Made by a program: the position numbers and the translations under genes
Source of the DNA: Escherichia phage vB_EcoM_JB75
Length of the DNA stretch: 64,000 nt
Reading direction: 5' to 3' (one strand)
Sequence record: MH355584.1
Shown here: positions 1 to 64,000 of the stretch, in pieces
Position numbering within the stretch: the first letter of the stretch is position 1
How the letters are laid out: each line of letters starts with the position of its first letter
The notes under the pieces: generated by a model
Told to the model about the DNA's origin: nothing
The model's database searches: none
The model's input: only the letters and a program-made list of their open reading frames with translations

Positions 1-10
1 AAGGAAAATT

Positions 11-949
11 ATGTACAATATTAAATGCCTGACCAAAAACGAACAAGCTGAAATTGTTAAGCTGTATTCAAGTGGTAATTACACCCAACAGGAATTGGCT
101 GATTGGCAAGGTGTATCGGTTGACACAATCCGTCGTGTTTTGAAAAATGCTGAAGAAGCTAAACGCTCTAAAGTTACTATTAGCGGTGATATTACAGTTA
201 AAGTTAATAGCGATGCAGTTATTGCTCCAGTTGCTAAATCTGACATTATTTGGAATGCATCTAAAAAATTCATTTCAATTACTGTTGACGGTGTAACTTA
301 TAACGCAACTCCTAATACTCATTCAAACTTCCAGGAAATTCTTAATCTGCTTGTAGCGGATAAGTTGGAAGAAGCGGCACAAAAAATTAATGTTCGTCGC
401 GCTGTTGAAAAATATATTTCAGGCGATGTTCGAATTGAAGGTGGAAGCTTGTTCTATCAAAATATTGAATTGCGATCTGGTTTGGTTGATCGTATTCTTG
501 ACTCGATGGAAAAAGGCGAAAACTTTGAATTCTATTTTCCGTTCTTGGAAAATCTGTTGGAAAACCCAAGCCAAAAAGCGGTATCTCGACTCTTTGATTT
601 CTTGGTAGCAAACGATATTGAAATTACAGAAGACGGTTACTTCTATGCTTGGAAAGTAGTTCGCAGTAATTACTTTGACTGTCATTCAAATACTTTTGAT
701 AACAGCCCTGGTAAAGTAGTTAAAATGCCACGTACTCGTGTGAATGACGATGATACACAAACTTGTTCTCGCGGTCTGCATGTGTGTTCTAAATCTTATA
801 TTCGTCACTTTGGCAGTTCAACTAGCCGAGTTGTAAAAGTTAAAGTACATCCGCGTGATGTAGTATCAATTCCGATTGATTACAACGATGCTAAAATGCG
901 TACCTGCCAATACGAAGTAGTTGAAGACGTTACTGAACAATTTAAATAA
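11..949 (+). CDS. rIIB: rIIB membrane-associated protein (312 aa)
   Basis: Translation begins MYNIKCLTKNEQAEIVKLY, matching the T4 rIIB N-terminus as I recall it; length 312 aa equals T4 rIIB; SD aaggaaaatt upstream; position at end of the rII region. Confidence 0.92.
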   Translation: MYNIKCLTKNEQAEIVKLYSSGNYTQQELADWQGVSVDTIRRVLKNAEEAKRSKVTISGDITVKVNSDAVIAPVAKSDIIWNASKKFISITVDGVTYNATPNTHSNFQEILNLLVADKLEEAAQKINVRRAVEKYISGDVRIEGGSLFYQNIELRSGLVDRILDSMEKGENFEFYFPFLENLLENPSQKAVSRLFDFLVANDIEITEDGYFYAWKVVRSNYFDCHSNTFDNSPGKVVKMPRTRVNDDDTQTCSRGLHVCSKSYIRHFGSSTSRVVKVKVHPRDVVSIPIDYNDAKMRTCQYEVVEDVTEQFK

Positions 950-977
950 GGGCTTCGGCCCTTAACTGAGGAAAATT

Positions 978-1172
978 ATGTTAGGTTATCAAGCACGAGT
1001 AAAAGAAGAATACGATCAATTAATGCTCAAAATTAATGCACTGAGTAAATTTTTAGAAAGCGCAAAGTTTCTAACAGTTAGTGTAGTTGAGCAAGAACTG
1101 CTACTTTCACAGTTCATCTCAATGAAATCTTATGCTGAATGTCTAGAGAAAAGAATTGCACAATTCAAGTAA
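978..1172 (+). CDS. hypothetical early protein (64 aa), rIIB-denB nonessential region
   Basis: ORF with SD gaggaaaatt 6 nt upstream of ATG; flanked by GGGCTTCGGCCC hairpins on both sides. Confidence 0.55.
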   Translation: MLGYQARVKEEYDQLMLKINALSKFLESAKFLTVSVVEQELLLSQFISMKSYAECLEKRIAQFK

Positions 1173-1176
1173 AATA

Positions 1177-1199
1177 AAGGGCTTCGGCCCTTTTGTTTT
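1177..1199 (+). terminator. rho-independent terminator
   Basis: GGGCTTCGGCCC hairpin (UUCG tetraloop) followed by TTTTGTTTT. Confidence 0.7.
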
Positions 1200-1210
1200 A
1201 AGGAAAAATT

Positions 1211-1540
1211 ATGATTTATTGTATGAATATCGGTGATTCCGACATAAAAGAGATTAAACTGCACGGAAATCATCACGCTAATATTGTGTACTGTAATAAA
1301 TTTGAGTTTGGTCACGAAAAACTTGGGTTTCTTTACTGTAATGATGTTATAGTCATGGATAAAAAGGAGCTCGATGAACTTGACCGCGAGTCTTTAGATG
1401 AAAATGACCGAATTTATTACGGCACTCTTAAAGTATATAACGCTTATCTCAGTGGTAAAAAGGAAAGTCTAAATGCAGAAAACGAATCCGGGTTTACAGA
1501 GACTATTTCAGATTCCGACATTTACCCTATCGAACAGTGA
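1211..1540 (+). CDS. hypothetical protein (109 aa)
   Basis: ORF with SD aaggaaaaatt before ATG; follows a rho-independent terminator. Confidence 0.55.
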   Translation: MIYCMNIGDSDIKEIKLHGNHHANIVYCNKFEFGHEKLGFLYCNDVIVMDKKELDELDRESLDENDRIYYGTLKVYNAYLSGKKESLNAENESGFTETISDSDIYPIEQ

Positions 1541-2030
1541 CTTGACTAGTGAAATGAAGGTCAAAATTGCTGATACTGCAAGATACTCTTTAAAACAAAA
1601 CCCGAACCAGGATAAAGCAGAAGTTATTGAAAGATGTCGTATTGCTGTATACGCAGAGTTTTTTGTAGCAGATTGGCTAAGCGGGTATGTTAATAAAGGT
1701 CAAGAAGATGTCGATGATCCATATACATACGCGTGGGATGTTTTAGCACATCCAAAATACTGTGGGCTTCGTGTAGAAGTTAAGACACATCAAACTGGCT
1801 CACGTTGGATTTCTGTAACAACAGGATGCAGCGGAGAGTATCCATACGGTTCTGGAATAAATCTAGGGCCCATTCTAAATCATCAAGTCGCTGACTGTAT
1901 AATTATATTCAACACTAAAGAAATTCATCCAGGTGTCATCCAGTACACTCCGAAGTTCATCGGTGACAGAGAAGACCTTCGTAAGGTTGTAAGAAAAAGC
2001 AACTACAATGGATGGTATCTTTCCATTTAA
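1473..2030 (+). CDS. denB: putative endonuclease IV (denB-like), start uncertain
   Basis: Position between rIIB and ndd as in T4; the 185 aa ORF length equals T4 denB, but this start overlaps the upstream ORF by 68 nt; an alternative ATG at 1554 would give 158 aa. Sequence itself not recognised from memory. Confidence 0.55.
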   Translation: MQKTNPGLQRLFQIPTFTLSNSDLTSEMKVKIADTARYSLKQNPNQDKAEVIERCRIAVYAEFFVADWLSGYVNKGQEDVDDPYTYAWDVLAHPKYCGLRVEVKTHQTGSRWISVTTGCSGEYPYGSGINLGPILNHQVADCIIIFNTKEIHPGVIQYTPKFIGDREDLRKVVRKSNYNGWYLSI

Positions 2031-2047
2031 AAAATTTTCACAAAACA

Positions 2048-2080
2048 GTTTACATACCACAAGGACAGTGGTACTATACA
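2048..2080 (+). promoter_or_regulatory. early promoter (GTTTAC -35, TACTATAC extended -10)
   Basis: AAAATTTTCACAAAACAGTTTAC ... GTGGTACTATACA matches the T4 early promoter consensus, including the A-rich UP region. Confidence 0.7.
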
Positions 2081-2104
2081 ACTATCAGCTACGGAGGAGT
2101 AAAA

Positions 2105-2368
2105 ATGAAATTTAAATTTTATTACACTAAACATAAAATTACCGGTGAATTTATTGCATTTACGACTTCAACTACAGATGAAGAAGATATTTTTACTGCA
2201 GTATTTTTATCAAAATGGGAATCAGATCAACCTTACTTATCATCACGTGAAGATCTCCAACGATTAGTTAATGGAGAATATAATGATTCATGGTCATATT
2301 TAGTCCATGATTGTGTTAAAAAGGCAATAAAACAAAAACACTTGGAAATCGTTGAGATTGAACTATGA
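2105..2368 (+). CDS. hypothetical early protein (87 aa)
   Basis: ATG preceded by SD ggaggagt and an early promoter (GTTTAC ... TACTATAC); the longer 118 aa ORF in the track would start inside denB. Confidence 0.55.
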   Translation: MKFKFYYTKHKITGEFIAFTTSTTDEEDIFTAVFLSKWESDQPYLSSREDLQRLVNGEYNDSWSYLVHDCVKKAIKQKHLEIVEIEL

Positions 2369-2447
2369 GTTCATTATGTTGGTGTTTTGTTTGGTTAATT
2401 AGTATTCCAGTAATTTGTTTAACATTTACTTTTGTGATGAGGTTATT

Positions 2448-2546
2448 ATGAAAATTTTGAATTCTGTACTTATTGCGTGTGCATGGTGGGTTGCACAAGT
2501 TTCGGCAGTAGTGATTGGTATTCACATTTATTACGAATATTTTTAA
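2448..2546 (+). CDS. small hydrophobic peptide (32 aa)
   Basis: MKILNSVLIACAWWVAQVSAVVIGIHIYYEYF; SD gaggttatt; single predicted TM helix; below the ORF-track size cutoff. Confidence 0.4.
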   Translation: MKILNSVLIACAWWVAQVSAVVIGIHIYYEYF

Positions 2547-2612
2547 AAAAAGTTGTTTACAAGACTGTTCTTCCGTGGTACTATTACCCTATCAACTACG
2601 GAGGAACAGAAA

Positions 2613-2726
2613 ATGAAAAAGATTGTTAAAGCTATATGGAATGTAGTTATAATACTAATAGTTTTGAGTATATTCCCAATCGTTTTAATGATTGATGTAT
2701 TAAACGTTTACTTTGGATTTATGTGA
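2613..2726 (+). CDS. small hydrophobic peptide (37 aa)
   Basis: MKKIVKAIWNVVIILIVLSIFPIVLMIDVLNVYFGFM; SD ggaggaaca; preceded by an early promoter. Confidence 0.45.
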   Translation: MKKIVKAIWNVVIILIVLSIFPIVLMIDVLNVYFGFM

Positions 2727-2733
2727 GGAAAAT

Positions 2734-2931
2734 ATGAAGCGTAAAAGCACTGCGTTTACATTTATTGAATGGTTTTTCGATAATATTTTTCCGGCTTTAT
2801 TCATTTTCATGCTGATTTTTGCCTTAGGTTCAGTTGTAGTTGGAATTTATTTGATGACGGTAGTCGGAATGGATATTCATCAAAATGGTTTAAAATCCGT
2901 GGTTGAAACAATTTGGAATGGTGTAAAATGA
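2734..2931 (+). CDS. small membrane protein (65 aa)
   Basis: ATG with SD gaggaaaat; hydrophobic core FPALFIFMLIFALGSVVVGIYLMTVV. Confidence 0.5.
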   Translation: MKRKSTAFTFIEWFFDNIFPALFIFMLIFALGSVVVGIYLMTVVGMDIHQNGLKSVVETIWNGVK

Positions 2932-3038
2932 TGAATTTGCTGAGTGGTTGGTTTTATATTCTTATGTTTTACATTGGTGCAAATTTCCCATATTGGATGG
3001 GATGGTCAACAACTGCATTTGGATTTTATACTCCCTGA
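2928..3038 (+). CDS. small hydrophobic peptide (36 aa)
   Basis: MMNLLSGWFYILMFYIGANFPYWMGWSTTAFGFYTP; ATGA overlap with the upstream ORF. Confidence 0.4.
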   Translation: MMNLLSGWFYILMFYIGANFPYWMGWSTTAFGFYTP

Positions 3039-3046
3039 GGTGAATT

Positions 3047-3262
3047 ATGAAAATTTTTAAAGATGTAAAAGTTGGCGAAATTTTTTGCTTGGATAGTGGT
3101 GATCAGTTAATTCGTATTTCACCTCTTAAGAGCACCAGCGAGAAAATGACAGTTAACGCTACTTTAGCAAATAACAGTAATGAACGTTTCTGTATTGAAA
3201 ATGATACTGAAACTTATACCGTAGAAGAGTTTTGGGAATTGAGCGTCGACTGCGACGATTAA
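3047..3262 (+). CDS. hypothetical protein (71 aa)
   Basis: ORF with SD gaggtgaatt before ATG. Confidence 0.5.
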   Translation: MKIFKDVKVGEIFCLDSGDQLIRISPLKSTSEKMTVNATLANNSNERFCIENDTETYTVEEFWELSVDCDD

Positions 3263-3322
3263 TTTAATGGCCGCGTGTATTCATGCGGCCTTGGAGTAGA
3301 AAATAATTTAGAGGAAATTAAT

Positions 3323-3781
3323 ATGAAATACATGACTGTTACTGATCTGAATAATGCAGGCGCTACTGTTATTGGCACAATCAAGGGCGGTGAATGGTTT
3401 TTGGGAACTCCGCATAAAGACATTTTATCTAAACCTGGATTTTACTTTTTAGTAAGTAAATTAGATGGTCGTCCATTTAGTAATCCATGTGTGTCTGCAC
3501 GATTTTATGTAGGTAATCAGCGTTCTAAGCAAGGATTCAGTGCGGTTCTAAGTCATATTCGTCAGCGTCGGTCTCAGCTTGCGCGTACTATTGCAAATAA
3601 CAATGTTCCATACACAGTATTTTATCTTCCTGCTTCTAAGATGAAACCTCTGACGACAGGATTTGATAAAGGTCAGTTAGCGTTGGCGTTTACTCGTAAT
3701 CATCATTCTGAGTATCAAACACTTGAAGAAATGAACCGTATGTTGGCTGATAACTTTAAATTTGTTTTGCAGGCATATTAA
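3323..3781 (+). CDS. ndd: nucleoid disruption protein Ndd (151 aa)
   Basis: Starts [13 protein letters not shown] with SD gaggaaatta; 151 aa as in T4 Ndd; immediately upstream of stp as in T4. Confidence 0.8.
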
Positions 3782-3861
3782 TGAGTAATTTCCATAACGA
3801 ACATGTGATGCAGTTCTATCGTAACAATCTTAAAACTAAAGGCGTCTTCGGACGCCAGTGA
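3781..3861 (+). CDS. stp: Stp peptide (26 aa), activator of the host PrrC anticodon nuclease
   Basis: [26 protein letters not shown], recognised as T4 Stp; TAATG overlap with the ndd stop. Confidence 0.85.
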
Positions 3862-3868
3862 GGAAAAT

Positions 3869-4024
3869 ATGAATATCGCAAAATTATTAGGAGTTATTTC
3901 ATTTATTTGTTGGATAGTAGCATGTGTTTTAACTATCTGTATCGATGCCAGCAGTGTGTTTTCGCAGGCTTTAGCCCAAGGTATGTGTGCATATTTAACA
4001 TTTGTGTTGTTATCTAATGATTAA
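3869..4024 (+). CDS. ac: acriflavine-resistance membrane peptide Ac (51 aa)
   Basis: 51 aa hydrophobic ORF directly after stp with SD gaggaaaat; matches T4 ac in length and position. Confidence 0.7.
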   Translation: MNIAKLLGVISFICWIVACVLTICIDASSVFSQALAQGMCAYLTFVLLSND

Positions 4025-4157
4025 GAAAATCTTGGGCTATTCATTAGCCCTTGCTATTTTATTGATAGCGTTATATTACGGAATAATGTTCGGATTAATT
4101 CAAGTCGTGCTTTTCATTTCTGATGTTATTATGGCACTACATTCACTAGTATGGTAA
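4017..4157 (+). CDS. small membrane peptide (46 aa), 52.1-like
   Basis: MIKKILGYSLALAILLIALYYGIMFGLIQVVLFISDVIMALHSLVW; overlaps the ac stop; lies just upstream of gene 52. Confidence 0.45.
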   Translation: MIKKILGYSLALAILLIALYYGIMFGLIQVVLFISDVIMALHSLVW

Positions 4158-4161
4158 ATTT

Positions 4162-5490
4162 ATGCAACTGAATAATCGCGATTTAAAAAGTATCATTGAT
4201 AATGAAGCATTGGCTTATGCTATGTACACGGTTGAAAATCGTGCTATCCCAAATATGATTGATGGATTTAAGCCAGTTCAACGATTTGTTATTGCTCGAG
4301 CTCTTGATTTGGCACGAGGAAATAAAGATAAGTTTCACAAACTCGCTTCTATTGCAGGTGGTGTAGCGGACCTTGGATATCACCATGGCGAAAACTCTGC
4401 ACAAGACGCAGGCGCTTTGATGGCTAATACTTGGAATAATAATTTTCCTTTGTTAGATGGTCAAGGAAACTTCGGTTCTCGTACTGTCCAAAAGGCAGCA
4501 GCAAGTCGTTATATTTTTGCTCGTGTAAGTAAAAATTTCTATAACGTATATAAAGATACTGAATATGCTCCGGTACATCAAGATAAAGAACACATTCCGC
4601 CTGCTTTCTATTTGCCTATTATTCCTACTGTTCTTCTTAATGGCGTTTCCGGTATTGCAACTGGTTATGCAACTTACATTCTTCCTCATAGTGTTTCTTC
4701 TGTTAAGAAAGCTGTACTGCAAGCTCTTCAAGGAAAGAAAGTAACTAAACCGAAGGTAGAATTCCCAGAATTTCGTGGTGAAGTCGTTGAGATTGACGGT
4801 CAATATGAAATTCGTGGAACATATAAGTTTACTTCACGAACTCAAATGCATATCACTGAGATTCCGTATAAGTATGATCGTGAAACTTATGTGAGTAAAA
4901 TCTTAGACCCGCTTGAAGATAAAGGCTTCATTACATGGGATGATGCTTGTGGTGAGCATGGCTTTGGCTTCAAAGTTAAATTCCGAAAAGAATACTCTTT
5001 GAGCGATAATGAAGAAGAACGCCATGCAAAAATTATGAAAGACTTCGGGTTGATTGAGCGTCGTTCCCAGAATATTACCGTCATTAATGAGAAAGGAAAG
5101 CTGCAAGTTTACGATAATGTAGTTGATTTAATCAAAGACTTCGTTGAAGTTCGTAAAACTTATGTCCAAAAACGAATTGATAACAAAATCAAAGAAACTG
5201 AATCAGCATTTCGTTTAGCTTTTGCCAAGGCACATTTCATTAAGAAAGTAATTTCAGGTGAAATTGTTGTACAAGGTAAAACTCGCAAAGAACTGACCGA
5301 AGAACTTTCTAAAATTGATATGTATTCTTCTTATGTTGATAAACTAGTTGGAATGAACATTTTTCATATGACTTCCGACGAAGCAAAGAAACTTGCTGAA
5401 GAAGCTAAAGCCAAAAAAGAAGAAAACGAATATTGGAAAACTACTGATGTAGTTACAGAATACACCAAAGATTTAGAGGAAATCAAATGA
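4162..5490 (+). CDS. 52: DNA topoisomerase II medium subunit gp52 (442 aa)
   Basis: 442 aa as in T4 gp52; N-terminal region AYAMYTVENRAIPNMIDGFKPVQRFVI resembles the GyrA/ParC N-terminal motif; adjacent to motA. Confidence 0.85.
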   Translation: MQLNNRDLKSIIDNEALAYAMYTVENRAIPNMIDGFKPVQRFVIARALDLARGNKDKFHKLASIAGGVADLGYHHGENSAQDAGALMANTWNNNFPLLDGQGNFGSRTVQKAAASRYIFARVSKNFYNVYKDTEYAPVHQDKEHIPPAFYLPIIPTVLLNGVSGIATGYATYILPHSVSSVKKAVLQALQGKKVTKPKVEFPEFRGEVVEIDGQYEIRGTYKFTSRTQMHITEIPYKYDRETYVSKILDPLEDKGFITWDDACGEHGFGFKVKFRKEYSLSDNEEERHAKIMKDFGLIERRSQNITVINEKGKLQVYDNVVDLIKDFVEVRKTYVQKRIDNKIKETESAFRLAFAKAHFIKKVISGEIVVQGKTRKELTEELSKIDMYSSYVDKLVGMNIFHMTSDEAKKLAEEAKAKKEENEYWKTTDVVTEYTKDLEEIK

Positions 5491-5636
5491 GTCCATTCAT
5501 TGGTATCACAAGCGCTGCATTAGTATCTGGTGGCATTTTACTGGCGGGTTTAGGTGTTGTTCCTGCCGTAGCAGGAGGTCTTCTTGCGTTCGGAATTCAA
5601 CGTGTTATCATGACAGTTATCACAGTCATGCAGTAA
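5487..5636 (+). CDS. small membrane peptide (49 aa)
   Basis: MSPFIGITSAALVSGGILLAGLGVVPAVAGGLLAFGIQRVIMTVITVMQ; ATGA overlap with the gene 52 stop; followed by a strong terminator. Confidence 0.45.
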   Translation: MSPFIGITSAALVSGGILLAGLGVVPAVAGGLLAFGIQRVIMTVITVMQ

Positions 5637-5640
5637 TTTT

Positions 5641-5670
5641 AGGGAGAGCCTCGGCTCTCCCTTTTTTATT
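5641..5670 (+). terminator. rho-independent terminator after gene 52 and the small ORF
   Basis: AGGGAGAGCCTCGGCTCTCCCT hairpin followed by TTTTTTATT. Confidence 0.8.
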
Positions 5671-5692
5671 TCAAAAATTTTTTCACAAAACG

Positions 5693-5726
5693 GTTTACAA
5701 CCAAAGCATACTGTGGTACTATACAA
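5693..5726 (+). promoter_or_regulatory. early promoter
   Basis: GTTTACAACCAAAGCATACTGTGGTACTATACA; almost identical to the promoter at 22504. Confidence 0.7.
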
Positions 5727-5771
5727 CTATCAAATAAATGAACTGAAACAAACAACCCGGAGATACAAAAA

Positions 5772-5999
5772 ATGAAATTTAAAATCGAAAACGAAATCGT
5801 TAAAGCTAAAAATGCTCTGACTGCTAACAAACTGGTTGTAGATGGTATTGAATATGATATCTGTGGAGTTCGTGAAGAAAAACCTGGTGTTCTGACTTTC
5901 TTCACAATGATTTTTAAATTTAAAGGTGACACAGAATTCAAACAGTTTGATTTTGCCCATGAAGACGAAATCGAAGTTCGTAATCTGAACATTAAGTAA
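5772..5999 (+). CDS. hypothetical early protein (75 aa)
   Basis: ORF preceded by a consensus early promoter and SD-like ccggaga. Confidence 0.6.
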   Translation: MKFKIENEIVKAKNALTANKLVVDGIEYDICGVREEKPGVLTFFTMIFKFKGDTEFKQFDFAHEDEIEVRNLNIK

Positions 6000-6038
6000 G
6001 TACTTTATTAGAGCTCTTGAAAAAGAGTGCAAAAAAGT

Positions 6039-6070
6039 GTTTACTTCTGCTTTAAACATGATACTATAGA
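6039..6070 (+). promoter_or_regulatory. early promoter upstream of motA
   Basis: GTTTAC at 6039 and TACTATAG at 6062. Confidence 0.65.
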
Positions 6071-6104
6071 CCTATCAAATAAATGAACTGAAACGGAGAT
6101 TAAA

Positions 6105-6740
6105 ATGTCTAAAGTAACTTACATCATCAAAGCTTCTAACGATATTCTGAATGAAAAAACTGCTGCGATTTTAATTACCATTGCTAAGAAAGATTTCATT
6201 ACAGCTGCAGAAGTTCGTGAGGTGCATCCAGATTTAGGTAACGCAGTAGTTAATAGTAATATTGGGGTATTGATTAAAAAAGGCCTGGTGGAGAAATCTG
6301 GTGATGGATTAATCATTACTGGTGAAGCTCAGGATATTATTTCAAATGCGGCAACTTTATATGCACAGGAAAATGCTCCTGAACTACTGAAAAAACGAGC
6401 AACTCGTAAAGCTCGTGAGATTACTTCCGATATGGAAGAAGATAAAGACCTTATGCTAAAACTTTTAGATGAAAATGGATTTGTTCTTAAAAAGGTTGAA
6501 ACTTACCGCAGTAACTATCTTGCTATTTTAGAAAAACGCACTCACGGAATTCGTAATTTTGAAATTAATAACAATGGAAATATGCGAATTTTTGGATACA
6601 AAATGATGGAACACCATATTCAGAAATTTACTGATATTGGAATGTCATGTAAAATCGCTAAAAACGGCAATGTGTATCTTGACATTAAACGCTCGGCAGA
6701 AAACATTGAAGCAGTAATCACCGTAGCATCTGAACTGTGA
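6105..6740 (+). CDS. motA: middle-transcription activator MotA (211 aa)
   Basis: 211 aa as in T4 MotA; N-terminus MSKVTYIIKASND matches recalled MotA; early promoter upstream. Confidence 0.88.
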   Translation: MSKVTYIIKASNDILNEKTAAILITIAKKDFITAAEVREVHPDLGNAVVNSNIGVLIKKGLVEKSGDGLIITGEAQDIISNAATLYAQENAPELLKKRATRKAREITSDMEEDKDLMLKLLDENGFVLKKVETYRSNYLAILEKRTHGIRNFEINNNGNMRIFGYKMMEHHIQKFTDIGMSCKIAKNGNVYLDIKRSAENIEAVITVASEL

Positions 6741-6750
6741 GGAATAAATA

Positions 6751-7080
6751 ATGAACAAGTTAGAAATTGTTAATGAACTTCGTCGTTGTGCAGAACCCAC
6801 TCAAGAGGGGTGGGATATCTGGTATCATGGAGCTTATCTTGGAACTATCGTAAAGATTAAGACTGGTAAATACATGATTATTCGTGAAAGTAAAGATGCT
6901 CCAGTAGGTATTCGCAATAATTTTATGGCGGCGATAAGTTCATTTACGGATGCAGCTTACGAAATTTACCTTGCTGATTATAAAGAATTCCAGGAATCTC
7001 AACCAGTTATTCGTTCAATTGGTGTTAACAAAGCTCAACAGAAAACTTTATGGCAACGTATTAAAGGATGGTTTAAATGA
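6751..7080 (+). CDS. hypothetical protein (109 aa)
   Basis: ORF with SD gaggaataaataatg; in the motA-asiA cluster. Confidence 0.55.
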   Translation: MNKLEIVNELRRCAEPTQEGWDIWYHGAYLGTIVKIKTGKYMIIRESKDAPVGIRNNFMAAISSFTDAAYEIYLADYKEFQESQPVIRSIGVNKAQQKTLWQRIKGWFK

Positions 7081-7232
7081 AAACATTTAAAATTGTCGTA
7101 GAATTTTATAACGGCGAAGGTGTAGTCCATCTTAAAGCGGCCAACCAGTTTGATGCGGTAAGAGTATATTGTCAATGCTTTGAAAGTTCTAAACAAGCTA
7201 TAAAAATTAAAAGTGTTGAGGAAACCAAATGA
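7077..7232 (+). CDS. hypothetical small protein (51 aa)
   Basis: ATGA-coupled to the upstream ORF; [24 protein letters not shown]... Confidence 0.4.
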
Positions 7233-7696
7233 AAACATTCAAAGAGCGTCTTGAATTATTAGACCTGGCTTTATTACGTGAAACTCCAGAAAGTCTAGCA
7301 GCTAAATTACAGGCCTATGGCGACTACACCGAATATACGGAAGAGGATGTTTTAGAAGAGGTTCCTGAAATCTGTTGGCAAGTAGCTCATTGGAACAATA
7401 ATGAAAAATATCAACGTCGAATTGTGTGTGCAGCCAACCGCTTTAAGTTAAAAGATGGTGGGACTCTGGTTATTCCTGGTGCTCGTCATTATTCTAAAGA
7501 TATGGCTGAAGTTCTTGACCAGGTAAGTGATAAACTTGTATCAGACCATGTTTGTGGTGAAGACCAAGGATTTATTGACCAGTATAGCAATTACTGGACA
7601 CGTGAAGAAGCAATGATTATTGCAACTTACGCTGGACAAGTGCGTATTGAACGTGGTGGTAGTGAAAAAGAACTTTACTCTGAGGACCTTTACTAA
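7229..7696 (+). CDS. hypothetical protein (155 aa)
   Basis: ORF with SD gaggaaacc; translationally coupled on both sides. Confidence 0.6.
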
Positions 7697-7992
7697 TGAA
7701 TATTAAAAAGTTTCAAATTGATGGAATTAAGAATCAAATCCAGGCGTTGGAATATGCCAATAAAATGATGTCAACTAATTGGGGAATTTATGCCAATGAA
7801 CCGGCATTTCAGTTCTGTGATATGGAATTTACCAAAAAGCTCGTAGGAAAAGATTATGTATGTCCATTTAGTTCTCCAGTAAATGGAATGTTAAAACCTG
7901 CTTTACGCGATCTTTATATTGCGATGAACGAAGAAATGATAAAAGAACTAAAACGTCAACTGAAGGTGATTCAATTTGGCCAGGGAAATTAA
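7696..7992 (+). CDS. hypothetical protein (98 aa)
   Basis: ORF coupled by TAATG overlap to the upstream gene. Confidence 0.55.
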   Translation: MNIKKFQIDGIKNQIQALEYANKMMSTNWGIYANEPAFQFCDMEFTKKLVGKDYVCPFSSPVNGMLKPALRDLYIAMNEEMIKELKRQLKVIQFGQGN

Positions 7993-8200
7993 TTCAAAAT
8001 CCGATTATTTTAATTCTCTCAATGATAAAGATAAAAATCTAATAAGACATTTTATTGTTGAGATGGGATATACTGACACACGTGATTTAAGAGAACATAT
8101 ATTTGAATGTGGTGTAGCTAAAAAGTTTTCATTCACATGCAAGTGTTTGAGAGAGGTAATTCAGCACTATGAACAATTTAGTCGCAAAACACAATTTTAA
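7976..8200 (+). CDS. hypothetical protein (74 aa)
   Basis: ORF overlapping the upstream stop; cysteine-containing (CGVAKKFSFTCKC). Confidence 0.45.
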   Translation: MAREINSKSDYFNSLNDKDKNLIRHFIVEMGYTDTRDLREHIFECGVAKKFSFTCKCLREVIQHYEQFSRKTQF

Positions 8201-8277
8201 TAAAGCTTCTGTCCATAAGGATAAGAAGAAAGCGTTTAAAGAATCTAATCGCAAACAGAAACATAAGGGGAAGGTCT

Positions 8278-8556
8278 ATGATTATTGATTCTCAGTCCGT
8301 GGTTCAATACACAATCAAAATTGATATTCTAGAAAAGCTATATAAGTTTCTACCAAATTTATACCACTCAATTGTTAATGAATTAGTTGAAGAACTGCAT
8401 CTTGAGAATAATGATTTCTTGATTGGAACTTATAAAGACCTCTCAAAAGCAGGATATTTTTACGTAATTCCAGTTCCAGGAAAAAGTATTGATGATGTAT
8501 TAGAAACTATAATGATTTATGTCCATGATTACGAAATTGAAGATTATTTCGAATGA
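8278..8556 (+). CDS. arn: acidic 92 aa protein, possible Arn (anti-McrBC DNA mimic)
   Basis: 92 aa as in T4 Arn, acidic composition, located near asiA as in T4; SD aaggggaagg. Identity rests on length and position only. Confidence 0.4.
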   Translation: MIIDSQSVVQYTIKIDILEKLYKFLPNLYHSIVNELVEELHLENNDFLIGTYKDLSKAGYFYVIPVPGKSIDDVLETIMIYVHDYEIEDYFE

Positions 8557-8705
8557 GTCATAATCTTGAAATGGTAATCGAGCATAATGTAGCTCAGGAA
8601 CGCGAGTCGTTCAAGGAATTCGTAGAAAAAATTTTTCAAGAAAATAACACAGACCAGTTTACAAATCAAGTGTCTGATGATATTATAACAAAGTCAACTA
8701 ATTGA
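8553..8705 (+). CDS. hypothetical small protein (50 aa)
   Basis: ORF overlapping the upstream stop (ATGA). Confidence 0.4.
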   Translation: MSHNLEMVIEHNVAQERESFKEFVEKIFQENNTDQFTNQVSDDIITKSTN

Positions 8706-8717
8706 GTGGTATAGTTA

Positions 8718-8990
8718 ATGAATAAAAATATTGATACAGTTCGTGAAATTATTACTGTTGCGTCTATTTTGATTAAATTTTCCAGAGAAGATATTGTTGA
8801 AAATCGTGCTAATTTTATTGCATTTCTGAATGAGATTGGAGTAACGCATGAAGGTAGAAAGTTAAATCAGAATTCATTCCGTAAAATTGTTTCTGAATTA
8901 ACTCAAGAAGATAAGAAAACCCTCATCGACGAATTCAACGAGGGTTTTGAGAGTGTATATCGATATTTAGAGATGTATACGAACAAATAA
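8718..8990 (+). CDS. asiA: anti-sigma70 factor AsiA (90 aa)
   Basis: 90 aa; MNKNIDTVREIITVASILIKFSREDIVENRANFIAFLNEIGV matches recalled T4 AsiA. Confidence 0.9.
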   Translation: MNKNIDTVREIITVASILIKFSREDIVENRANFIAFLNEIGVTHEGRKLNQNSFRKIVSELTQEDKKTLIDEFNEGFESVYRYLEMYTNK

Positions 8991-9647
8991 TTATTTAGCC
9001 CTTCCTAATATTCTGGCCGCCTGAGCACATATTGATTCAAGGCGGTCATTACTTATATGATCATTTCTATACCAGTACATGGTTATCGTTCCAGCATAGA
9101 TATTATCCAAATTAAAATATGGACAACTGTACATGTAGTTTATTTCGGGAGTAGGCTTTTTAGTTGGTAAAAAAGCAAATTTTGAGTCGGAATAATAATG
9201 ACGTCCATTTAAATGAACTGTATATTCATCCATAGTTTTATCAACAGGATATCCTCCAAGTGATTTTTCAGTTATTGTTGAAGGTAATCTTCCTTCATAT
9301 GCTATAATATCAACAAAATAGTTTAAGTTTTTAGGGCGGAAAGAATACACCGCACTAAAGTCTGCCTCAGATGATATATGAACTATCTGGAGTTGTTCCA
9401 GGGCGACAGATTCAAAGCGTGCATTTCTTTCCTTTTCAATAATTTCACTATATGTTTCATACTTTGATTGCTTATAGTACTCAAAGAAACTATCTCCCCT
9501 ATACCAAACAATCGCCATCATAAATAAAAGAATTACGACAGCTACTCGGGAAGCAAGAACCTTCCCGGTAGCGTTATCTTTGAACAAGCGATCTAGAACA
9601 CCAAACAGAATATCAGAGGGCGAAAATGATATTCTAGGTGCTGCCAT
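8991..9647 (-). CDS. t: holin T (218 aa)
   Basis: 218 aa as in the T4 holin; one N-terminal TM helix (VAVVILLFMMAIVWY) and a large periplasmic domain; follows gene 38 on the same strand. Confidence 0.88.
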   Translation of the reverse strand: MAAPRISFSPSDILFGVLDRLFKDNATGKVLASRVAVVILLFMMAIVWYRGDSFFEYYKQSKYETYSEIIEKERNARFESVALEQLQIVHISSEADFSAVYSFRPKNLNYFVDIIAYEGRLPSTITEKSLGGYPVDKTMDEYTVHLNGRHYYSDSKFAFLPTKKPTPEINYMYSCPYFNLDNIYAGTITMYWYRNDHISNDRLESICAQAARILGRAK

Positions 9648-9677
9648 AGACCCTCCTTTTAAGGGTATTTATTCACA

Positions 9678-10460
9678 TTATACTCTTGGACCATATATTG
9701 CTCCAACATTTTGCCACGTTGGAGCAGACCCTATGACAGCATAACCAGCAGCGCCGCCATTATATTCAGATCCTTGACCGCGAATATTGCATCTACCTCC
9801 CGCGGAACCTACTTCACCACCGTTTCCACCATTATAGATACCATTCACGGATCCTGAGCCAGGTGCAGAAATAGTACCAGCAGTTGCGCCTGATTGCATA
9901 TCAATAGATCCGCCAGGTGCACCAAACGGACGCCCACCACCACCGCCAAAGGTTAATCTCATTTGTGAAAAAGGAGAATAATATCCGCCGCCACCGCCAC
10001 CGCCACCGCCAGCAATAGCTCCACCATTATTAATTCTTAGTCTCCCACCAATATCGTTTTGAATACAATGACCTCCAGCTGAGCCAGGACTATTGCTACC
10101 ACCATTACCGCCACGTCCATACATCGTTACGCCATGTATATTTAACTGAACATATTCATTTGGTGTATCTCCGTACATGAAGAATAAAGGAACATCTTTA
10201 GAATATGATACTAAATCACCTGTAATATTAAACACTATAGGTGCACTACCTGCCTCAAAACATCTATCTCGGAACCACTGACCATTAAAATTGTGGTTTG
10301 CTGTTACGGTATGAATAATCTCTTTTGAGCGTCCGGCGAATTGGCTCATCCAGCAAGGAACACCCAATCTTAATTGACCAGCCGCTTGACTCATCCATCG
10401 TTGTCCTGTTTCATTTACGGATGAACTACCAATCCAACCAGGAACACCAACTACTGCCAT
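9678..10460 (-). CDS. 38: tail-fibre tip adhesin gp38, T2-type (260 aa)
   Basis: Downstream of gene 37; conserved N-terminus [13 protein letters not shown] followed by glycine-rich blocks ([18 protein letters not shown]) typical of T2-like gp38; much longer than the 183 aa T4-type gp38. Confidence 0.85.
9986..10011 (-). repeat. GC-rich hexamer-like repeat encoding the poly-Gly tract of gp38
   Basis: ccgccgccaccgccaccgccaccgcc on the + strand encodes nine consecutive Gly in gp38. Confidence 0.8.
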
Positions 10461-10474
10461 AATTTATCTCCAAA

Positions 10475-10490
10475 GGGGGCGTTGCCCCTT
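10475..10490 (-). terminator. hairpin between genes 37 and 38
   Basis: GGGGCGTTGCCCC hairpin in the 34 nt gap between 37 and 38. Confidence 0.45.
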
Positions 10491-10494
10491 GTTG

Positions 10495-13443
10495 TTAGAA
10501 TTTAAAATATTTACTAATTTTGCGAGTAATTTTAGTAAAGAAAGGAGTTTTCAATTCTTTAATTTCTTCGCTCATTTCTTGGATAGCCTTAATTAAAAGA
10601 GCATTTACAGCGGAGTTAGAAATTGTCAGAACATCAGATCCATCAACTTCAACTTTAGATACAGCTTCCGGTAATTCCTTTTCAAGGTCCTGAGCAATAA
10701 TACCAACTTCACGTTTAATAACACTACGGTCTTTAATAGACTTAACTTTATCGTAAATATAAACTTTCAGTCGACATACTTTTTCAAGTGCTCCGTTTTC
10801 TAGCTCTTTTTTATTAATCTTAAGACGACCATCGGAACGAATATACACATCGTTAAAGTTACCATTACCAGGAGAATAGAAAGTACCGTCGTAATGAAAT
10901 TCAAATACCGCGTTAGGGTGTCCAGCCGCTGGCGATGCCTCTGCAGATCCAACACGAATAATTGCTTGCCCCCAATTGTTAGGGACACGACGAATACCAA
11001 GATCGACGGCAGTTACAAACCCTTGATTGGTGATTACACTTTTTCCTTTAATAATTGGATAATAACAATCCTGTGAAACATAACCATGATCGACGAATAA
11101 TGGAGCTTCTACTCGCCATTGGTTGCCCCAATCACCCGGTTGTCTAGCAATCCATCCAGAACCGTTAATGTGTACACGATCGCGGTTAACGTTAACCATT
11201 GCGATATTTTGTGGATTTAGCGAAATCTCACCATTGTTTGTGATATGTACTGCCGCCTGAGTAGCATAGCTATAAAATGCTAGCGAATTATCAGCACCAC
11301 CCTTGCCAATATACCAGTTACCAGCCCCGTCTATGTCACCGCGAATATGCAAAGAATTACTAGCAGTTGTTGATAATACGATAGAATCATTAGGTGCATT
11401 GATTGTTAACCGACCTGTCATCGTATCACCGCCTTTACCTAGGCGAGTATTCAAGGCAGCATCTAAATTGGTTGCATCGTTGTATTTCTTCCAGATTGAA
11501 CCAGCAATGTTACCATCAGTGTTCAAGAATGCTGCGCCAGCATAAACTCGGCTTTGTGACATGAATCGGCCAGACGGCAAGAAACGCCATATAGCTAATT
11601 CAGTGGCTGTAGTTCCAGTAGCGGATAAATCACCCTGAGCAACGATACGATATTCTGAACTAGCAATATCCATACCAGAAGCCATAGTAATATTTGTTAC
11701 AGTGTTTTTCTGTTTAACAATTGGCGCAAACTGGTTTTTATTTGAATCGTCAATGGCCTGATATAATGGTGCAATGGTAGTATTCTGATTCGCGTAAGTA
11801 TTAGAACCAGAACCGCTAGCAGGGGCTTGAATATATGCTCCTGGAGCAAGTGAAATTTTCTGATTAGCACCAAGATTAACAGCAGCAGTGATATTCAACA
11901 ATCCCCTAAAGTTTTGTTGAGCAGTCCAAGTATGTGATCCATCTTCAAGAACAACACGGCGAACTGTGCAAGTTCTATTTCCAGAATTACCGAACACACG
12001 AACGACAAAATAACGATAGTTTGTCTGGGATACAGTTCCACGCCAAACCTGAACAGTACGTCCTGTGCTGGTGTGCTCGCTAGGACCAACAGAAAACATA
12101 ATTAAGTTTCCGTCAATCGTGCCCCAATTCATATTAGCTGGCATGTTCTTTATTTTGTTCAAAGGAACGCTAAACATACTACCAGGAACAAAATCAAATG
12201 TTTGCCAATCTAGCTCCGCTAATTGAGTTTTAATACCACCCATACCTAAAGTAATTGGCAGAGAGTAAGATGTATATACTTCGTTCCATGCACCCCACAC
12301 ACCACCAGTATATGCACGCTCAAAAATACGATCGCGAGTAGTTGCACCCGTTCCGGCAGTAGTAAATTTTTGGAAAATAGCACCGCCAGAAGCACGTTGT
12401 TTAACTTCCAGCAAACCAACAATAACAGTCGGCAAACCTTCACCTGTAGGACAGTTAATAACGGCATCAGTGCCTAAAATATTATATAACCCAGGGGTTT
12501 TAAAATCATTCAGATCTCCGTCATAGAAAGTCGCTGGTGTGACATTACCGACTTGTTGCCACGGTCCCCATTTAGGCGCGGAAGCATCCCACGCGGCAGC
12601 AAGACAACGAGTATATACAACACCAAATCTGGTTGTATATCTTTGTGTACGAGAATAGTTTCCACCTTCATATACTTCCAAAAGACCTTGAGCTGACGAC
12701 CCCTCTTCTGGGAAATTTCTGTCAAAGGTAGCAATGGAATTTGAACTATTTCGCCACAAACCAAAGTGTTCAGCGCCTCCTAGATCATTAAGATCAATTG
12801 TTGTTGACAGTGGACGAGTACCGGATTGAATATTTCGCCACACACTCCACGGACCATTTACTCCGTTCCATGTAGCAGTCAAGGAACGAATATAAACATT
12901 TCCGTATCTAGTTGTATATCTCTGAGTACCAGCAAATTGACCGGCCACAAATACTTCTAGCACACCTACAGCATTTTCTTCTGGAAATTTATTTGCTGGT
13001 TGAGCGTTGGTTGAAGTTGCTTTCGACCAAACTCCAAGATATTCTTCAACAGGCCCATACGTATCTAAATTAGCATCAACAGGTAATTCGCCATTATTTT
13101 TTATAAACGTTGTGCTATTGACATTTATGTCAGATGGAGTTAGCGTGATATCTTTTGACCCATCAAAGGATATACCATTAATTTTTCGTGCTGTTTTTAA
13201 TTTCGTTGCAGTTGCAGCGTTACCTGTTAAATTTCCAATTATATTTCCATTAACAGTTAAAGAACCATCAATTGTTCCTCCATATTTTAAACCTAATTCT
13301 ATAACACTGCCTGAGTCATCTTTTGTGAAAATTGTTTTATCTTTTAAGTTTATAGCCAATTCACCTTCGGCTAATACTGAAGCAGCAGGACGTTGACCTG
13401 CAGTTTTGCTTCTTTTAAATTGTATTTGTTTTAAAGTAGCCAT
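10495..13443 (-). CDS. 37: long tail fibre distal subunit gp37 (982 aa)
   Basis: Large ORF between 36 and 38; N-terminus [35 protein letters not shown] is the conserved 34/37 fibre N-terminal motif. Confidence 0.9.
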
Positions 13444-13451
13444 AAGTCCTC

Positions 13452-14102
13452 TTAATAATAGCCGAAATCTTGAACAGAATCCTTAATTACGATTTGGTCA
13501 AATCGTGGAACGTGTGAAGGTTGAGATGCAGGATTCTGTGAAAAAAGGTTTGGCGCAGTTAAATTTCCTGTCATAGTGTCTCCAGAGCGTAATACCCTAG
13601 AGTTTGCATTTGCTGTAACAGTATTTATTGCTCCATCAACATAATCTTTGCGAGTAACATCAGATGCTGCGGAAGGAGTAGATGTAACAGTTACAGATGG
13701 AGCCGTTACAGCTTTGGTAAATGTTGTCAAACCTTCTGGCGTAATAGTAATTTGTCCAGTAGTGATTTCACTACCTGCTGGTCTAAAACTAATACCGCCA
13801 GAAGAGCCACCAACTACAAGAGTATTACCAGTGCCGCCACCAGAACGAATTCGGATGGGGGTTTCATTATTACTTAATTGAAGATAACTATTTACCCCGT
13901 AATTAATAGTAATTGGACCGGTGTAAGTACCACCATTAGCTTTAGAAACGAAATCGTTATCAGCTGCCTGCGGTTTATTATATTCTGAATATATTTTAAA
14001 TGATTTGTAGAGTACATCGTCACCGGCTGAATTCAATGGAAAATTTCCTTGATGCCAAATGACAGATCCACCTACAGTTGAACCTACTTTTAAATCAGCC
14101 AT
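13452..14102 (-). CDS. 36: long tail fibre distal connector gp36 (216 aa)
   Basis: Synteny (35-36-37), length close to T4 gp36 (221 aa), late promoter upstream. Confidence 0.82.
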
Positions 14103-14125
14103 TATATGCCCCTTTATTTTAATAT

Positions 14126-14133
14126 TATTTATA
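14126..14133 (-). promoter_or_regulatory. late promoter for gene 36
   Basis: TATAAATA on the minus strand about 25 nt upstream of the gene 36 start. Confidence 0.6.
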
Positions 14134-14140
14134 AAGAAAA

Positions 14141-14160
14141 AGGGAACCCGAAGGCTCCCT
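14141..14160 (-). terminator. hairpin after gene 35
   Basis: AGGGAACCCGAAGGCTCCCT imperfect hairpin in the 35-36 gap on the minus strand. Confidence 0.5.
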
Positions 14161-14164
14161 CAGT

Positions 14165-15280
14165 TTAAACTTCTCTAAATTCCTGTCCAAACACTTTGCC
14201 AGTTTTAGAAGAGGCTTGTGTAGGAAGTACCATTATATCTGGAGGTGAAGCCGATTCACAGACATAATTAACGCGAATACCGTTGACGCCAAATTCGGCA
14301 GGTTTTGAAATGCCGCCATTTCTTGATACTTCAGAAAAACTTAAATTTCTCATGCCGCCTTGACCTGCTTGAGCAGTTCTTTGTGCATATATCGTAAATC
14401 CTACGGCGTTTTCTGGAACAACTACATAGTCTTCTTTTAATTCCCAAGACCCAGCTTGCCCAGTAAACTCAGCTTGGGTCGAGGAAATATATCCATTTGA
14501 TGCATCATAAAAACGAATGGATATGTTTGTAGTTCCAAGATCAAGTAAATCAGCATCAGCATATAACTGTGCTTTAAGATAAAGAACATCACCAGGAATT
14601 AAATTATAGTCAGAAAGTTTACTTATAGCAGCTGAAGTTGGCAATCGCGCAATTTCGTTATTAGTTCCACCAACTGCTGACATGAATTGCTCGACACTTT
14701 CATAAGTTCTTTTTGGAAATCCTGTCGCTCCGACGTCTTCTAAACTATCAAATACAACATCTAAAATAGTTTGATAATCATCTGTGCTTTTTCTATTACT
14801 TAGTTTAACATGCTCTAATGCAATAGCTCTTTTAGAAGAAGTATAAAAAGCAGCATATGATACGTCAAATCTTGACAATACTGAATCTGATGGAAAAACT
14901 GAAGTTCCTGTTCCCCTTAACCAAGATACCACTTCAGGAGGAAAATTAACCTTTCCGCTAGTTAATATAGCAACAAGTCTATTGTTTGACAAAGAATTCA
15001 TGAAACTGACAAAAGCGGCAGATGTTGTATTGTTTGAAGCAGAAAAAGCATATGACTTGCTATCAACTAATGCTCCCGTAGAAGGGTCAAAAACTCTTAA
15101 ATGAAGACCTGCACTAAATGTTTGATTTCCAACGGGATTATCCTGAAATTTAACATATGGCCCCGCAGTAGAAAGCGGGCAAGAACCCGCTATGCTTATT
15201 TTATATCTTACTGAATTGCTTTCCGATAAAAATGGCGTTTGGACATATCCTTGTCCAAACTCTGCCATAAATTTTTCCAT
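14165..15280 (-). CDS. 35: long tail fibre hinge protein gp35 (371 aa)
   Basis: Synteny and length (T4 gp35 372 aa). Confidence 0.82.
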   Translation of the reverse strand: MEKFMAEFGQGYVQTPFLSESNSVRYKISIAGSCPLSTAGPYVKFQDNPVGNQTFSAGLHLRVFDPSTGALVDSKSYAFSASNNTTSAAFVSFMNSLSNNRLVAILTSGKVNFPPEVVSWLRGTGTSVFPSDSVLSRFDVSYAAFYTSSKRAIALEHVKLSNRKSTDDYQTILDVVFDSLEDVGATGFPKRTYESVEQFMSAVGGTNNEIARLPTSAAISKLSDYNLIPGDVLYLKAQLYADADLLDLGTTNISIRFYDASNGYISSTQAEFTGQAGSWELKEDYVVVPENAVGFTIYAQRTAQAGQGGMRNLSFSEVSRNGGISKPAEFGVNGIRVNYVCESASPPDIMVLPTQASSKTGKVFGQEFREV

Positions 15281-15288
15281 AATACCTC

Positions 15289-18200
15289 TTATTCAATCCA
15301 CTCAAATTTAACAGTTTTATTCACTGGGTCAGGAATAATGCGAACATTACCAATTCGCAAGAAATCGCGAATAGTAAGATTACCTATTATTCCATTATCA
15401 GATGGGATCGCTCCTATATCTGAAGGTTGAGGAGGGTTACCTCCGTCAAATACCTGAACAAAACTTGACCAAGAGTTTTTGGTTTTCTGCCATGTACGTG
15501 TCCAGCGAGTGGTACGTGCTTCTGGGGTCGTTGGATAAGTAATCCAATCTTGGTAAAGTGAATCAAGTGTGTTACCAAACTGAGTCAATGTACCAGGAGA
15601 TTTAACTTCTTCGCCACGTTCTAAATATGGAAGACCAGTCACTTCATTAGTTTTTTCAACCATTTTAAAATAACCAGGGAATTGATTATAAGTGGCTGAA
15701 TCATTAATATCAATTGACCAGAATCCTACTGTATCAGATGTTGGTGCGCGAGTGTATAAATCAGAAGTTTTAGTACCTTGAGAACGAATTCTCGAGTTAA
15801 CAGTTAAACCGCCTGAACTTATAGTAGCACCTTTTGCAATGATTAAGCTTTCACCAATTGTAACCTGACCAGATTGATTATTAATTGATACTGGACGTAA
15901 TCCATTAAATCCACCAGTCTGATCACCCGATGCAGTAAGCATAAAATTCGTTACTGATCCATCATTGCGAACAATGAAACCATAATTTCCGTTAATAGCA
16001 CGGAAAGCATTTGCGCTTCGAGAAATAATTTCACCAGTTGCAGTGACTGAATTACCAAATGTTGCTACACCATTTGCATTCAATGTTCCTGAAGCATTAA
16101 CATTTATCGGTGTTACTGTACCGTTGATATTAAATGTTATATTTCCAGCTTTATTACGCTGAGAATAAAAATGACTAGACGTTTCATCACTAACTTCAAA
16201 TACGGTAGAACGTGTTGTGTCTGATTCCCCGCTAAATTGATTTCCCCACACTCTGACTGTCATCGTTTGAGCCGGGTTTGTTCCAGTTTGAGGTCCTTTC
16301 TCAAAAATCAGACGAGTTGCCGTTCCAGTATTAGAAATAGTTAATGTACTATTTGCTGAAACTGATCCACCGAATGTAGCAGTACTAGATGATACAAGAG
16401 GGGCACCCAGATTCGTTTGTTGGGTTAAGGTTAGTGAACCATTAACTGTTTGTGCAATGTCCCTACGAATGAACTGGAGCGAATCTAGACCATCTAATAA
16501 ATTACTATCTACGGCTTTTGCTTTTAATGGCAAATAATTTGCTAATACGCGATTTAATTCATATGGTGATACTGCATAACCATTTTTCTCATATGATTCT
16601 AATGGCTGTGTTGAACCAGCTGTATCATTACCAACGAATGTAATTGAACCAGACGAAGTTTTAACAAAACCTCTTATCGCAGTAGTCGCTGCCCAAGTAG
16701 GTTCACTCTGCACAATCCATTTTAAATTTTTTGGAGATACAGCAGTATTTGCTGACGTTCCAGCTACAGTTTCAGATCGAGTTGCAACTTTAATAACGCC
16801 TTCCTGTGCTTCAGTAGATTTAGTACCTAAAAGCTTTTTAGGAGTTATTAGAACATTATCCAATGTTCCTGCAGCAGCTTCAACTTGTGTAGCTACACGA
16901 AGTGTACCACGCTGTGTCTCATTTGCTTCAAGAATATTAAGGGTATAATGGTCCCAGAGAGTTCCTGATTCAACTAATCCAGATAGAGCAACAACAGAAG
17001 TACGATCAGTACTATTAAATCTGGTTTTAATTTTTAATGGTGTAGAGATACGAGTATCGTCGACGCCTGCGTCGAATTCAACTTGCGTAGCAATTTCAGC
17101 TATACCACTTAAACTTTCAGTTGCTCTACGGTCATTTAAAGTTTTAGGAGTGACTGCGCGAGTATAATCAGTTCCTGTATTAACTTCGCTTTGCGTAGCA
17201 ATTTCAATTAAACCAATTCTTCCATCAGTTGATGTCTTTTTATGTAACGTTTCTGGTGTTACAACCGCATTTGCCCATCCTTCTTGGCTTTGTCCAGCAA
17301 TTACTTCACTTTCAACTGCTAAAATTACTGCGCCTTGTTGCGTTGGAGTAGCTTTATACTGATCCAAAGCTTTAGGTGAAACAACTAAATTATTAGTGTT
17401 TTTATTATAAACATTCGTACCATTTAATTCACGACTAGAAGCTGGAGTAGCTCCTGCGGTAGATACAAAAGTTACAATACCAGATAATGATTCAGAACCT
17501 TGGCGAGCTTGAAGCTTTTTAGGAGTAATGATTGTAGTATCATCAGTACCTGTATTAGTTTCCTGCTGCGTAGCAATTTCAGCGACACCTCTGCGAGTTT
17601 CTGTAGCAGTTCTTTCATTCAGCTTTTTAGGAGTGATGATAAGGTCATCTGCAAAAGAGAATGTGGTGTTCTGATTTACTTGAGCAGTAGTTGCTATTCT
17701 TGCAATACCTCTGCGAGTTTCAGTAGCAGTACGATTAGCTAACGTTTCTGGAGTAATTGCTAATTCTTTTTGTGGAGAATTTTCTAAATCAGCATTTGCT
17801 TGAGCTTGTGTAGCTAAAGCAATTACGCCTAATCTTGCTCTAGTAGAATTATTTAAAGAATCGACTCTTTCAACTGTTGGAACGTTTTGCTGTACAACCC
17901 AGTATTTTCCATCAGAATCTTCTATATAAGCAAGTTGCAAAACTGGTACATAATTAGTTTCACCATTAAAAACTAATTCTTGAACTGTTACCCATTCAGC
18001 TTCAGGCGGATATTCTGAACGTTTTGGGAATTGCAGCAATTGAACTGAAGAAGCAATTTTATCTTCACCAGCAGCTTTGATTTTAACTGTTTGTCCTTTT
18101 CTCATGTAATTCATGGAAATTTTAACAGTATCACCAACAGAAATATCAGTCGGAAGCTGAAGTTCAATTGTTTGGGTTGTTCCATTATTCGCGCCAAATA

Positions 18201-19158
18201 CCATGACTTCTTCATTTGGACGAATATTTGAATTAGTTGTTATAATGCGTAAACGTGCTTTACTATCCCCGTCAAACAATCTCCACAATTTCTCATTATC
18301 GTCAAACATCAAGAAACCGTCAATCGATGTACGGCCTTCAATGGAATGAGTTCCAACTTCTTGTACTGAAGTCGTTTCATCGTATGTAGTAACAATTGTA
18401 TGATAAAGTGGATTCAGTTTATCTAAATCAACGAAATTAATAATATCGCCATGATTAGCAAATCTCGGAAGTTTAACATTAATTGGTGCAGCAGAAGTAA
18501 ATCTACGTACGATAAAATCATTAGATTGTGCTTGATACGCAGTCGATGGAGTAACAATCGCAGCTTCTCTGCTATAATCAGCAACATACATTTGCCACAA
18601 ACGATTATTAAAAATGAATATCATCTGTGACTTTGGATGAGTCATTAAAACTGAACGTACCTGTTCACCTCTAAAATTGACAATACTCTGATTTGAAGAA
18701 TTTATTTTAACCTGATTTATGCCAGGTTTTCCACCGATATCTTGAATTATTACGGTTTCTCCATCAAGCGGAGAAGGTGGTAAAGTAAACTCAATGTCAT
18801 TGCCAACTGATGTATCTACTGAAATTGCTTCTCCGGATTTTAATTGATATGGTCCAGATGATACAGTTGTATATACGGCATCAGTACGTAATGCTTTCCA
18901 ACGAATTCTATTAAAATTTCCAGCAGGTTTTGGAATATTATCCGTTGCTGCCCAAAAACGATTATTATAAATGATTACAAAATCTTTTAAATATCCACGA
19001 GTTGGATCATATTGCTGAACTGTGTTTTCTTGAATTAAGTAATCAACGTTAACACCGTCAGTTCCTACGGTACGATCAGCTAAAGCTACGTTGATTATTT
19101 TATCGCCACCTGCGTCCAGACCATCTTCTGCTCTGAACTTTCTTTTAATCTCGGCCAT
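15289..19158 (-). CDS. 34: long tail fibre proximal subunit gp34 (1289 aa)
   Basis: 1289 aa, the same length as T4 gp34; internal roughly 40 aa repeats (ITPKKL...RG...IAT); late promoter upstream. Confidence 0.9.
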   Translation of the reverse strand: MAEIKRKFRAEDGLDAGGDKIINVALADRTVGTDGVNVDYLIQENTVQQYDPTRGYLKDFVIIYNNRFWAATDNIPKPAGNFNRIRWKALRTDAVYTTVSSGPYQLKSGEAISVDTSVGNDIEFTLPPSPLDGETVIIQDIGGKPGINQVKINSSNQSIVNFRGEQVRSVLMTHPKSQMIFIFNNRLWQMYVADYSREAAIVTPSTAYQAQSNDFIVRRFTSAAPINVKLPRFANHGDIINFVDLDKLNPLYHTIVTTYDETTSVQEVGTHSIEGRTSIDGFLMFDDNEKLWRLFDGDSKARLRIITTNSNIRPNEEVMVFGANNGTTQTIELQLPTDISVGDTVKISMNYMRKGQTVKIKAAGEDKIASSVQLLQFPKRSEYPPEAEWVTVQELVFNGETNYVPVLQLAYIEDSDGKYWVVQQNVPTVERVDSLNNSTRARLGVIALATQAQANADLENSPQKELAITPETLANRTATETRRGIARIATTAQVNQNTTFSFADDLIITPKKLNERTATETRRGVAEIATQQETNTGTDDTTIITPKKLQARQGSESLSGIVTFVSTAGATPASSRELNGTNVYNKNTNNLVVSPKALDQYKATPTQQGAVILAVESEVIAGQSQEGWANAVVTPETLHKKTSTDGRIGLIEIATQSEVNTGTDYTRAVTPKTLNDRRATESLSGIAEIATQVEFDAGVDDTRISTPLKIKTRFNSTDRTSVVALSGLVESGTLWDHYTLNILEANETQRGTLRVATQVEAAAGTLDNVLITPKKLLGTKSTEAQEGVIKVATRSETVAGTSANTAVSPKNLKWIVQSEPTWAATTAIRGFVKTSSGSITFVGNDTAGSTQPLESYEKNGYAVSPYELNRVLANYLPLKAKAVDSNLLDGLDSLQFIRRDIAQTVNGSLTLTQQTNLGAPLVSSSTATFGGSVSANSTLTISNTGTATRLIFEKGPQTGTNPAQTMTVRVWGNQFSGESDTTRSTVFEVSDETSSHFYSQRNKAGNITFNINGTVTPINVNASGTLNANGVATFGNSVTATGEIISRSANAFRAINGNYGFIVRNDGSVTNFMLTASGDQTGGFNGLRPVSINNQSGQVTIGESLIIAKGATISSGGLTVNSRIRSQGTKTSDLYTRAPTSDTVGFWSIDINDSATYNQFPGYFKMVEKTNEVTGLPYLERGEEVKSPGTLTQFGNTLDSLYQDWITYPTTPEARTTRWTRTWQKTKNSWSSFVQVFDGGNPPQPSDIGAIPSDNGIIGNLTIRDFLRIGNVRIIPDPVNKTVKFEWIE
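16880..17750 (-). repeat. tandem coding repeats within gene 34
   Basis: A roughly 40 aa unit (ITPKKL...T.T.RG...IAT) recurs about seven times; DNA copies share near-identical 24 nt segments, e.g. acctctgcgagtttc(t/a)gtagcagt at about 17595 and 17710. Confidence 0.7.
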
Positions 19159-19192
19159 TCTCCCGGGCTCCTATTGTGTTTTCAATAATAAG

Positions 19193-19200
19193 TATTTATA
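19193..19200 (-). promoter_or_regulatory. late promoter for gene 34
   Basis: TATAAATA on the minus strand about 35 nt upstream of the gene 34 start. Confidence 0.65.
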
Positions 19201-19203
19201 CCT

Positions 19204-19233
19204 GTTTACTTTAAGATTTAGATAGTATATAAT
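19204..19233 (+). promoter_or_regulatory. early promoter upstream of rnh
   Basis: GTTTAC at 19204 and TATATAAT at 19226. Confidence 0.6.
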
Positions 19234-19262
19234 AGAAATCTCACTAATTGAACGAGGTTCAT

Positions 19263-20180
19263 ATGGATTTAGAAATGATGCTGGATGAAGATTACAAAGA
19301 AGGAATTTGCTTTATTGACTTTAGTCAAATTGCTCTTTCAACTGCTCTGGTAAACTTCCCAGATAAAGAAAAAATTAATTTATCGATGGTTCGTCATTTG
19401 ATATTGAACTCAATTAAGTTTAATGTCAAAAAAGCAAAAACGCTTGGATACACTAAAATTGTATTATGTATTGATAACGCGAAATCTGGATACTGGCGTC
19501 GTGATTTCGCTTATTATTATAAGAAAAACCGTGGAAAAGCACGAGAAGAATCTACTTGGGACTGGGAAGGTTATTTTGAATCCAGTCATAAAGTTATAGA
19601 TGAATTGAAAGCTTATATGCCATACATTGTTATGGATATTGATAAGTATGAAGCAGATGACCACATTGCTGTTCTTGTTAAAAAGTTCTCTTTAGAAGGA
19701 CATAAGATTTTAATCATTTCATCGGACGGTGACTTTACTCAACTTCACAAATATCCAAATGTTAAGCAATGGTCACCGATGCACAAGAAATGGGTTAAAA
19801 TTAAAAGCGGTTCTGCTGAAATTGATTGTATGACTAAAATTCTTAAGGGTGACAAAAAGGATAACGTTGCTTCAGTTAAAGTACGTTCTGACTTTTGGTT
19901 TACCAGAGTTGAAGGTGAACGAACTCCTTCAATGAAAACTTCAATCGTTGAAGCTATTGCTAATGACCGGGAGCAAGCTAAGGTGCTTCTCACAGAATCT
20001 GAATATAATCGTTATAAAGAAAATTTAGTTCTAATTGATTTTGATTATATTCCTGATAATATTGCTTCAAACATTGTGAATTACTATAATTCATATAAAT
20101 TACCACCGCGTGGCAAAATTTATTCATATTTTGTAAAAGCGGGTCTTTCTAAATTAACTAATAGCATTAATGAATTTTGA
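19263..20180 (+). CDS. rnh: RNase H / 5'-3' exonuclease (305 aa)
   Basis: From ATG 19263 the product is 305 aa, as in T4 RNase H; position upstream of dsbA-33-59-32; early promoter upstream. Confidence 0.85.
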   Translation: MDLEMMLDEDYKEGICFIDFSQIALSTALVNFPDKEKINLSMVRHLILNSIKFNVKKAKTLGYTKIVLCIDNAKSGYWRRDFAYYYKKNRGKAREESTWDWEGYFESSHKVIDELKAYMPYIVMDIDKYEADDHIAVLVKKFSLEGHKILIISSDGDFTQLHKYPNVKQWSPMHKKWVKIKSGSAEIDCMTKILKGDKKDNVASVKVRSDFWFTRVEGERTPSMKTSIVEAIANDREQAKVLLTESEYNRYKENLVLIDFDYIPDNIASNIVNYYNSYKLPPRGKIYSYFVKAGLSKLTNSINEF

Positions 20181-20188
20181 GGTGAATA

Positions 20189-20458
20189 ATGGCTAAAAAA
20201 GAAATGGTTGAATTTGATGAAGCTATCCATGGCGAAGACTTGGCTAAATTTATTAAAGAAGCATCTGATCATAAACTGAAAATTTCCGGTTATAATGAAC
20301 TGATTAAAGATATTCGAATTCGTGCCAAAGATGAACTTGGCGTTGATGGTAAGATGTTTAATCGTCTATTAGCTTTGTATCATAAAGATAATCGTGATGT
20401 GTTTGAAGCTGAAACTGAAGAGGTAGTTGAACTTTATGACACAGTTTTCTCTAAATGA
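20189..20458 (+). CDS. dsbA: dsDNA-binding late-transcription enhancer DsbA (89 aa)
   Basis: 89 aa, position between rnh and 33 as in T4. Confidence 0.7.
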   Translation: MAKKEMVEFDEAIHGEDLAKFIKEASDHKLKISGYNELIKDIRIRAKDELGVDGKMFNRLLALYHKDNRDVFEAETEEVVELYDTVFSK

Positions 20459-20774
20459 TATTCGTCCGGTCGATGAGACCGGTCTTTCAGAAAAAGAACT
20501 TTCAATCAAGAAAGAAAAGGATGAAATAGCAAAGCTTCTTGATCGTCAAGAAAACGGATTTATTATTGAAAAAATGATAGAAGAGTTTGGAATGAGTTAT
20601 CTTGAAGCTACAACAGCATTCTTGGAAGAAAACTCTATTCCTGAAACTCAATTTGCTAAATTTATTCCTTCGGGTATAATTGAAAAAATTCAGTCAGAAG
20701 CCATTGACGAAAATCTTTTACGTCCTTCTGTTGTTCGTTGTGAAAAAACTAATACATTAGATTTTCTACTATGA
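20436..20774 (+). CDS. 33: late transcription co-activator gp33 (112 aa)
   Basis: From ATG 20436 the product is 112 aa, as T4 gp33; lies between dsbA and 59. Confidence 0.7.
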   Translation: MTQFSLNDIRPVDETGLSEKELSIKKEKDEIAKLLDRQENGFIIEKMIEEFGMSYLEATTAFLEENSIPETQFAKFIPSGIIEKIQSEAIDENLLRPSVVRCEKTNTLDFLL

Positions 20775-21424
20775 TTAAACTCCGCATGCCTGCTGGTGGT
20801 GAAAGATACATTGATGGTAAATCAGTTTATAAATTATACTTAATGATAAAACAACATATGAATGGAAAGTATGATGTTATTAAGTATAATTGGTGCATGC
20901 GGGTGTCTGATGCCGCTTATCAAAAGCGAAGGGATAAGTATTTTTTCCAAAAGCTATCAGAAAAGTATAAATTAAAAGAATTAACTTTAATTTTTATTAG
21001 CAATCTTGTAGCTAACCAAGATGCTTGGATTGGTGATATCTCTGACGCTGATGCATTAGTATTTTATCGTGAATATATCGGACGCTTAAAGCAAATTAAA
21101 TTTAAGTTTGAAGAAGATATTAGGAATATCTATTATTTTAGTAAAAAAGTTGAAGTTTCTGCTTTTAAAGAAATCTTTGAGTATAATCCAAAAGTTCAGT
21201 CGAGTTATATTTTTAAACTACTTCAATCGAATATAATTTCGTTTGAGACGTTTATCTTGCTTGATTCGTTTTTAAATATAATCGATAAACATGATGAACA
21301 GACTGATAATTTAGTTTGGAACAATTATTCTATAAAGTTAAAAGCTTATAGAAAAATTTTAAATATTGATTCACAGAAAGCTAAAAGTGTTTTCATTGAA
21401 ACTGTGAAATCTTGTAAGTATTAA
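20771..21424 (+). CDS. 59: helicase loader gp59 (217 aa)
   Basis: 217 aa as in T4 gp59; immediately upstream of gene 32. Confidence 0.82.
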   Translation: MIKLRMPAGGERYIDGKSVYKLYLMIKQHMNGKYDVIKYNWCMRVSDAAYQKRRDKYFFQKLSEKYKLKELTLIFISNLVANQDAWIGDISDADALVFYREYIGRLKQIKFKFEEDIRNIYYFSKKVEVSAFKEIFEYNPKVQSSYIFKLLQSNIISFETFILLDSFLNIIDKHDEQTDNLVWNNYSIKLKAYRKILNIDSQKAKSVFIETVKSCKY

Positions 21425-21433
21425 TTGCTTATT

Positions 21434-21441
21434 ATAAATAG
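21434..21441 (+). promoter_or_regulatory. late promoter (TATAAATA) for gene 32
   Basis: Exact TATAAATA about 85 nt upstream of the gene 32 start. Confidence 0.6.
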
Positions 21442-21457
21442 ATTATAATTATTTCAC

Positions 21458-21526
21458 TGACCAGCTATGAGGTCATACATCGTCATAGCACCAACTGTTA
21501 ATTAAATTAAAAAGGAAATAAAAATG
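21458..21526 (+). promoter_or_regulatory. gene 32 translational operator: H-type pseudoknot plus AU-rich gp32 binding leader
   Basis: UGACC/GGUCA and GCUAUGA/UCAUAGC pairings at 21458-21489, followed by an A/U-rich unstructured tract to the start codon; matches the known autoregulatory operator. Confidence 0.8.
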
Positions 21527-22432
21527 TTTAAACGTAAATCTACTGCTGAACTCGCTGCACAAATGGCTAAACTGGCTGGAAATAAAGGTGGTTTTTCTTC
21601 TGAAGATAAAGGCGAGTGGAAACTGAAACTCGACAATGCGGGTAACGGTCAAGCAGTAATTCGTTTTCTTCCGTCTAAAAATGATGAACAAGCACCATTT
21701 GCAATTCTTGTAAATCACGGTTTCAAGAAAAATGGTAAATGGTATATTGAAAACTGTTCATCTACCCACGGTGATTACGATTCTTGCCCAGTATGTCAAT
21801 ACATCAGTAAAAATGATCTGTACAACACTGATAATAAAGAGTACAGCCTTGTTAAACGTAAAACTTCTTACTGGGCTAACATTCTTGTTGTAAAAGACCC
21901 GGCTGCTCCAGAAAACGAAGGTAAAGTATTTAAATACCGTTTCGGTAAGAAAATCTGGGATAAAATCAATGCAATGATTGCGGTTGATGTCGAAATGGGT
22001 GAAACTCCGGTTGATGTAACTTGCCCGTGGGAAGGTGCTAACTTTGTACTGAAAGTTAAACAAGTTTCCGGATTTAGTAACTACGATGAATCTAAATTCC
22101 TGAATCAATCTGCGATTCCAAACATTGACGATGAATCTTTCCAGAAAGAACTGTTCGAACAAATGGTTGACCTTTCTGAAATGACTTCTAAAGATAAATT
22201 CAAATCGTTTGAAGAACTGAATACTAAATTCGGTCAAGTTATGGGAACTGCTGCTATGGGTGGTGCCGCAGCAACTGCCGCTAAGAAAGCTGATAAAGTT
22301 GCTGATGATTTGGATGCATTCAATGTTGATGACTTCAAAACAAAAACTGAAGATGATTTTATGAGCTCAAGCTCTGGCAGTTCATCTAGTGCTGATGACA
22401 CGGACCTGGATGACCTTTTGAATGACCTTTAA
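21524..22432 (+). CDS. 32: ssDNA-binding protein gp32
   Basis: [52 protein letters not shown] matches recalled T4 gp32; zinc ligands (H...CPVC) and acidic Ser/Asp-rich C-terminus present. Confidence 0.96.
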
Positions 22433-22454
22433 TAGATTATATTACTAATTAATT

Positions 22455-22484
22455 GGGGACCTCTAGGGTCCCCTTTTTTATTTT
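22455..22484 (+). terminator. rho-independent terminator after gene 32
   Basis: GGGGACCTCTAGGGTCCCC hairpin followed by a T-run. Confidence 0.8.
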
Positions 22485-22503
22485 AAAAATTTTTCACAAA
22501 ACT

Positions 22504-22536
22504 GTTTACAACCAAAGCATACTATGGTACTATACA
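22504..22536 (+). promoter_or_regulatory. early promoter
   Basis: GTTTACAACCAAAGCATACTATGGTACTATACA. Confidence 0.7.
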
Positions 22537-22576
22537 ACTATCGGCAATACTGCTGATAATTAAAGAGGAAAATAAT

Positions 22577-22804
22577 ATGGCTAAAATTGATATTGATGTT
22601 ATTGATTTTGAATATATTGAAGAAATTATTCGTAATCGTTATCCTGAACTTAGTATCATAAGCGCACTAAATGATCCTAATTGTAATGTTTCAGTTGTTA
22701 TTGAAGGTCCTTTAAATCGTCTTAAACAGTTTATGGTTAATGAATACTGCGACGGTATGGATGCTGAAGATGTAGAATTTTACACAGGATTTATTGAACA
22801 GTAA
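22577..22804 (+). CDS. hypothetical early protein (75 aa)
   Basis: ORF with SD agaggaaaat and a consensus early promoter upstream. Confidence 0.55.
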
Positions 22805-22848
22805 TTATCAAGGGGCTATCAAGCCCCTATTAAAATGAGGAAAACGTA

Positions 22849-23214
22849 ATGTATACCGGTAAAAAGTATGAACTTGTTCCAAGACTTATTGATACATTTA
22901 TTAATTATCGCCCACGTTCTAATTCATCAATAGTTAAAATTATTCAAGAAAATGGCGGATGGTTTGAAGTTAAAGAAGCTTTCTTTGTTGATGGATTTAG
23001 AGTAATAAAACACATTGAATGCGCAAATGGAAAGCATTTTTACTTTAACGTTTGTGAAGACGAATTTCATTGTTTTCGCGAGTATAAAGAACCGACTTCT
23101 GAAGAAGATGGAGCCGAAGACATAGTTTCTGGCGTAACAAAAATTCACTGCGTTGTTGACGAAAACAATGTAGACGAAATCATTGAACTTTTGCGAAAAA
23201 CTTTCAAAAAGTAG
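22849..23214 (+). CDS. hypothetical protein (121 aa)
   Basis: ORF with SD gaggaaaacg. Confidence 0.55.
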   Translation: MYTGKKYELVPRLIDTFINYRPRSNSSIVKIIQENGGWFEVKEAFFVDGFRVIKHIECANGKHFYFNVCEDEFHCFREYKEPTSEEDGAEDIVSGVTKIHCVVDENNVDEIIELLRKTFKK

Positions 23215-23271
23215 TTTACAGAAGGGTAGTAGTGTGATACTATTACCCTATCAACTACTGAGGAGAATAAA

Positions 23272-23514
23272 ATGAGATTACAACGTCAGAGCATCAAAGA
23301 TTCAGAAGTTAGAGGTAAATGGTATTTTAATATCATTGGTAAAGATTCTGAACTTGTTGAAAAAGCTGAACATCTTTTACGTGACATGGGATGGGAAGAT
23401 GAATGTGATGGATGCCCTCTTTATGAGGATGGAGAAAGCGCAGGATTCTGGATTTACCATTCTGACGTCGAGCAGTTTAAAGCTGATTGGAAAATTGTGA
23501 AAAAGTCTGTTTAA
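23272..23514 (+). CDS. hypothetical protein (80 aa)
   Basis: ORF with SD gaggagaat and an early promoter. Confidence 0.55.
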   Translation: MRLQRQSIKDSEVRGKWYFNIIGKDSELVEKAEHLLRDMGWEDECDGCPLYEDGESAGFWIYHSDVEQFKADWKIVKKSV

Positions 23515-23524
23515 GGAAAATAAT

Positions 23525-24721
<1,197 letters not shown>

Positions 24722-24725
24722 TTAT

Positions 24726-24750
24726 TTAGCTTCATAAAATGTATTATAAT
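24726..24750 (+). promoter_or_regulatory. possible middle promoter for td
   Basis: Mot-box-like TTAGCTTCA, 10 nt spacer, TATAAT, in the 45 nt gap before td. Confidence 0.4.
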
Positions 24751-24766
24751 TTATATAAGGTACTAA

Positions 24767-25627
24767 ATGAAACAATACCAAGATTTAATTAAAGACATTT
24801 TTGAAAATGGCTATGAAACCGATGACCGAACAGGCACAGGAACAATTGCTTTGTTCGGTACTAAATTACGCTGGGATTTAACTAAAGGTTTTCCTGCGGT
24901 AACAACTAAGAAGCTCGCCTGGAAAGCTTGCATTGCTGAGCTGCTTTGGTTTTTATCAGGAAGCACAAATGTCAATGATTTACGATTAATTCAACATGAT
25001 TCATTAATTCAAGGCAAAACAGTCTGGGATGAAAATTACGAAAATCAAGCAAAAGATTTAGGATACCATAGCGGTGAACTTGGTCCAATTTATGGAAAAC
25101 AGTGGCGTGATTTTGGTGGTGTAGACCAAATTGTAGAAGTTATTGATCGTATTAAAAAACTGCCGAATGATAGGCGTCAAATTGTGTCGGCGTGGAATCC
25201 AGCTGAACTTAAATATATGGCATTACCGCCTTGTCATATGTTCTATCAGTTTAATGTGCGTAATGGCTATTTGGATTTGCAGTGGTATCAACGATCAGTA
25301 GATGTTTTTCTCGGCCTTCCATTTAATATTGCATCATATGCTGCGTTAGTTCATATTGTAGCTAAGATGTGTAATCTTACTCCAGGAGATTTGATATTTT
25401 CTGGTGGTAATACTCATATCTATATGAATCATGTAGAACAGTGCAAAGAAATTTTGCGTCGTGAACCTAAAGAGCTTTGTGAACTGGTAATAGGCGGATT
25501 GCCTTATAAATTCCGTTATCTTTCTACTAAAGAACAATTGGAATATGTTCTTAAACTCAGGCCTAAAGATTTCGTTCTCAAAGATTATCAGTCCCACGGT
25601 GTCTTGAAAGGAAAAATGGCGGTATAA
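24767..25627 (+). CDS. td: thymidylate synthase (286 aa), uninterrupted
   Basis: Full-length 286 aa ORF matching recalled T4 TS (MKQYQDLIKDIFENGYETDDRTGTGT, active-site PPCH); no group I intron. Confidence 0.95.
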   Translation: MKQYQDLIKDIFENGYETDDRTGTGTIALFGTKLRWDLTKGFPAVTTKKLAWKACIAELLWFLSGSTNVNDLRLIQHDSLIQGKTVWDENYENQAKDLGYHSGELGPIYGKQWRDFGGVDQIVEVIDRIKKLPNDRRQIVSAWNPAELKYMALPPCHMFYQFNVRNGYLDLQWYQRSVDVFLGLPFNIASYAALVHIVAKMCNLTPGDLIFSGGNTHIYMNHVEQCKEILRREPKELCELVIGGLPYKFRYLSTKEQLEYVLKLRPKDFVLKDYQSHGVLKGKMAV

Positions 25628-25650
25628 TTTTAATTTAATTGCGAGGATAT

Positions 25651-25914
25651 ATGATTTTACGATTTAAAGATACTTCTGGTGTAGTTCTTTTTACACTTCC
25701 TAATCCAAGTGAGCTAGAAGTTCCAGGACCAAATCAGCCTATTATCATTTATGGCAAAAAATATTATACTCATAAAATGACTCGTGAGTATTTTGATAAT
25801 AAAATTTCTACAGTTAAAACTTCTTCTGATTGTTACTATGATATTACTGTTTTAACGGAAAAACAATATGACGAATTATCACCGCGCGGGCCGTCTATGC
25901 CAGGTAGTGAATAA
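25651..25914 (+). CDS. hypothetical protein (about 87 aa)
   Basis: ORF between td and nrdA; start could be 25639 or 25651. Confidence 0.45.
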
Positions 25915-26194
25915 ATATAAATCCGACTTTGATGTTAATATTCACCGTGGTACATTTTGGGGAAATTACGTCGGTAAAGATGCTGGCAGCCGGGAGGCTG
26001 CCATTGAATTATTCAAAAAAGATTTTATACGTCGAATTAAATCCGGAGAAATAACTAAAGCACATTTAGAGCCTTTACGTGGAATGAGGCTAGGATGCAC
26101 ATGTAAACCAAAGCCGTGTCATGGTGATATAATAGCTCATATAGTTAACCGACTGTTTAAAGACGATTTTCAAGTTGAGGACTTATGCAATTAA
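25868..26194 (+). CDS. hypothetical protein (108 aa), DUF4326-like
   Basis: C-terminal [15 protein letters not shown] resembles the recalled DUF4326 signature (CxC-P-x-x-CHGD); overlaps the upstream ORF by 47 nt, so the start is uncertain. Confidence 0.45.
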
Positions 26195-28449
26195 TTAATG
26201 TTATCAAAAGTAGTGGTGTTTCTCAGAGCTTTGACCCGCAAAAAATTATTAAAGTTTTATCTTGGGCAGCTGAAGGAACATCAGTAGATCCTTATGAATT
26301 ATATGAAAATATTAAATCTTATCTCCGTGATGGAATGACAACTGATGATATTCAGACTATTGTCATTAAGGCCGCTGCGAATTCTATTTCGGTTGAAGAG
26401 CCTGATTATCAATATGTAGCTGCACGCTGTTTAATGTTCGCTCTTCGTAAGCATGTTTATGGGCAGTATGAACCACGTTCATTTATTGACCATATTTCTT
26501 ACTGTGTAAATGAAGGTAAATATGACCCTGAATTGTTGTCAAAATATTCAGCAGAAGAAATTACATTTTTAGAATCAAAAATTAAGCACGAACGGGATAT
26601 GGAATTTACTTATTCCGGGGCGATGCAATTAAAAGAAAAATATTTAGTTAAAGATAAAACCACTGGTCAAATTTATGAAACTCCACAGTTTGCATTTATG
26701 ACTATTGGAATGGCATTGCATCAAGATGAACCTGTTGATAGATTAAAACATGTTATTCGTTTTTATGAAGCAGTATCTACTCGACAGATTTCATTGCCAA
26801 CTCCTATTATGGCCGGTTGTCGTACTCCAACTCGGCAATTTAGTTCATGCGTTGTTATTGAGGCAGGTGATTCGCTGAAGTCTATCAACAAGGCTTCCGC
26901 TTCAATTGTTGAATATATCTCCAAACGTGCTGGAATTGGTATTAACGTTGGTATGATTCGTGCCGAAGGTTCTAAGATTGGCATGGGTGAAGTGCGTCAT
27001 ACTGGTGTTATTCCTTTTTGGAAACATTTTCAGACTGCTGTTAAATCATGCTCACAGGGTGGAATTCGTGGCGGCGCTGCTACTGCTTATTATCCTATTT
27101 GGCATTTGGAAGTTGAAAATCTTCTCGTTTTGAAAAATAACAAAGGCGTAGAAGAAAACCGCATTCGTCATATGGATTATGGTGTTCAGCTGAATGATTT
27201 GATGATGGAACGATTCGGAAAGAACGATTACATTACTTTGTTCAGTCCGCATGAAATGGGTGGCGAGCTTTATTATTCTTATTTTAAAGACCAAAACCGT
27301 TTCCGTGAATTATACGAAGCAGCAGAAAAAGACCCTAATATTCGTAAAAAGCGTATTAAAGCCCGTGAACTATTTGAATTGCTCATGACTGAACGTTCAG
27401 GAACCGCAAGGATTTATGTGCAGTTCATTGATAATACGAATAACTATACTCCGTTTATTCGTGAAAAGGCGCCTATTCGTCAGAGTAACTTGTGTTGTGA
27501 AATTGCTATTCCAACAAATGATGTGAATAGTCCTGATGCTGAAATTGGATTGTGTACTCTCTCTGCATTCGTACTAGATAATTTTGACTGGCAAGACCAA
27601 GATAAAATTAATGAATTGGCAGAAGTTCAAGTTCGTGCTCTTGATAATCTGTTGGATTACCAAGGATATCCAGTTCCTGAAGCAGAAAAAGCTAAAAAGC
27701 GTCGTAACCTCGGTGTAGGTGTTACCAACTATGCAGCTTGGCTGGCAAGTAACTTTGCTTCTTATGAAGATGCTAATGATTTAACACATGAACTATTTGA
27801 GAGATTACAGTATGGACTCATTAAAGCATCCATTAAGCTCGCCAAAGAAAAAGGACCTTGCGAATATTATTCAGACACTCGTTGGTCTCGAGGCGAATTA
27901 CCTATCGACTGGTACAATAAAAAGATTGACCAAATCGCAGCTCCAAAATACGTTTGTGATTGGTCGTCGCTGCGGGAAGACCTTAAGCTCTTTGGCATCC
28001 GTAATAGCACATTATCAGCACTTATGCCATGTGAGTCATCTTCCCAAGTTTCTAACAGTACAAACGGTATCGAGCCTCCACGTGGACCAGTCTCTGTTAA
28101 AGAATCAAAAGAGGGTTCCTTTAATCAAGTCGTGCCCAATATTGAGCATAACATAGACCTCTATGATTATACATGGAAATTAGCTAAGAAAGGTAATAAA
28201 CCTTATCTTACGCAGGTAGCTATTATGCTGAAATGGGTATGTCAATCAGCTTCAGCGAATACATATTATGACCCACAGATTTTTCCAAAAGGAAAGGTTC
28301 CAATGTCAATAATGATTGATGACCTTTTGTATTTTTGGTATTTTGGCGGAAAAAATTTCTATTATCATAATACCCGTGATGGTTCTGGTACTGATGATTA
28401 TGAAATAGAAACTCCAAAAGCTGAAGATTGTTCATCCTGTAAATTATGA
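26185..28449 (+). CDS. nrdA: ribonucleotide reductase large subunit (754 aa)
   Basis: 754 aa as in T4 NrdA; N-terminal ATP-cone-like region; adjacent to nrdB. Confidence 0.9.
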   Translation: MQLINVIKSSGVSQSFDPQKIIKVLSWAAEGTSVDPYELYENIKSYLRDGMTTDDIQTIVIKAAANSISVEEPDYQYVAARCLMFALRKHVYGQYEPRSFIDHISYCVNEGKYDPELLSKYSAEEITFLESKIKHERDMEFTYSGAMQLKEKYLVKDKTTGQIYETPQFAFMTIGMALHQDEPVDRLKHVIRFYEAVSTRQISLPTPIMAGCRTPTRQFSSCVVIEAGDSLKSINKASASIVEYISKRAGIGINVGMIRAEGSKIGMGEVRHTGVIPFWKHFQTAVKSCSQGGIRGGAATAYYPIWHLEVENLLVLKNNKGVEENRIRHMDYGVQLNDLMMERFGKNDYITLFSPHEMGGELYYSYFKDQNRFRELYEAAEKDPNIRKKRIKARELFELLMTERSGTARIYVQFIDNTNNYTPFIREKAPIRQSNLCCEIAIPTNDVNSPDAEIGLCTLSAFVLDNFDWQDQDKINELAEVQVRALDNLLDYQGYPVPEAEKAKKRRNLGVGVTNYAAWLASNFASYEDANDLTHELFERLQYGLIKASIKLAKEKGPCEYYSDTRWSRGELPIDWYNKKIDQIAAPKYVCDWSSLREDLKLFGIRNSTLSALMPCESSSQVSNSTNGIEPPRGPVSVKESKEGSFNQVVPNIEHNIDLYDYTWKLAKKGNKPYLTQVAIMLKWVCQSASANTYYDPQIFPKGKVPMSIMIDDLLYFWYFGGKNFYYHNTRDGSGTDDYEIETPKAEDCSSCKL

Positions 28450-28500
28450 TATAATTTGACTCATGGACGAGTCACTATCTATTAACTAAGTGGAAAATTT

Positions 28501-29679
28501 ATGAGCACAGTTTTTAATACAAATCCAGTTGATGTTTTAAAAGAACCTATGTTTTTTGGTTCAGGTCTTGGTATTGCGCGTTATGATATTCAACGTCATA
28601 AAGTTTTTGAAGATTTAACCGAAAAGCAGTTGTCATTTTTCTGGCGTCCTGAAGAAGTAAACTTAATGATGGATGCTGCACAGTTTAATAAGCTTCCTCA
28701 GTACCAGCAAAATATTTTTACTAACAACCTGAAGTATCAATCACTTTTAGATAGCATTCAGGGTCGTGCGCCGTCTGCTGTACTTATGTCATTAATTTCA
28801 GACCCAAGTCTTGATACATGGGTTGCTACATGGACTTTTAGTGAAACTATTCACAGTCGTTCATATACTCATATCATGCGAAATCTTTATACTGATCCAT
28901 CGAAGGTATTTGATGAGATTGTATTAGATGAAGCTATTATGAAACGTGCTGAATCCATTGGACGTTATTATGATGATGTTCTGATTAAAACTCGTTATTG
29001 GGAAAACGCTAAAGCTGATATCGAATACCAAAAAGAAATTAATGCAGACGAAGACGTTATTGAAGATGCTATTGAGCATGAGACATATTGGAAGCGTGAG
29101 CTAATGAAATCTCTTTACCTCTGTTTGCATGTAATCAACGCATTGGAAGCTATTCGTTTTTATGTATCTTTTGCATGTACCTTTAACTTCCATAAGAACA
29201 TGGAAATCATGGAAGGTAATGCCAAGATTATGAAGTTCATTGCACGCGATGAACAGCTTCACCTTAAAGGCACCCAATATATTATTCGTCAACTTCAATC
29301 TGGTACTGATGGCGATGAATGGGTTAAAATTGCTCAAGAGTGTGAACAAGAAGCAGTTGATATTTTCATGGAAGTTAACCGCCAAGAAAAAGATTGGGCA
29401 GTTCATTTATTTAAAGATGGAGATGTTCCTGGATTAAATACAAATAGCATGTGGAGCTTTATTGATTACTTAACTGTATCTCGTATGAAGCAGTGTGGTC
29501 TTCCATGCCCAATTACCGATGCTCCGGTTAAACATCCATATCCTTGGATTCGTGAATATCTTAATTCTGATAATGTTCAATCTGCGCCACAAGAAGTAGA
29601 ATTGTCATCTTACCTTGTTGCACAGATTGATAATGATGTTGATGATAAAGTTATGATGAGTTTTAAAAAATACTTTTAA
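28501..29679 (+). CDS. nrdB: ribonucleotide reductase small subunit (392 aa), uninterrupted
   Basis: Ferritin-like R2-length protein directly after nrdA; continuous ORF with no intron and no intervening homing endonuclease gene. Confidence 0.9.
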   Translation: MSTVFNTNPVDVLKEPMFFGSGLGIARYDIQRHKVFEDLTEKQLSFFWRPEEVNLMMDAAQFNKLPQYQQNIFTNNLKYQSLLDSIQGRAPSAVLMSLISDPSLDTWVATWTFSETIHSRSYTHIMRNLYTDPSKVFDEIVLDEAIMKRAESIGRYYDDVLIKTRYWENAKADIEYQKEINADEDVIEDAIEHETYWKRELMKSLYLCLHVINALEAIRFYVSFACTFNFHKNMEIMEGNAKIMKFIARDEQLHLKGTQYIIRQLQSGTDGDEWVKIAQECEQEAVDIFMEVNRQEKDWAVHLFKDGDVPGLNTNSMWSFIDYLTVSRMKQCGLPCPITDAPVKHPYPWIREYLNSDNVQSAPQEVELSSYLVAQIDNDVDDKVMMSFKKYF

Positions 29680-29683
29680 GGAG

Positions 29684-29705
29684 TGGGCCGCAAGGCCCAT
29701 TTTAT
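29684..29705 (+). terminator. hairpin terminator or attenuator after nrdB
   Basis: TGGGCCGCAAGGCCCA hairpin followed by TTTTATT. Confidence 0.6.
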
Positions 29706-29706
29706 T

Positions 29707-31294
<1,588 letters not shown>

Positions 31295-31297
31295 GCT

Positions 31298-31351
31298 GTT
31301 TACACGTTCCTTATGTTGTGTTATAGTAGTCTTACTGACATAACATGAGGA
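31298..31351 (+). promoter_or_regulatory. early promoter cassette (PeSL-like) upstream of alc
   Basis: GTTTAC -35, then the 37 nt block GTTGTGTTATAGTAGTCTTACTGACATAACATGAGGA that is identical to 47244-47280. Confidence 0.65.
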
Positions 31352-31355
31352 CTTT

Positions 31356-31862
31356 ATGATGGATTTGCAGCTTATTACTACTGAAATGGTCGTTGAAGCA
31401 TACGGTGATACTACAGATGGGATTTCTGTATTCAAAGGAAATCGTCGAGTTGGATATATCACTGATCTTAAGAAAGATTTAGCTAAGCAAGTCAAGCGGA
31501 AAACGACCATTAAAGAATATCGAAATCGTCGTCTTGAGCAAGCCCGTGATATGCTTCCTGATGCGGTTGAGGAGATGAAAGTCTTTTTAGAAAATCAACT
31601 CGCTAAGTATGATTGTGAAGTGTTCATTAATCAGACTCAACCTAATGTTCATATCAATAGTTGTAAATGCTATATCATCGTTAATCCTTTGACTGGAAAG
31701 CATCGTCTTGGAATTAGTAATCCAAATCGTAGTGCATCGGATATGGCAGAAGATGTTGAGGCATGCTTTAAAATTTCTAAATCTCCAGCTGAACATCATA
31801 TTTTAATTAACGGTCTTTCTCAAGACGATATTATAGAGGTTATTAAAACTTTATGCAATTAA
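31356..31862 (+). CDS. alc: Alc, host transcription unfolding/termination protein (about 167 aa)
   Basis: Length and position (downstream of rnlA) as in T4; early promoter cassette upstream. Confidence 0.7.
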   Translation: MMDLQLITTEMVVEAYGDTTDGISVFKGNRRVGYITDLKKDLAKQVKRKTTIKEYRNRRLEQARDMLPDAVEEMKVFLENQLAKYDCEVFINQTQPNVHINSCKCYIIVNPLTGKHRLGISNPNRSASDMAEDVEACFKISKSPAEHHILINGLSQDDIIEVIKTLCN

Positions 31863-32206
31863 GTAATACAACAGCTGGATTGCTATTACTTGTAATAGCA
31901 TTTGGCGGAACATCTATTATTTTAAAAAATAAGGTAGAAAGATTAGAAACATCAGTTACTGAAATTACAAAAACGGCCAATGAAAACGCCTTAGCATTAA
32001 ATAATTTGCGAATTCAGTATAATTATATTGATGCGATGAATAATAAAAATCGTGAGGCGATTGCTGCTATTGAGCGTGAAAATGAAAAACTGCGCAAAGA
32101 TGCAAAGAAGGCGGATGTGGTGGCTCGTAAGCCAGGATTGGTTGAAAAACAAATCAACAACTCCTTCAACAAGTTCGCAGAAGACATCCAGGACCTTTCT
32201 AAATGA
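31853..32206 (+). CDS. i-spanin (Rz-like, pseT.3 equivalent), 117 aa
   Basis: N-terminal TM helix (GLLLLVIAFGGTSIIL) followed by a charged coiled-coil periplasmic domain; directly followed by a lipoprotein gene. Confidence 0.65.
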   Translation: MQLSNTTAGLLLLVIAFGGTSIILKNKVERLETSVTEITKTANENALALNNLRIQYNYIDAMNNKNREAIAAIERENEKLRKDAKKADVVARKPGLVEKQINNSFNKFAEDIQDLSK

Positions 32207-32502
32207 TTAAACTATCAGCAGTAATATTATCTATTGGTCTTCTAGTTGGTTGTTCGACAAAGCCTCTAGAAGTAAAGAAAGAAACAGTTCATCCTAATTG
32301 GCCTGTACAAATAAAGTCATATGACGAAGCTAAATTATCTTGGCAAGTTAAAGTTATTGATGGTAAAGCTTGGGTCGGTATGCCATTTGAAGATTCTCAG
32401 GAATTTCGTATTTGGCTTAATGATGTAAAACGATATGTACACGACCAGAAAACTATGATATGTTATTATCGTCAAGAGTTAAAAGAGGATAAATGTAAAT
32501 GA
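32203..32502 (+). CDS. o-spanin lipoprotein (Rz1-like, pseT.2 equivalent), 99 aa
   Basis: Signal peptide with lipobox LLVGC (MIKLSAVILSIGLLVGCSTK); ATGA-coupled to the i-spanin. Confidence 0.65.
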   Translation: MIKLSAVILSIGLLVGCSTKPLEVKKETVHPNWPVQIKSYDEAKLSWQVKVIDGKAWVGMPFEDSQEFRIWLNDVKRYVHDQKTMICYYRQELKEDKCK

Positions 32503-32725
32503 TTTCATGGCATCAATTTGAACATCTCAAAGGATTGATTTATGAATCCGAGATGGCTGCAATGATTTATGGACGCCAGATTCAGCGATTAGAATCTTTA
32601 CCTCCAACTAATGATGTTTTATTAGCTCAATCACGTGCTAATCTTAAAAATGAATACCAAAATAAGTGGGGCAAAGCATCTAAAGACCTGCATGATTATA
32701 TTCAATCATTGGTTGAGAAAAATAA

Positions 32726-32729
<4 letters not shown>
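32499..32729 (+). CDS. hypothetical protein (76 aa)
   Basis: ORF translationally coupled to neighbours. Confidence 0.5.
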
Positions 32730-33947
<1,218 letters not shown>

Positions 33948-33948
<1 letters not shown>

Positions 33949-34145
33949 TGGCTTGGCACCATGAAACTTGGGCTATTGTTATTGTAAATAGCGGTTTAGT
34001 TGGTACTAGTAATGGGCAATTTTGTGTATTTACTAGTGAAAATAGAGCATGGGAGGAATGCCTTAAATTAAGAGAAAAGAATCCTGATGTTGAACTAGTA
34101 GTAAAGAAAACTAAACTGCCTTTACCATGGAAAACGTATGAATAA
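33948..34145 (+). CDS. hypothetical protein (65 aa)
   Basis: ORF with TAATG overlap to pseT. Confidence 0.45.
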
Positions 34146-34338
34146 CCTAGAAAAGATTTATCGTCTTTGTGATAAAATTGAAAAAGAAAAGAAATATCTA
34201 TTTTGTCTATGGCCTATTGTTGACGGAAGAGTAGGCCTAGATGTTCTTGATTATGAAACAGAAGACAAAGTAGATGGCGCAACTTTTGATAACGCTTTGG
34301 ATGTTATTGATTGGCTTGAAGAAAATTATGTGAGGTAA
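34138..34338 (+). CDS. hypothetical protein (66 aa)
   Basis: ORF coupled to the upstream ORF. Confidence 0.45.
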   Translation: MNNLEKIYRLCDKIEKEKKYLFCLWPIVDGRVGLDVLDYETEDKVDGATFDNALDVIDWLEENYVR

Positions 34339-34340
34339 AT

Positions 34341-34616
34341 ATGTTTCCGACTTACTCTAAAATCGTAGAAGTAGTGTTTAGCCAAATTATCGCTAATAAT
34401 ATGTTTGAAAAACTTGATAACGCAGCTGAGCTTCGAATCCATGCTCAAGTGACTCATGTATTGAACACTTTGCTTCCAGACCAGGTGGATTCTGTTGCCA
34501 TCACGTTGTATCCAGGTTCCGCGCATATCATTGTCGTATTCGGTCTTGATGCTGAGCTAGTCATCAAAGGCGATATTCGCTTTGAATCTCAAACTGCGGA
34601 ATTCAAAGCGATTTAA
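34341..34616 (+). CDS. hypothetical protein (91 aa)
   Basis: ORF with SD gaggtaaat. Confidence 0.5.
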   Translation: MFPTYSKIVEVVFSQIIANNMFEKLDNAAELRIHAQVTHVLNTLLPDQVDSVAITLYPGSAHIIVVFGLDAELVIKGDIRFESQTAEFKAI

Positions 34617-34618
34617 TG

Positions 34619-34657
34619 GTTTACTTTACGGTAGAGTTGTGATATTATAGCTCTACC
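34619..34657 (+). promoter_or_regulatory. early promoter with stem-loop around the -10
   Basis: GTTTAC at 34619; inverted repeat GGTAGAG...CTCTACC brackets GATATTAT. Confidence 0.6.
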
Positions 34658-34678
34658 AAAACAAATGAGGAAATTGAA

Positions 34679-35206
34679 ATGAGCGAATGGTTTGAAGAAG
34701 ATAAGGTTTATCGCTTTAAAACTGGGTATAAAGATATTTTTAATGAAACTTGCGGGGCTAATAAACGAATTGCCCAGTTTATTGGGGAAAATTCATTTAA
34801 AGTAAAAATAGATCCTGCGAAAAATGTTATTAGCATTAAACGCGAAATTGATGACTGCTGGTATAAAGCTGTTGATGTAATGGGCGAATCCTATAAAGTT
34901 AGCCCGTTATTTTCAATTGCTTATATGTTAGAATATTCTTTTTTCGAAGAAGTTCAAAAAGATGATTCTGCCAGTAAATTTGAAATTAAAACTGATAAAG
35001 AAATTAAGTGGAAAGTAGTAGGTATTACTGGTTGTATGTTTTATATCTATGCTCAAACTGATACGAAGGAAGAAGCTAAAAATAAAGCTCTAGAATATCT
35101 TGAAGAGTATGAAGAAGGTCCGGTAATGATTACTCAAGATGCTGAATTAGTTTCTGTCAAATTAGTTAAAAACGTTGAAAGTAAGGAGCTGGGATCAACA
35201 TGCTAA
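34679..35206 (+). CDS. hypothetical protein (175 aa)
   Basis: ORF with SD gaggaaatt and an early promoter with stem-loop upstream. Confidence 0.6.
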   Translation: MSEWFEEDKVYRFKTGYKDIFNETCGANKRIAQFIGENSFKVKIDPAKNVISIKREIDDCWYKAVDVMGESYKVSPLFSIAYMLEYSFFEEVQKDDSASKFEIKTDKEIKWKVVGITGCMFYIYAQTDTKEEAKNKALEYLEEYEEGPVMITQDAELVSVKLVKNVESKELGSTC

Positions 35207-35436
35207 GTGAAAAACCAATTACTGTTAAAGAATTCCAAGAAAAAGTTAAACTATTTGCACAGGAATTAGTAAATAAGGTTTCTGAACGATTTCCTGAAAC
35301 GTCGGTTCGTGTTATTACCGAAACTCCTCGTTCAGTATTAGTAATTGTGAATCCAGGTGATGGCGATCAAATATCGCATCTTAAACTGGATTTTGATGGA
35401 TTAGTTGAAGCACAAAGGGTGTATGGCGTACTATGA
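35200..35436 (+). CDS. hypothetical protein (78 aa)
   Basis: Translationally coupled ORF. Confidence 0.5.
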   Translation: MLSEKPITVKEFQEKVKLFAQELVNKVSERFPETSVRVITETPRSVLVIVNPGDGDQISHLKLDFDGLVEAQRVYGVL

Positions 35437-35771
35437 TGAATTTAACTGATATAATTGATAATTGTCTTGAAAATGATACTGGCGATCATAGAGCGCTTGA
35501 CTCTGAAACAGCACAGTTCATTAGAATAACTTTAATGAATGACACTCTAGTGAATAGTATTCATCCTTCTGTGTATGATGCTATTATTGTGACGAAGTAT
35601 CCAGTTGAGCTTCACAAAAAGATGGTTGGCGCAATTTTTATTGATAAGAAAAACCGCTTTAAAGATGGGCAGAATATAATTAGTTCTGTTATTAAAAGTA
35701 TAACTAAACTTCGTCACGAAATTTATCGTGTTGAAACTGCTAAATCTGCTTATCTGGTGATTATGAAATGA
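35433..35771 (+). CDS. hypothetical protein (112 aa)
   Basis: Translationally coupled ORF upstream of cd. Confidence 0.5.
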   Translation: MMNLTDIIDNCLENDTGDHRALDSETAQFIRITLMNDTLVNSIHPSVYDAIIVTKYPVELHKKMVGAIFIDKKNRFKDGQNIISSVIKSITKLRHEIYRVETAKSAYLVIMK

Positions 35772-36349
35772 AAGCGAGTACAGTACTTCAAATTGCATAT
35801 TTAGTATCACAAGAATCAAAATGTTGCTCCTGGAAGGTAGGAGCAGTAATTGAAAAGAATGGACGTATTATTTCTACTGGGTATAATGGTTCACCCGCAG
35901 GGGGTGTGAACTGTTGTGATTATGCTGCTGAGCAAGGTTGGTTATTGAATAAGCCTAAACATACTATCATTCAAGGTCATAAGCCTGAATGCGTATCATT
36001 TGGTTCAACTGATCGTTTTGTCTTGGCGAAAGAACATCGTAGTGCTCACTCGGAATGGTCATCTAAAAATGAAATTCATGCTGAACTAAATGCGATTTTG
36101 TTTGCTGCACGAAATGGCTCTTCTATTGAAGGTGCTACTATGTATGTAACACTTTCTCCTTGTCCAGATTGTGCAAAAGCGATAGCTCAATCTGGTATTA
36201 AAAAGCTGGTTTATTGCGAAACATATGATAAAAATAAACCTGGCTGGGATGATATTCTGCGAAATGCAGGTATTGAAGTGTTTAATGTTCCTAAGAAAAA
36301 CTTGAATAAGTTAAACTGGGAAAATATCAACGAATTCTGTGGTGAATAA
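35768..36349 (+). CDS. cd: dCMP deaminase (193 aa)
   Basis: 193 aa; zinc-binding deaminase motifs HAELNAI and SPCPDCAKAI. Confidence 0.88.
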   Translation: MKASTVLQIAYLVSQESKCCSWKVGAVIEKNGRIISTGYNGSPAGGVNCCDYAAEQGWLLNKPKHTIIQGHKPECVSFGSTDRFVLAKEHRSAHSEWSSKNEIHAELNAILFAARNGSSIEGATMYVTLSPCPDCAKAIAQSGIKKLVYCETYDKNKPGWDDILRNAGIEVFNVPKKNLNKLNWENINEFCGE

Positions 36350-36585
36350 TGAAATTTCGTTTGGTACAACTCACAGCAATTAGTTCTTATTCCAACGAGA
36401 ACATTTCATTTGCTGTAGAGTATAAGAAATATTTTTTCTCTAAATGGAAGCAGTATTATAAGTCAGAATGGGTTTGTATTGATAGACCATATAGTTGGAA
36501 ATCTGATTTAGAAAAATGCCAAAAATTACTTTCCACCCTTAAAGAACGTGGAACAACTCATATTAAAACTGTAATAGGTAAATAA
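36349..36585 (+). CDS. hypothetical protein (78 aa)
   Basis: ATGA-coupled to cd. Confidence 0.5.
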   Translation: MKFRLVQLTAISSYSNENISFAVEYKKYFFSKWKQYYKSEWVCIDRPYSWKSDLEKCQKLLSTLKERGTTHIKTVIGK

Positions 36586-36894
36586 ATGAAACTGACAACT
36601 GAGCAGAAAGTAGCAATTCGTGAAATTTTGAAAACTAAATTGTCCATGGGTGTTTCAAACGTAGTTTTTGAAAAGTCTGACGGTACTATTCGTGTTATGA
36701 AAGGTACTCGCGATGCTGACTTTATGCCAACCATGCAAACTGGTAAATTGACTGAATCTACTCGGAAAGAATCTACTGATATGATTCCAGTATTTGATGT
36801 TGAACTTGGTGCATGGCGAGGTTTTTCTATTGACAAATTGATTTCCGTTAATGGTATGAAAGTTGAGCATTTGCTCCAATTTATTGGTAAATAA
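36586..36894 (+). CDS. hypothetical protein (102 aa)
   Basis: ORF coupled to the upstream ORF. Confidence 0.5.
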   Translation: MKLTTEQKVAIREILKTKLSMGVSNVVFEKSDGTIRVMKGTRDADFMPTMQTGKLTESTRKESTDMIPVFDVELGAWRGFSIDKLISVNGMKVEHLLQFIGK

Positions 36895-36921
36895 ATGCTT
36901 TAAGAATTATTTGTTATTATT
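36893..36921 (+). promoter_or_regulatory. MotA-dependent middle promoter for gene 31
   Basis: MotA box AATGCTTTA, about 12 nt spacer, TATTAT. Confidence 0.55.
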
Positions 36922-36950
36922 AATTCATCTGTTAACAAAAAGGAAAAACG

Positions 36951-37286
36951 ATGTCTGAAGTACAACAGCTACCAATTCGTGCTGTCGGTGAATATGTTAT
37001 TTTAGTTTCTGAACCTGCACAAGCCGGTGATGAAGAAGTTACAGAATCAGGACTTATTATCGGTAAACGTGTTCAAGGTGAAGTTCCTGAACTGTGTGTA
37101 GTTCACTCTGTCGGTCCTGATGTTCCTGAAGGTTTCTGTGAAGTTGGTGATTTGACTTCTCTTCCAGTTGGTCAAATTCGAAATGTTCCGCATCCTTTTG
37201 TAGCTCTGGGTCTTAAGCAGCCAAAAGAAATTAAACAAAAATTCGTTACTTGTCACTATAAAGCTATTCCGTGTCTTTATAAGTGA
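36951..37286 (+). CDS. 31: co-chaperonin gp31 (GroES analogue), 111 aa
   Basis: 111 aa; [44 protein letters not shown] matches recalled T4 gp31; MotA-box middle promoter upstream. Confidence 0.9.
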
Positions 37287-37294
37287 TATAAATA
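37287..37294 (+). promoter_or_regulatory. late promoter upstream of rIII
   Basis: TATAAATA immediately after gene 31. Confidence 0.5.
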
Positions 37295-37433
37295 ATAATA
37301 TGAATTGGGTGTCGGAATAATAAGTTAACCGAACAATTCTATGTGGTAGTCTACAACTGAGAGATCTGTCGAAAGAAGATGAAATTCAGAAGAACGTGAC
37401 TACCGAGTTTTAATCTCTAACGAGAATTTTTAA

Positions 37434-37682
37434 ATGATTAAACAATTACAACACGCTCTTGAACTGCAACGAAACGCATGGAATAATGGTCACGAAAACT
37501 ATGGCGCATCTATTGATGTTGAAGCCGAAGCTCTTGAAATCCTGCGTTATTTCAAACATCTGAATCCTGCTCAAACTGCATTAGCTGCTGAGCTTCAGGA
37601 AAAAGATGAACTTAAATATGCTAAGCCTCTGGCTTCTGCTGCACGAAAAGCAGTTCGTCACTTTGTGGTAACACTGAAGTAA
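37434..37682 (+). CDS. rIII: lysis-inhibition accessory protein rIII (82 aa)
   Basis: 82 aa as in T4 rIII; downstream of gene 31; late promoter TATAAATA upstream. Confidence 0.78.
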   Translation: MIKQLQHALELQRNAWNNGHENYGASIDVEAEALEILRYFKHLNPAQTALAAELQEKDELKYAKPLASAARKAVRHFVVTLK

Positions 37683-38080
37683 TTTATTGGAGAGTCACTG
37701 CCTTAGTGTGAAGTTAAAACGAGGAGCCGTCGAACTGTCTGATTAATGATTTGCGAATCATTATAGTTTTAAGACCCCGGCAGTTTTACGGTGTACCTCT
37801 TGAATGTTATTCTTATAGCGGCAAGTGCATGCTACCCCGAGGTGATGGCCAATCGGGAGTACGCCTCAAGGCCTATATATCCATCAGTATATATCTTATC
37901 CTCGAGAAATCGAACCCGGAACCTTTAAGCTAACGGTGTGCAACAGATAAGAGCTATAAGGTATGATGACGGGTTTATAGTTATCCTGGTCGTTAAATAT
38001 CCAAAAACCTATGTTCCCCTTGAGGGCTTGCGCAGGCAATGCCAATAAGTCCTGCATTTTCATTTAAAAGAGAATTTATA

Positions 38081-38257
38081 ATGGCAAAACAAGCTAAAGC
38101 AAAGAAAGCAGTTGAAAAGAAAGTTGGTGATTCTAAACGCGCTGGCTACAAGCGTGGGTCGAACTCTCGTATCAATCAAACTGTTGAGAAGATCATGCGC
38201 CGAGCACGTGCGGTTCTTCGAGATGATGCTTCTCGTTTTGGTAAGCAGAAAGCATAA
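38081..38257 (+). CDS. small basic protein (58 aa)
   Basis: MAKQAKAKKAVEKKVGDSKRAGYKRGSNSRINQTVEKIMRRARAVLRDDASRFGKQKA; strongly Lys/Arg-rich; followed by a strong terminator. Confidence 0.5.
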   Translation: MAKQAKAKKAVEKKVGDSKRAGYKRGSNSRINQTVEKIMRRARAVLRDDASRFGKQKA

Positions 38258-38262
38258 GTTGA

Positions 38263-38291
38263 GGACTCCTTCGGGAGTCCTTTTTTATTTT
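38263..38291 (+). terminator. rho-independent terminator
   Basis: GGACTCCTTCGGGAGTCC hairpin followed by TTTTTTATTTT. Confidence 0.8.
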
Positions 38292-38310
38292 CCAAAGATT
38301 GCATAAAGTT

Positions 38311-38359
38311 GTTTACAGTATGGTTCCTTTGTGATAGTATTATCTTACACAAACAAAGG
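38311..38359 (+). promoter_or_regulatory. early promoter with stem-loop
   Basis: GTTTAC at 38311; inverted repeat CCTTTGTG...CACAAACAAAGG around TAGTATTAT. Confidence 0.6.
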
Positions 38360-38367
38360 AGAATAAA

Positions 38368-38700
38368 ATGAAAACGATTAATCTGAACGCTGCAGTTAAA
38401 ACTAAATGCTTCAATGGTAAATATGATGAAACTATGTGGTTCTTAATGGCAGTTGAAGGTGATATTATTGAAGTAGAAACAACAGAAGGTATGGGAACAG
38501 ATTTCACCTTTACAATTCAAGTTCATAATTTCTTTACTGGTTGGATTTATGAATTGAATACAGTAATCGTTGGAAAAATTGAACAAAATGAATTAGGTGA
38601 ATGGTATTATGTTACAGCTCGCCAACGTGCCGAACGCTTAATTGAGAAGATGAAAAAAGTTGGTAAACTTGACATGCAGCATTGGAAAGTAGTAAAATAA
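38368..38700 (+). CDS. hypothetical protein (110 aa)
   Basis: ORF with SD aaggagaat and an early promoter. Confidence 0.6.
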   Translation: MKTINLNAAVKTKCFNGKYDETMWFLMAVEGDIIEVETTEGMGTDFTFTIQVHNFFTGWIYELNTVIVGKIEQNELGEWYYVTARQRAERLIEKMKKVGKLDMQHWKVVK

Positions 38701-38702
38701 TT

Positions 38703-38742
38703 GTTTACTTTGGTACAGGATATGATATTATATACCTGTACC
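38703..38742 (+). promoter_or_regulatory. early promoter with stem-loop
   Basis: GTTTAC at 38703; inverted repeat GGTACAGG...CCTGTACC around GATATTATAT. Confidence 0.6.
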
Positions 38743-38767
38743 GCAATTAAACATCTTGGAGAATAAA

Positions 38768-39133
38768 ATGAACTACATCAACTTTGAACGTAAATATGTT
38801 TCTAATGGTATTGCAGGTTCTATTGATACTATTTGCCTTTGGAAACATCAAAATGGATCAGTATGCGAAATTGAGCAGTATATGACTCCTAATTACGTTT
38901 ATATGCGATTTGAAAACGGTATCACGGTTTCAATCACGATGGAAGGTTCCAACTTTAAAATCGCTCTGGATGATGATTTCCGTGAACGCGATTTAGGGAC
39001 TCATCCTTGCTGGAATGGCGTTAATCGCAAGCTTTTGGTTAAAACTTGGATTCGTCATATTCTGAGTAACAGAGCTAAACCTGAGCATCTTGAAGCAATC
39101 TTTGATGTAGTTCTTAACGAATTTGATATTTAA
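38768..39133 (+). CDS. hypothetical protein (121 aa)
   Basis: ATG with SD ggagaataaa and an early promoter; the ORF-track start at 38756 is a TTG. Confidence 0.6.
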   Translation: MNYINFERKYVSNGIAGSIDTICLWKHQNGSVCEIEQYMTPNYVYMRFENGITVSITMEGSNFKIALDDDFRERDLGTHPCWNGVNRKLLVKTWIRHILSNRAKPEHLEAIFDVVLNEFDI

Positions 39134-39173
39134 AATAAATGAGGGGCTTTGGCCCCTTACTGAGGAAAATGTT

Positions 39174-39461
39174 ATGTTTATGACTACTTATTTTGATACC
39201 CGTAAAAACTTCTGCGAAGTAGTTTTCTCAAAGGCGCCTAAAGACCTTCCTGCACATTTGCAACCTACCAGTGAATCGATTAAAAACTACGTTAATGTAG
39301 TCTGCCCTTTAGAGTTCCGTACTGTAAATGGGCGCGATACTTTAGCTATCACTAAACTCAATCGTGAAATTGACATTGACCCTTCAATTGCGCGCGAAAT
39401 TAATATTTCTGATATTGGTGGAGGTAATGTTAAATCGCATGGTTTTCAGATGAGGTTCTAA
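39174..39461 (+). CDS. hypothetical protein (95 aa)
   Basis: ATG with SD gaggaaaatgtt; follows a terminator hairpin that the longer track ORF would run through. Confidence 0.55.
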   Translation: MFMTTYFDTRKNFCEVVFSKAPKDLPAHLQPTSESIKNYVNVVCPLEFRTVNGRDTLAITKLNREIDIDPSIAREINISDIGGGNVKSHGFQMRF

Positions 39462-39658
39462 TGAAATTCTTTTTAGATCAAACCGTTGAATTAAAGGGAG
39501 TTGGTATACCTGGATTAATTTCTAAGGTTTTACCTGCATTTAAATTGGGAGATGTTCAAGTAAAAGAGGCTTATATTGTTTCTTGGGTAGATGGAAATGA
39601 AGACCTTCGTATGGGTGATGAATTATCTCCTATCTACGGATTAAAGGAATTAGTATGA
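39461..39658 (+). CDS. hypothetical protein (65 aa)
   Basis: Translationally coupled ORF. Confidence 0.5.
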   Translation: MKFFLDQTVELKGVGIPGLISKVLPAFKLGDVQVKEAYIVSWVDGNEDLRMGDELSPIYGLKELV

Positions 39659-39861
39659 ATATAATTAATAAGATTTTTGGAATTCAGTACATTAAGGTCA
39701 CATATAAAGTAACAGATAAAAATCCATATACCGATGAACATGAAGAACCACAAATTGAGTCTATTATATTAGAAAAAGGCAGTGACTGGCCAGTTGAATT
39801 TCGTCTACCAAACTATGGTCATTGGGCTGATGTTGAAATTATAAGCATTGAAAATGTCTGA
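39655..39861 (+). CDS. hypothetical protein (68 aa)
   Basis: Translationally coupled ORF. Confidence 0.5.
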   Translation: MNIINKIFGIQYIKVTYKVTDKNPYTDEHEEPQIESIILEKGSDWPVEFRLPNYGHWADVEIISIENV

Positions 39862-40312
39862 GTTAGAGATTAGAAGTAATTTTAGGTGGCCATCATGTGC
39901 ATTAAGTAATTTCGCCCATTGGCCTTTCGTTATGGATGGTATTCAATTTGGAGGTCTTGAAGGATTCCTCCAAGGATGCAAGGTGAAAAACGTTGAACAA
40001 CAACGTCGTATATTTGGGTTATCCGGGCTTGCCGCTCAACAAGCTGGAAGGTCTTATGCTAGAGCTCAGGACCGTGGGACCCTCTTCTGGCTTGGAGTTC
40101 CATTTTCAAGATACTCCCCGGCGTGGAAAGAATTATGCACAAATGCATATTTTGAAGCAGCGATTCAAAACAAGGGCTTTCGTGATGCATTACAAGCCTC
40201 GAAAGGAAAAGTTTTGAAGCACAGCATGGCTAGTGGTCTAACAAAAGATGATACAATACTAACCGAAGCTGAATTTATTGATGTGTTAAACCTATTAAGA
40301 GACTCTCTATGA
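39854..40312 (+). CDS. NADAR/YbiA-like (DUF1768) protein (152 aa)
   Basis: LSNFAHWPFVMDGIQFGGLEGFLQGCK resembles the N-terminal signature of the NADAR/YbiA family as I recall it; assignment is from motif memory, not a search. Confidence 0.5.
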   Translation: MSELEIRSNFRWPSCALSNFAHWPFVMDGIQFGGLEGFLQGCKVKNVEQQRRIFGLSGLAAQQAGRSYARAQDRGTLFWLGVPFSRYSPAWKELCTNAYFEAAIQNKGFRDALQASKGKVLKHSMASGLTKDDTILTEAEFIDVLNLLRDSL

Positions 40313-41145
40313 AGCCTACTATTTTAACTGATATTGATGGAGTATGTTTAAGCTGGCAATCAGGTCTTCCTTATTTTGCTCAGAAATATAATCTTCCGTT
40401 AGAACATATTTTAAAAATGATCCAGGATGAGAAATTTATTTCTCCAGGTAAACTCTTTAATTGTGACGAAGAACTTGGCGTCAAGCTAATTGAAAAATAC
40501 AATCGTTCAGATTTTATTCGTTACTTGTCTCCATATAAAGATGCTCTGTGTGTAATTAACAAATTAAAAGAAGATTATAATTTTGTAGCTGTTACAGCAT
40601 TGGGTGATTCTATTGACGCTCTGCTGAATCGTCAATTTAATTTGAACGCTCTTTTTCCTGGTGCCTTCTCAGAAGTACTGATGTGTGGTCATGATTCTTC
40701 AAAAGAAGAGTTGTTTAAAAAGGCAAAAGAGAAATATAACGTGATTTGTTATATTGACGATCTCGCTCACCATTGCGATCATGCGAGTGAAATATTAAAT
40801 GTTCCTGTTTATTGGATGGCTCGAGGAGAGCGTGACAATATTCCAAAAACTGCTCAGCGAGTTTATACATGGAATGATGTAGAGAATAAGCTTTTTCCAC
40901 CGAAGGAAAATAAAGAAAGTTTTGATCGTGAAAAAGCTATAAAAGATGTAATTGAAAAGATGATTAAAAACGATTCTTTTCCTTGGAACACTACCTGGAG
41001 AACTCCTGGATTTAATCCTTATAATCCATATCATCCATATCAGACGCATCCGTTTCAGACATGGAACTATATTAAACCCGGTGGCATAGAGTATTTGTAT
41101 AATAGACCTACTGGTGCTAATAATATTTTCCAAGGAGCATTCTAA
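40309..41145 (+). CDS. HAD-like hydrolase-fold protein with Pro/Tyr-rich C-terminal tail (278 aa)
   Basis: N-terminal ILTDIDGV fits HAD motif I (DxDGx); C-terminus has NPYNPYHPYQTHPFQTWNY repeats. Confidence 0.5.
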   Translation: MKPTILTDIDGVCLSWQSGLPYFAQKYNLPLEHILKMIQDEKFISPGKLFNCDEELGVKLIEKYNRSDFIRYLSPYKDALCVINKLKEDYNFVAVTALGDSIDALLNRQFNLNALFPGAFSEVLMCGHDSSKEELFKKAKEKYNVICYIDDLAHHCDHASEILNVPVYWMARGERDNIPKTAQRVYTWNDVENKLFPPKENKESFDREKAIKDVIEKMIKNDSFPWNTTWRTPGFNPYNPYHPYQTHPFQTWNYIKPGGIEYLYNRPTGANNIFQGAF

Positions 41146-41414
41146 TGTTTGTTGTTCACACTATTTATGAAAATGAAGGTAATACTACGCGTGATTACGG
41201 TCACGTAAATCAATTTTTTAGATGCAATCCAGAATTCCGAGCTCAAAAAGACGAACGAATTTTTAAAAAATGTGTAGAGCAAGGTTTCATTTACGTCAAG
41301 CACTGGATGCAAGGAAATAAAGTTAGAACCACGTACCACAGGTCTTTGACTGAGCTTAATGATGAATTGATTTATAATAGAGCTGTAAACCAAACTCTAA
41401 AGGATGAACAATGA
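41145..41414 (+). CDS. hypothetical protein (89 aa)
   Basis: ORF coupled to gene 30. Confidence 0.5.
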   Translation: MFVVHTIYENEGNTTRDYGHVNQFFRCNPEFRAQKDERIFKKCVEQGFIYVKHWMQGNKVRTTYHRSLTELNDELIYNRAVNQTLKDEQ

Positions 41415-42874
41415 TTCTTAAAATTCTGAACGAAATAGCATCTATTGGTTCAACTAAGCAGAAGCAAGCAATTCTTGAAAAGAATAAAGATAATGAATTG
41501 CTTAAACGAGTATATCGTCTGACTTATTCTCGTGGGTTACAGTATTATATCAAGAAATGGCCTAAACCTGGTATTGCTACCCAGAGTTTTGGAATGTTGA
41601 CTCTTACTGATATGCTTGACTTCATTGAATTCACGTTAGCTACTCGGAAATTGACTGGAAATGCGGCAATTGAAGAATTAATTGGTTATATTACTGACGG
41701 TAAAAAAGATGATGTTGAAGTTTTGCGTCGAGTGATGATGCGAGACCTTGAATGTGGTGCTTCAGTATCTATTGCAAACAAAGTTTGGCCAGGTTTAATT
41801 CCTGAACAACCTCAAATGCTCGCAAGTTCTTATGATGAAAAAGGCATTAATAAGAATATCAAATTTCCAGCCTTTGCCCAGTTAAAAGCTGATGGAGCTC
41901 GGTGCTTTGCCGAAGTCAGAGGTGATGAATTAGATGACGTTCGTCTTTTATCACGAGCTGGTAATGAATATCTAGGATTAGATCTTCTTAAGGAAGAATT
42001 AATCAAAATGACCGCTGAAGCCCGCCAGATTCATCCAGAAGGCGTGTTAATTGATGGCGAATTGGTATACCATGAGCAAGTTGAAAAGGAGCCAGAAGGC
42101 CTAGATTTTCTTTTTGATGCTTATCCTGAAAACAGTAAAGCTAAAGAATTCGCCGAAGTAGCTGAATCACGTACTGCATCTAATGGCATCGCCAATAAAT
42201 CTTTAAAGGGAACCATTTCTGAAAAAGAAGCACAATGCATGAAGTTTCAGGTCTGGGATTATGTACCGTTGGTAGAAATATACGGTCTTCCTGCATTTCG
42301 TTTGAAATATGATGTACGTTTTTCTAAACTAGAACAAATGACATCAGGCTATGATAAAGTAATTTTAATTGAAAACCAGGTAGTAAATAACCTAGACGAA
42401 GCCAAGGTAATTTATAAAAAGTATATTGACCAAGGTCTTGAAGGTATTATTCTCAAAAATATCGATGGATTATGGGAAAATGCTCGTTCAAAAAATCTCT
42501 ATAAATTTAAAGAAGTAATTGATGTTGATTTAAAAATTGTAGGAATTTATCCTCACCGTAAAGACCCTACTAAAGCAGGTGGATTTATTCTTGAGTCAGA
42601 GTGTGGAAAAATTAAAGTAAATGCTGGTTCAGGCTTAAAAGATAAAGCCGGTGTAAAATCGCATGAACTTGACCGTACTCGCATTATGGAAAACCAAAAT
42701 TATTATATTGGAAAAATTCTAGAGTGCGAATGCAACGGTTGGTTAAAATCTGATGGCCGCACTGATTACGTTAAATTATTTCTTCCGATTGCGATTCGTT
42801 TGCGTGAAGATAAAACTAAAGCTAATACATTCGAGGATGTATTTGGTGATTTTCATGAGGTAACTGGTTTATGA
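41411..42874 (+). CDS. 30: ATP-dependent DNA ligase gp30 (487 aa)
   Basis: 487 aa as T4 DNA ligase; N-terminus MILKILNEIASIGSTKQKQAIL; adenylation motif KADGAR. Confidence 0.93.
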   Translation: MILKILNEIASIGSTKQKQAILEKNKDNELLKRVYRLTYSRGLQYYIKKWPKPGIATQSFGMLTLTDMLDFIEFTLATRKLTGNAAIEELIGYITDGKKDDVEVLRRVMMRDLECGASVSIANKVWPGLIPEQPQMLASSYDEKGINKNIKFPAFAQLKADGARCFAEVRGDELDDVRLLSRAGNEYLGLDLLKEELIKMTAEARQIHPEGVLIDGELVYHEQVEKEPEGLDFLFDAYPENSKAKEFAEVAESRTASNGIANKSLKGTISEKEAQCMKFQVWDYVPLVEIYGLPAFRLKYDVRFSKLEQMTSGYDKVILIENQVVNNLDEAKVIYKKYIDQGLEGIILKNIDGLWENARSKNLYKFKEVIDVDLKIVGIYPHRKDPTKAGGFILESECGKIKVNAGSGLKDKAGVKSHELDRTRIMENQNYYIGKILECECNGWLKSDGRTDYVKLFLPIAIRLREDKTKANTFEDVFGDFHEVTGL

Positions 42875-43059
42875 AAGCTTACTTAGAAACAATTGTCATT
42901 GCTCAAAAAGAAGGTGGAGATGTTTCTACTTCTGTATCACAAGTCATTCTCGAATTTGTAGATGCATACGCTTATAATAAATTCACAGAAACATTTGATG
43001 CCTATGAAAAAGGTCCAAAGTTTGAAATATACCGTACTCTCTTACCACTAGATTATTAA
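42871..43059 (+). CDS. hypothetical protein (62 aa)
   Basis: ATGA-coupled to gene 30; followed by a terminator hairpin. Confidence 0.45.
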   Translation: MKAYLETIVIAQKEGGDVSTSVSQVILEFVDAYAYNKFTETFDAYEKGPKFEIYRTLLPLDY

Positions 43060-43080
43060 AGGCCTTCGGGCCTTTAATTT
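43060..43080 (+). terminator. hairpin terminator upstream of alt
   Basis: AGGCCTTCGGGCCT hairpin followed by a T-rich tract. Confidence 0.6.
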
Positions 43081-43108
43081 TATAAATAGAATAAACACTA
43101 GAGAGGCT

Positions 43109-45166
43109 ATGATGGAACTTATTACAGAATTATTTGACGAAGATACTACTCTTCCGATTACAAACTTAAATCCAAAGAAGAAAATACCGCAAATTTTTTC
43201 AGTTCATGTTGATGATGCAATTGAACAACCAGGCTTTCGTTTATGTACCTATACATCTGGAGGTGATACTAATCGCGATTTAAAGATGGGCGATAAAATG
43301 ATGCATATTGTTCCTTTTACATTAACTGCTAAAGGTTCAATTGCTAAATTAAAAGGTCTTGGTCCAAGCCCAATTAATTATATCAATTCAGTTTTTACTG
43401 TTGCGATGCAAACAATGCGTCAGTATAAAATTGATGCCTGTATGCTTCGTATTCTTAAGTCTAAAACCGCTGGTCAAGCTCGACAAATTCAAGTTATTGC
43501 TGATAGACTTATCCGTAGTCGTTCAGGTGGCAGATACGTCCTTCTTAAGGAACTCTGGGATTACGATAAAAAGTATGCATATATTCTTATACATCGCAAA
43601 AATGTATCACTAGAAGACATTCCGGGAGTTCCGGAAATTAGTACTGAGCTCTTTACTAAAGTTGAATCGAAGGTCGGTGATGTTTATATCAATAAAGATA
43701 CTGGAGCTCAAGTAACTAAAAATGAGGCAATTGCAGCATCTATTGCGCAAGAAAATGATAAACGTTCTGACCAAGCTGTAATCGTTAAAGTTAAAATTTC
43801 CCGTAGAGCAATTGCGCAAAGTCAATCATTGGAATCTTCTAGATTTGAAACGCCGATGTTTCAAAAATTTGAGGCTTCAGCAGCAGAATTAAATAAACCT
43901 GCTGACGCTCCTTTAATTTCTGACGCTAATGAATTAACTGTTATTTCTACTTCAGGATTTGCATTAGAGAATGCTCTTAGTAGTGTTACAGCTGGAATGG
44001 CATTCAGAGAAGCTTCTATAATTCCTGAAGATAAAGAATCTGATGTTAATGCAGAAATAAAAAATAAAGCTTTAGAAAGATTACGAAAAGAATCTATTAC
44101 TTCAATAAAAACTTTAGAAACTATTGCTTCTATAGTTGATGATACTTTAGAAAAATATAAAGGTGCTTGGTTAGAAAGAAACATTAACAAGCATTCGCAT
44201 TTAAATCAAGATGCTGCGAATGAGTTAGTACAAAATTCTTGGAATGCAATAAAAACAAAGATTATTCGAAGAGAATTGCGTGGATATGCTCTTACCGCTG
44301 GATGGTCACTACATCCTATAGTCGAAAATAAAGATTCATCTAAATACACACCGGCACAAAAACGCGGAATTCGTGAATACGTAAGTTCAGGATATGTAGA
44401 CATAAATAACGCTCTTTTGGGATTATATAATCCAGATGAGCGTACAAGTATTTTGACAGCATCTGATATAGAAAAAGCTATTGATAATTTAGATTCTGCC
44501 TTTAAAAATGGTGAACGATTACCAAAAGGTATTACTTTGTATCGTTCACAACGAATGTTACCTTCAATATATGAAGCACTGGTAAAAAATCGAGTTTTTT
44601 ATTTTAGAAATTTTGTGTCAACATCATTATATCCAAATATTTTTGGTACCTGGATGACTGATTCATCTGTGGGTGTTTTACCAGACGAAAAGCGTTTAAG
44701 TGTTTCTATTGATAAAACTGATGAAGGACTAGTAAATTCTAGCGATAATTTAGTTGGAATTGGATGGGTTATTACTGGGGCTGATAAAGTCAATGTTGTT
44801 TTACCAGGTGGAAGTTTAGCACCTTCAAATGAAATGGAAGTCATTTTGCCACGTGGATTAATGGTCAAAGTTAATAAAATAACCGATGCATCTTACAATG
44901 ATGGAACAGTTAAAACTAACAACAAGCTTATTCAAGCTGAAGTTATGACCACAGAAGAACTCACCGAATCGGTAATTTATGACGGTGACCGTCTAATGGA
45001 AACCGGCGAAGTAGTTACAATGACAGGTGATATTGAAATAGAAGACAGAGTTGATTTTGCATCATTTGTTTCATCAAATGTTAAACAGAAAGTAGAATCA
45101 TCTCTTGGAATTATTGCGTCTTGTATAGATATTGCAAACATGCCTTACAAGTTCGTTCAAGGATAA
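43109..45166 (+). CDS. alt: Alt-family ADP-ribosyltransferase paralog 1 (685 aa)
   Basis: N-terminus MELITELFD conserved with the adjacent paralog; R-S-E motifs (LYRSQ, FVSTSL, EVILPRG); size close to T4 Alt (682 aa). Confidence 0.8.
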   Translation: MMELITELFDEDTTLPITNLNPKKKIPQIFSVHVDDAIEQPGFRLCTYTSGGDTNRDLKMGDKMMHIVPFTLTAKGSIAKLKGLGPSPINYINSVFTVAMQTMRQYKIDACMLRILKSKTAGQARQIQVIADRLIRSRSGGRYVLLKELWDYDKKYAYILIHRKNVSLEDIPGVPEISTELFTKVESKVGDVYINKDTGAQVTKNEAIAASIAQENDKRSDQAVIVKVKISRRAIAQSQSLESSRFETPMFQKFEASAAELNKPADAPLISDANELTVISTSGFALENALSSVTAGMAFREASIIPEDKESDVNAEIKNKALERLRKESITSIKTLETIASIVDDTLEKYKGAWLERNINKHSHLNQDAANELVQNSWNAIKTKIIRRELRGYALTAGWSLHPIVENKDSSKYTPAQKRGIREYVSSGYVDINNALLGLYNPDERTSILTASDIEKAIDNLDSAFKNGERLPKGITLYRSQRMLPSIYEALVKNRVFYFRNFVSTSLYPNIFGTWMTDSSVGVLPDEKRLSVSIDKTDEGLVNSSDNLVGIGWVITGADKVNVVLPGGSLAPSNEMEVILPRGLMVKVNKITDASYNDGTVKTNNKLIQAEVMTTEELTESVIYDGDRLMETGEVVTMTGDIEIEDRVDFASFVSSNVKQKVESSLGIIASCIDIANMPYKFVQG

Positions 45167-45169
45167 ATC

Positions 45170-47227
45170 ATGGAACTTATTACAGAATTATTTGACGGCG
45201 CTTCGGCGCCGGTTGTTAACTTAAATCCTAAGCATAAAATACCACAAATTTTTGCTATTCAAGCCGGCGAAGAAAGCGTGCTTCCTGGATTTAGATTTTG
45301 TACATACACCTCTGGTGGTGATACGAATAAAAACGTTAAGCCAGGCGATAAAATGATGCATATCGTAATGATAGGTGTTAATGAGAAACTATCATTAGTT
45401 AAGCTTAAAAACTTGGGTGGAAATCCAATTGGTGTCATTAATGCCGTTTTTGATACTGCTCTTCAAACAATGAAACAGTATAAAATCGACGCATGCCTAT
45501 TCCGCGTACTAAAAAGTAAAACAAATGGCGCAGCTCGTCAAATGCAAGTTATTGCTGACCGTTTAGTACGTACTAAAGGAGCAGGTCGATATGTTCTTTT
45601 AAAGGAAATCTGGGACTATGATAAGAAATATGCATATATTATGGTTTACCGTAAAAATGCCAATTTAGAAGACATTCCAGGTGTACCTCCTATTTCAACT
45701 GAGTTATTCACAAAAGTTGAATCAAAGGTCGGTGATGTTTATGTAGACGTTAAAACAGGAAATGCTGTTCCTAAAGCTGTCGCTGTTGCTGCTTCTATTG
45801 CTTTAGAAAATGATAAGCGCACGGACCAAGCTGTTATTCAGAAAACTAAAATCAGTCGTCGATTAGCAGCACAAGCTCAATATTCTACTGTTGATGCTTC
45901 ACTTCAGGGTGATAGCTTTGCTGCCAAGAAATATCAAGAGTTTGAATCTAAAGTTCCGGTATATAAAGCAGAAGGTCCGATGAACTCTGGCGTTATCCAG
46001 ATTGGTTCAAACTTCAGCAAAGGAGCTATCGGTGGTATGAGAAGTGCTTCTCGTTTTAAATCTAACGATTATGAACTAGAAAGCTTCCGAAATCATATTG
46101 CATTGGCCCATGCACGTTTACGTGATCCATCTATCAAGTTGCAGAGCGATATAACATATCAAGGTTCTCAAGAATATTTAAAGAATAAAGAATTCTTTGA
46201 TTATAAAACTGATAAAATTTTAAGCGATCTTGCTGACATTAATATTTCTAATAGCTTTGATGTTATTAAGAAAATTATCAATGATTTGGTTAAAGGTTCT
46301 AAAGCCACGCCAGATGAAAAGACAGCTATTATTCAATTTGTAATGAATGGCATTTATAAATTGATTAATGAATCTGCTGCCCAGGCATATGAATACGCAA
46401 GCACCGAAGTAGCTCCAAAAGGACTGACTCAGGCTGAATCTGATGTAATTGAAGATTATTGTGCAGATTCATATGTTGAAATGAACTCGTTCCTTTTGGG
46501 TAAACCAGATTCTACCCGTGAAGAATACATGGAACGAGCTATTAAGCACATCGAGACGTTAGATTCTGCCTTTGCCAAAGGATCAGTTCTTCCTCCAGGA
46601 ACTACACTTTACCGTGGGCAAGAAGTTACCTTTAAAACTTTGCGTCATAACATTGAAAATAAAATGTTCTATTTCAAGAACTTCGTATCCACATCGCTTA
46701 AACCAAATATCTTCGGTGAGCATGGTAAAAACTATATGGCTCTAGATGATTCTGGCGCAGTATTTTCTGGCGAAGGAGAAGGTTCCGTTGATACAGAAGA
46801 TTTGATGCATATGGGTAGTCATTCTACATATGCTAATGAAGATGCTGAAACTAGCGTGGGTATGGTAATTAAAGGAGCTGAGCGAATCAAAGTTATCGTT
46901 CCAGGTCATTTATCAGGATTTCCATCAGAAGCTGAAGTTATTCTACCACGTGGAATTTTACTGAAGATTAATAAAGTAAGTACGTACTTTATGAAAGAAA
47001 CTGCTTATAACAAGTATCTAATCGAAGGTACAATCGTTCCTCCTTCTGAACAATTAGAAGAATCAGTATATGATGGAGACCATCTAATGGAAACTGGTGA
47101 AGTTCGTCCAATGGCTGGATTTAATCAATTCCTTGTAGAAGAATCAAAAGAAGAGGAAAATGAAGTTTCTCAAATCTTGGCTTCTTTGGTTAACATCAAC
47201 GGAATGTCTAAAAAGTTCAAAATGTAG
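45170..47227 (+). CDS. Alt-family ADP-ribosyltransferase paralog 2 (685 aa)
   Basis: Tandem paralog with the same N-terminal about 200 aa and R-S-E motifs (LYRGQ, FVSTSL, EVILPRG) but a diverged central region. Confidence 0.8.
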   Translation: MELITELFDGASAPVVNLNPKHKIPQIFAIQAGEESVLPGFRFCTYTSGGDTNKNVKPGDKMMHIVMIGVNEKLSLVKLKNLGGNPIGVINAVFDTALQTMKQYKIDACLFRVLKSKTNGAARQMQVIADRLVRTKGAGRYVLLKEIWDYDKKYAYIMVYRKNANLEDIPGVPPISTELFTKVESKVGDVYVDVKTGNAVPKAVAVAASIALENDKRTDQAVIQKTKISRRLAAQAQYSTVDASLQGDSFAAKKYQEFESKVPVYKAEGPMNSGVIQIGSNFSKGAIGGMRSASRFKSNDYELESFRNHIALAHARLRDPSIKLQSDITYQGSQEYLKNKEFFDYKTDKILSDLADINISNSFDVIKKIINDLVKGSKATPDEKTAIIQFVMNGIYKLINESAAQAYEYASTEVAPKGLTQAESDVIEDYCADSYVEMNSFLLGKPDSTREEYMERAIKHIETLDSAFAKGSVLPPGTTLYRGQEVTFKTLRHNIENKMFYFKNFVSTSLKPNIFGEHGKNYMALDDSGAVFSGEGEGSVDTEDLMHMGSHSTYANEDAETSVGMVIKGAERIKVIVPGHLSGFPSEAEVILPRGILLKINKVSTYFMKETAYNKYLIEGTIVPPSEQLEESVYDGDHLMETGEVRPMAGFNQFLVEESKEEENEVSQILASLVNINGMSKKFKM

Positions 47228-47280
47228 TTTACAAGTCCCTCGTGTTGTGTTATAGTAGTCTTACTGACATAACATGAGGA
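47227..47280 (+). promoter_or_regulatory. early promoter cassette (PeSL-like), second copy
   Basis: GTTTAC -35, then the same 37 nt block as 31315-31351, including the SD. Confidence 0.65.
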
Positions 47281-47287
47281 ACACAAA

Positions 47288-47578
47288 ATGAAATCTTCTT
47301 TGCGCTTTTTAGGTCAAGAACTTGTAGTTGAAGGAGTTATTCCTGCTGATAATGCTTTTAATGAAGCAGTTTACGATGAATTTATCAAAATTTTTGGAAC
47401 AGATAAAAAGTTCGGAATTTTTCCTTCTGAAAATTTTTCAAAGCCAGAACAGACTGAAAGTATTTTCCAAGGTGTAGTAACAGGTAAATTTGAGTCAGAA
47501 GCTCCGGTAAAAATTGAAGTTTATATTGAAGACAGTTTAGTTGCTTCAGTTTCTGCTTTCATTTCATTCCGTAAATAA
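47288..47578 (+). CDS. hypothetical protein (96 aa)
   Basis: ORF with SD gaggaacac, preceded by the repeated promoter cassette; followed by a bidirectional terminator. Confidence 0.55.
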   Translation: MKSSLRFLGQELVVEGVIPADNAFNEAVYDEFIKIFGTDKKFGIFPSENFSKPEQTESIFQGVVTGKFESEAPVKIEVYIEDSLVASVSAFISFRK

Positions 47579-47584
47579 AAATAT

Positions 47585-47602
47585 GGGGACCGAAAGGTCC
47601 CC
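47585..47602. terminator. bidirectional terminator between converging transcription units
   Basis: GGGGACCGAAAGGTCCCC hairpin between a + strand ORF and gene 54 (-). Confidence 0.7.
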
Positions 47603-47606
47603 ATTG

Positions 47607-48572
47607 TTATATTGCTCCTAATATTTTACTCTGCGAATTGACAATTCCTGTCATAGTATTAATATTTGAAATGCTTCCTGTAGTTCCCCCTAATCTACTA
47701 AGTCGTGAAAGCGAATTAGATAGTCCAGTAACACCTCCACTATTTCCGAGAACGCTTTGAATACCATTTATAGTAGCAGATTCAAGCCATTCAAGGGCAG
47801 CTTGTCTATCAACTGCTCCAGCCTGCATCACTCTATACGCAAAAGTAACATCAAATGTAGTTATTTGGTTATCTCCATCATATGATAACTCAGGAGCGCT
47901 TACGGACACTGGAATGCATCCAGTGAACATCACCGCAGTATGTGGTAATCCATTGCGAGAATGAAGATTAACCTGAATATCTGCCTCGACATCTTGCGGC
48001 AAAGCACGCAATCCAGTTACTGGGTCTTGAACAGCGTTAACCCAGTCTTGCATTGCACGATAGTTACAAGCTTCTGAATCCATTCTGAATGAAATAACCA
48101 AAGGGTCTAATTCTCTCCCAGTTATACGAATATTAGGAGAATTATAGTTCCAGTCAGTTTCATAGGATAATCTATTCTCTGGCATTTTTACAGAGTATAT
48201 CATCAATCCAGATGAGTTATATGCCACGTTAAAGAAGTCAATTAAATATGTACCAACTGTAAATGAGCCTAATAAACTTTGAACTGTACGTTGACTCATG
48301 GCACCAATAAGATATTTACTAACCCCTGATTTTCTTATCAGTTTTTGTGTGCCAGCTGTAATTAGCGTAGTAATTCCCTGATTAATATCGCCTTGAGTTA
48401 ATCCTAACCAATCTGAATTTAGGCCCAAGTTATTATAAGAAAAGTTGCTAATTGAACTTATCAACGAAGAGCTTTTAGTTGATGGAGTTGTAGCAAAAAC
48501 ACAGCTGAACATATTATTACGTTGGAAATCTGCGTTTATTGCTTGATTATTAAATTCCTCTAAAGAATACAT
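47607..48572 (-). CDS. 54: baseplate tail-tube initiator gp54 (321 aa)
   Basis: Synteny (29-48-54) and length (T4 gp54 320 aa). Confidence 0.8.
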   Translation of the reverse strand: MYSLEEFNNQAINADFQRNNMFSCVFATTPSTKSSSLISSISNFSYNNLGLNSDWLGLTQGDINQGITTLITAGTQKLIRKSGVSKYLIGAMSQRTVQSLLGSFTVGTYLIDFFNVAYNSSGLMIYSVKMPENRLSYETDWNYNSPNIRITGRELDPLVISFRMDSEACNYRAMQDWVNAVQDPVTGLRALPQDVEADIQVNLHSRNGLPHTAVMFTGCIPVSVSAPELSYDGDNQITTFDVTFAYRVMQAGAVDRQAALEWLESATINGIQSVLGNSGGVTGLSNSLSRLSRLGGTTGSISNINTMTGIVNSQSKILGAI

Positions 48573-49666
48573 TAAAAAGTCCCCGCATATAAAGAAGCAC
48601 GGTTTAACGTGATAATTTCTCTCATAGTAATCTCGAGAGTAAATGTACTAGGGAGATTTGGAGCAATAGCTAATCCGTTAAAGTTACCATTAGGTGTTTT
48701 ATCAAATCTGATACTCTGGATTTGACATGGACCGAATATTTCCGTTTTTCCATCAAACTTAGATGTTGCACCAAAGTTTTTCACCATCCAAATTGTCGGG
48801 TTTGAAACTACAAGAACGTTAGTTAAACTCGATGTCATTTTCTCAAATAACGTCTTATTTTTAACTGCATCTTCTGGAGTTAACGGCTCAATAAAAGTAG
48901 AACGGTACCACTCATCTAAATATCCTTTTATTTCAGCAGCATATTGAGATTTACCAGTTTCACCGTAAGAAAAATAGTTAAAATACTGATAGATATTAAT
49001 AATAGCCATTAAATCTTCTGTTGAGCGCGGAGTCAAATCCCAAGTGAACACTTTAGTTCTATTTTCAGCACCGCCGTACATGCTTCTGGCTGTCGTATAA
49101 ATCTGTTCATTATTATCAGCCATTATACCTTGTGTTATACTTTCCAGCGCTCCAAATACTGCGGTTGAAGCCATATTGCTTAGCACACCAGTAGCAGTAC
49201 CTCCACCTTTTGTAATAAGACTATCTTGAACATCATTAAATCTATGTGATGACGTATCGACGTCAGATTTAGATCTAGGTAAAAGAATATTTGCAACAGG
49301 AACTTTACTTATTGTTCCTGAATTATTATCTGATATTAGTCCATTTGATAGTTTTGATACTGTATTACTGATAGTGTTTCTGGCTGTACGTAAAATACTC
49401 GAAGATGAAGAAGAGTAGTTAGATCTCATCGTTCTAAGACTTCCAGAATCCCTAGATGACATATTGTATGCAGTAAATAATAATCCATTCTTATATAGAT
49501 CTGTTACCTGGAAGTCCCCTGTAGTGTCATTACCACTAGCACGCCCAGTTGGAAACTGGGCTGTGTATGTTTTAGTTCCTACTTCTGATTTAGTACTCTG
49601 TCCGGCTGAAATTGTTTCACCGGACTTTTTAATTAAATCAGCAGTTATTTCTTTAACAATTGCCAT
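48572..49666 (-). CDS. 48: baseplate tail-tube cap gp48 (364 aa)
   Basis: 364 aa as in T4 gp48; synteny. Confidence 0.8.
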   Translation of the reverse strand: MAIVKEITADLIKKSGETISAGQSTKSEVGTKTYTAQFPTGRASGNDTTGDFQVTDLYKNGLLFTAYNMSSRDSGSLRTMRSNYSSSSSSILRTARNTISNTVSKLSNGLISDNNSGTISKVPVANILLPRSKSDVDTSSHRFNDVQDSLITKGGGTATGVLSNMASTAVFGALESITQGIMADNNEQIYTTARSMYGGAENRTKVFTWDLTPRSTEDLMAIINIYQYFNYFSYGETGKSQYAAEIKGYLDEWYRSTFIEPLTPEDAVKNKTLFEKMTSSLTNVLVVSNPTIWMVKNFGATSKFDGKTEIFGPCQIQSIRFDKTPNGNFNGLAIAPNLPSTFTLEITMREIITLNRASLYAGTF

Positions 49667-49674
49667 ATTATTCC

Positions 49675-51447
49675 TTAATTAACTCCCGTCGCACCAAATA
49701 CACCAGGAGCAGTTGTGCTTGTGACAGGTGTCATATTATGAACGACAGTATTTTTCTTAATAACATTATTAGTATTATTGATTGAAGGAGATGCTTGTTG
49801 AACAGGAGCTTGTTGTGCTTTGTTCTTTTCAATCACCTGGACCTGTTTTGCTTCTGGTGATTTAGCAGAAGTTTCAGGTTTTGCTTCAGGTTGATTTTTC
49901 TTGAGCTCTTGATAAGTGGCATCAATTTTAGCAAATCTAGAAGCAAGTTCTTTTTTAACTGCTGGTGAATTATTTAAATCCGGATCATTCATTCGTTTTT
50001 TAAGGTCTTCATGAGCAGCTTCAATTGATTTAACTGTCGAGTCTTTGCTCATATCAGCTGAATCAGCGTATTTTTCAAAACGAATCATCGCAGCACGAGC
50101 TTCATTAGCTTTCATTAAAGCATTTTTTCTTTCTTCCGGTGAAAGTTGTTTTAATTTTTCTTCTTCTGCTGCACGTTCTTCGTCAGTAGTCAATGCTTCT
50201 TTATTATCTACACCACGAATCCAGTTAGATGCACGAGTTTTCCAGTTCGCAATTTTGTCTAATCCTTTTGCTATTGGGCCAAGATCATCATTCATTCGTT
50301 TATCTTGATAATTTGCTACTTTTTCTTGGTCTTCTTTATTAAGAGATGCTCCAGTAGAATTTTGGAAATTTTCTAATGCTCTTCCTTCTACTTCATCAGC
50401 AGTATCCTTCATGCCAGGAATGACTCGAAGAATTGCTGCAGATAATTTAGCCATACCTAATTGAATAAGCTCTCCTAAATTATAAAGAACACTTCCAAGC
50501 CCTTCAACAATAGCTACTGTTAATCCGCCCCAATCTCCAGCTTCCCAGAACTTTTTAATTTCATCAATAGATTCAAAGATGCTTTGTAATAAAGGGCCCC
50601 AAGTTCCTGTTTCGCTTGAGAAAGTTTTAAAATCAGTGCTAAATAAATCCCAGGCTTTTGAAAATTTATCTGACCAGTATTTAAAATGAACCATCAGCAG
50701 GTCTATTCCAATAACAACAGCCATTATCAATGCAACCATTTTAGCAGCTTCAATAGCAGCACTGACGGTATACTTAAATAGCATGCTAGATATTTTATCA
50801 GTAATTGAAATAGATTTCTTAAATCCGAAATCAACTGTCTTTGTTAATTTATCTAAAGCTTGAGATAATTTTAAGTTAAATGCGTCTCTTTTTTGCTTCT
50901 CTTCTGGAGACTCTTGTTTTGGTTCAATTGGCTGAGGAGTAGGGAAAAAATCAGCATCAGGATCATTATTAACTGCTTCAGGAGCCGGTAATAAAGGACC
51001 CACAGATTCAGCTGTATCATCCTCGACGACTTTAACAGGAATAGCATTTTCGACTACTGCTAAACTCGTTCCAGTCTGTTGAATTCCAGCTGTTTGAATT
51101 TTTTGTTCTAATAAACTCGTTAATTTATCTAATTTGCTTCCGAGTGATTCGCCTATTTCTTTATTGATATTATTGCCAATTTCAACAGTCTCGGCAATTA
51201 ACTCAGAACCGGCAGTAGTATCACTCACTGCGCTTTCAACGTTATCAATTGCTCCAACTATTTCATTTGATTTTTCTTCAACAGTCTGAGCTATTAATTC
51301 AGAGGCAGCTTGAGCATCATCTAATTTTGTAGAAATGTCATTAAGACCAGATAAAGTATTAGAAGCGGATTTAGCCGCTTCCTGTGTTGGTTTATTATCT
51401 GAAATAACTTTTCTACGCATCGTTTGCATTTCTTGTGGCTTTTTCAT
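49675..51447 (-). CDS. 29: tail length tape-measure / hub protein gp29 (590 aa)
   Basis: 590 aa as in T4 gp29; synteny; low-complexity Ala/Glu/Lys-rich segments. Confidence 0.85.
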   Translation of the reverse strand: MKKPQEMQTMRRKVISDNKPTQEAAKSASNTLSGLNDISTKLDDAQAASELIAQTVEEKSNEIVGAIDNVESAVSDTTAGSELIAETVEIGNNINKEIGESLGSKLDKLTSLLEQKIQTAGIQQTGTSLAVVENAIPVKVVEDDTAESVGPLLPAPEAVNNDPDADFFPTPQPIEPKQESPEEKQKRDAFNLKLSQALDKLTKTVDFGFKKSISITDKISSMLFKYTVSAAIEAAKMVALIMAVVIGIDLLMVHFKYWSDKFSKAWDLFSTDFKTFSSETGTWGPLLQSIFESIDEIKKFWEAGDWGGLTVAIVEGLGSVLYNLGELIQLGMAKLSAAILRVIPGMKDTADEVEGRALENFQNSTGASLNKEDQEKVANYQDKRMNDDLGPIAKGLDKIANWKTRASNWIRGVDNKEALTTDEERAAEEEKLKQLSPEERKNALMKANEARAAMIRFEKYADSADMSKDSTVKSIEAAHEDLKKRMNDPDLNNSPAVKKELASRFAKIDATYQELKKNQPEAKPETSAKSPEAKQVQVIEKNKAQQAPVQQASPSINNTNNVIKKNTVVHNMTPVTSTTAPGVFGATGVN

Positions 51448-51977
51448 TCAAATAATCCAATAATATTGCCAATTCCGGTTATTGGACCATTAGGGCCAGG
51501 AATTGCTAAAGTTGTAGAAATATCATTTGCCCATTTTAAAACAAATGCTGGCATCTCAAGAAAATTAATTTCTTTAACTTCATCATTGACCTTAAGCAAG
51601 CATTTGGATAACATATCGCTTACAGTTAAAAATTGTTCAAATTTTCCAGGAGGTCTAAAATAAAATGTATTTCCTTGGTATTGAAATTCCAATCTTTGAC
51701 ATACATAAACGTCATTAATATCATAAGTATAACCATCTATTTCTTTACGAGATTTAATCTTTCCATTAAATTCCAATAAATGAATAGAAACGAAATCAAC
51801 TTCTGCCGGTGATAAATTCGGACAAATAGAATCAATAAGAAGTTTTAAATTTTCATCAGGACCTTTAACATCTTTTAAAATGTTATAATGTTTAAGACCC
51901 ATCTTAGGAATAGAAACTTCTTTATTACTTATTGGAAGAACTACTTTCTTCAGTGGTAGTATCAGATTTAAATTCAT
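51444..51977 (-). CDS. 28: baseplate hub distal subunit gp28 (177 aa)
   Basis: 177 aa as in T4 gp28; synteny. Confidence 0.75.
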
Positions 51978-53097
51978 TTTTAACCTTAACTGGGTCTATT
52001 GTTTCCAGTTTCGTCGCATTAGTGAACATATATAGATGAGTTACTGAATTATTATTTGATAATTCATGGATAACTTCATCAACGTAAAATTCTGTTTTAA
52101 ATTGGTTTTTACTATCATTAAAAATAATTTTAACACCAGGAGTCAAGTTAAAATTACCGACAGTAGAACATTTAGCATAGCCATCATATTGCGCCATAGT
52201 TTGAAGACGAATAGCTTCTTCATAGCCATTTCTATAAGTCATTTCAGAATAAGCACCTGACCTTGACACTACAATAGAGTTTTCACCCTTTCCTGTAGTA
52301 ATCATTGGCAGTGAAGAATCTAAAAACGAATGAGCATAGATAGTAGCATTTTTCATTGGATCACGTTTATGCGGGTTTGATTTAGTCAACCAAACAAAAT
52401 CATATGCTAATGGATATTTCAATTCTTGGACGAATTGACCTATTAAAGTTGGCTCACCTACAATCATTGGATATGGTTCTTGATTTATCATCATATCATA
52501 GTCCATCATGTTAACTCCCATGATGTCTTGCCATACAAATACGAACTTATCGCTTCCTACCGCTAGAGCAACTTCTCTTACATAGGACAAATAATTTTCA
52601 AATGTACTAGTCCATGGAATATCAGGAACATAAGCATTTATAGCATTTATTGCTGGAGTTAATAATGTGCGGTCTTGATAAATGACACCAAGCATTTCTT
52701 TTATAGATTCACCTGCATCAGGGAAAAATGGTCTACCAAATTTAAGATTTTCTATAGAATGAATAGTTCCCAATTCAATAGCAATGATGTTATCGCCTTT
52801 TGAATCTACTGACACGGAAAAATGCTTGCATCCATAAATTCGTGTTTTAACATTATTAATATCATTTGCATTAGCTACAGAAATCTGAATTATTTCATTT
52901 CCATCCATTTTTGTATGGATGTTTTTAGAATCATAAAATTGTAGCATTCCTTCATTTCGACCATAAAGAGAGTCACGCATAGTTAATGTGGTAATAGTAG
53001 CAGCTAATTCAACAAATCTATTATTACTCCAAGCGTCATAACTCTCAAATAATTTAACGCTGAGATTTGGATATCCAGGACGTTGTAACATACTCAT
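51925..53097 (-). CDS. 27: baseplate hub subunit gp27 (390 aa)
   Basis: Length (T4 gp27 391 aa) and synteny; its 3' end overlaps the gene 28 start by 53 nt. Confidence 0.8.
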
Positions 53098-53846
53098 TGA
53101 TGTTTATCCTTCTCAATCAGTTTTAATACGAATCCGCGCTCGGCAGGAATCATTTTCATTATTGAATTTAAGCTATAATTACTTTTTACAAGCGTGTGAT
53201 TAATTTGATAAAAAGTAAATATCTCATCTGGATTAACTAATAGCTTAAACACATCTACTATATCAGTGTATTTTTTAATGTACTTATCACAACACGACAT
53301 GTGCAATGTTAAATTAATAGGATTCATTGCATCGAGAATTTTTTCTAATGTTTCTATCTCGATGGCGTCAACTAGTTCTATTTGACTGGACTCGCTAATT
53401 TCCTTCCAATCATACCATATTTCATCTACTTGAACAGAATGAATATTTTCAGTAATCATCTTTGCTTTATTTTCATAAAACTCAGAAGGAAACTTTAATT
53501 TAATTTTAACATTAGCTACATCAAAAACAGGTTCCTTTAATTCTTTTTGATATATTTCAAATGGAACTGTCTTTTCTTTTTTACATTTTGGACATACAAA
53601 TGTGACCGGTACTTTAGTTTTACCTATTGAACCTACAAATACCTGCAAAAATATAAATGGTTGCCAAGTCTTTGGATAGTCTCCAAAATAATCATCAATT
53701 AAATCAGTAATTATTTCTTTTTGTTCTTGTGATGACCGATGTTCTATATCGTTTCGAACTAACAAAAAATCTCGATAATCTTCTACCGTAAATGGTTTAA
53801 AACGATGAACACCATCTGGTAATTTACAACGAATAATGTTTGCCAT
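53094..53846 (-). CDS. 51: baseplate hub assembly catalyst gp51 (250 aa)
   Basis: Length (T4 gp51 249 aa), synteny, late promoter upstream; Cys pairs (CPKC, CC) suggest a zinc site. Confidence 0.75.
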
Positions 53847-53861
53847 AGATGCTCCTTTTAT

Positions 53862-53873
53862 TCTATTTATAAA
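53862..53873. promoter_or_regulatory. overlapping divergent late promoters for genes 51 (-) and 26 (+)
   Basis: TATTTATAAATA contains TATAAATA on both strands between the divergent gene 51 and 26 starts. Confidence 0.7.
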
Positions 53874-53896
53874 TATGATAAATAAAGGAGCTAAAT

Positions 53897-54523
53897 ATGT
53901 ATGAATACAAATTTGATGTGAGAGTTGGTTCTAAAATAATCAACTGTCGCGCATTTACTCTTAAAGAATATCTAGAACTTATTACTGCTAAAAAGAATGG
54001 TTCAGTAGAAGAGATTGTTAAAAAGCTAATCAAAGACTGTACAAATGCAAAAGATTTAAACCGCCAAGAATCAGAACTATTGTTGATTCATTTATGGGCG
54101 CATTCTCTTGGAGAAGTTAATCACGAAAACTCCTGGAAGTGCACCTGCGGAACTGAAATACCAACCCATATAAATCTATTACATACACAAATAGATGCAC
54201 CAGAAGACCTCTGGTATACACTGGGTGACATTAAAATTAAATTCCATTACCCTAAAATTTTTGATGATAAAAATATAGCCCACATGATAGTATCATGTAT
54301 AGAAACGATTCATGCTAACGGTGAAAGCATTCCAGTTGAAGACTTAAATGAAAAAGAACTGGAAGATTTATATTCTATCATCACAGAGTCAGATATTGTA
54401 GCTATAAAAGATATGCTTTTAAAGCCTACTGTTTATTTGGCTGTTCCAATTAAATGTCCAGAGTGTGGAAAAACTCACGCTCATGTAATAAGAGGACTCA
54501 AAGAATTCTTTGAGCTATTGTAA
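53897..54523 (+). CDS. 26: baseplate hub subunit gp26 (208 aa)
   Basis: 208 aa as in T4 gp26; divergent from gene 51; late promoter upstream. Confidence 0.75.
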
Positions 54524-54921
54524 TGGCAAATATTAATAAGCTTTATTCTGATATTGACCCAGAGATGAAAATGGATTGGAACAAAGACGTTTCAAGATCA
54601 CTTGGATTAAGGTCAATTAAAAATAGTCTTTTAGGAATTATTACAACAAGAAAAGGTTCAAGACCGTTTGACCCTGAATTTGGATGCGATTTATCTGACC
54701 AACTTTTTGAGAATATGACTCCTCTTACTGCTGACACGGTTGAGCGTAATATCGAAAGCGCAGTAAGAAACTATGAGCCACGTATTGATAAATTAGCAGT
54801 TAATGTAATACCGGTTTATGATGATTATACTTTGATAGTAGAAATACGCTTTTCAGTCATCGATAACCCTGATGATATTGAGCAAATAAAACTACAACTG
54901 GCTTCCAGTAATAGAGTATAA
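54523..54921 (+). CDS. 25: baseplate wedge protein gp25 (132 aa)
   Basis: 132 aa as in T4 gp25; ATGA-coupled to gene 26. Confidence 0.8.
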   Translation: MANINKLYSDIDPEMKMDWNKDVSRSLGLRSIKNSLLGIITTRKGSRPFDPEFGCDLSDQLFENMTPLTADTVERNIESAVRNYEPRIDKLAVNVIPVYDDYTLIVEIRFSVIDNPDDIEQIKLQLASSNRV

Positions 54922-54947
54922 TGCTTCACGTATAAACGTGGTATAAT
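54922..54947 (+). promoter_or_regulatory. MotA-dependent middle promoter for uvsY
   Basis: MotA box TGCTTCA, 13 nt spacer, TATAAT. Confidence 0.7.
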
Positions 54948-54987
54948 GAATCTAAGTCCATCCAATAACAATTGAATAGAGAACAAT

Positions 54988-55401
54988 ATGAGATTAGAAG
55001 ATCTTCAAGAAGAATTGAAGAAAGATGTGTTTATAGATTCGACTAAATTACAGTATGAAGCAGCTAATAATGTGATGTTATATAGTAAATGGCTTAATAA
55101 GCATTCAAGTATTAAAAAGGAAATGCTTAGAATTGACGCCCAGAAAAAAGTTGCTCTTAAAGCTAAATTAGACTACTACTCGGGACGAGGAGATGGTGAT
55201 GAATTTAGTATGGATCGTTACGAGAAATCAGAAATGAAGACAGTTCTATCAGCTGATAAGGATGTTTTAAAGGTTGATACCTCGTTACAGTATTGGGGGA
55301 TTTTATTAGATTTCTGTAGCGGAGCTCTTGATGCTATTAAATCACGTGGATTTGCTATTAAGCATATTCAAGACATGCGAGCATTTGAGGCTGGAAAATA
55401 A
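54988..55401 (+). CDS. uvsY: recombination mediator UvsY (137 aa)
   Basis: 137 aa as T4 UvsY; MotA-box middle promoter (TGCTTCA, then TATAAT) upstream. Confidence 0.82.
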   Translation: MRLEDLQEELKKDVFIDSTKLQYEAANNVMLYSKWLNKHSSIKKEMLRIDAQKKVALKAKLDYYSGRGDGDEFSMDRYEKSEMKTVLSADKDVLKVDTSLQYWGILLDFCSGALDAIKSRGFAIKHIQDMRAFEAGK

Positions 55402-55625
55402 TGAGATATAGCATTGATGATGCTTTTAATTATGAAGAAGAATTTGAAACGGAAATTCAATTCTTAATGAAAAAGCATAATCTTAAGCGTCAGGATATTC
55501 GTATCCTGGCCGATCACCCGTGTGGTGAAGATGTCCTTTATATTAAAGGAAAATTTGCCGGATATCTTGATGAATATTTTTATTCTAAAGATATGGGCAT
55601 TGATATGCATATGAGAGTTGTATAA
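55401..55625 (+). CDS. hypothetical protein (74 aa), uvsY.-1 position
   Basis: ATGA-coupled to uvsY. Confidence 0.55.
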   Translation: MRYSIDDAFNYEEEFETEIQFLMKKHNLKRQDIRILADHPCGEDVLYIKGKFAGYLDEYFYSKDMGIDMHMRVV

Positions 55626-55653
55626 ATAGATATATAATTCAGAGGAGACAATC

Positions 55654-55821
55654 ATGTCAGATAAGATTTGTGTTGTCTGTAAAACTCCAATCGATTCTGC
55701 ATTGGTTGTTGAAACAGACAAAGGTCCTGTACATCCTGGGCCTTGCTATAATTACATTAAAGAACTACCAGTTTCAGAAAGTTCGGAAGAACAATTAAAT
55801 GAAACACAACTTTTGCTATAG
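55654..55821 (+). CDS. small Cys-rich protein (55 aa), possible zinc ribbon
   Basis: MSDKICVVCKTPIDS...HPGPCYNY has a CxxC pair plus distal Cys/His; SD gaggagaca. Confidence 0.45.
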   Translation: MSDKICVVCKTPIDSALVVETDKGPVHPGPCYNYIKELPVSESSEEQLNETQLLL

Positions 55822-55876
55822 TGTGACCTTTAGTCTATAGTTTTGGCCCTTCCTTTTTGGTTGGGCCTTTTTTAAT

Positions 55877-56107
55877 TTAAAAGCTTTCTTCTACTTCATC
55901 GTCTGAATCTTCTAATTCAGCTCTTTTTCCTGCCAAAGCATCTCTCACAGAGATGTCATCAGTATCTTTTAATTCAGTTTCTTTGACTCTTTTCTTATAA
56001 TAAGCTTCAAGTTCTTCTAAACCTTCTAATGTTTGACAAGAGGCAATTTTACCCATAAATTCATCAATAGAAGCTTCATAAAGAAATTGTTTAAATTCTA
56101 GTAACAT
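55877..56107 (-). CDS. UvsW.1 small protein (76 aa)
   Basis: From the minus-strand ATG at 56107 (SD ggagaaaaag) the product is 76 aa, as T4 UvsW.1; the track's 80 aa version uses a TTG start. Confidence 0.6.
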   Translation of the reverse strand: MLLEFKQFLYEASIDEFMGKIASCQTLEGLEELEAYYKKRVKETELKDTDDISVRDALAGKRAELEDSDDEVEESF

Positions 56108-56132
56108 CTTTTTCTCCAAAGGGCCGAAGCCC

Positions 56133-57644
56133 TTATAAATTAACTGTTTTCATTACGTAATTGAATTTTTCATCTGCGTAGCGCTGAATACGATCAATGC
56201 CGTGTTTTAAAAGATAGTTCAAATGAACATATTTCTTTTTCGTATTAGCAGATTTTGGCTTAACACCACAATCATCTATGAGGTCCCAGACGGTTGCTAT
56301 TGTCTTAGAACCATGCTTACGTAATACACGACCGATTGTTTGTAATACAATGATTTTTGATTTAACACCGTGCGCTAAAACAACGTGATGCAGATTTTTA
56401 ACTGAAATACCAGTAGAAAATACACCATAACTAGCTACTATAATTATTCCTTTACCGTTTTCAGCTAAGGTTTTCATTATATTGCGGGTTTCGGTATCAA
56501 CTTCCCCTGATACGTAATAAACTTTATCGTATTCATTTTTAATTAAATCGAAAATAGCTTTACCATGCGATACATGTTTAAACATGACAAAAGCGTTTTC
56601 ATCTTTTTGCGCAAGCTTAATAGCTAATTTAGCGATCCATTTATTTCTTTTACTAAGCCCAGTAATAATTTTTATTTCTTCTTGATAAGTTTTTCCCTTT
56701 AATTTAGTAGTGAACTCATCGGGATAGCGAAGAAAAATACTATTAATTTTTAGCTCAGTTACTTGTCCATCTTCCATTAATTTAGAAGTCGTTACTGGCT
56801 TAAATATTTCACCAAACATTCCAACATACTGCATGATATTGGCTTTGCCATCACGTAATGAACCAGACAAACCGAATTTGAACATGCAGTTATTTAAACC
56901 TGATATGATAGATGAAATACTTTTTCCTGTAGCAAGATGGCATTCATCATTCATCATCATTCCAAACTGTGAGAACCATTCTTTCGGTTGTTTAACTACA
57001 GTTTGCCATGTACCAACAACGACTGGTGCATCATTTTTATATTTATCATCTTTTGATGCTCCGCCGCCAATTTTCTTTATCATTGCATGACTGAATAAAC
57101 GATAGTCGACGAAGTCATCAGCCATCTGAGTTGTCAGAGCAGTTGTTGGAACAATGATAAGAATTTTACCTTCATAATTTTCCAAATAATATCGCGCAAG
57201 CAAAGCTTGAATTAACGATTTACCAGCGGATGTTGGAAGATTAAGAATTCTACGACGATTAACTAATCCTTCGAACACTGCATCTTTTTGATACCAGTGT
57301 GGTTCAATTCTTTTATTTCCTGAATAGATTTCTAATTTAGAAAGCCATTCATCAAAATCTTTTCTTGATAATTCTTCTTTTTCGTTAATTTGCGGGTCAA
57401 TCCAGGCTTTATAGCCAAAGTTATCACAGAACTTTTTAATTTGCCCGACTAAGCCGAATGGAAGAAGACGATTATAATCTAAAAGACGGATTCGTCCATC
57501 CCAGTGGCCATATTTGTATTTCGGATTAAAACGATACCCATCAGCTTCAAAGCTAAAGAAATCACGGAGTTCATGAAATGTACTTTCTTCACAATCAATT
57601 CTCACGTGACTAAAATCATAAAAATGTACTTTAATGTCAGTCAT
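56133..57644 (-). CDS. uvsW: UvsW SF2 helicase (503 aa)
   Basis: Walker A PTSAGKS and DECH box (MNDECHLATGK); length as T4 UvsW; late promoter upstream. Confidence 0.9.
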   Translation of the reverse strand: MTDIKVHFYDFSHVRIDCEESTFHELRDFFSFEADGYRFNPKYKYGHWDGRIRLLDYNRLLPFGLVGQIKKFCDNFGYKAWIDPQINEKEELSRKDFDEWLSKLEIYSGNKRIEPHWYQKDAVFEGLVNRRRILNLPTSAGKSLIQALLARYYLENYEGKILIIVPTTALTTQMADDFVDYRLFSHAMIKKIGGGASKDDKYKNDAPVVVGTWQTVVKQPKEWFSQFGMMMNDECHLATGKSISSIISGLNNCMFKFGLSGSLRDGKANIMQYVGMFGEIFKPVTTSKLMEDGQVTELKINSIFLRYPDEFTTKLKGKTYQEEIKIITGLSKRNKWIAKLAIKLAQKDENAFVMFKHVSHGKAIFDLIKNEYDKVYYVSGEVDTETRNIMKTLAENGKGIIIVASYGVFSTGISVKNLHHVVLAHGVKSKIIVLQTIGRVLRKHGSKTIATVWDLIDDCGVKPKSANTKKKYVHLNYLLKHGIDRIQRYADEKFNYVMKTVNL

Positions 57645-57673
57645 GTCTAAATACCATGTAATAAATATATCTA

Positions 57674-57681
57674 TATTTATA
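57674..57681 (-). promoter_or_regulatory. late promoter for uvsW
   Basis: TATAAATA on the minus strand about 30 nt upstream of the uvsW start. Confidence 0.6.
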
Positions 57682-57694
57682 CTGAGGAAATATT

Positions 57695-58375
57695 ATGATA
57701 GATAAAGATTATATTGCAGAGCTGAAGGCTCTTGATGATAACAAAGAAGCTAAAGCTAAATTAGCTGAATATGCTGAACAGTTTGGTATAAAGGTCAAAA
57801 AGAATAAATCTTTTGATAATATCGTTGTTGATATTGAAGAAGCCCTCCAGAAGCTCGCTAGTGAACCTATGCCGGAGACTGATGGGTTATCTATTAAAGA
57901 CTTAATTGATGCTGCTGATGCTGCAGAGGGGTTAAAATATGACGATGAAGAAGTCAATCCAGAAGCAGCACTTTTGATTGATTCTCCGGTTAAATCTGAC
58001 ATTAAAATTGAAGTAGTAGAAACAGATAAAATTCCTAAAAATACCGATGTTTTGATTGAAGATACTCCTTTTGTTGAAGAAAAATTTGAACAGGCTGTAG
58101 CTGAGATTATTGAATCTGAAAAGCCGTCTGTATTTACTCTTCCGGAAAACTTTAGCCCGAATCTTCAGTTGATTGGAAAAAATCCAGGATTCTGTACTGT
58201 TCCTTGGTGGATTTATCAATGGATTGCTGAAACTCCTGATTGGAAATCTCACCCAACAAGTTTTGAGCATGCGTCAGCACACCAAACTTTATTTAGCTTA
58301 ATTTATTACATTAATCGCGATGGATCGGTTTTAATTCGTGAAACACGCAATTCTTCTTTCGTAACATTAAAATAA
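57695..58375 (+). CDS. inh: putative Inh, inhibitor of the prohead protease (226 aa)
   Basis: Position between uvsW and hoc as in T4; acidic protein; identity from synteny only. Confidence 0.5.
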   Translation: MIDKDYIAELKALDDNKEAKAKLAEYAEQFGIKVKKNKSFDNIVVDIEEALQKLASEPMPETDGLSIKDLIDAADAAEGLKYDDEEVNPEAALLIDSPVKSDIKIEVVETDKIPKNTDVLIEDTPFVEEKFEQAVAEIIESEKPSVFTLPENFSPNLQLIGKNPGFCTVPWWIYQWIAETPDWKSHPTSFEHASAHQTLFSLIYYINRDGSVLIRETRNSSFVTLK

Positions 58376-58384
58376 GGATAACTT

Positions 58385-59515
58385 ATGGCTTTTACAGTTG
58401 ATATAACTCCTAAAACACCGACAGGGGTTATTGATGAAACTAAGCAGTTTACTGCTACACCCAGTGGTCAAACTGGAGATGGACCTATTACATATGCTTG
58501 GACTGTAGATGATGTTCCACAAGATGGAGCTGAAGCAACTTTTAATTATGTATTAAAAGGACCTGCCGGTCAAAAGACTATTAAAGTAGTTGCAACAAAC
58601 CCAGTCCCAGATACTGATGCTGAAACAGCAGAAGCTACTACAACTATCACAGTTCAAAATAAGACACAAACAACTACTCTGGCAGTAACTCCTGGTAGCC
58701 CTGATGCTGGAGTGATTGGAACTCCAATTGAATTTACCGCTGCCTTAGCTTCACAGCCATCAGGTGCAAACGCTACGTATCAATGGTACGTTGACGGTTC
58801 TCCTGTGGGCGAAGCAACTAGCACTACATTCAATTACACTCCTGACGCAAGCGGAGTTAAAACAATTAAGTGCGTAGCTCAAGTAACCGCGACAGATTAT
58901 GATACAAAGGAAGTTACTTCCAATGAAGTGTCACTGACTGTTAATAAAAAGACAATGAATCCACAGGTTACATTGACTCCTCCTTCTATTAACGTTCAGC
59001 AAGATGCTTCGGCTACATTTACGGCTAATGTTACGGGTGCTCCAGAAGAAGCACAAATTACTTACTCATGGAAGAAAGATTCTTCTCCTGTAGAAGGGTC
59101 AACTAACGTATATACTGTCGATACGTCATCTGTTGGAAGCCAAACTATTGAAGTTACGGCAATTGTTACTGCTACTGACTATGATAGTAAAACTATTACA
59201 GCAGAAGGTCAAGTTCAAGTGACTGATAAAGTTGCTCCAGAACCAGAAGGTGAATTACCTTATGTTCATCCTCTTCCACATCGTACTTCAGCTTACATCT
59301 GGTGCGGTTGGTGGGTTATGGATGAAATTCAAAAAATGACTGAAGAAGGTAAAGATTGGAAAACTGAAGATCCAGATAGTAAATACTACCTGCATCGTTA
59401 CACTCTTCAGAAGATGATGAAAGACTATCCAGAAGTTGATGTTCAAGAATCACGTAATGGATACATCATTCATAAAACTGCTTTAGAAACTGGTATCATC
59501 TATACCTATCCATAA
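58385..59515 (+). CDS. hoc: outer capsid decoration protein Hoc (376 aa)
   Basis: 376 aa as T4 Hoc; repeated Ig-like segments (TATDYD... appears three times). Confidence 0.85.
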   Translation: MAFTVDITPKTPTGVIDETKQFTATPSGQTGDGPITYAWTVDDVPQDGAEATFNYVLKGPAGQKTIKVVATNPVPDTDAETAEATTTITVQNKTQTTTLAVTPGSPDAGVIGTPIEFTAALASQPSGANATYQWYVDGSPVGEATSTTFNYTPDASGVKTIKCVAQVTATDYDTKEVTSNEVSLTVNKKTMNPQVTLTPPSINVQQDASATFTANVTGAPEEAQITYSWKKDSSPVEGSTNVYTVDTSSVGSQTIEVTAIVTATDYDSKTITAEGQVQVTDKVAPEPEGELPYVHPLPHRTSAYIWCGWWVMDEIQKMTEEGKDWKTEDPDSKYYLHRYTLQKMMKDYPEVDVQESRNGYIIHKTALETGIIYTYP

Positions 59516-59520
59516 TCATA

Positions 59521-59545
59521 AGGGGCTTCGGCCCCTTTCTTCATT
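59521..59545 (+). terminator. rho-independent terminator after hoc
   Basis: AGGGGCTTCGGCCCCT hairpin followed by a T-rich tract. Confidence 0.75.
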
Positions 59546-59604
59546 TTGAAAGCACACAAAACACAATCAGAAAATGATGTATATAATGGCACCAACTCGA
59601 TAAC

Positions 59605-59820
59605 ATGAGATTGATTATGAGAACTGAGGTTGTGGTGTTTACTCTTCATGAGTCTGGAAAGTCATTCATTGAAATTGCTCGTGAATTAAACTTACAGGCA
59701 AAAGAAGTGGCTGTATTATGGGCTCGAGCTATGACTGCTAAGAATAAATTTGAAACTCGAGAAAAAGTTGTCTATAGAAAAAGACATATCAATAAAAAGG
59801 TGAAAAATGGAACAGTATGA
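59605..59820 (+). CDS. hypothetical protein (71 aa)
   Basis: ORF between hoc and rnlB; possible helix-turn-helix (ESGKSFIEIARELNL). Confidence 0.45.
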   Translation: MRLIMRTEVVVFTLHESGKSFIEIARELNLQAKEVAVLWARAMTAKNKFETREKVVYRKRHINKKVKNGTV

Positions 59821-60085
59821 TCTTTATGAAAATGAATCTTTTGCTAATCAATTACGCGAAAAAGCATTCAAAAGTAAACAGTTTAAGCTAGAGTGTTTTA
59901 TTAAAGATTTTTCGGAACTTGCTAATAAAGCAGCTGAACAAGGTAAAACACATTTTAATTATTATTGTATTGCTCGTGATAAATTGATTACTGAAGAAAT
60001 TGGTGATTGGCTGAGAAAAGAAGGATTCAGCTTTAAAGTCAATAGTGATCAGCGTGATGGTGATTGGTTAGAAATTACATTTTGA
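59807..60085 (+). CDS. hypothetical protein (92 aa)
   Basis: ORF overlapping the upstream ORF, upstream of rnlB. Confidence 0.5.
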   Translation: MEQYDLYENESFANQLREKAFKSKQFKLECFIKDFSELANKAAEQGKTHFNYYCIARDKLITEEIGDWLRKEGFSFKVNSDQRDGDWLEITF

Positions 60086-60094
60086 GGATTAATT

Positions 60095-61099
60095 ATGTTT
60101 AAAAAGTATAGCAGTCTTGAAAATCATTACAACTCTAAATTTATTGAAAAACTTTATAGCTTGGGATTGACTGGCGGCGAATGGGTAGCTCGTGAAAAGA
60201 TTCACGGCACAAATTTCTCATTGATTATTGAGCGTGATAAAGTAACTTGCGCTAAACGTACTGGACCGATTCTTCCTGCTGAAGATTTCTTTGGGTATGA
60301 AATTATTCTAAAGAATTACGAAGATTCTATTAAAGCAGTACAAGATATTATGGAAACCTCAGCGGTTGTATCTTATCAAGTCTTTGGCGAATTCGCTGGA
60401 CCTGGCATTCAGAAGAATGTCGATTATGGCGATAAAGATTTTTATGTATTTGACATTATTGTCACTACAGAAAGTGGTGATGTGACTTATGTCGACGATT
60501 ATATGATGGAATCATTCTGTAATACATTTAAATTTAAAATGGCTCCACTTTTAGGTCGCGGTAAATTTGAAGAGCTTATTAAATTGCCAAATGATTTAGA
60601 TTCTGTCGTCCAAGATTATAATTTTACAGTAGACCATGCTGGATTAGTTGATGCAAATAAATGCGTTTGGAATGCCGAAGCAAAAGGCGAAGTATTTACC
60701 GCTGAAGGATATGTATTGAAACCTTGTTATCCTTCTTGGCTGCCTAATCGCAATCGTGTAGCCATCAAATGTAAGAATTCTAAATTTAGTGAAAAGAAAA
60801 AGTCTGATAAGCCTATTAAAGCTAAAGTTGAACTGTCAGAAGCTGATAACAAATTGGTGGGGATTTTAGCTTGTTACGTTACACTGAACCGAGTAAATAA
60901 CGTTATTTCTAAAATTGGTGAAATTGGTCCAAAAGATTTTGGAAAGGTGATGGGGCTAACTGTTCAAGATATTTTGGAAGAAACTTCTCGTGAAGGTATT
61001 ACTCTAACTCAAGCGGATAATCCTTCTTTGATTAAGAAGGAATTAGTTAAAATGGTACAAGATGTACTTCGTCCGGCTTGGATTGAATTGGTAAGTTAA
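60095..61099 (+). CDS. rnlB: RNA ligase 2 (334 aa)
   Basis: 334 aa as T4 Rnl2; nucleotidyltransferase motif I KIHGTN; N-terminus [20 protein letters not shown]. Confidence 0.9.
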
Positions 61100-61106
61100 A
61101 TAAAAA

Positions 61107-61130
61107 GGGACCTTTCGGTCCCTTTGTTTT
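61107..61130. terminator. bidirectional terminator between rnlB (+) and gene 24 (-)
   Basis: GGGACCTTTCGGTCCC hairpin flanked by A-run and T-run. Confidence 0.75.
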
Positions 61131-62412
61131 ATTCATCAATGATAATTTTTGGTAGCTTAACACCTAATAAAACAGACAAATCTGAACGACCCGCCATTTT
61201 ATCCATATCTCCACCATCAATTACTCTTGCTTCTTTTTCATCTTTTGCTACAGTGTAAGGATTTGCAGATAAAGCATATCTAACTAATAAACCGATAGAT
61301 GGCTGCAAACTTTCTGGATCAACTACAACTTTAAATGCACCTACATGTTCAGGGTCATCTAAGTCAAGACCTTCTGTATACGGAGCATAGAAAATTGATC
61401 CAACAATTTCTTTTTCACCAATATTTTCTACTACGCCAACGATTACATAATCTAATGGACTGTTGGTATCGCAATAAAGCGGTAAACCATTAGCTAAGAA
61501 CCCGTAGGCATTTTGTGAAAGATATTTGTCATCTTCTGGTTTATGTTTTAACCAACCTGATGCAGCAAGAATCGCAGCGGCACGAGCTGAAGCAACACAG
61601 AACGTTGCTGTATAAGTTGATTCTTTCTGGATATGTGAAACCATTTCACACACCATTCGGTATAATGAACGACCAGCTTCAGGTGCAGATGCATAACTCA
61701 AATCAATGAATCCAGTATCAGTAATTCCTGTAACTTTATAGCGTTTTGATACTGTAATCAAAGACTGCAGAATATCTTTATTGATTTCATCCGCCATTTC
61801 AGTTGCAAGCAAATCTTCCAAGAAATTAGGAGCATCGAATCCGTTTGCTTCTAAATCTTGTGCTAATTCAACTGTGATGCCAGTTTTAAGTTTACGAGAT
61901 TTAACTGCGGTTTGCCATTTATTAATCTGGAATCTAGCATCCGCAATTTCGCTATCAGAGTTTTCAAATTTGCTTGTTACTGCAGCATCAGAAAATAGAC
62001 GAACCTTTAAAAGAACGATTGCAATCTGAAGAGCTAATTCTAAATCGCTTTCTTCAATATCAGCAAATGGTGTATCTTCTAATACTTTATAAACGATATT
62101 ATTATATTTGAATAAATCGCCTTTATTGAGAGTTAATTTAGACTCTTCTGTTAATTCTGTGATTTGTTCTCGGTCTACATACCCAGCTTCGCCAGCGTAA
62201 GTAGCACCAGTTTTAAATGTAAATTCGTTATCCGGGTTAAGGTATTTGATACCATAAAAAGCAGCAACAGGTTGATTAGTTCTTTGCGTTGCTACAATGT
62301 CAGAATATATTAATTTAGTGGTAGCGCGAGTCAAAGCAACGAGATTTGGGCGACCGATTGAGTTGCTATTCGTTGTGGTTGATTCGCGCAGAAGTTCGTT
62401 GATTTTAGCCAT
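61129..62412 (-). CDS. 24: capsid vertex protein gp24 (427 aa)
   Basis: 427 aa as T4 gp24; paralogous to the gp23 fold; directly downstream of gene 23; late promoter upstream. Confidence 0.85.
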   Translation of the reverse strand: MAKINELLRESTTTNSNSIGRPNLVALTRATTKLIYSDIVATQRTNQPVAAFYGIKYLNPDNEFTFKTGATYAGEAGYVDREQITELTEESKLTLNKGDLFKYNNIVYKVLEDTPFADIEESDLELALQIAIVLLKVRLFSDAAVTSKFENSDSEIADARFQINKWQTAVKSRKLKTGITVELAQDLEANGFDAPNFLEDLLATEMADEINKDILQSLITVSKRYKVTGITDTGFIDLSYASAPEAGRSLYRMVCEMVSHIQKESTYTATFCVASARAAAILAASGWLKHKPEDDKYLSQNAYGFLANGLPLYCDTNSPLDYVIVGVVENIGEKEIVGSIFYAPYTEGLDLDDPEHVGAFKVVVDPESLQPSIGLLVRYALSANPYTVAKDEKEARVIDGGDMDKMAGRSDLSVLLGVKLPKIIIDE

Positions 62413-62439
62413 TGCGCTTTCCTTTTGGTTTATATGATT

Positions 62440-62447
62440 TATTTATA
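62440..62447 (-). promoter_or_regulatory. late promoter for gene 24
   Basis: TATAAATA on the minus strand about 28 nt upstream of the gene 24 start. Confidence 0.6.
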
Positions 62448-62464
62448 CCATAAAAACAACTAAA

Positions 62465-62480
62465 GGGACCCGAAGGTCCC
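62465..62480 (-). terminator. hairpin between genes 23 and 24 (terminator/attenuator)
   Basis: GGGACCCGAAGGTCCC hairpin in the 23-24 intergenic region. Confidence 0.65.
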
Positions 62481-62495
62481 TTAAATCGTCAAAGA

Positions 62496-64000
62496 TTAGA
62501 TACCTTTAACATATACACGGCGGAAGTAAGCGTTTTTACCAAGGCTATTCAGAATAGAAGGCATACCGCTCTGGATGCGAGAAGCCGGAGCCTGAGCAGC
62601 GGATTCTGCAAATGGGTTGATACCGATACCGTAACGAGTTTTGAATCCCATTACCGGTTGGAAGTTCTTCGGATCGGAACCACGCAGCGGAGTCAGAGCT
62701 ACATATGGAGCATAGTAAATACCAGCATCCATTTCGTTCGGACCTTTATAACCTACGGTGAAATAATCCTGTTTAGCATACTGGTCGATATATACACGGT
62801 ATTTACCACCCAGAACACCAGCAAATACTGACTTGGTAGTATCAGTGTTAAAGCCAGTAGCCAGACCTTGTGCAGCATAAGAAATGCCGGTATCAACTGA
62901 AGCCAGAACGTTAACTACGTTACGGGAAGCGATAATGAAGTTACCTTCGCCGCGACCAGTCTGACGAGCAATTTCAACTGCTTCTTTGTCAATCTGGAAC
63001 AACAGAGCTTTAAAGGATTCACCTGCCCAGCGAGCACCACGAATATCGATTGGGTCCTGGAAGTCAAATACACCAGCTTTAGAACCCGGAGTCAGGGTCA
63101 TACCAGATTTACCAACCTGAGCGGAGTAGTTAATCCAATCAACAACTTCGCGGTTGATTTCCAGCATAATTTCGGTAGCCAGAATACCAGACAGTTCAGC
63201 ATCAGCATCCATACCGTGAACAGCGCGAAGGTCTTGTGCTAATTCAATAGAGTAAGCAGCTTTCAGCTGACGAGATTTAGCTTCGATAACTTGCTTATCG
63301 ATACGGAAGCCCATTTCATTCCATGGGTTATCGGTAGAACCGTTAAAACCTTCCTGAAGTTCAGCGATAGAAGTAGCCATACCTTCAGCGATTTCTACCA
63401 GTACACCAGCTTCCATTTGTTTCTTAATTTCAGCATCTAATTTGTCTGCGTCAGATGCGCCTGAATCAATTTGTTTAACTTCTGTAGCTTGCAGATATAC
63501 TGTACCAGTTTCCTGGAAGAAGTGAGTGTAAATAGTTCCGACTTCAAGAGTATCACTTGCTTTCAAAGCAGCGAATTTCTTAGCAGCACCCTGACCAGAG
63601 AACATTGCATCTGGACCATACATTGGGTGGAATGCTTCTTTAGCACCGGAAGCGATTGGGTCTTTACCATATACTGCGCGCAGTGCGAATACTTGGCCAG
63701 TCGGGCTGTTCATTGGCTGAACACCACAAATATCGAAAGCAATCAGGTTAGGAATAGCACGACGTACCATACCCATAACAGCTGGGCCAATCTGAGTTAC
63801 TGCTCCAGAAGTCTGACCTGCAGCGATGTTGGTAGCATTGTAACCGTGGTCACCACCGATTTCAGCTTCTGTTAAGAAAGAACCGAATGCCTGAGCAATT
63901 TTTTCGTCTTTATATTCCGGAGCTGTCTGGAAATCTTTTTCCTGGTTTTCAAAGATTTTAGCGATAATCGCTTGTTTGCTATTAGCAATTTCCGGTAAAC
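62496..64000 (-). CDS. 23: major capsid protein gp23 (partial; N-terminus lies beyond the window end)
   Basis: Reverse-strand frame stays open to the window edge and reads LPEIANSKQAIIAKIFENQ...MGMVRRAIPNLIAFDICGVQPMNSPTGQVF, matching recalled T4 gp23; the track's Met is internal. Confidence 0.95.
   Translation of the reverse strand, partial: LPEIANSKQAIIAKIFENQEKDFQTAPEYKDEKIAQAFGSFLTEAEIGGDHGYNATNIAAGQTSGAVTQIGPAVMGMVRRAIPNLIAFDICGVQPMNSPTGQVFALRAVYGKDPIASGAKEAFHPMYGPDAMFSGQGAAKKFAALKASDTLEVGTIYTHFFQETGTVYLQATEVKQIDSGASDADKLDAEIKKQMEAGVLVEIAEGMATSIAELQEGFNGSTDNPWNEMGFRIDKQVIEAKSRQLKAAYSIELAQDLRAVHGMDADAELSGILATEIMLEINREVVDWINYSAQVGKSGMTLTPGSKAGVFDFQDPIDIRGARWAGESFKALLFQIDKEAVEIARQTGRGEGNFIIASRNVVNVLASVDTGISYAAQGLATGFNTDTTKSVFAGVLGGKYRVYIDQYAKQDYFTVGYKGPNEMDAGIYYAPYVALTPLRGSDPKNFQPVMGFKTRYGIGINPFAESAAQAPASRIQSGMPSILNSLGKNAYFRRVYVKGI

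Follow-up and report, generated by a model that had tools for sequence, protein, structure and literature searches.

The stretch of DNA analysed here (the window, 64,000 nt in length) belongs to a T4-like phage (Tequatrovirus) and is 99.9% identical to vB_EcoM_Shinka. The gene order from denB to ndd is that of T4, and between these two genes lies a series of small ORFs on the same strand as both. An earlier note on this DNA, made from its sequence, had drawn attention to a run of four of them at 2448–3038 coding for 32–65 aa, and all four are present, at 2448–2546, 2613–2726, 2734–2931 and 2928/2931–3038. The run has a fifth member, however, a 28-aa ORF at 2365–2451 that had been overlooked. 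Two further ORFs placed by the same note at 4017–4157 and 5487–5636 are also found there, and correspond to T4 52.1 and motA.1.

The small genes of the denB–ndd interval

The genes and signals in and around the interval are as follows.

2048–2077, + strand: T4-type early promoter P1, GTTTACA-N-TGGTACTAT, upstream of the 87-aa ORF, ndd.6 and ndd.5
2105–2368, + strand: 87-aa soluble ORF (phrog_2390), with a stop that overlaps the ndd.6 start (ATGA)
2365–2451, + strand: ndd.6 homologue, a 28-aa hydrophobic peptide (phrog_8851, E = 7e-17)
2448–2546, + strand: ndd.5 homologue, 32 aa with one hydrophobic segment (phrog_5011, E = 4e-26)
2555–2584, + strand: T4-type early promoter P2, GTTTACA-N-TGGTACTAT, in the ndd.5–ndd.4 spacer
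2613–2726, + strand: ndd.4 homologue, 37 aa (phrog_3098, E = 3e-21), with the Shine-Dalgarno sequence (SD) GGAGGA
2734–2931, + strand: 65-aa DUF7248 protein (PF23906), T4 'ndd.3' and 'ndd.2a' as one gene
2931–3038, + strand (alternative start at 2928): ndd.2 homologue, 35 aa, or 36 aa from 2928 (phrog_4135, E = 2e-24)
3047–3262, + strand: ndd.1 homologue (phrog_2183), an acidic, soluble protein of 71 aa whose gene closes the P2 unit
3269–3290, + strand: 9-bp hairpin in the ndd.1–ndd spacer, GC-rich and with no U-tract
3869–4024, + strand: ac, 51 aa, a small membrane protein with an acriflavine-sensitivity phenotype (T4 annotation, PHROG match)
4017–4157, + strand: 52.1, 46 aa, Pfam DUF7396 (PF24129, E = 5e-22, 78 bits against a cut-off of 27)
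5487–5636, + strand: motA.1, 49 aa, Gly/Ala-rich and hydrophobic (phrog_3487, E = 7e-31; T4 annotation), with a start that overlaps the gene 52 stop

In the order of the window, the ORFs at 2448–3038 are T4 ndd.5, ndd.4, ndd.3 plus ndd.2a as a single 65-aa gene, and ndd.2, all of them long-annotated T4 genes that are clearly under selection. The ndd.2–ndd.6 peptides match PHROGs 4135, 2401, 3098, 5011 and 8851 from the first residue to the last, with E values of 7e-17 to 3e-29. None of these ORFs is new. The genes ndd.2–ndd.6, 52.1 and motA.1 were annotated in T4 decades ago, and all belong to PHROG families, some also to Pfam families; searches of the small peptides against NCBIfam, PDB sequences and Rfam returned no match. 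The ndd.4 product begins with MKKIVK and has one strong transmembrane (TM) segment and a conserved motif, IFP-V-MID, and its homologues (59–97% identity) carry the precomputed label PF26889 Phage_T4_Y16N, a newer Pfam entry. The 65-aa protein scores 68.2 bits against PF23906 (gathering cut-off 27), and spans profile positions 8–57 of 58. Its N-terminus is basic, it has a single long TM helix, and its C-terminal tail (NGLKSVVETIWNGVK) is amphipathic and conserved. The ndd.2 product is rich in aromatic residues (34%), has no charged residue, and contains the motif NFPYWMGWS. DUF7248 (PF23906), DUF7396 (PF24129) and Phage_T4_Y16N (PF26889) are all families of unknown function, and membership in them carries no mechanism.

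The cassette has 94–97% DNA identity to ndd.6–ndd.2 of T4 (NC_000866, T4p270–T4p275), which lie at the same position, and several differences are seen between the two. Where the T4 reference has ndd.3 (26 aa) and ndd.2a (40 aa), the window has a single 65-aa ORF. The split in T4 is a database error, the omission of one base, such that 'ndd.3' is an artefact and 'ndd.2a' is the tail of the 65-aa protein. The ndd.4 ORF is 37 aa in the window as against 42 aa annotated in T4, and in the T4 call the start has most probably been placed too early. For ndd.2 the true start is one codon after the annotated one; the ATG at 2931 is conserved, whereas the ATG at 2928 reads ATA in 10 of 24 aligned sequences. 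The window also has an extra gene upstream of ndd.6, the 87-aa ORF, most of which has been deleted in T4 although ndd.6 is retained there. The suggestion that such ORFs are easily missed agrees well with existing annotation, in that Shinka, the closest relative, annotates only the 65-aa ORF among them, and ndd.6 is annotated in three of the 19 annotated records inspected.

Conservation of the reading frames

Hydrophobicity alone is poor evidence for genes of this kind, because 15 of 48 (31%) small off-frame ORFs embedded in large genes of this window also pass the hydrophobicity cut. Conservation was examined in an alignment of 24 Tequatrovirus sequences that includes the T4 reference record and an IMG/VR contig. 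The ndd.5, ndd.4 and ndd.2 frames are intact in all 24, and those of the 65-aa ORF and ndd.6 in 23 each; the alignment contains only two frame-breaking indels, of which the T4 reference record and the IMG/VR contig have one each, and a single phage (EP01) has lost the ndd.2 ATG. Synonymous and nonsynonymous substitutions were counted for each frame, in tests that ignore phylogeny and recombination, and only in the called frames do synonymous changes predominate, with nonsynonymous to synonymous ratios of about 0.08–0.25. The synonymous and nonsynonymous counts are 30 and 9 for the 65-aa ORF (p = 1e-13), 10 and 3 for ndd.5 (p = 4e-5), 12 and 10 for ndd.2 (p = 2.5e-4), 7 and 5 for ndd.6 (p = 0.002), and 27 and 11 for ndd.1; for ndd.4 (6 and 6, p = 0.02) the signal is weak because there are few variable sites. 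No alternative frame of any of the five ORFs gives p < 0.01, the nearest being frame +1 of ndd.2 (p = 0.046) and frame +1 of ndd.4 (p = 0.06). These patterns indicate that the five ORFs are protein-coding genes under purifying selection, and we consider it very probable that all five are real, translated genes. Failure of related phages to conserve these frames, which the earlier note named as grounds for dismissing them, is clearly not what is found.

Within Tequatrovirus the cassette is close to universal. It is covered over at least 80% of its length in 491 records, compared with 496 records that have a 95–99% identical gene 52, and its identity (94–99%) is on a par with that of this essential gene (95–99%). 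Matches to ndd.5 were found in 493 records, all of them Tequatrovirus-like.

The wider comparison draws on GenBank phage records, because a search of IMG/VR with Ndd as bait gave five loci only; the four peptides of fewer than 40 aa were traced by tblastn within this phage collection. Beyond Tequatrovirus single peptides have been acquired, dropped or moved to another place in the order, in every case within the space bounded by denB and ndd, and homologues of ndd.4, ndd.6, ndd.2 and the DUF7248 protein occupy this position, on the same strand, in four other T4-like genera and an unclassified Logan contig. Homologues of ndd.4 with about 60% identity are found there in Mosugukvirus, Gaprivervirus and the unclassified Logan contig, and one with about 35% identity in Marfavirus. 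Those of ndd.6 (about 50% identity) occur in approximately 104 non-Tequatrovirus records, and a Klebsiella Marfavirus has an ndd.2 homologue, 46% identical, between ndd.4 and ndd. In Mosigvirus JS09 and Gaprivervirus UPEC01, too, an ndd.6-like peptide comes directly after the 87/88-aa ORF, and 52.1 is conserved in Gaprivervirus, Mosigvirus and Marfavirus. Different subsets are kept, with ndd.4 only in PM2, ndd.4 and ndd.2 in Marfavirus, and ndd.6 together with an unrelated 36-aa peptide in Mosigvirus, and in one Logan contig (L030) the order of the peptides is permuted. The tail of the 65-aa protein is invariant across genera. An exhaustive HMMER search with this protein found nothing credible outside T4-like phages (six matches, three of them low-complexity in giant proteins), and the eight clusters recovered by a word-index search are all T4-like or unattributed Logan contigs.

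Paralogy among the peptides, or with Ac or 52.1, was considered and rejected, the best of the 28 pairs among eight small peptides, Ac included, reaching z = 2.3 and none exceeding it. With their differing subsets and orders and their lack of mutual similarity, the peptides behave, as far as sequence comparison indicates, as independent modules across the T4-like genera.

Expression and membrane character

The pattern GTTTAC-N13-16-TGNTAYWAT occurs nine times in the window, on the + strand in every case, whereas 0.01 matches would be expected. Both hexamers of P2 are conserved in 24 of 24 aligned phages, and P1, which belongs to a repeated promoter and 5'UTR family, is conserved too. The assignment of an SD to each of the four ORFs holds for three of them, with GAGG for ndd.5, GGAGGA for ndd.4 and GAGGA for the 65-aa ORF, all 5–8 nt 5' of the ATG, but ndd.2 has only a weak GGTG together with a stop/start overlap. 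Coupling runs along both units, with ATGA overlaps at 2365 and at 2448, where the ndd.5 start overlaps the ndd.6 stop, TGATG at 2929–2933, and stops that fall within the next SD at 2724 and 3036. At the far end, the hairpin at 3269–3290 lies in an 86-nt stretch (3240–3325) with a folding energy of -25.9 kcal/mol (z = -3.3), and is likely to be the 3' boundary or a stabiliser of the early transcript.

In T4 the transcripts of ndd.2–ndd.6 are of the early class by RNA-seq (PMC9697503 Table S2). Shotgun proteomics of T4 detected the ndd.1 protein, classed as 'early', but not ndd.2–ndd.6, 52.1, ac, stp or motA.1 (PMC9697503 Table S2). Non-detection of the peptides is to be expected because they are tiny and hydrophobic, although it still amounts to zero evidence for the products. 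The main texts of a CRISPRi-ART T4 screen preprint and of the T4 minihomology paper make no mention of these genes.

A single TM segment had been claimed for each of the four ORFs. For ndd.4 and the 65-aa protein the prediction is strong and for ndd.5 it is acceptable, but for ndd.2, with a best 19-residue Kyte-Doolittle mean of 1.17, it is doubtful. Insertion scores are favourable for ndd.4 (-3.8), the 65-aa protein (-3.1) and ndd.6 (-1.0), borderline for ndd.5 (+0.8) and unfavourable for ndd.2 (+2.2). AlphaFold2 models the 65-aa protein as two helices only, at residues 6–17 and 19–64, with a mean pLDDT of 79, and the hydrophobic moment of its tail is 2.15 as against 0.77 in shuffled sequences. 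Because ndd.4 and the 65-aa protein have basic N-termini, an N-in orientation is predicted for both, such that the tail of the 65-aa protein would face the periplasm. Overall, four of the five peptides are probably inserted in the membrane.

Possible roles of the peptides at the host membrane

Several small E. coli proteins, including AcrZ, MgtS and MgrB, are about 30–50 aa long with a single TM helix and a short basic flank, and bind a larger membrane protein. The insertion score of AcrZ (-2.9) is comparable to those of ndd.4 and the 65-aa protein, but there is no homology between these proteins and the phage peptides, which are phage-encoded and early. Comparison with Pfam and NCBIfam and pairwise alignment gave no similarity of the peptides to Ac, AcrZ or any characterised micro-protein. 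Ac, the 51-aa product of the 'acridine resistance' locus, resembles the peptides in being early, small, hydrophobic and encoded close by, and the same sa deletions remove it, although it is predicted to have two short helices and lacks detectable similarity to any of the five. It alone in this neighbourhood has a phenotype of its own. The earlier note suggested that such small peptides modulate host transporters, envelope stress or exclusion, and took this to be known of Ac, which it called an acriflavine-resistance peptide. Wild-type Ac confers sensitivity rather than resistance, and when expressed alone it sensitises E. coli to acriflavine and ampicillin (10.1101/2025.06.30.662393); its insertion in the membrane and block of AcrAB-TolC are a proposal made in that 2025 preprint.

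A second phenotype comes from T4 sa-delta-9, in which 52.1 through denB is deleted. This phage is viable with a yield of about 50%, and has lost the stimulation of phosphatidylglycerol synthesis, as have denB-deficient backgrounds (PMC6071114). The phenotype links the denB–52.1 interval to membrane physiology without being mapped to these ORFs.

Exchange of genes at this position has been described for the promoter-early stem-loop (PeSL) cassettes of T4-like hyperplastic regions (Arbiol 2010, PMC2839356; Comeau 2014, PMC4122927), one example being the replacement of T4 ndd.4/.5 by ORF268/269 in phage PST (PMC4122927). The promoters flanking the small ORFs, members of a repeated promoter/5'UTR family, fit the consensus TTTACW-N17-TAYWAT of the PST/T4 PeSL promoter (PMC4122927), but no clear GC stem-loop is found directly upstream of P1 or P2. 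There is only an AT-rich palindrome at 2533–2556, and the GC hairpin at 3269–3290 comes after ndd.1 and precedes neither promoter. PeSLs account for the movement of the genes, not for the action of the peptides.

Among the other roles to be weighed, the peptides could serve in counter-defence or exclusion, neutralising or being sensed by membrane-bound abortive-infection systems, or excluding superinfecting phage as Imm does, with effects in particular hosts only. We regard this as unlikely, and it is a specific sub-case of membrane-protein binding more than a fully separate explanation. The neighbouring genes rIIB (prophage-induced lysis), stp (which activates PrrC), denB, ndd, ac and arn all concern host interaction, laboratory strains can be infected productively without the interval (PMC6071114), which is a described site of PeSL-mediated cassette exchange (PMC4122927), and module content differs between genera with different hosts, as is typical of arms-race genes. 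Within Tequatrovirus, however, the cassette is near-invariant (about 491 of 496 records), unlike the fast turnover of an arms race, and no similarity to Imm, Sp or known anti-defence proteins was found in Pfam, PHROGs or NCBIfam. Type I toxins of the Hok, TisB and Ibs kind are small and hydrophobic, and the peptides resemble them in size, in hydrophobicity and in having no soluble domains. Early in infection they might disturb either the bilayer or the proton-motive force, with the rise in phosphatidylglycerol as a response; membrane stresses raise the PG:PE ratio, and sa-delta-9 abolishes the phospholipid stimulation (PMC6071114), and the sensitisation by Ac to two unrelated drugs could reflect general leakiness. 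Such an action seems quite improbable to us, as conservation is position-specific (Pro/Asp in ndd.4, NGLKSV..WNG in the DUF7248 protein, NFPYWxGWS in ndd.2), which argues for specific contacts, and the phage depends on membrane energisation throughout early and middle infection. Moreover, no match to a toxin or holin family was found in Pfam, PHROGs or NCBIfam, and the promoters are of the early class whereas holins are late.

A single hetero-oligomeric phage membrane complex, built from all five peptides and possibly also from the 87-aa protein and ndd.1, would fit the translational coupling along both units, a usual companion of stoichiometric co-production, and the start/stop coupling seen in three genera and one Logan contig between the 87-aa ORF and a small hydrophobic peptide. 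An obligate complex would be co-inherited, however, whereas genera retain different subsets, the order is permuted in L030, and T4 lacks most of the 87-aa gene yet retains ndd.6; we find such a complex very improbable. It is scarcely credible that the peptides are non-functional, either as chance hydrophobic frames in an AT-rich spacer or as frames translated only for ribosome coupling. Chance hydrophobic ORFs are common, as the embedded off-frame ORFs attest, the peptides are absent from proteomics, and many annotators skip them, but this explanation is largely refuted by the frame-specific synonymous excess in all five ORFs, the preservation of starts and stops with few exceptions, and amino-acid motifs that remain 35–60% identical between genera too distant for alignment of the DNA. 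Extension of the binding model to a denB–52 'micro-protein arsenal' of about eight unrelated peptides, each docking a different host inner-membrane machine, is distinctly unlikely. Its members could be ndd.6, ndd.5, ndd.4, the DUF7248 protein, ndd.2, Ac, 52.1 and motA.1, and one ndd.x product would be the phosphatidylglycerol factor lost in sa-delta-9, with PssA, PgsA or their regulators as conceivable targets.

Our preference, which is a slight one, is that the five ORFs are real early genes for membrane peptides, dispensable modules each of which may bind a membrane protein. Transcription would occur in the first minutes of infection from the two sigma-70-type T4 early promoters, with translation as tightly coupled cistrons whose stops overlap the next start or fall in the next SD. 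At least four of the products, of 28–65 aa, would insert as single helices in the host inner membrane, the 65-aa protein in an N-in orientation with its amphipathic tail exposed to the periplasm. As accessory modules the peptides would be dispensable, and would be gained, lost or reordered singly in the denB–ndd hyperplastic region. By analogy with the small E. coli proteins, each peptide may, independently of the others, bind a host (or phage) inner-membrane protein, a suggestion that we offer tentatively and at less than even odds.

All five frames are under selection and near-universal in the genus, and annotators should therefore call them. Only two phenotypes have been mapped to the interval, sensitivity to acridine and stimulated synthesis of phosphatidylglycerol; each concerns the membrane, and the second is without an assigned gene. 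Binding of the kind envisaged would tune envelope physiology as the phage takes over its host, as is established for AcrZ and proposed for Ac.

Small genes between denB and ndd

The approximately 1 kb around the cassette of tiny ORFs shares 99.9% identity with Escherichia phage vB_EcoM_Shinka and 93-99% with about 490 further Tequatrovirus genomes, T4, T2 and T6 among them. The window is antiparallel to the T4 reference, and gene order was assigned by comparison with NC_000866.

Genes of the rIIB-motA region
11-949, rIIB
978-1172, denB.1
1211-1540, DUF7418 gene (109 aa), extra relative to T4, between denB.1 and denB
ending at 2030, denB
2105-2368, 87-aa gene, extra relative to T4, soluble, phrog_2390
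2365-2451, ndd.6 (28 aa)
2448-2546, ndd.5
2613-2726, ndd.4
2734-2931, 65-aa ORF (DUF7248)
2928/2931-3038, ndd.2
3047-3262, ndd.1
3323-3781, ndd
3781-3861, stp
3869-4024, ac
4017-4157, 52.1
4162-5490, gene 52
5487-5636, motA.1
6105-6740, motA

The four hydrophobic ORFs that an earlier note described at 2448-3038 have the coordinates, lengths and character it gave them, and are T4 ndd.5, ndd.4, ndd.3 plus ndd.2a, and ndd.2; the two similar ORFs it mentioned are 52.1 and motA.1. All four of the run are present, but a fifth peptide, ndd.6, which overlaps the ndd.5 start, had been overlooked. The proposal that each ORF has its own SD and a single TM segment holds well for ndd.4 and the 65-aa ORF and acceptably for ndd.5, and is doubtful for ndd.2, which has only a weak GGTG, relies on overlap with the preceding stop, and has no charged residues, 34% aromatic residues and a poor insertion score.

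Properties of the five peptides (SD with distance upstream of ATG; TM call; synonymous/nonsynonymous substitutions; records matched)
ndd.6: 7/5, p=0.002; 597 records, about 100 outside Tequatrovirus
ndd.5: GAGG, 5 nt; acceptable; 10/3, p=4e-5; 493 records, none outside
ndd.4: GGAGGA, 8 nt; strong; 6/6, p=0.02; 596 records, about 100 outside
65-aa ORF: GAGGA, 5 nt; strong; 30/9, p=1e-13; 518 records, about 25 outside
ndd.2: weak GGTG; doubtful; 12/10, p=2.5e-4; 518 records, about 25 outside, all Klebsiella phages

Scoring predicts a membrane-inserting helix in at least three peptides (ndd.6, ndd.4 and the 65-aa protein), with ndd.5 borderline. Because the N-termini of ndd.4 (MKKIVK) and the 65-aa protein (MKRKS) are basic, the positive-inside rule predicts an N-in, C-out topology for both. 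An AlphaFold2 model of the 65-aa protein (mean pLDDT 79) has a short N-terminal helix (6-17), a kink at Pro20 and a long helix (19-64), and the C-terminal 15 residues show strong amphipathicity, with a hydrophobic moment of 2.15 versus 0.77 in shuffles (0/2000 reach 2.15). The ndd.x peptides have no significant similarity to one another or to Ac, 52.1 or motA.1.

The DUF7418 gene overlaps at its 3' end the longest possible denB frame (ATG 1473); relatives with this gene have denB annotated as a shorter 158 aa, for which the equivalent start here is 1554. Just the last few dozen bases of the 87-aa gene are seen to remain in T4, upstream of ndd.6. Its stop overlaps the ndd.6 start in the window, Mosigvirus and Gaprivervirus, while its 82-aa counterpart in Logan contig L030 is coupled instead to an ndd.2-like peptide, and the gene and its coupled small peptide may form a two-gene module. 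A Pfam scan did not reproduce the 'DUF5376' label that Shinka carries for this gene.

Conservation of the frames and the T4 annotation

Hydrophobicity is no evidence of a genuine gene, since the genome is T-rich and 15 of 48 small ATG ORFs lying out of frame inside large genes pass the same cut. The case against chance is evolutionary conservation, as judged from sequence comparison, and the frames are conserved in relatives, a point on which the earlier note had made its reading depend. When 23 relatives (including T4, T6, RB59, AR1, Yersinia and Shigella phages, and IMG/VR contigs) are aligned with the window, only two indels fall within ORFs: the T4 reference lacks 1 nt, and one IMG/VR contig has 2 extra nt at the extreme end of ndd.6. 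The remaining length variation is a poly-A run past the ndd.5 stop and 6 nt inserted in frame directly ahead of ndd.4. Distinct substitutions in the aligned set give a crude nonsynonymous:synonymous ratio of 0.08-0.25, and no ORF has an alternative frame with p<0.01; ndd.2 +1 (p=0.046) and ndd.4 +1 (p=0.06) come closest. At least 80% of the cassette is covered in 491 records, compared with 496 records containing gene 52 at 95-99% identity, and it is therefore near-universal in Tequatrovirus, with divergence not above that of an essential gene.

The T4 record reads ATGAACGTAAAC where all other phages, and re-sequenced T4 strains (KJ477685, HM137666, OZ209023, OZ209057, T4_ev151), read ATGAAGCGTAAAC. 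The missing base is a single G in the second codon of the 65-aa gene (window 2734-2745; NC_000866 166548-166628, or 5049-5129 of T4 locus L001), and the shorter version occurs in only 3 of 424 records: X75802.1, the original fragment entry, and AF158101.6 and NC_000866.4, the reference built from it. It follows that the 26-aa 'ndd.3' is an artefact read out of frame and that the 40-aa 'ndd.2a', annotated as a 'periplasmic protein', is the C-terminal portion of the 65-aa protein; both calls have been carried into other annotations, such as RB59 and RB68. The 42-aa T4 ndd.4 starts at an ATG arising from a C-to-T change specific to T4 and RB59, upstream of and overlapping the SD (window 2594-2615), and the start kept in 24/24 sequences yields 37 aa. 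As the first ndd.2 ATG (2928) reads ATA in 10 of 24 aligned sequences, the conserved start is the second, at 2931; in phage EP01 both codons read ATA. Many T4-like genomes label ndd.1, ndd.2 and even ndd as 'naphthalene 1,2-dioxygenase' (among records matching 2928-3781, for example, MZ502379, NC_027983, NC_054907 and OP870145), and T6 ndd.2 is labelled 'chaperone for long tail fiber formation'. Such labels appear to be names spread from the symbol 'ndd' or mis-transferred, not homology.

Early promoters, coupling and RNA elements

The early promoter pattern GTTTAC-N13-16-TGNTAYWAT has nine matches in the window, against 0.01 expected, and two copies bracket the cassette.

Early promoter sites (GTTTAC..TGnTAYWAT)
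2029-2105, +, promoter 2048-2077, ahead of the 87-aa gene, ndd.6 and ndd.5
2555-2612, +, promoter 2555-2584, ahead of ndd.4, the 65-aa gene, ndd.2 and ndd.1
5674-5750, +
6039-6094, +
8657, +
22504, +
23214, +
34619, +
38703, +

The 2555-2584 copy is kept in 24/24 sequences and is the published consensus for PST/T4 promoter-early stem-loop (PeSL) cassettes, for which ndd.4/.5 exchange serves as an example of shuffling (PMC4122927). Four of the nine lie within a repeated promoter and 5'UTR element, about 60-80 nt long (..GTGGTACTATACAACTATCA..CTACGGAGGA..), consistent with published PeSL mobile regulatory cassettes. Cistrons are tightly coupled through ATGA overlaps (2365, 2448) and TGATG (2929-2933), and the ndd.4 and ndd.2 stops lie inside the SD of the following gene (GTGAGGA and CTGAGGTGA). 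The five ORFs are real, selected genes, driven by early promoters and translationally coupled.

A 16-nt junction, GTGAGGAAAATATGAA, with a stop codon within the SD and then ATG, is identical at 2723-2738 (ndd.4/65-aa gene) and 3858-3873 (stp/ac). Between ndd.1 and ndd is a stable 9-bp GC hairpin (3269-3290, GGCCGCGUG-UAUU-CAUGCGGCC) without a U-tract, in an 86-nt stretch (3240-3325) with a folding z of -3.3; it may mark the end of a transcript, serve as a processing site or act as a stabiliser. An Rfam search over 1-7000 gave no family matches.

Distribution and possible roles

The genus border is the limit of DNA similarity, and peptide similarity extends past it. Homologues lie between denB and ndd in all cases examined, with varying peptide sets.

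Arrangements outside Tequatrovirus
Mosugukvirus PM2: ndd.4 only
Marfavirus P545: ndd.4, ndd.2
Mosigvirus JS09: 87-aa gene, ndd.6, unrelated 36-aa hydrophobic peptide, ndd.1
Gaprivervirus UPEC01: 88-aa gene, ndd.6, ndd.4, 68-aa DUF7248 protein, ndd.1
Logan contig L030: ndd.4, 82-aa gene, ndd.2-like peptide, 76-aa DUF7248 protein

Conserved residues of ndd.4 are K6, I8, N10, V17, L18, I20, P22, V24, I27 and D28; ndd.2 retains N(F/V)PYW(M/L)GWS; and in DUF7248 the TM segment has diverged while the C-terminal I..NGLKSV..WNG.K is invariant. Natural in-frame fusion joins the ndd.4 N-terminus to the DUF7248 tail in Shigella phage Sf25 (P0007), and the 151.8-kb T4 deletion derivative MZ375356 (P0008) joins the ndd.5 N-terminus to it; each fusion retains a TM segment and the conserved NGLKSVVETIWNGVK tail (window 2448-2931 equivalent). 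An annotated 52-aa ORF in UPEC01 (locus L025, 4101-4259) has a hydrophobic 25-aa leader followed by Stp-like sequence, and is either Stp with an N-terminal extension or too long a gene call.

The position-specific motifs, absence of an enzymatic domain, modular gain and loss, and analogy to Ac and AcrZ tentatively suggest that each peptide is an independent accessory module binding a larger inner-membrane protein. Plasmid-expressed Ac makes E. coli more sensitive to acriflavine and ampicillin, and the authors' proposal that it acts by blocking AcrAB-TolC (bioRxiv 10.1101/2025.06.30.662393) reappears as an assumption in PMC13250531. A role in counter-defence or exclusion, which overlaps with the binding of a membrane protein, is rather unlikely, and non-specific perturbation of the membrane more doubtful still. 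The T4 deletion sa-delta-9, spanning 52.1, ac, stp, ndd, ndd.1-ndd.6 and denB, is viable with about half the yield and abolishes post-infection stimulation of phosphatidylglycerol synthesis; a denB-deficient background likewise lacks the stimulation, and the causal gene is unmapped (PMC6071114).

With peptide sets varying among genera, a single hetero-oligomeric complex seems improbable. That the ORFs are non-functional we consider very improbable given their conservation. In T4, time-resolved RNA-seq classes the ndd.2, ndd.2a, ndd.3, ndd.4, ndd.5 and ndd.6 transcripts as early, along with those of 52.1, ac, stp and motA.1, and the proteins of ndd.2-ndd.6 (ndd.2a included), 52.1, ac, stp and motA.1 were not detected by the accompanying proteomics, in which Ndd and Ndd.1 appeared early (PMC9697503 Table S2). 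T4 annotation, PHROGs, Pfam and the PeSL papers already covered these ORFs, the membrane nature predicted for them and the plasticity of the interval, and the earlier observation is correct yet ordinary. If they are separate accessory modules, the ndd.x peptides may each bind a larger inner-membrane protein, by analogy with Ac and bacterial micro-proteins such as AcrZ.

Follow-up and report, generated by a model that had tools for sequence, protein, structure and literature searches.

Architecture, predicted receptor and glycine-tract length variation of the T6-like gp38 adhesin in an Escherichia phage

Introduction

Two questions are raised by gene 38 of the T4-like phage genome analysed here: which protein at the end of the long tail fibre determines the host range, and whether the repeated glycine codons of this protein can be gained and lost without leaving the reading frame. 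The window, i.e. the whole stretch of 64,000 nucleotides under analysis, comes from a Tequatrovirus (T4-like phage) genome, and the original prediction, made from its letters, had claimed that gp38 is a glycine-rich adhesin of the T2 type and not a chaperone of the T4 type, that gp38 and not the tip of gp37 determines the host range, and that a run of nine glycines, encoded by a hexamer repeat, could grow or shrink without a frameshift.

For T-even phages, gene 38 and the family it belongs to are textbook matter, as are its architecture and its part in determining the host range, and all this was already known. The behaviour of the glycine tract as an indel hot spot is a modest new detail on a well-studied system, and most of what follows is devoted to the structural meaning of this tract, to its length variants in related phages and to the explanations that can be offered for them.

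Gene 38, its product and its partner gp37

The first 25 kb of the window share 96-97.5% identity with phages such as G2540-3 and Paracelsus. The long-tail-fibre genes form a block on the minus strand, in the order 34-35-36-37-38-t (Table 1), where gene 38, starting with ATG, sits directly downstream of a gene 37 that bears an S74 domain. A hairpin rich in G+C in the space that separates genes 37 and 38 (about 10468-10486) does not exceed shuffled sequence in stability (z = -0.27), and the position gave no terminator-like call.

Table 1. Position of the long-tail-fibre genes, of the gp38 domains and of the glycine-codon repeat in the window (GRM, glycine-rich motif; HVS, hypervariable segment)
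Feature	Position	Strand	Basis
Gene 34	15289-19158	-	
Gene 35	14165-15280	-	
Gene 36	13452-14102	-	
Gene 37: distal half-fibre, 982 aa, tip expected to carry gp38	10495..13443	-	ORF; Pfam gp37_trimer and Peptidase_S74; gene order
Predicted C-terminal intramolecular chaperone region of gp37, about aa 868-982	10498..10842	-	Peptidase_S74, 6F45_A match
Gene 38: predicted receptor-recognising adhesin of the T6 subtype, 260 aa	9678..10460	-	ORF, Pfam, PDB matches
N-terminal attachment domain, aa 1-42	10335..10460	-	Pfam Gp38_N
First part of the beta-helix domain (aa 43-115) and GRM1, RGGNGG (aa 116-121)	10098..10334	-	Alignment to 9V85, 6F45
Perfect hexamer microsatellite, 4.0 copies of CCGCCA (+ strand)	9988..10011	.	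Tandem Repeats Finder: period 6, 100% matches
GRM2, the Gly9 tract, aa 151-159	9984..10010	-	Aligned with S16 Gly run
HVS2, aa 160-171; equivalent to PP01 distal receptor loop B	9948..9983	-	Alignment to 9V85
GRM3, aa 172-184; second Gly-codon tract	9909..9947	-	Conserved motif
HVS3 (aa 185-210), GRM4 (aa 211-222), HVS4 (aa 223-234): remaining specificity loops and glycine motifs	9759..9908	-	Domain map
Holin t	8991-9647	-	

The protein is rich in glycine (61 of its 260 residues, 23.5%) and is covered by two Pfam families, Gp38_N (PF21721) over aa 1-42 (E=1.3e-19, 70.3 bits, cut-off 25) and GP38 (PF05268) over aa 47-260 (E=8e-72, 242 bits, cut-off 25). Moreover, it matches the structures of the gp38 of PP01 (9V85, E=6e-77 over aa 38-260) and of S16 (6F45_D, E=1e-50 over aa 5-257), and these matches to two crystal structures settle the predicted fold. 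The nearest named relative in the protein database is the gp38 of T6 (261 aa), with 95% amino acid identity. All 260 residues are the same as in the gp38 of vB_EcoM_JB75, the exact protein being already in GenBank. In addition, residues 56-260, which take in all the glycine-rich motifs and hypervariable segments, are identical to P0122, a protein common to KarlGJung (QXV82067.1), fPS-65 and APTC-EC-2A; with respect to KarlGJung, the substitutions (S14A, V15A, K46R, V52L, T53G and N55D) are confined to the N-terminal and beta-helix parts. Judged by these matches, the gp38 of the window is a receptor-recognising adhesin of the T2/T6 type, more precisely of the T6 (Tsx) subtype.

The gp38 of T4 has about 183 aa and lacks the architecture of glycine-rich motifs and hypervariable segments, and its partner gp37 lacks an S74 domain. 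With 260 aa, adhesin domains and a gp37 that carries an S74 domain, the protein of the window could be ruled out as a chaperone of this kind, and the Pfam families, the two structures and the 95% identity with T6 uphold the T2-type adhesin that had been predicted.

The partner protein leads to the same fibre design. Peptidase_S74 was found by Pfam over aa 870-928 of gp37, the C-terminal region matches the S16 gp37 chain 6F45_A, and a SDGRLK motif lies at aa 870, 113 residues away from the C-terminus. It is predicted that this chaperone domain is autocleaved, thus baring the tip that binds gp38; the prediction draws on the C-terminal processing of T2 gp37 (Drexler 1986, as cited in PMC3157838). 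A gp37 with an S74 domain is the fibre design of T2, T6 and S16 and not that of T4.

Domain map of gp38

The N-terminal attachment domain contains three tryptophans, W9, W22 and W37, in W-[IM]-[GS]-[SQ] pseudo-repeats. In the gp38 of S16, three conserved tryptophans plug into the gp37 trimer (PMC6851490), and by analogy the domain with W9, W22 and W37 should dock on the tip of the gp37 trimer. After the beta-helix, five glycine-rich motifs (GRM1 to GRM4 in Table 1 and a last one, GGAAG, at aa 235-239) alternate with four hypervariable segments. Both the length of 260 aa and the division of variable segments by glycine-rich motifs had been anticipated, and they agree with the ORF, the glycine count and the motif map. 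An alignment such as had been proposed along with the original prediction was made with 121 sequences, and the glycine-rich motifs are conserved in it while the hypervariable segments vary; in GRM3, for instance, 105 of 113 representatives have GGGGGRPFG. HVS2 aligns with loop B of PP01 gp38 (9V85), as this loop is defined in PMC12892980. As in T6, HVS3 contains a BamHI site and GRM4 a SacII site (cf. PMC3157838).

Receptor and host range

Adhesins of the T6-like group recognise Tsx, the E. coli nucleoside porin (PMC3157838), and the use of Tsx by KarlGJung, Paracelsus and WilhelmHis is experimental, according to the report of Maffei et al. in PMC13353012. Furthermore, phage CM8, whose gene 38 shares 94.3% nucleotide identity with that of the window, was assigned to Tsx/HepI by RB-TnSeq (bioRxiv 10.64898/2026.04.02.716166). 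From the T6-like adhesins, from the specificity half identical to that of KarlGJung and from the CM8 data, Tsx is very likely the receptor of the window phage. A caution is to be set beside this prediction: fPS-65, which has the specificity half of the window gp38, infects Y. pseudotuberculosis, and the mutants resistant to it map to heptose genes of the LPS inner core (PMC7917993). Within the T6 clade, moreover, single changes in HVS2 or HVS3 shift receptor use towards OmpA or Yersinia (PMC3157838).

That gp38, and not the gp37 tip, is the determinant of host range, as had been proposed, is supported by the S74 domain of gp37 and by two comparisons in close relatives. In the first of these, recombination of the distal half of EV240 gp38 into CM8 changed the receptor from Tsx to OmpA, and the exchange in the CM8 x EV240 cross comprised only the part 'from HVS2 onwards' (bioRxiv 10.64898/2026.04.02.716166). 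The other is given by the Yersinia phages PYps32T and PYps47T, the complete genomes of which were assembled from public records for comparison. The two genomes are alike except for three differences, namely a synonymous SNP in gene 24, a Gly/Val codon within the tract and, also in gene 38, an indel of 45 nt, with all protein differences confined to the GRM2/HVS2 part of gp38. PYps32T lyses 87/128 strains of Y. pseudotuberculosis and 8/9 of Y. pestis, vs 52/128 and 4/9 for PYps47T (PMC8762354, Table 1). This pair, which comes closest to an isogenic experiment made by nature, places the host-range difference in the GRM2/HVS2 part of gp38; since it combines an HVS2 duplication, a change of tract length and a Gly-to-Val change, the number of glycines is not isolated as a factor.

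Length variants of the tract or of HVS2 were also found in 3/5 phages with Yersinia as isolation host vs 1/49 with E. coli or Shigella (Fisher P = 0.0016), an association to be taken as a lead only, since a single zoo is the source of all the Yersinia variants.

The nine-glycine tract: DNA repeat and structural role

The longest glycine run of gp38, Gly151-159, is encoded by GGC GGT GGC GGT GGC GGT GGC GGC GGA, i.e. (GGCGGT)x3 followed by GGC GGC GGA. An imperfect ccaccg repeat had been placed at 9986-10011; the run of nine glycines and its site (within 2 nt) hold, and the imperfection does not, the repeat being perfect over 24 nt (9988-10011). A poly-glycine tract is by necessity a GGN repeat of period 3. 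When tracts were simulated from the glycine codon usage of gene 38 itself, about 2% contained 23 nt or more of perfect period-6 repeat, as did 0.8% of the permutations of the tract's own codons. The perfection of the hexamer is moderately, not overwhelmingly, non-random.

In the alignment, Gly9 corresponds to the glycine run of S16 gp38 numbered 151-GGGGGGGG-158. In S16, the segment 151-GGGGGGGG-158 constitutes helix 3, the long central polyglycine-II (PGII) helix of a three-layer sandwich, with backbone hydrogen bonds to the surrounding sandwich helices (PMC6851490). By this alignment, the tract is a structural element, the counterpart of the central PGII helix 3, leading into loop B (HVS2). 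A PGII helix completes one turn in three residues. As the central helix leads straight into the receptor loop, nine would be a strongly favoured length. Among 120 cluster representatives, the slot of the tract is almost always A+G9 or C+G8+I, with no alignment gaps, and deletion of the whole GRM2 of T6 gave no viable phage (PMC3157838); from the gapless slot across clades and from the lethality of that deletion, the tract appears to be under strong structural constraint.

Length variants in related phages

Does the tract nevertheless change in length? In relatives it does, rarely and by whole repeat units, with alleles of Gly12, Gly7, Gly6 and Gly4, and the in-frame expansion and contraction that had been foreseen is thereby borne out. 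The gapless alignment of 121 sequences had suggested an invariant length, a view that was overturned when gene records of unusual length were read at base level.

The gene 38 loci of PYps15T and PYps14T (the only part of these phages compared) have 0 mismatches over 980 nt and differ in the tract by one 9-nt unit, (GGCGGCGGT)x2 vs x3, i.e. Gly9 vs Gly12, respectively; a 3-nt indel of an Asn codon also separates them. The Gly12 allele of this pair is carried as well by AV121, isolated in Denmark on ESBL E. coli, and these two, the PYps pair member and AV121, are its only occurrences among the 60 best-matching phage records. The Gly12 phages were plaque-purified and fully sequenced, in two laboratories and two countries. 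For AV121, vB_EcoM_G4500 (MK327945) is reported as the closest relative. Likewise, the 12-codon tract of PYps32T corresponds to the Gly9 allele of PYps47T extended by one GGTGGCGGC unit and altered by one Gly-to-Val change. The Gly7 allele, (GGTGGC)x3+GGA, was found in two independent samples and sequencing runs and is the only variant seen on a hexamer-type allele like that of the window; its source is metagenome-type assemblies, read as sequence alone. The alleles Gly6 and Gly4 belong to other clades, where they stand beside Gly9 relatives of the same HVS2 type.

Changes also affect the neighbourhood of the tract. One GGT is lost from the Gly5 run of GRM3 in D5505, and tandem duplications of HVS2 have occurred independently in PYps47T and in an IMG/VR contig (54 and 51 nt), with junctions that lie inside glycine codons and are GRM3/GRM2 hybrids in both cases. 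Reciprocal deletions of HVS2 are present in the database proteins P0022 and P0023.

Altogether, the 92 unique sequences that share 80% identity or more with the window gp38 yielded 18 rare indel events. In seven of the 18, an end of the indel falls within the nine residues of the tract (binomial P = 1.4e-6, the target being 9/260 residues), which makes the Gly9 tract the indel hot spot of gene 38; with the whole GRM2-HVS2-GRM3 region as target, the enrichment has P = 1e-3.

The prevailing length is nevertheless nine, found in 57 of the 60 best-matching phage records and in nearly all cluster members among the matches listed; about 95% of the relatives keep it and about 5% are variants. The metagenome, IMG/VR and GTDB collections were scanned with the degenerate-flank pattern GGAGCTATTGCN{13,43}TATTATTCTCC, which gave 4 + 3 related matches, too few for allele frequencies, and the related metagenome and IMG/VR matches have Gly9 in 7/7 cases. 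Further matches, in Holtiella and in a Cloacimonadota MAG, were discarded as due to chance.

Sequencing error may account for some of the apparent length variants. In the HP3 record, a frameshift in the tract was considered as a real off-switch and set aside as a probable sequencing error, since just two SNPs separate HP3 from HP3.1 according to its authors. Similarly, the occurrence of 257 vs 259 aa within protein clusters, which looked like a slip of two glycines, is in fact due to two residues of the N-terminal domain. Slippage in the glycine tracts of gp38 was not found described in the searchable literature, a body that does not cover the older host-range-mutant papers (Riede 1987, Drexler 1989, Tetart 1998). 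In the paper on the PYps phages the indels are visible in an alignment, and their mechanism is not discussed.

Proposed explanation and alternatives

An adhesin with a structural Gly9, encoded by a slippage-prone repeat, is very probably the best explanation of the observations taken as a whole. After cleavage of the C-terminal chaperone of gp37, a monomeric gp38 of the T6 subtype would cap the trimeric gp37 tip by means of its three-tryptophan N-terminal domain, displaying four or five hypervariable loops on a polyglycine-II sandwich; in the case of the window allele, these loops would most likely bind Tsx. Being encoded by tandem GGC/GGT units, the tract would be the mutational weak point of gene 38. 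Replication slippage, or unequal exchange between GRM2 and GRM3, would give rise to in-frame gains and losses of whole units as well as to duplication or deletion of HVS2, and most of these variants would presumably be purged, some of them surviving in viable phages, where they could change the host range. Slippage and unequal homologous exchange cannot be told apart by their products alone. What the sequences show is the identity and architecture of gene 38, the repeat, the length variants of relatives and the PYps32T/PYps47T pair, with protein differences in this part of gp38 only. We infer Tsx binding by the window phage, slippage as the mechanism and, likewise, an effect of tract length by itself on host range.

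A purely structural tract, with a repeat that is incidental to nine GGN codons and length variants that are noise or errors with no role in host range, would fit well with the presence of nine glycines across diverged clades as well as in some 95% of the relatives, with the lethal GRM2 deletion of T6 and with the probable sequencing frameshift that the HP3 record holds inside the tract; the perfection of the period-6 repeat, moreover, has a chance probability that goes down only to about 2%. Errors, however, would hardly recur as Gly12 in plaque-purified phages, sequenced in full, of two laboratories in different countries or as Gly7 in two independent samples, nor would they be expected to change exactly one unit in the near-clonal locus of PYps15T and PYps14T, with zero mismatches around it. 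The enrichment of indels at the tract (P = 1.4e-6) also speaks against noise, and the absence of a host-range role is at odds with PYps32T and PYps47T, whose proteins differ only there and whose published host ranges are different. Taken together, this makes a purely structural tract rather doubtful. Another account sees the glycine-codon motifs mainly as homology patches for recombining gp38 alleles, with slippage as a side effect of the shuffling of HVS cassettes, a modular shuffling proposed by Tetart, Desplats and Krisch (1998), as far as it is stated in PMC12032242 and PMC3157838. The BLAST breaks are in line with it: matches of other phages end or start near the tract (1-473/476/480 and 159-467/476/481, with others starting at 438/442/444/451), clustering about the tract (gene nt 451-477), between positions 438 and 481 of the gene. 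These breaks are not proof of crossover, since some of them simply mark the border between conserved and hypervariable sequence. The CM8 x EV240 exchange, which ran from HVS2 onwards, the hybrid GRM2/GRM3 junctions of the HVS2 duplications and deletions, and the protein P0038, a chimera joined inside the tract, point in the same direction. One-unit changes in otherwise identical genes are nevertheless left unexplained by recombination between alleles, and the account is complementary to the slippage-prone structural tract rather than exclusive of it; the chances that the motifs act mainly in this way seem about even.

As regards the division of labour in the fibre, receptor specificity might reside in the tip of gp37, with gp38 acting only as an assembly chaperone absent from the virion. 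T4, of the same genus, is established to work in this manner (restated in PMC6851490). The gp38 of the window, on the contrary, has adhesin domains and the full architecture of PGII helices and hypervariable segments, which is not that of T4, its gp37 has an S74 chaperone domain and not the needle tip of T4, and in close relatives a gp38 swap and a phage pair differing in gp38 alone change the receptor or the host range. Contradicted by the predicted domain content, a T4-like arrangement with gp37 as the adhesin is regarded as excluded, and there is hardly any probability left for it. Returning to the slippage-prone repeat, a bolder extension would be that the GRM2 and GRM3 microsatellites are a built-in, in-frame generator of diversity for the stalk and loop B, working by slips of 2-3 codons or by unequal exchange, which would offer a fast route to hosts such as Yersinia lacking Tsx, with selection restoring Gly9 on E. 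coli; this is speculative, and it is more probably wrong than right by a good measure.

Significance

For the annotation of the phage, the gain consists in a specific, well-founded receptor prediction, namely Tsx on E. coli K-12-like hosts, that is to be read through gp38 and not through gp37, together with a known potential to reach Yersinia, since fPS-65 carries the specificity half of the window gp38. Length changes in gp38 are unevenly spread, being concentrated at one glycine-codon repeat and the adjoining loop. For phage therapy and host-range prediction, this leaves a small region, 9909-10010, that could be monitored for drift in production, recoded or varied deliberately. The result is a refinement of a well-studied system and not a new kind of system.

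Comparison with known systems

The closest systems are those of the T6 group, in which the gp38s of T6, RB5, KarlGJung, Paracelsus, WilhelmHis, CM8 and JB75 have 95-100% amino acid identity to the window gp38. Like it, the proteins of this group have 260-261 aa and the same order of glycine-rich motifs and hypervariable segments, and their gene lies between gene 37 and holin t; in KarlGJung and fPS-65, HVS1-4 are identical to those of the window. The gp38s of S16 (6F45) and of the E. coli O157 phage PP01 (9V85) share the attachment domain, the beta-helix and the polyglycine-II sandwich, whereas their loops differ completely from those of the window gp38, S16 and PP01 both binding OmpC. Their tracts have eight glycines followed by F or Y, in contrast to the nine of the window gp38.

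In the gp37 of T4, short repeated motifs likewise lead to in-frame tandem duplication of a receptor-binding segment, with effects on host range (Tetart et al. 1996, as cited in PMC3157838). The counterpart here is formed by the HVS2 duplications of PYps47T and the IMG/VR contig. This likeness, which is drawn from the literature, has its limits in the T4 structure, where the duplications concern a trimeric gp37 tip and the repeats are His boxes.

Finally, the tract can be compared with the simple-sequence contingency loci of bacteria, which resemble it in having a coding repeat, with a number of units that varies among near-clonal isolates, in a gene for surface recognition. A tandem repeat in coding sequence and a polymorphism of whole-unit copy number in close relatives are both found in gp38. 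On/off switching by frameshift was not found at the gp38 tract, where the natural variants are all in frame and the lone frameshift, that of HP3, is probably an error. Contingency loci switch on and off, whereas the gp38 tract, whose unit length is a multiple of three, changes in frame and in a graded manner, rarely and with one dominant length.

Mosaic structure of gene 38

The gp38 adhesin encoded in the window is that of JB75 itself (AXC34037.1, 100% identity), and the closest DNA match of 9678-10460 in the phage collection searched reaches only 97.2%. In many records of this collection the match to gene 38 is restricted to nucleotides 1 to ~476 or ~440 to 783, which places a homology boundary at the Gly9 tract (nucleotides 451-477 of the gene). 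This distribution, drawn from sequence comparison, is consistent with gp38 genes being mosaics joined at the tract. Moreover, one gp38 relative from the protein database (P0038, 303 aa) is a chimera whose joint lies within the glycine tract: residues 1-156 are those of gp38, up to a tract of six Gly, and are joined to a segment of unrelated fibre sequence whose last part is a motif of the Peptidase_S74 type (10 letters, not shown).

Codon usage sets the tract apart from the remainder of the gene, GGC accounting for 5 of its 9 Gly codons versus 9 of 52 elsewhere in gene 38, a skew which stands against a genomic G+C content of 35% and which in relatives rises to as many as 7 of the 9 codons. The third codon positions are shuffled among close relatives, while the final three codons, GGC GGC GGA, are near-invariant, with GGG found in two relatives.

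Features of gene 38 and of the relatives compared (positions are those of the window)
Feature	Position or accession	DNA sequence(s)	Description
Gly9 tract	9984-10010		aa 151-159 of gp38, glycine-rich motif GRM2
Inverted repeat GGGGC-N6-GCCCC	within 10461-10494		G+C-rich; gene 37/38 intergenic region, shortly before the Shine-Dalgarno sequence of gene 38
HVS3 deletion of vB_EcoM-G3F7	equivalent to ~9860-9890	L034	hypervariable segment 3
PYps32T	MT515753	L036/L038/L040/L042	complete genome, 165,733 bp
PYps47T	MT515755	L037/L039/L041/L043	complete genome, 165,778 bp
P0023		L030	gp38 relative lacking HVS2
P0038			25.7 kb contig of an 'Escherichia coli' assembly

Gene 37 and the intergenic region

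With respect to PYps32T, gp37 (gene 37, 10495-13443) shows 88.6% identity (870 of 982 residues) and gp38 97%; the shaft of the distal fibre and its adhesin thus have separate histories. The inverted repeat between both genes does not fold more favourably than shuffled sequence does (z = -0.27), nor was a terminator-like site called in 10461-10494.

Frameshifts and possible sequencing or assembly artefacts

In vB_EcoM-G3F7 (MZ234035), gene 38 has lost 28 nt between two CTATT repeats, which shifts its reading frame, and is annotated as two CDSs, each named 'receptor recognizing protein'; this is either a true gp38-null variant or an assembly error. Furthermore, the RefSeq gp38 of HP3 (P0128, 187 aa) carries a frameshift in the tract itself, Gly8 being followed by out-of-frame sequence, while that of HP3.1 (P0129) has 260 aa. 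According to the authors, HP3 and HP3.1 are separated by just two SNPs, both located elsewhere; the tract therefore seems to be prone to sequencing and assembly errors as well.

Length variants and known phages

Apart from a single synonymous SNP in gene 24, the complete genomes of PYps32T and PYps47T differ only in gene 38, namely in one Gly/Val codon and by an indel of 45 nt. Despite this near-identity, NCBI assigns them to separate species, Tequatrovirus cm8 and sf21, respectively. In the published host ranges, PYps32T lyses 87 and PYps47T 52 of the 128 Yersinia pseudotuberculosis strains.

Finally, in four gp38 relatives from Logan/ENA assemblies (P0022, P0023, P0026 and P0111), all from long phage contigs, HVS2 is wholly absent and GRM2 is fused to GRM3 (for example in a 13-letter protein stretch, not shown); in T6, the deletion of HVS2 has been reported to be non-viable.

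Follow-up and report, generated by a model that had tools for sequence, protein, structure and literature searches.

The genes for the tip of the long tail fibre lie on the minus strand of the window (the whole stretch of 64,000 nucleotides that was analysed, from Escherichia phage vB_EcoM_JB75, MH355584.1), in the following arrangement.

13452–14102, minus strand: a 216-aa ORF upstream of gene 37, whose counterpart is Gp36 in the Paracelsus annotation
10495–13443, minus strand: gene 37, precursor of the distal subunit of the long tail fibre (982 aa and a stop codon, from the ORF list)
gp37 residues 693–744, minus strand: gp37_trimer region (Pfam)
9678–10460, minus strand: gene 38, T2-type polyglycine adhesin of 260 aa, directly downstream of gene 37 (Pfam)
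8991–9647, minus strand: T holin gene, further downstream than gene 38

The block made up of genes 37 and 38 shares 97.1% DNA identity with Escherichia phage Paracelsus (Tequatrovirus), where the matching genes are annotated as Gp35, Gp36, Gp37, Gp38 adhesin and holin. Because of this identity and these annotations the window is classed, on sequence grounds, as T-even phage DNA with a fibre tip of the T2 and not the T4 type. The product of gene 38 matches Pfam GP38 (PF05268) over residues 47–260 with 242 bits and the Gp38_N attachment domain (PF21721) over residues 1–42 with 70 bits, and is 52% identical to T2 gp38 over residues 1–147; a gp38 with both the attachment domain and the polyglycine receptor-binding domain of a T2-type tip system is thus placed directly downstream of gene 37. 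Gene 37 ends in a TAA codon at 10495–10497 (minus strand). Signals overlapping the 3′ end of gene 37 were sought as another explanation. A search for the T4 late-promoter box (TATAAATA) gave none between gene 36 and gene 38; the closest lies upstream of gene 36, at 14126–14133 (minus strand), and 9500–13600 contains no minus-strand site resembling a terminator. A GC hairpin at about 10474–10490, between the gene 37 stop and the gene 38 Shine-Dalgarno sequence, was rejected because its stability is no better than that of shuffled sequence (z = 0.31), and the plus-strand ORFs over the 3′ region of gene 37 are short and were taken as frame noise. Neither a late promoter, a terminator nor a significant RNA hairpin overlaps 10495–10860.

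The interval 10495–10860, which encodes gp37 residues 862–982 and the stop codon, had been picked out in an earlier note, made from the sequence letters, as a charged, coiled-coil-like module of some 120 residues, unlike the Gly/Asn/Thr-rich fibre shaft and reminiscent of a cleavable intramolecular chaperone. The contrast in composition is borne out: charged residues (K/R/D/E) make up 36.8% of gp37 residues 869–982 compared with 16.0% of residues 1–868, while the G/N/T/S content is 18.4% compared with 35.1%. When all 114-residue segments of gp37 were compared, the segment starting at residue 865 came out highest in charged fraction (0.368; mean 0.171, standard deviation 0.049) and the one starting at residue 863 lowest in G/N/T/S fraction. 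The peptide strings quoted in the note occur in the ORF exactly as given.

The note had proposed a check for homology with the peptidase S74 / intramolecular chaperone domain, and such homology was found: PF13884 (Peptidase_S74, ‘chaperone of endosialidase’) scores 43–47 bits compared with a gathering score of 22 bits. Residues 870–928 of gp37 match the model with 43.1 bits (E = 5.3e-11, model positions 1–57 of 58 covered) and the isolated gp37 C-terminus scores 46.9 bits. The match starts on the serine of the Ser/Lys pair of the S74 family, which in gp37 is formed by S870 with K875, both within the DVYIR^SDGRLK motif (^ marks the junction), S870 being aligned both with the second serine of the Salmonella phage S16 site, DLNVS^SDRRIKK, and with Ser1243 of T2 gp37. 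The flagged interval does therefore contain a C-terminal module, but its boundary is at S870 (position 10836), eight residues inside the start that had been proposed. The parts of the module, hereafter referred to as the IMC (intramolecular chaperone), are as follows.

10837–13443, minus strand: predicted mature gp37, residues 1–869, ending in ...DVYIR (from where the conserved Ser lies and where S16 and T5 are cleaved, PMC7917993 and PMC4690869)
10834–10839, minus strand: predicted scissile bond R869/S870, with S870 as the predicted nucleophile (Ser conservation; S16 and T2 alignment)
10819–10821, minus strand: K875, at Ser +5, predicted general base of the Ser/Lys pair (conservation; T5 pb1 spacing)
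10498–10836, minus strand: IMC domain of 113 aa (residues 870–982) and some 12.9 kDa, whose release is predicted (PF13884; 6f45_A; fold matches)
10660–10836, minus strand: Pfam Peptidase_S74 core, residues 870–928 (PF13884)
10549–10617, minus strand: terminal amphipathic helix, residues 943–965, predicted trimeric coiled coil of the IMC (AF2 model, heptads, T5 pb1)
10498–10548, minus strand: subtype-specific basic amphipathic tail, residues 966–982 (alignment with T2 and S16)

Searching the PDB by sequence brought up S16 gp37 (6f45_A) with E = 9e-5 from the single sequence and 9e-7 from a 12-sequence profile, the alignment beginning at the S16 SSDRRIKK motif, and the profile search gave in addition a weak match to the ICA domain of MyRF (7dc3) over the motif GxIAQ-x-LPEAV. 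These two kinds of sequence search reached S16 gp37, 8jov and MyRF and did not reach K1F, GA-1 or T5, which were found by fold search only. Homologues were collected by a word-indexed search, which returned 16 proteins, mostly partial, and for the sake of diversity by an exhaustive search through 1.84 billion cluster representatives, which returned 2937 matches at E ≤ 1e-3. The alignment used here consists of 164 sequences (the best 150 of the 2937 together with the word-indexed set), most of them 37–74% identical to the query, and all conservation and length figures given below refer to this selection. S870 is conserved in 99%, D871 in 100%, R873 in 90%, L874 in 96% and K875 in 100% of 158 homologues, and further along G914 is conserved in 100%, A917 and Q918 in 98–99% and P925 in 97% of 158–165 homologues. 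As the match ends no more than 20 residues from the C-terminus in 153 of the 164 homologues, in proteins whose lengths range from 79 to 2517 aa, the IMC is, as judged from these alignments, a portable C-terminal module, and in gp37 it likewise takes up the extreme C-terminus (the last 113 of 982 residues).

These figures bear on the question of how a C-terminal fragment of gp37 might be removed. That T2-type fibres lose such a fragment, as the earlier note stated, is to be found in the literature (Drexler, Riede and Henning, 1986, as cited in PMC3157838), and in T2 gp37 both the domain and the YIR^SD junction are those seen in gp37 of the window. As cited there, the 1986 work establishes for T2 that processing takes place and not by what means, which would suit a trans-acting host or phage protease, the likeness to S74 then reflecting a folding scaffold only. 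The Ser and the Lys at +5 are, however, 99–100% conserved among homologues down to about 37% identity (in the same best 150 of 2937 plus word-indexed set), an invariance that is hard to explain unless the two residues are catalytic, and this speaks against a protease acting in trans. In T5 pb1 the equivalent pair is Ser1264/Lys1269 with the cut immediately before the serine, and the S1264A substitution blocks auto-proteolysis in E. coli (PMC4690869), while in S16 gp37 the last 113 residues are the IMC and are described as autocleaved at DLNVS^SDRRIKK (PMC7917993). We therefore regard removal by a separate protease as highly unlikely.

The AF2 monomer model of the IMC has the element order H-H-E-E-H-E-E-long H, which matches the fold of the family: short helices and two β-hairpins are followed by a long helix at model residues 102–122, corresponding to gp37 residues 943–963. 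Solved family members similarly have mixed helices and β-hairpins before a terminal helix (PMC4690869). Confidence in the model is moderate, with pLDDT values of 77–90 across the core and a mean of 69. In the best heptad register the terminal helix (approximately residues 943–965) is hydrophobic at 5 of 7 a/d positions (71%), and it is predicted to form a trimeric coiled coil, as the equivalent helix does in T5 pb1 (PMC4690869). The earlier description ‘coiled-coil-like’ accordingly holds for this helix only, the preceding 70 or so residues being predicted as short helices and β-hairpins. When the model was compared with the PDB using Foldseek, the top 11 matches were all IMC/ICA domains (7dc3, 3gud, 3gw6, 4uw8) and unrelated folds ranked below them; the best was the MyRF ICA domain 7dc3 (E = 1e-4, TM about 0.57), with TM values of 0.4–0.58 across the PDB matches and E values of 0.02–0.7 for K1F (3GW6), GA-1 (3GUD) and T5 pb1 (4UW8), all obtained with the monomer model. 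PF13884, the Ser/Lys(+5) pair and the predicted fold all support the intramolecular-chaperone interpretation, and we put the probability that gp37 residues 870–982 are a C-terminal IMC of the Peptidase S74 (endosialidase-chaperone) family at about 0.9.

By analogy with the characterized members of the family, gp37 would be cleaved autocatalytically at R869–S870 and would require the IMC for folding. Three nascent gp37 chains would be brought into register by the three-helix coiled coil at the end of the IMC, and its β-hairpin arms would help the trimeric tip of the fibre to nucleate its folding, starting at the C-terminus. Once a correct trimer had folded, S870, activated by K875, would attack the R869–S870 peptide bond, after which the 113-residue fragment of about 12.9 kDa would dissociate. 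From the S16 work, T2-type fibres are said to need both gp57A and gp38 for soluble assembly, and for this reason the IMC may be insufficient on its own for assembly of the fibre. In T5 an upstream Arg from a neighbouring subunit (Arg1250) and an Asp (Asp1239) constitute an oxyanion hole or ‘folding sensor’ (PMC4690869). Upstream of the predicted cut the sequence of the gp37 tip shows no relationship to T5 or K1F, and mapping by sequence did not place the Arg/Asp sensor residues of T5 and K1F on this divergent tip; D865 and R869 are candidates for the role. Identity to the only processed relatives of T-even type for which there are experimental data is modest, at 46% for T2 (over the aligned C-terminal region) and 31% for S16.

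The cut would leave a new C-terminus, ...DVYIR869, which would form a flat hydrophobic tip on which gp38 would dock through its N-terminal domain (PF21721, residues 1–42). In S16 gp38 docks on the surface bared by removal of the IMC (PMC7917993), and according to PMC3157838 cleavage of T2 and T6 gp37 precedes capping by gp38. Both of these observations, together with the intact catalytic pair S870/K875 and the YIR^SD junction that T2 gp37 and gp37 of the window have in common, make it extremely unlikely that the virion keeps the IMC as a knob of charged coiled coil, situated at the fibre tip or close to it, with gp38 bound elsewhere. At the junction itself, the stretch of 10 residues before ^SD is kept across homologues that are otherwise unrelated just upstream, and T2 has NVYIR^SD. 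At the DNA level at least 80% of the 3′ 426 nt of gene 37 is covered in 176 phage records, compared with 75 for the whole gene 37–gene 38 block. Because homologues share the junction and the IMC yet differ just upstream, the conserved junction supports the view that junction and IMC behave as one putative cassette.

A further possibility concerns what the cleaved IMC is for. Its main task could be to cover the hydrophobic tip where gp38 docks, as a cap that comes off once the trimer is complete, with folding left chiefly to gp57A and/or gp38. The gp38 of T2-like phages acts first as a chaperone and then stays attached (PMC7917993), and the IMC is short (113 aa compared with 133–134 in T5 pb1), both of which would fit such a role; on the other hand the domain in K1F, GA-1 and T5 is described as a folding and trimerization chaperone (PMC4690869), and the terminal coiled-coil helix and the hairpins are retained in the AF2 model. 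We consider masking unlikely to be the principal role; one role does not shut out the other, and masking would accord with the IMC acting as a folding chaperone.

The one minor oddity of the module is its 17-aa tail (residues 966–982). Within it residues 968–982 have a hydrophobic moment of 0.71, a value reached by 0.7% of 2000 shuffles, and a net charge of +5. A few distantly related IMCs have tails of a similar Pro-aromatic-aromatic-basic kind (PWWKKLLRL and PWYKKIYSKLFN). It could be speculated, with very little expectation of being right, that the tail gives the released 12.9-kDa fragment a second job, such as attachment to nucleic acid or a membrane, or control over when it is released or degraded.

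Most of what is described here was already known. Earlier publications cover the S74 domain family, T2-type gp37 processing and the exact predicted cut site, the last of these for the Yersinia phages fPS-2 and fPS-65 as well as fPS-90, in which cleavage at DVYIR^SDGRLKI was predicted in 2021 (PMC7917993). As T2-type processing, the S74 mechanism and the cut site are in the literature, no new question is opened, and the value of the analysis lies mainly in correct annotation: it fixes the predicted C-terminus of mature gp37 at R869, the predicted docking surface for the gp38 adhesin, and it marks the boundary of the portable IMC and gp38 cassette that must be respected when the host range of T2-type phages is engineered.

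Among known systems, T4 gp37 occupies the same genomic position and the same fibre as gp37 of the window and was used as a negative control; it does not undergo processing of this kind and has neither an S74 match to PF13884 nor a YIR^SD junction. In T4 the C-terminus of gp37 is itself the adhesin, gp38 is an unrelated assembly chaperone (PMC3157838) and the chaperones are separate proteins (gp38 and gp57A). The best structural match to the IMC model, the eukaryotic myelin regulatory factor MyRF (7DC3), is a membrane-bound transcription factor in which the domain is internal, and cleavage frees a transcription factor instead of a fibre. The K1F endosialidase (3GW6), GA-1 gp12 (3GUD) and T5 pb1 (4UW8) belong to the same Pfam family and have the Ser and Lys(+5) pair; each of them is, like gp37, a trimeric fibre or spike protein with a domain of similar predicted fold at its extreme C-terminus. 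They differ in the client, which in K1F, GA-1 and T5 is the receptor-binding or enzymatic domain itself, whereas in the window the client is a T-even fibre tip, and a separate adhesin caps that tip afterwards.

Phage S16 gp37 (the PDB 6F45 construct of Dunne et al., 2018) also has a 113-residue IMC with the S-D-x-R-x-K motif, and the docking of its gp38 on the exposed tip runs in parallel with what is proposed here, although the two IMCs are only about 31% identical and S16 has DLNVS ahead of the cut where the window has DVYIR. In T2 gp37 PF13884 begins exactly at Ser1243 (NVYIR^SDIRLK), identity over the aligned C-terminal region is 46%, and the gp38 adhesin gene lies downstream as it does in the window. 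The T2 protein is longer (1341 aa compared with 982 aa) and its IMC shorter, at 99 aa compared with 113 aa, since it ends right after the coiled-coil helix; the additional 17-aa basic tail of the window IMC (Pro-Phe-Phe...basic), which is absent from both T2 and S16, is compensated in part by small gaps inside the alignment. Very close relatives are phages fPS-65, M1 and PYps5T, whose IMCs are respectively 94.7%, 97.3% and 100% identical to that of gp37 of the window and which have the identical junction DVYIR^SDGRLKI and the same gene order, g36-g37-g38-t. Nothing of substance distinguishes them from the window within the module, while the gp37 shaft and the gp38 loops vary among phages, as is expected of host-range mosaics.

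The predicted cleavage junction of gp37, the long tail fibre distal subunit (R869|S870, written |SD), is held in common by the homologues together with the residues just before it and the predicted intramolecular chaperone domain that follows (IMC, Peptidase S74; residues 870-982), whereas the sequence immediately upstream is unrelated among them. The features concerned here are:

10837-10875, minus strand: sharp mosaic boundary, gp37 residues about 857-869
10498-10548, minus strand: 17-aa tail after the last IMC helix, gp37 residues 966-982
10445-10510, minus strand: g37-g38 intergenic region
9678-10460, minus strand: gp38 adhesin
14126-14133, minus strand: TATAAATA, an exact match to the T4 late-promoter box, a short way upstream of where gene 36 begins (14102)

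Good coverage of the g37 3' 426 nt was found in 176 phage records, whereas the g37-g38 block as a whole reached it in 75, and an unusually tight recombination cut at the same place has also been remarked on previously (PMC7917993).

The tail that ends the IMC is present in the window gp37 but not in the gp37 proteins of phages T2 and S16. Residues 968-982 carry a net charge of +5 and are strongly amphipathic (hydrophobic moment 0.71, a value equalled or exceeded by 0.7% of shuffles), and similar Pro-aromatic-aromatic-basic ends occur in a few distant IMC homologues that are 37-47% identical (KRPWWKKLLRL, KKPWWKKILGL and TPWYKKIYSKLFN).

Between the g37 stop and the GGAG/ATG of g38 lies a GGGGC-N-GCCCC hairpin that folds no more stably than shuffled sequence does (z = 0.31). 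The record of the Yersinia phage fPS-65 has a 'terminator' feature annotated under its 3'-end match to the window, the position being approximate only. A search for T4 late-promoter boxes between genes 36 and 38 found none, a result compatible with a single late transcript covering g36-g37-g38; in the whole window 11 such boxes were found with 8.5 expected, a count that is not above chance.

In gp38 itself, three Trp residues (positions 9, 22 and 37) lie in the N-terminal attachment domain and the receptor-binding part contains long poly-Gly runs (e.g. GGGGGGGGG), in agreement with the Trp 'prongs' and polyglycine motifs described for the S16-type gp38 (PMC7917993). For the IMC, the top match to the structure model (m057d8fafab38, window 10498-10836) was the eukaryotic MyRF ICA domain (7dc3, E = 1e-4), with the phage structures 3gud (GA-1), 3gw6 (K1F endosialidase) and 4uw8 (T5 pb1) ranking behind it, and MyRF was also matched by the IMC sequence profile, in the stretch of the G-x-IAQ-x-LPEAV motif.

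Follow-up and report, generated by a model that had tools for sequence, protein, structure and literature searches.

The 64-kb window analysed here is the whole stretch of DNA under study, taken from a genome of ∼167 kb, and corresponds approximately to positions 105-169 kb of phage T4. [quoted passage not shown] On the same strand, upstream of frd, are the helicase loader gene 59 (20771-21424; a 217-aa ORF collinear with T4 gene 59) and gene 32 for the ssDNA-binding protein (21524-22432; 302 aa).

Both td and nrdB are uninterrupted, as the initial annotation had stated: each is a single ORF collinear with the spliced T4 gene. In the alignment with T4 that had been proposed as a check, td is gap-free against spliced T4 td, with differences at 60 of 861 nt and 13 of 286 aa (93.0% nt identity, against 94.8% to T2 and 98.0% to AR1), and nrdB (94.3% identical to T2 and 99.0% to AR1) is collinear with its spliced counterpart except for one variable patch. 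The T4 intron insertion positions map between 25315 and 25316 in td and between 29176 and 29177 in nrdB. The nrdA-nrdB spacer (28450-28500) is exactly 51 bp and contains no mobE, again as annotated; compared with T4 it is an empty mobE/nrdB.1 site, and with its surroundings (83 nt) it is 100% identical to the sequence in T2. The spacer is too small for a gene and contains the nrdB translation start region. As ordinary contiguous cistrons, td and nrdB are expressed by direct translation, and RNA splicing is not required.

Synteny comparison by blastn with T4 (NC_000866) shows that the core genes are shared, at 85-98% nt identity, whereas six T4 elements are cleanly absent: segG, the td intron (1017 nt) with I-TevI, mobE with nrdB.1 (∼700 bp), the nrdB intron (598 nt) with its I-TevIII relic, segE and segD. 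The empty segG site is the 99-bp spacer between genes 59 and 32 (21425-21523), which has no counterpart of T4 segG (T4 positions 147909-148541) and equals the T2 spacer at 98 of 99 nt; the neighbouring gene 32 is 93-100% identical to that of T2 in each 100-nt block. The empty segE site is a 50-bp spacer (57645-57694) between uvsW (56133-57644, minus strand) and inh (57695-58375, plus strand), and the annotated lack of seg ORFs in the 32-59 and uvsW-hoc intervals agrees with the spacers found. T4 segD, on which the annotation was silent, is likewise absent: an 83-bp spacer (62413-62495) separates gene 24 (61129-62412, minus strand) from gene 23.

When all 15 T4 homing endonuclease gene (HEG) proteins are compared with the window by tblastn, DenA is the sole match. 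Profile HMMs of the T4 seg/I-Tev GIY-YIG and mob HNH domains reach a best E-value of 0.12 against 525 six-frame ORFs, and blastn of T4 intron and HEG DNA against the 64 kb returns chance matches of at most 42 nt (the best being 28 nt, E-value 0.003). Among ten ORFs screened for nuclease domains (nine from regions unaligned to T4, plus denA), the only such domain is that of DenA. Encoded directly after nrdB, DenA was considered as a homing endonuclease and rejected: it is the host-DNA endonuclease II, with 99.3% aa identity to T4 DenA (Pfam GIY-YIG, E-value 5e-6; phrog_1111). The Rfam model RF00028 (Intron_gpI) has no match in the window at the gathering score or at E ≤ 0.1; in control searches an ORF-less td intron is detected at 66.9 bits, the T4 td intron reaches only 40.3 bits, below threshold, and the T4 nrdB intron is missed. 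Because these controls are weak for ORF-containing introns, the absence of introns rests mainly on collinearity and BLAST, and neither the collinear alignments nor the chance blastn matches reveal intron-like sequence elsewhere in td or nrdB, a finding that would have contradicted the annotation. Its phrase ‘intron-free relative’ holds for td and nrdB but is not established for the whole phage, because the third T4 intron lies in nrdD (T4 positions 43.5-46.4 kb), and nrdD falls outside the window.

The gene order and spacing from gene 59 to rnlA are those of T2 (MH751506 and other T2 records): 59, 32, frd.3 to frd.1, RB32ORF231c, frd, RB32ORF229c, td, nrdA.2, nrdA.1, nrdA, nrdB, denA, rnlA. 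T2 also lacks segG and has an uninterrupted td of 861 nt, a 51-bp nrdA-nrdB gap and an nrdB of 1179 nt (392 aa), and the window is 96.2% identical to it over the 6.5-kb region as a whole. The td 3′ end of the window is of the AR1 type, not of the T2/T4 type. The highest database identities, 97-98%, are to AR1, RB27 and MLP2, and over 23700-30200 the best matches are AR1 (AP011113; 97.9%) and RB27 (97.2%). Between gene 32 and rnlA, the gene order of AR1 is that of the window, apart from two additional small ORFs upstream of frd. AR1 and RB27 are nonetheless not the same phage as the one studied here, and over 25 kb no record exceeds ∼98%. The window thus belongs, with high confidence, to a Tequatrovirus (T4-like coliphage) whose frd-td-nrdA-nrdB-denA cluster has the T2-type ‘empty-site’ form, without the selfish elements of T4.

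Two local differences lie at the left of the cluster. A run of five A residues at 24346-24350, where T2, AR1 and T4 have three, is a 2-nt insertion that abolishes the usual frd stop codon and so gives the protein an 11-aa C-terminal extension. The 115-aa ORF that follows, of the RB32ORF229c/AR1_242 family (phrog_1928), occurs in 362 phage records. A distant relative also has it immediately 3′ of frd, with td further downstream, whereas T4 does not have it between frd and td. It has no Pfam or NCBIfam match, and its predicted AF2 model (pLDDT 92) has no significant PDB match. As a candidate free-standing HEG the ORF was rejected, since its distribution is not sporadic, its position is not variable and a nuclease-like fold is not seen.

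The initial annotation had further proposed the intact td as a homing target. The peptide QRSVDVFLGLPFNIA, on which it based the argument, is conserved even in very distant phages, which encode it with dozens of alternative codon combinations, and is the wrong criterion because I-TevI reads DNA, not protein; the proposal itself is plausible on other grounds, as a DNA comparison indicates. The equivalent of the I-TevI homing site (−27 to +18) lies at 25289-25333 on the plus strand. I-TevI requires the motif 5′-CNNNG-3′ located 23-27 nt before the insertion position (PMC2988022), and the cleavage motif CAACG is retained at 25289-25293, at the correct distance. The site is identical to the AR1 allele, and differs from T2 at two of 45 nt (−4 and −1) and from intron-deleted T4 at eight, all silent. 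Within the 20-bp primary binding region of I-TevI, there are six differences from intron-deleted T4 td and two from T2. At the insertion point the allele is of the AR1 type, reading TTT CTC GGC before and CTT CCA after it; the C residues at −4 and −1, shared with AR1 and not with T2, fall inside the primary binding region. In T4 × T2 crosses, T2 inherits I-TevI at super-Mendelian frequency, with ratios to input of ∼2 for I-TevI, mobE and I-TevIII (PMC2790892); the sequenced T2 records are assumed to represent the T2 stock of these crosses.

In nrdB, the stretch corresponding to the polymorphic region nicked by MobE (nt 114-131 of the gene) lies at 28614-28631 on the plus strand, with codon 42, AAG, at 28624-28626. 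MobE-dependent nicks in T2 nrdB map to nt 122-126, and the features of a MobE target defined in the same study (PMC2790892) are all present in this putative target: the T2-type nt 114-131, AAG at codon 42 and then the conserved FFWRPEE block. The whole of nt 91-160 is identical to T2, whereas T4 nrdB has a different variable patch and a MobE-resistant codon 42, CGG. [quoted passage not shown] I-TevIII cuts at −14/−16 (PMC1865063).

T2 is the classical recipient for T4 homing crosses. Because its sites are empty and close to those of T2, this genome should also be a recipient when co-infected with a T4-type phage. In td, the I-TevI cut would fall 23/25 nt upstream of the junction between 25315 and 25316. 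In nrdB, MobE would introduce a nick near codon 42, and I-TevIII, if intact, would cleave 14/16 nt before the junction between 29176 and 29177. Repair by recombination would then copy the donor element and its flanking exon sequence into the recipient.

Of the eight silent differences from T4, six fall in a 13-nt cluster spanning the td insertion point (chance P about 0.005). Release from constraint in an intronless allele accounts for the four on the exon 1 side: an intron-bearing allele has to retain ...C UUGGGU for pairing with the intron guide sequence (helix P1), which an intronless allele need not. Exon 1 ends with TTCTTGGGT in all five intron-bearing td alleles compared (T4, G4507, ECML-123-2, PST and MLP2) and in none of the three intronless alleles examined. 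If the exon end of the window is placed in P1, two of six pairs are lost and the splice-site U.G becomes C-G.

The same cluster invites a different reading, namely that the silent td changes, especially C at −4 and −1, were selected to lower I-TevI binding or the splicing of a newly arrived intron, so that the phage is protected from invasion and is not a target. The positions −7, −6, −4 and −1 do lie within both the primary binding region and the P1 pairing segment. However, I-TevI is described as generally tolerant of site substitutions (PMC2988022), T2 has six of the eight differences and is an efficient recipient, and there are phages that carry the intron and share both the A at −22 and the CTTCCA start of exon 2 with the window. 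Moreover, repair after a cut at −23/−25 swaps −23 to −1 for donor sequence, so P1 would be restored upon homing. Relaxed constraint accounts for the pattern without selection, and a homing-refractory allele is very unlikely. The stronger proposition, that the AR1-type allele was naturally selected as I-TevI-resistant or unfavourable to splicing and that its clustered silent changes are a small-scale anti-homing defence and not drift, is slightly more doubtful still. Were it true, C at −4 and −1 would weaken the grip of the I-TevI DNA-binding domain, and a short conversion tract would give an insertion with a broken P1 helix and C-G for U.G at the splice site.

Alternatively, the td intron, the nrdB intron or both, as well as mobE, might have been present in an ancestor and been removed precisely, as could happen through recombination with an intronless relative; the clean junctions would in that case be scars of loss and not never-occupied sites. 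Tequatrovirus genomes are highly mosaic, with td switching between T4-like and AR1-like blocks among phages, and ORF-less td introns of 320 nt in MLP2, HP3 and L14 show that these elements decay. Precise intron deletion is nevertheless disfavoured, because it would leave behind the P1-competent exon 1 end found in every intron-bearing allele, which the window does not have; in addition, where T4 has segG and mobE, the spacers of the window match those of T2 at 99-100% identity. Loss by allele replacement is indistinguishable from never having had the element and makes no functional difference, and secondary loss as a whole is unlikely. The probability that introns or HEGs were dropped through misassembly or record editing is close to nil: nothing was found in favour of it, the sole oddity being the 2-nt homopolymer difference at the frd end, the same contiguous junctions recur in hundreds of independent phage records, and each of the six junctions agrees with T2- or AR1-type sequence at every base.

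The preferred reading, a T2-type cluster with empty sites, also fits how common this state is. In a collection of 50,697 phage records, 396 of 571 (∼69%) show a contiguous td junction, 407 of 545 (75%) a contiguous nrdA-nrdB junction and 616 of 726 (85%, an upper bound) a contiguous nrdB junction. The T4 td intron occurs in 259 records; for the nrdB intron the figure is 191, including 118 that are near full length. HEG counts are 15 in T4, one in T2 and zero in both RB26 and RB69 (PMC2993671 Table 5), and published reviews treat the HEG-poor state as common, with T4 as the outlier (PMC2988022; PMC2993671 Table 5). The uninterrupted, endonuclease-free td-nrdB form is therefore real but ordinary, long known from T2 and most T4 relatives.

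As one more case of the HEG-poor T-even state, the region carries little weight alone. In homing and marker-exclusion experiments the phage should be usable as a recipient in the manner of T2, to judge from its target sites, and its td allele supplies two natural substitutions that fall within the region bound by I-TevI. The comparison also illustrates a textbook point: intron-bearing alleles retain the exon bases of P1, and empty alleles drift at those silent sites.

The genes td (24767-25627, 286 aa) and nrdB (28501-29679, 392 aa) are each a single continuous ORF, as the initial annotation had claimed. Spliced versions of both T4 genes were reconstructed from NC_000866 for alignment. For td the alignment is gapless, with differences at 60 of 861 nucleotides and 13 amino acids, and nrdB aligns apart from one variable patch. 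The T4 intron insertion positions correspond to 25315|25316 in td and 29176|29177 in nrdB; both are uninterrupted, and neither alignment nor BLAST found intron-like sequence in either gene. The gap between nrdA (26185-28449) and nrdB is exactly the 51 bp originally reported. It holds a hairpin (TGACTC ATGGAC GAGTCA, 28457-28474), identical in T2, whose sequence does not suggest a convincing terminator because a T-run is missing after it. In a promoter and terminator scan, promoter-like sites were no more frequent than in shuffled sequence (28 vs 24.8). The variable patch of nrdB (28978-29100, aa about 160-200) is a hypervariable stretch with indels, 50-60% identical to T4 where the remainder of the gene exceeds 95%, and has at least three allele types: that of T4; that of T2, the window, AR1 and G4507; and that of RB3, LH2 and MLP2. 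A tie between the patch and the presence of the intron or mobE is ruled out, as MLP2, intronless here, carries the RB3/LH2 type.

In a blastn synteny map the + strand of the window follows the T4 minus strand from rIIB to gene 23, and six T4 elements are cleanly absent: segG (leaving a 59-32 spacer of 99 bp), the 1017-nt td intron with I-TevI, mobE with nrdB.1, the 598-nt nrdB intron with its I-TevIII relic, segE (uvsW-inh spacer of 50 bp) and segD (24-23 spacer of 83 bp). The last had gone unmentioned; the lack of mobE, and of seg genes in the 32-59 and uvsW intervals, had been noticed at the outset and is borne out by the short spacers. When all 15 T4 homing endonucleases were compared with the window by tblastn (E≤10), DenA was the sole match. 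Profile HMMs made from the T4 GIY-YIG and HNH domains gave a best E of 0.12 against 525 six-frame ORFs, and T4 intron and homing endonuclease gene (HEG) DNA gave chance matches only. Among ten window ORFs, nine from regions unaligned to T4 plus denA, the only nuclease domain was that of DenA. These absences hold within the window; nrdD, where T4 has its third intron, is outside it, as are nine further sites of T4 HEGs.

Rfam found no group I intron in the window, with a control model weak on ORF-containing introns. Intron_gpI (RF00028) gave the T4 td intron (8547-9563 of the T4 sequence, L005) 40.3 bits, below the gathering score of 50, and left the T4 nrdB intron (L005 3458-4055) unreported, while a 320-nt ORF-less td intron from phage MLP2 was detected at 66.9 bits. 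Rfam negatives are unreliable for phage introns containing ORFs, and such scans were dropped as proof of absence, which therefore rests on collinearity and BLAST. Two sub-threshold matches, L20_leader (29588-29714, 22.7 bits, E 0.48) and Atu_C8 (38213-38296, 31.4 bits, E 0.024), both fall far under the gathering score, and chance is their most likely source.

A variable intergenic ORF is the form in which a new free-standing endonuclease would show itself, and for this reason the ORF of 115 aa that separates frd from td (24374-24721; RB32ORF229c / AR1_242) was examined as a hidden homing endonuclease. Its only family annotation is phrog_1928. The family occurs in 362 phage records, with homologues in T4-like phages of Pectobacterium, Serratia, Erwinia and Aeromonas, and a relative at 63% identity has its homologue in the same place, immediately behind frd and ahead of td. 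The invariant residues include no catalytic motif, and the AF2 model (pLDDT 92) is a small beta-rich domain with no significant match in the PDB, showing weak OB-like similarity. Annotation, spread, fixed place, missing motif and fold together rule the candidate out: the product is not a homing endonuclease. T4 differs in lacking this ORF, its frd and td overlapping at ATGA. The ORF is flanked by direct repeats (AAATGAAAYAA), so the T4 overlap looks like a deletion product, and T4 appears to have lost the ORF by deletion between the AAATGAAA repeats. At the adjoining end of frd (24346-24384) an A5 run stands in the window in place of the A3 of T2, AR1 and T4. It abolishes the TGA at which frd normally stops, so that frd gains 11 aa overlapping the start of the next ORF; either a genuine variant or a sequencing error in the homopolymer could account for it.

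Over 23700-30200 the top matches are Escherichia phages AR1 (97.9%), RB27 (97.2%) and T2 (96.2%), and across 25 kb none of the records is more than about 98% identical. With this ceiling, the window is an unremarkable mosaic Tequatrovirus, distinct from every deposited genome. Its genes for the distal tail fibre, gp37 (982 aa) and gp38 (260 aa), at 9678-13443 on the - strand, do not align to T4; this gp38 looks like the type termed, in a note of the T4 record, unrelated to T4 gp38 and the adhesin of the T2 subfamily. Downstream of alt lies a second, intact Alt-like ADP-ribosyltransferase gene (45170-47227, 685 aa), whereas T4 retains only the remnants alt.-1, alt.-2 and alt.-3. Several small ORFs without a T4 counterpart (5772-5999, 7077-7232, 23525-23770, 32726-33046, 34679-35206) fall into PHROG families with no assigned function, and all lack a nuclease domain.

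The arrangement is identical to that of T2 gene for gene, including the 115-aa ORF missing from T4, a gap of 51 bp from nrdA to nrdB and an NrdB of 392 aa; the order from gene 32 to rnlA is also that of AR1. In crosses with T4, T2, poor in HEGs, is the classical recipient. By the count of Petrov et al., T4 has 15 HEGs, T2 has one, and RB26 and RB69 have none (PMC2993671). Among matching records of the phage collection, 396 of 571 have an uninterrupted td junction and 407 of 545 an uninterrupted nrdA-nrdB junction. For nrdB the figure is at most 616 of 726 (85%), an upper bound because the counting merges fragments separated by as much as 600 bp and scores some 598-nt T4-type introns, such as that of FL18, as contiguous. 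Direct intron queries were therefore added; by these, 259 records contain the T4 td intron, while 191 contain the nrdB intron, near full length in 118. The 320-nt td intron without I-TevI, at the T4 insertion position in MLP2 (L009 1615-1934) and also in HP3 and L14, is a decayed, ORF-less derivative that several phages closely related to the window carry. The feature is thus the well-known T2-type empty-site state: an intronless, HEG-free layout correctly observed from ORFs, gap and absences, and already known. The interpretation placed on it, an intron-free relative of T4 whose td is a potential homing target, is supported in part: the intron-free state extends to the window, not to the phage as a whole.

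The evidence offered for that target was the conserved peptide QRSVDVFLGLPFNIAS, which belongs to the Td active-site region. An IMG/VR scan with the back-translated motif returned 56 loci with 45 different alleles, so conservation of the peptide says little about the site of an enzyme that reads DNA. The scan returned mainly distant phages and was dropped as a census of Tequatrovirus alleles. Between -27 and +18, counted from the T4 insertion position (exon 1 negative, exon 2 positive), the window differs from intron-deleted T4 at -22, -7, -6, -4, -1, +3, +6 and +18. All eight differences are silent, and they leave the CAACG cleavage motif at -27 to -23 (25289-25293) unaltered. A CNNNG roughly this far from the insertion position is what I-TevI requires; substitutions elsewhere are tolerated (PMC2988022). 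T2 shares six of the eight differences, and I-TevI inheritance in T2 x T4 crosses is 2.1 ± 0.3 times input (PMC2790892). On these grounds cleavage of the window site is likely. Positions -4 and -1, both C in the window and in AR1, are the two differences that T2 lacks.

Of the 60 td differences, six fall within 13 nt spanning the insertion point, a cluster with a chance probability of about 0.005 under random placement and about 0.02 under a third-position model. It could be read as defence of the empty site, or as constraint on occupied alleles with drift in empty ones. Among five intron-bearing alleles (T4, G4507, ECML-123-2, PST, MLP2) and three intronless ones (the window, AR1, T2), exactly four positions track intron presence, -7, -6, -4 and -1; the exon-2 differences at +3 and +6 do not. 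Exon 1 ends in TTCTTGGGT in all five intron-bearing alleles. These end bases form P1 with the intron guide sequence GCCUGA(G), with a U.G wobble at the splice site; the window exon end would lose two of six core pairs and turn U.G into C-G. Intron-bearing phages share the A at -22 and the CTTCCA exon-2 start of the window, which fits the bias of co-conversion toward exon 1 (PMC2988022). The P1 pairing and the tracking make constraint and drift, not defence, the best reading of the exon-1 cluster. As I-TevI cuts upstream of all four positions, repair would bring in the P1-competent bases of the donor together with the intron.

The nrdB region matches T2 more closely. Nucleotides 91-160 of nrdB are T2 sequence, including AAG at codon 42, the region where MobE-dependent nicks were mapped in T2 (PMC2790892). 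The 83 nt across the nrdA-nrdB spacer are identical to T2, as are the sequences on either side of the nrdB insertion position, which are one base off the I-TevIII test substrate. From these identities, the genome looks a clearer target for MobE and I-TevIII than for I-TevI.

Follow-up and report, generated by a model that had tools for sequence, protein, structure and literature searches.

A duplicated early promoter of T4-like phages set in a predicted SD-masking hairpin at alc and alt.-3

Introduction

The masking of a Shine-Dalgarno sequence (SD) by a hairpin that contains a promoter is an established device of phage T4 for the genes e, soc, 49, and I-TevI (PMC3014915). In these masks, the SD and/or the AUG is held in a helix on transcripts that were started upstream, and the promoter lies between or within the arms of that helix. 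Transcripts from that promoter begin without the 5' arm and can be translated, and translation is thus bound to one temporal class of transcripts. The promoters of this group are late promoters (TATAAATA), and their genes are translated late only. The genes alc and alt.-3 are absent from the masked genes listed in that review.

The early ('uber') promoters of T4 form a second group, which carries GTTTACA at -35, a 17-nt spacer, TGn, and TATAGT directly before early genes (PMC2988021). An extended UP/-35/TGn/-10 consensus has been derived for them, but no complementarity between the spacer and the leader or SD is described in that work. A third related system is the promoter early stem-loop (PeSL), in which a terminator-like stem-loop lies upstream of a promoter; PeSLs occur in many copies in hyperplastic regions beside variable ORFans, and recombination takes place between the copies (PMC2839356, PMC4122927).

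The present analysis concerns a duplicated early-promoter cassette in 64,000 nt of Escherichia phage vB_EcoM_JB75 (MH355584.1), the whole of which is referred to as the window. One copy precedes alc, a known immediate-early gene whose product, Alc, is a host-transcription terminator, and the other precedes alt.-3. By prediction, the cassette shares with the masks of e, soc, 49, and I-TevI the placing of the SD in a helix on RNA started upstream, the predicted position of the promoter within the arms with an own transcript that would be free of the 5' arm and translatable, and the binding of translation to one temporal class of transcripts. In contrast to these late-promoter masks, its promoter is of the sigma-70 early type, translation is predicted to be early only, and the 5' arm is the -35/-10 spacer itself. 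Because of its sigma-70 early promoter, the cassette is a variant rather than a member of the late-promoter masks. What is new is therefore modest, namely an early-promoter variant of a known T4 device that has been duplicated as a unit. No earlier report of spacer-to-SD complementarity at T4 early promoters was found in the literature searched, which leaves aside the classic T4 promoter papers, where it may be described.

The Duplicated Cassette and Its Genomic Setting

The window belongs to a Tequatrovirus (T4-like phage), and both regions flanking the cassettes match ~500 T4-like records at 94-100% identity. Its + strand is the T4 early (counter-clockwise) direction. The preliminary description of this DNA had reported an identical 37-nt promoter/leader cassette that occurs twice, each time after GTTTAC and between diverged flanks, and an exact-match scan confirms it. 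The core, GTTGTGTTATAGTAGTCTTACTGACATAACATGAGGA, is found at 31315-31351 and 47244-47280 on the + strand and nowhere else in the window with up to three mismatches, and 100 dinucleotide-preserving shuffles contain no match. The true repeat is longer, since repeat-finding (direct-repeat family D9) extends the core to 54 nt that begin with GTTTAC at 31298 and 47227 and are 93% identical between the two sites. These two copies, cassettes A and B (Table 1), are ~16 kb apart. All four mismatches between them fall within the promoter spacer, between the -35 and the extended -10, and the two copies of T4 differ at 1 of the 54 positions. Outside the repeat, neither flank of site A is related to that of site B. 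With a 71-nt query over site A, 997 places are found in 499 records, which corresponds to two copies per genome at the same two sites and no third.

Table 1. Positions of the cassettes, their hairpins, and neighbouring features in the window.
Feature	Position	Strand	Basis or remark
rnlA (gene 63)	30170..31294	+	upstream neighbour of cassette A
Cassette A: early promoter and leader of alc, GTTTAC to SD GAGGA	31298..31351	+	repeat family, exact core, promoter scan
Cassette A, -35 TTTACA	31299..31304	+	promoter scan
Hairpin A, left arm: promoter spacer, anti-SD TCCTTATGTTGTGTT	31308..31322	+	RNA folds
Cassette A, extended -10 TGT TATAGT	31319..31327	+	promoter scan
Cassette A, predicted TSS (A, 7 nt after -10)	31334	+	in apical stem, 3' of whole left arm; standard sigma-70 spacing
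Hairpin A, right arm: 5'UTR GACATAACATGAGGA including SD GAGGA (31347-31351)	31337..31351	+	RNA folds
alc (167 aa, Pfam ALC)	31359..31862	+	start at second ATG; first ATG at 31356
T4 late-promoter motif TATAAATA	43081..43088	+	upstream of alt paralogue 1; probable origin of late RNA that reads through cassette B
Second Alt-like ADP-ribosyltransferase paralogue	45170..47227	+	directly upstream of cassette B
Cassette B: 54-nt early promoter and leader of alt.-3	47227..47280	+	exact core, repeat family, promoter scan
Hairpin B	47235..47282	+	left arm 47238-47251 (spacer, CCTCGTGTTGTGTT), right arm 47266-47279
alt.-3 (96 aa, Pfam DUF5498, phrog_1739; function not assigned)	47288..47578	+	
Bidirectional terminator hairpin, alt.-3 / convergent gene 54	47583..47604	.	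ends cassette B transcription unit

Both copies are early promoters followed by a leader, as had also been proposed, and they are strong ones of the sigma-70 type. The promoter scan at 31299 and 47228 finds TTTACA, a 17-nt spacer, and TATAGT with TG, which amounts to 10 of 12 consensus matches, and GAGGA followed by ATG stands at the 3' end of each cassette. By sequence, both fit the T4 early promoter type of PMC2988021. The predicted start of transcription in cassette B is at 47263. No promoter features are annotated in the cassette region of NC_000866, and the literature search found no mapped start site for alc.

Cassette A occupies the rnlA/alc intergenic region. The alc gene begins with tandem ATGs (31356-31361), of which the second lies 7 nt after the SD. 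The real start is the second, because the first reads ATA in 11B_SA_NWU and UFV06 and NC_000866 annotates alc as 167 aa; several database records annotate the gene from the first. A mini-ORF in the leader (AUG at 31345 and 47274, with an AUGA overlap with the gene start) was considered and set aside as a coincidence, since no SD of its own precedes it and relatives differ in its stop. The scan of site A found no terminator between rnlA and alc, so delayed-early read-through RNA would bear a masked alc. A strict-motif search directly upstream of rnlA found no middle (MotA-box) or late promoters, and read-through at this site therefore rests on upstream early promoters and the missing terminator.

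Cassette B lies between the second alt paralogue and alt.-3. Within the scanned part, 46900-47700, the first terminator-like hairpin after the cassette is the one at 47583, 3' of alt.-3. Late alt transcripts are thus expected to cross cassette B, since they would start at the late promoter at 43081 and the next terminator found is at 47583. That late promoter directly follows a terminator-like hairpin (GGCCTTCGGGCC, 43056-43079), and the two form a composite terminator/late-promoter junction upstream of alt.

The T4-type alc cassette is also carried by two records with other host names, MG010123.1 ('Staphylococcus phage SAJK-IND', 32 kb) and PV654520.1 ('Pseudomonas phage vB_PSGBLB0006', 142 kb), the latter with an Alc that is 100% identical. 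Both look like mislabelled or contaminated Tequatrovirus sequence.

Predicted Folding of the Cassette

The cassette is a single long inverted repeat, in which the spacer and extended -10 are complementary to the 5'UTR and SD. Between the arms of hairpin A there is a 4-bp apical stem, and the whole predicted hairpin has 19 bp. In hairpin B, the right arm includes the SD GAGGA (47276-47280) except for its last base, A47280, which is unpaired in a 1x1 mismatch opposite C47237. Folded from the -35 to the start codon, the read-through RNA has predicted energies of -21.4 and -23.0 kcal/mol for window A and B, respectively, and of -24.4 and -23.0 kcal/mol for T4 A and B. These folds have z scores from -4.4 (window B) to -5.0, and none of the 200 shuffles of each sequence is as stable. 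The leaders made by the promoters themselves have z scores of +0.8 and +2.2 and are, if anything, less structured than shuffles.

The top of the left arm holds the -10, the predicted start (31334 or 47263) falls 3' of the entire left arm, and the promoter's own transcript would accordingly keep the right arm only and be unstructured. The predicted cost of opening the region from the SD to the AUG is 10.6-12.8 kcal/mol in read-through RNA versus 1.2-2.9 kcal/mol in the own transcript. This opening cost in longer contexts was used in place of the probability that the SD is unpaired in short constructs, which misled at site B, where a weak local pairing of 5 bp dominated. Neither hairpin is followed by a U-tract, the tails being CUUUAUG at A and ACACAAA at B, and for this reason the cassette hairpin is not an intrinsic terminator. 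An Rfam scan of 28000-50000 at E <= 1 gave no match at either cassette.

The alc Cassette in Other Genera

The region upstream of alc was compared in nine other genera. In five of them, an anti-SD directly follows GTTTACA and is paired with the SD by different stem sequences (Table 2), and the predicted cost of opening is 8-17 kcal/mol in read-through RNA versus 1-3 kcal/mol in the own transcript. A MAFFT alignment of seven alc cassettes with RNAalifold did not align the right arms correctly and yielded a weak consensus, and the stems of six genera were instead anchored by hand at the stem base. Of the 80 cells compared in this way, 79 pair, and changes on both sides are seen in 8 of 13 pairs. 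The anti-SD TCTCC or TCCTC tracks the SD GGAGA or GAGGA across the genera. As judged from these alignments, the base pairs of the alc hairpin are kept through compensatory changes across six genera.

Table 2. Stem arms of the hairpin upstream of alc in five other genera.
Phage	Left arm	Right arm
IME08 (Dhakavirus)	TCTCCTCAT	ATGAGGAGA
STP4-a (Gelderlandvirus)	TCTCCGTTT	AAACGGAGA
Klebsiella phage Lion_ER11	TCCTCATCAG	CTGATGAGGA
UFV01 (Karamvirus)	TCTCCATTTGGTT	AACCAAATGGAGA
CHI14 (Winklervirus)	TCCTCATTTCGTT	AACGAAATGAGGA

The mask is not indispensable, because the alc promoters of RB69 (Mosigvirus) and Acinetobacter phage Kimel leave the SD unmasked. The SD of phage 44RR2.8t is masked through pairing of another kind, and in Yersinia phage vB_YenM_P8 an additional ORF takes the place of the alc promoter.

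These comparisons bear on two other accounts of the cassette. The likeness of A and B could simply be that of two strong promoters which are conserved through a rich T4 early consensus and shared ancestry, with the hairpin being incidental. T4 early promoters do have a consensus that extends beyond the -35, TGn, and -10 (PMC2988021), leader motifs such as ACAACATGAGGA recur among early leaders, and other promoter pairs of the window are also very similar, for instance 5658-5731 and 22469-22542 (74 nt, 89%). However, positions in the spacer and leader lie outside the consensus and vary greatly among the other early-promoter-like sites of the window, the fold is far more stable than those of shuffles, and the stems covary across six genera with the SD always inside the stem. 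Moreover, the SD is masked by the spacer at only 4 of the 12 early promoters tested in the window, namely 2556, 31299 (alc), 38312 (gene 30.8), and 47228 (alt.-3). Plain conservation with an incidental hairpin is thus quite unlikely.

The inverted repeat could also act as DNA, as a palindromic operator over -10/+1 on which a dimeric phage or host protein shuts off alc and alt.-3. Both genes have an identical, near-perfect palindrome with its centre at -10/+1, and the shut-off of T4 early promoters is still unexplained (PMC2988021, PMC3014915). Against such an operator, the arm sequences vary between genera with compensating changes, which argues for base-pairing rather than a protein half-site, and the G.U (G.T) pairs of the Tequatrovirus stem can pair on the transcribed-sense strand only. 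The property that is conserved is complementarity to the SD, and an operator is a highly improbable explanation.

Variation within Tequatrovirus and the Origin of Copy B

A scan of IMG/VR for the core gave only 7 loci, too few for an analysis of populations, and 10 phage genomes were therefore added. The resulting sample of 27 cassette copies from 10 genomes and 7 metagenomic loci describes variation within Tequatrovirus. Cassette positions 41-54, which comprise the 5'UTR and SD, are invariant in all 27 copies. Variants in the stem are mostly switches between Watson-Crick and G.U pairs (T11, T13, T15, A16, A40), and three natural variants (T16, A18, and A29) weaken a stem.

In the five other genera examined (Dhakavirus, Mosigvirus, Marfavirus, Karamvirus, and Kanagawavirus), no alt.-3 promoter carries the alc-type cassette. 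They belong to another promoter type, which has a short hairpin within its spacer, and three or four of the five show little or no SD masking; at PEi26 alt.-3, the SD is masked through another pairing that extends into the coding region. Given its absence from alt.-3 in these five genera, B was most likely derived from A within the Tequatrovirus lineage, and the SD-masking cassette would be ancestral at alc. The reciprocal event, a swap of the Mosigvirus alc promoter for an alt.-3-type cassette, was considered on account of ATCAACAACAYGAGGA, which is common to the RB69 alc and moha alt.-3 leaders. It was dropped because the alc and alt.-3 promoters of RB69 are no more alike than other early promoters of that phage (e.g., 3654 versus 12892, which agree at 38 of 56 positions).

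The same variant haplotypes are found at both sites in different phages. Site A carries the haplotype T11-T15-A16 in the window and OE5505; site B carries it in T2, T6, BCPEco_001, one IMG/VR contig, and at least 26 database records, among them PST. For the haplotype A29-A32, the phages are 11B_SA_NWU and UFV06 at site A and UFV06 and T2 at site B, and RB68 has A16 at both sites. Five variant alleles are common to A and B, out of 9 and 8, respectively. The probability of this sharing is 7.6e-6 when all substitutions are allowed, 3e-4 for transitions only, and 0.014 when only C/G sites are mutable, which is the most conservative assumption. The recurrence of haplotypes at the two sites suggests occasional ectopic gene conversion between the two 54-nt homologies, whose length is about the minimum for T4 recombination (Singer et al. 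1982, as cited in PMC2839356). Every shared polymorphism is C-to-T or G-to-A, and the sharing could in part be due to recurrent mutation. A crossover of A with B would delete or duplicate 16 kb with the genes 30, 31, cd, and pseT, and no such rearrangement is seen in any of the ~499 records.

Comparison with PeSL

The preliminary description had likened the cassette to PeSLs, that is, to a mobile unit of promoter and stem-loop whose copies recombine and so bring in, remove, or exchange neighbouring gene modules. The part of this claim that stands is an early promoter/SD unit that was most likely copied and whose alleles appear to be exchanged. PeSLs and the cassette have in common an early sigma-70-like promoter conserved together with the SD and start codon, in copies that are usable as short recombination homologies. 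Two direct copies of early promoter and SD exist, B has replaced a different ancestral alt.-3 promoter, alleles are common to both copies, the length of 54 nt is near the recombination minimum cited above, and a difference in gene content begins 20 nt upstream of cassette B.

The remainder of the claim fails. The stem-loop of a PeSL lies upstream of the promoter, whereas that of the cassette spans the promoter and SD. There is no terminator-like or significant stem-loop upstream of the -35 at either site, and the 76 nt upstream of each -35 fold like shuffles (z -0.16 and +0.75). PeSLs also have an AT-rich stretch upstream of the -35; A-rich runs precede both cassettes (AAAAATTATAAAAAATTTAT at A and CTAAAAAGTTCAAAATGTA at B), and they lie within the upstream coding sequences and are not common to both copies. 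The cassette does not sit in a hyperplastic region rich in ORFans; the copies are separated by 16 kb with core genes (30, 31, cd, pseT) rather than ORFans, the rnlA/alc flanks are kept in 494 of 498 records, and the copies are fixed at two places per record in ~499 records. The shuffling of gene modules is contradicted by the same records, in which relatives have the same genes at both sites and two copies each. It had been reasoned that the same genes beside diverged cassettes would speak for plain promoter conservation; the genes at both sites are indeed the same in relatives, but the cassettes themselves have not diverged.

The sole difference in gene content beside a cassette is that T4 has alt.-1 and alt.-2 in place of the second alt paralogue of the window, and this did not use the cassette. 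Within alt paralogue 2, T4 has lost the 1690 nt that lie between two 9-nt direct repeats (CTAAAAAGT) and correspond to window positions 45518-47207, and the deletion stops 20 nt before the -35 of cassette B. T4 alt.-1 (phrog_23015) and alt.-2 (phrog_15247) map to paralogue residues 1-56 and 62-117, respectively. By this mapping, they are the remnant N-terminus of the second Alt-like ADP-ribosyltransferase paralogue, which is intact in the window (685 aa, 44% identical to paralogue 1), T2, T6, and RB68. The T4-type arrangement is present in ~96 of 500 records. No indel mediated by the cassette was found in these comparisons. The cassette is therefore PeSL-like in part, being a portable unit of promoter and SD that also provides a short stretch of homology; membership of the PeSL family is largely refuted, and a mobile cassette of that kind is very unlikely.

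Proposed Mechanism

The favoured explanation is an early promoter embedded in an SD-masking hairpin, which would couple the translation of alc and alt.-3 to the use of their own promoters, with B having been copied from A and the copies undergoing occasional gene conversion; its probability is put at roughly 0.65. The left arm, 15-19 nt from the -35 to the end of the -10, would pair with the promoter's own 5'UTR and SD. RNA begun upstream would contain both arms, and the resulting 19-bp hairpin would bury the SD and leave alc or alt.-3 untranslated. At site A, such RNA would be early or delayed-early RNA from rnlA, and at site B it would come from the late transcripts of the TATAAATA promoter of alt, on which the hairpin would silence alt.-3. 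On the other hand, RNA from the cassette promoter (predicted +1 at 31334 or 47263) would have the right arm only, and would thus be open and translated. The start sites, the read-through RNA and its quantity, and any change in translation enter this scheme as predictions. The outcome would be translation tied to the use of the own promoter, and hence synthesis in the immediate-early phase only.

Two causes may account for the near-identity of A and B. The first is that B would have arisen in the Tequatrovirus lineage from the ancestral alc cassette. The second is the double constraint that promoter, pairing, and translation start region would place on the same nucleotides, together with occasional ectopic gene conversion.

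If the masking reading is true, a subset of early genes in T-even phages would be translated only from transcripts of their own promoters, as a mirror image of the late-gene trick of lysozyme. It would explain how the early gene alt.-3 can end the late alt transcription unit without being synthesised late, and how the synthesis of Alc can be confined to the first minutes of infection. It would also give a concrete reason for the frozen spacer and leader positions of these promoters, and provide a natural example of a regulatory cassette that was transferred whole to a second gene, with the two copies since kept alike by gene conversion. As a part for phage engineering, the cassette would be compact, at 54 nt, and would couple promoter use with translation. 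In other respects, the finding of two known, look-alike T4 early promoters is an ordinary one.

Other Early Promoters of the Window

Inverted repeats bracketing the -10 had also been noted at 34619, 38311, and 38703, and these are borne out by predicted folds of -16.3, -12.5, and -19.4 kcal/mol with z scores of -3.5, -1.9, and -5.3, respectively. At 38311-38373, ahead of gene 30.8, the spacer is complementary to its own SD, and the predicted opening cost is 10.1 versus 0.3 kcal/mol in read-through and own transcript. Just upstream of this promoter, 38213-38296 gives a weak Rfam match to Atu_C8, an sRNA of Rhizobiales (31.4 bits against a gathering score of 50, E 0.008), which is probably due to chance. 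A hairpin of 15 bp between spacer and SD is predicted at 2555-2618 (-22.7 kcal/mol, z -4.8), with an opening cost of 16.1 versus 1.0 kcal/mol; this promoter precedes a 37-aa membrane ORF (phrog_3098) in the denB/ndd region.

At 34619-34684 and 38703-38773, the -10 is surrounded by strong hairpins that end short of the SD. Conservation of the arms at 38703 (GGTACAGG/CCTGTACC) extends to RB69. A 17-bp hairpin at the alc promoter of Kimel likewise brackets the -10 with the SD outside. Since the hairpins at 34619 and 38703 are equally strong and leave the SD untouched, promoter-spanning hairpins may have another or an additional role.

One such role would be in the fate of the RNA, through processing of the RNase III type, stabilisation or insulation of the rnlA or alt messages, or shielding of the SD region from endonucleases. 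The 19-bp stem is near the size of an RNase III substrate, RNA structure protects T4 messages from RegB (PMC3014915), and the hairpins at 34619, 38703, and Kimel alc span promoters without covering the SD. However, the feature conserved in six genera is the SD itself in the stem, and the missing U-tract speaks against intrinsic termination. An effect on RNA fate is unlikely as the main function, and it is compatible with masking rather than exclusive of it.

Another role would be in timing. The -10/+1 palindrome of alc and alt.-3, which takes other forms at 34619, 38703, 2555, and 38311, might be the target of T4 early-promoter shut-off, as DNA or as nascent RNA. The hairpin would then be regulatory for the shut-off 2-3 minutes after infection, instead of or besides masking translation, and the chance of this is very slight.

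Besides the pair at 5658 and 22469, early-promoter-plus-leader cassettes are duplicated at 2547-2616 and 23206-23275 (70 nt, 79%) and at 5714-5749 and 6059-6094 (36 nt, 92%). The window thus contains several paralogous promoter pairs, of which alc/alt.-3 is one. A second class of early promoters (e.g., 2049) has a short hairpin that lies wholly in the -35/-10 spacer, such as TACCAC AAGGACA GTGGTA. Its stems are compensatory between phages (CACC..GGTG versus CACA..TGTG), and the class is found at alt.-3 in other genera and at RB69 alc.
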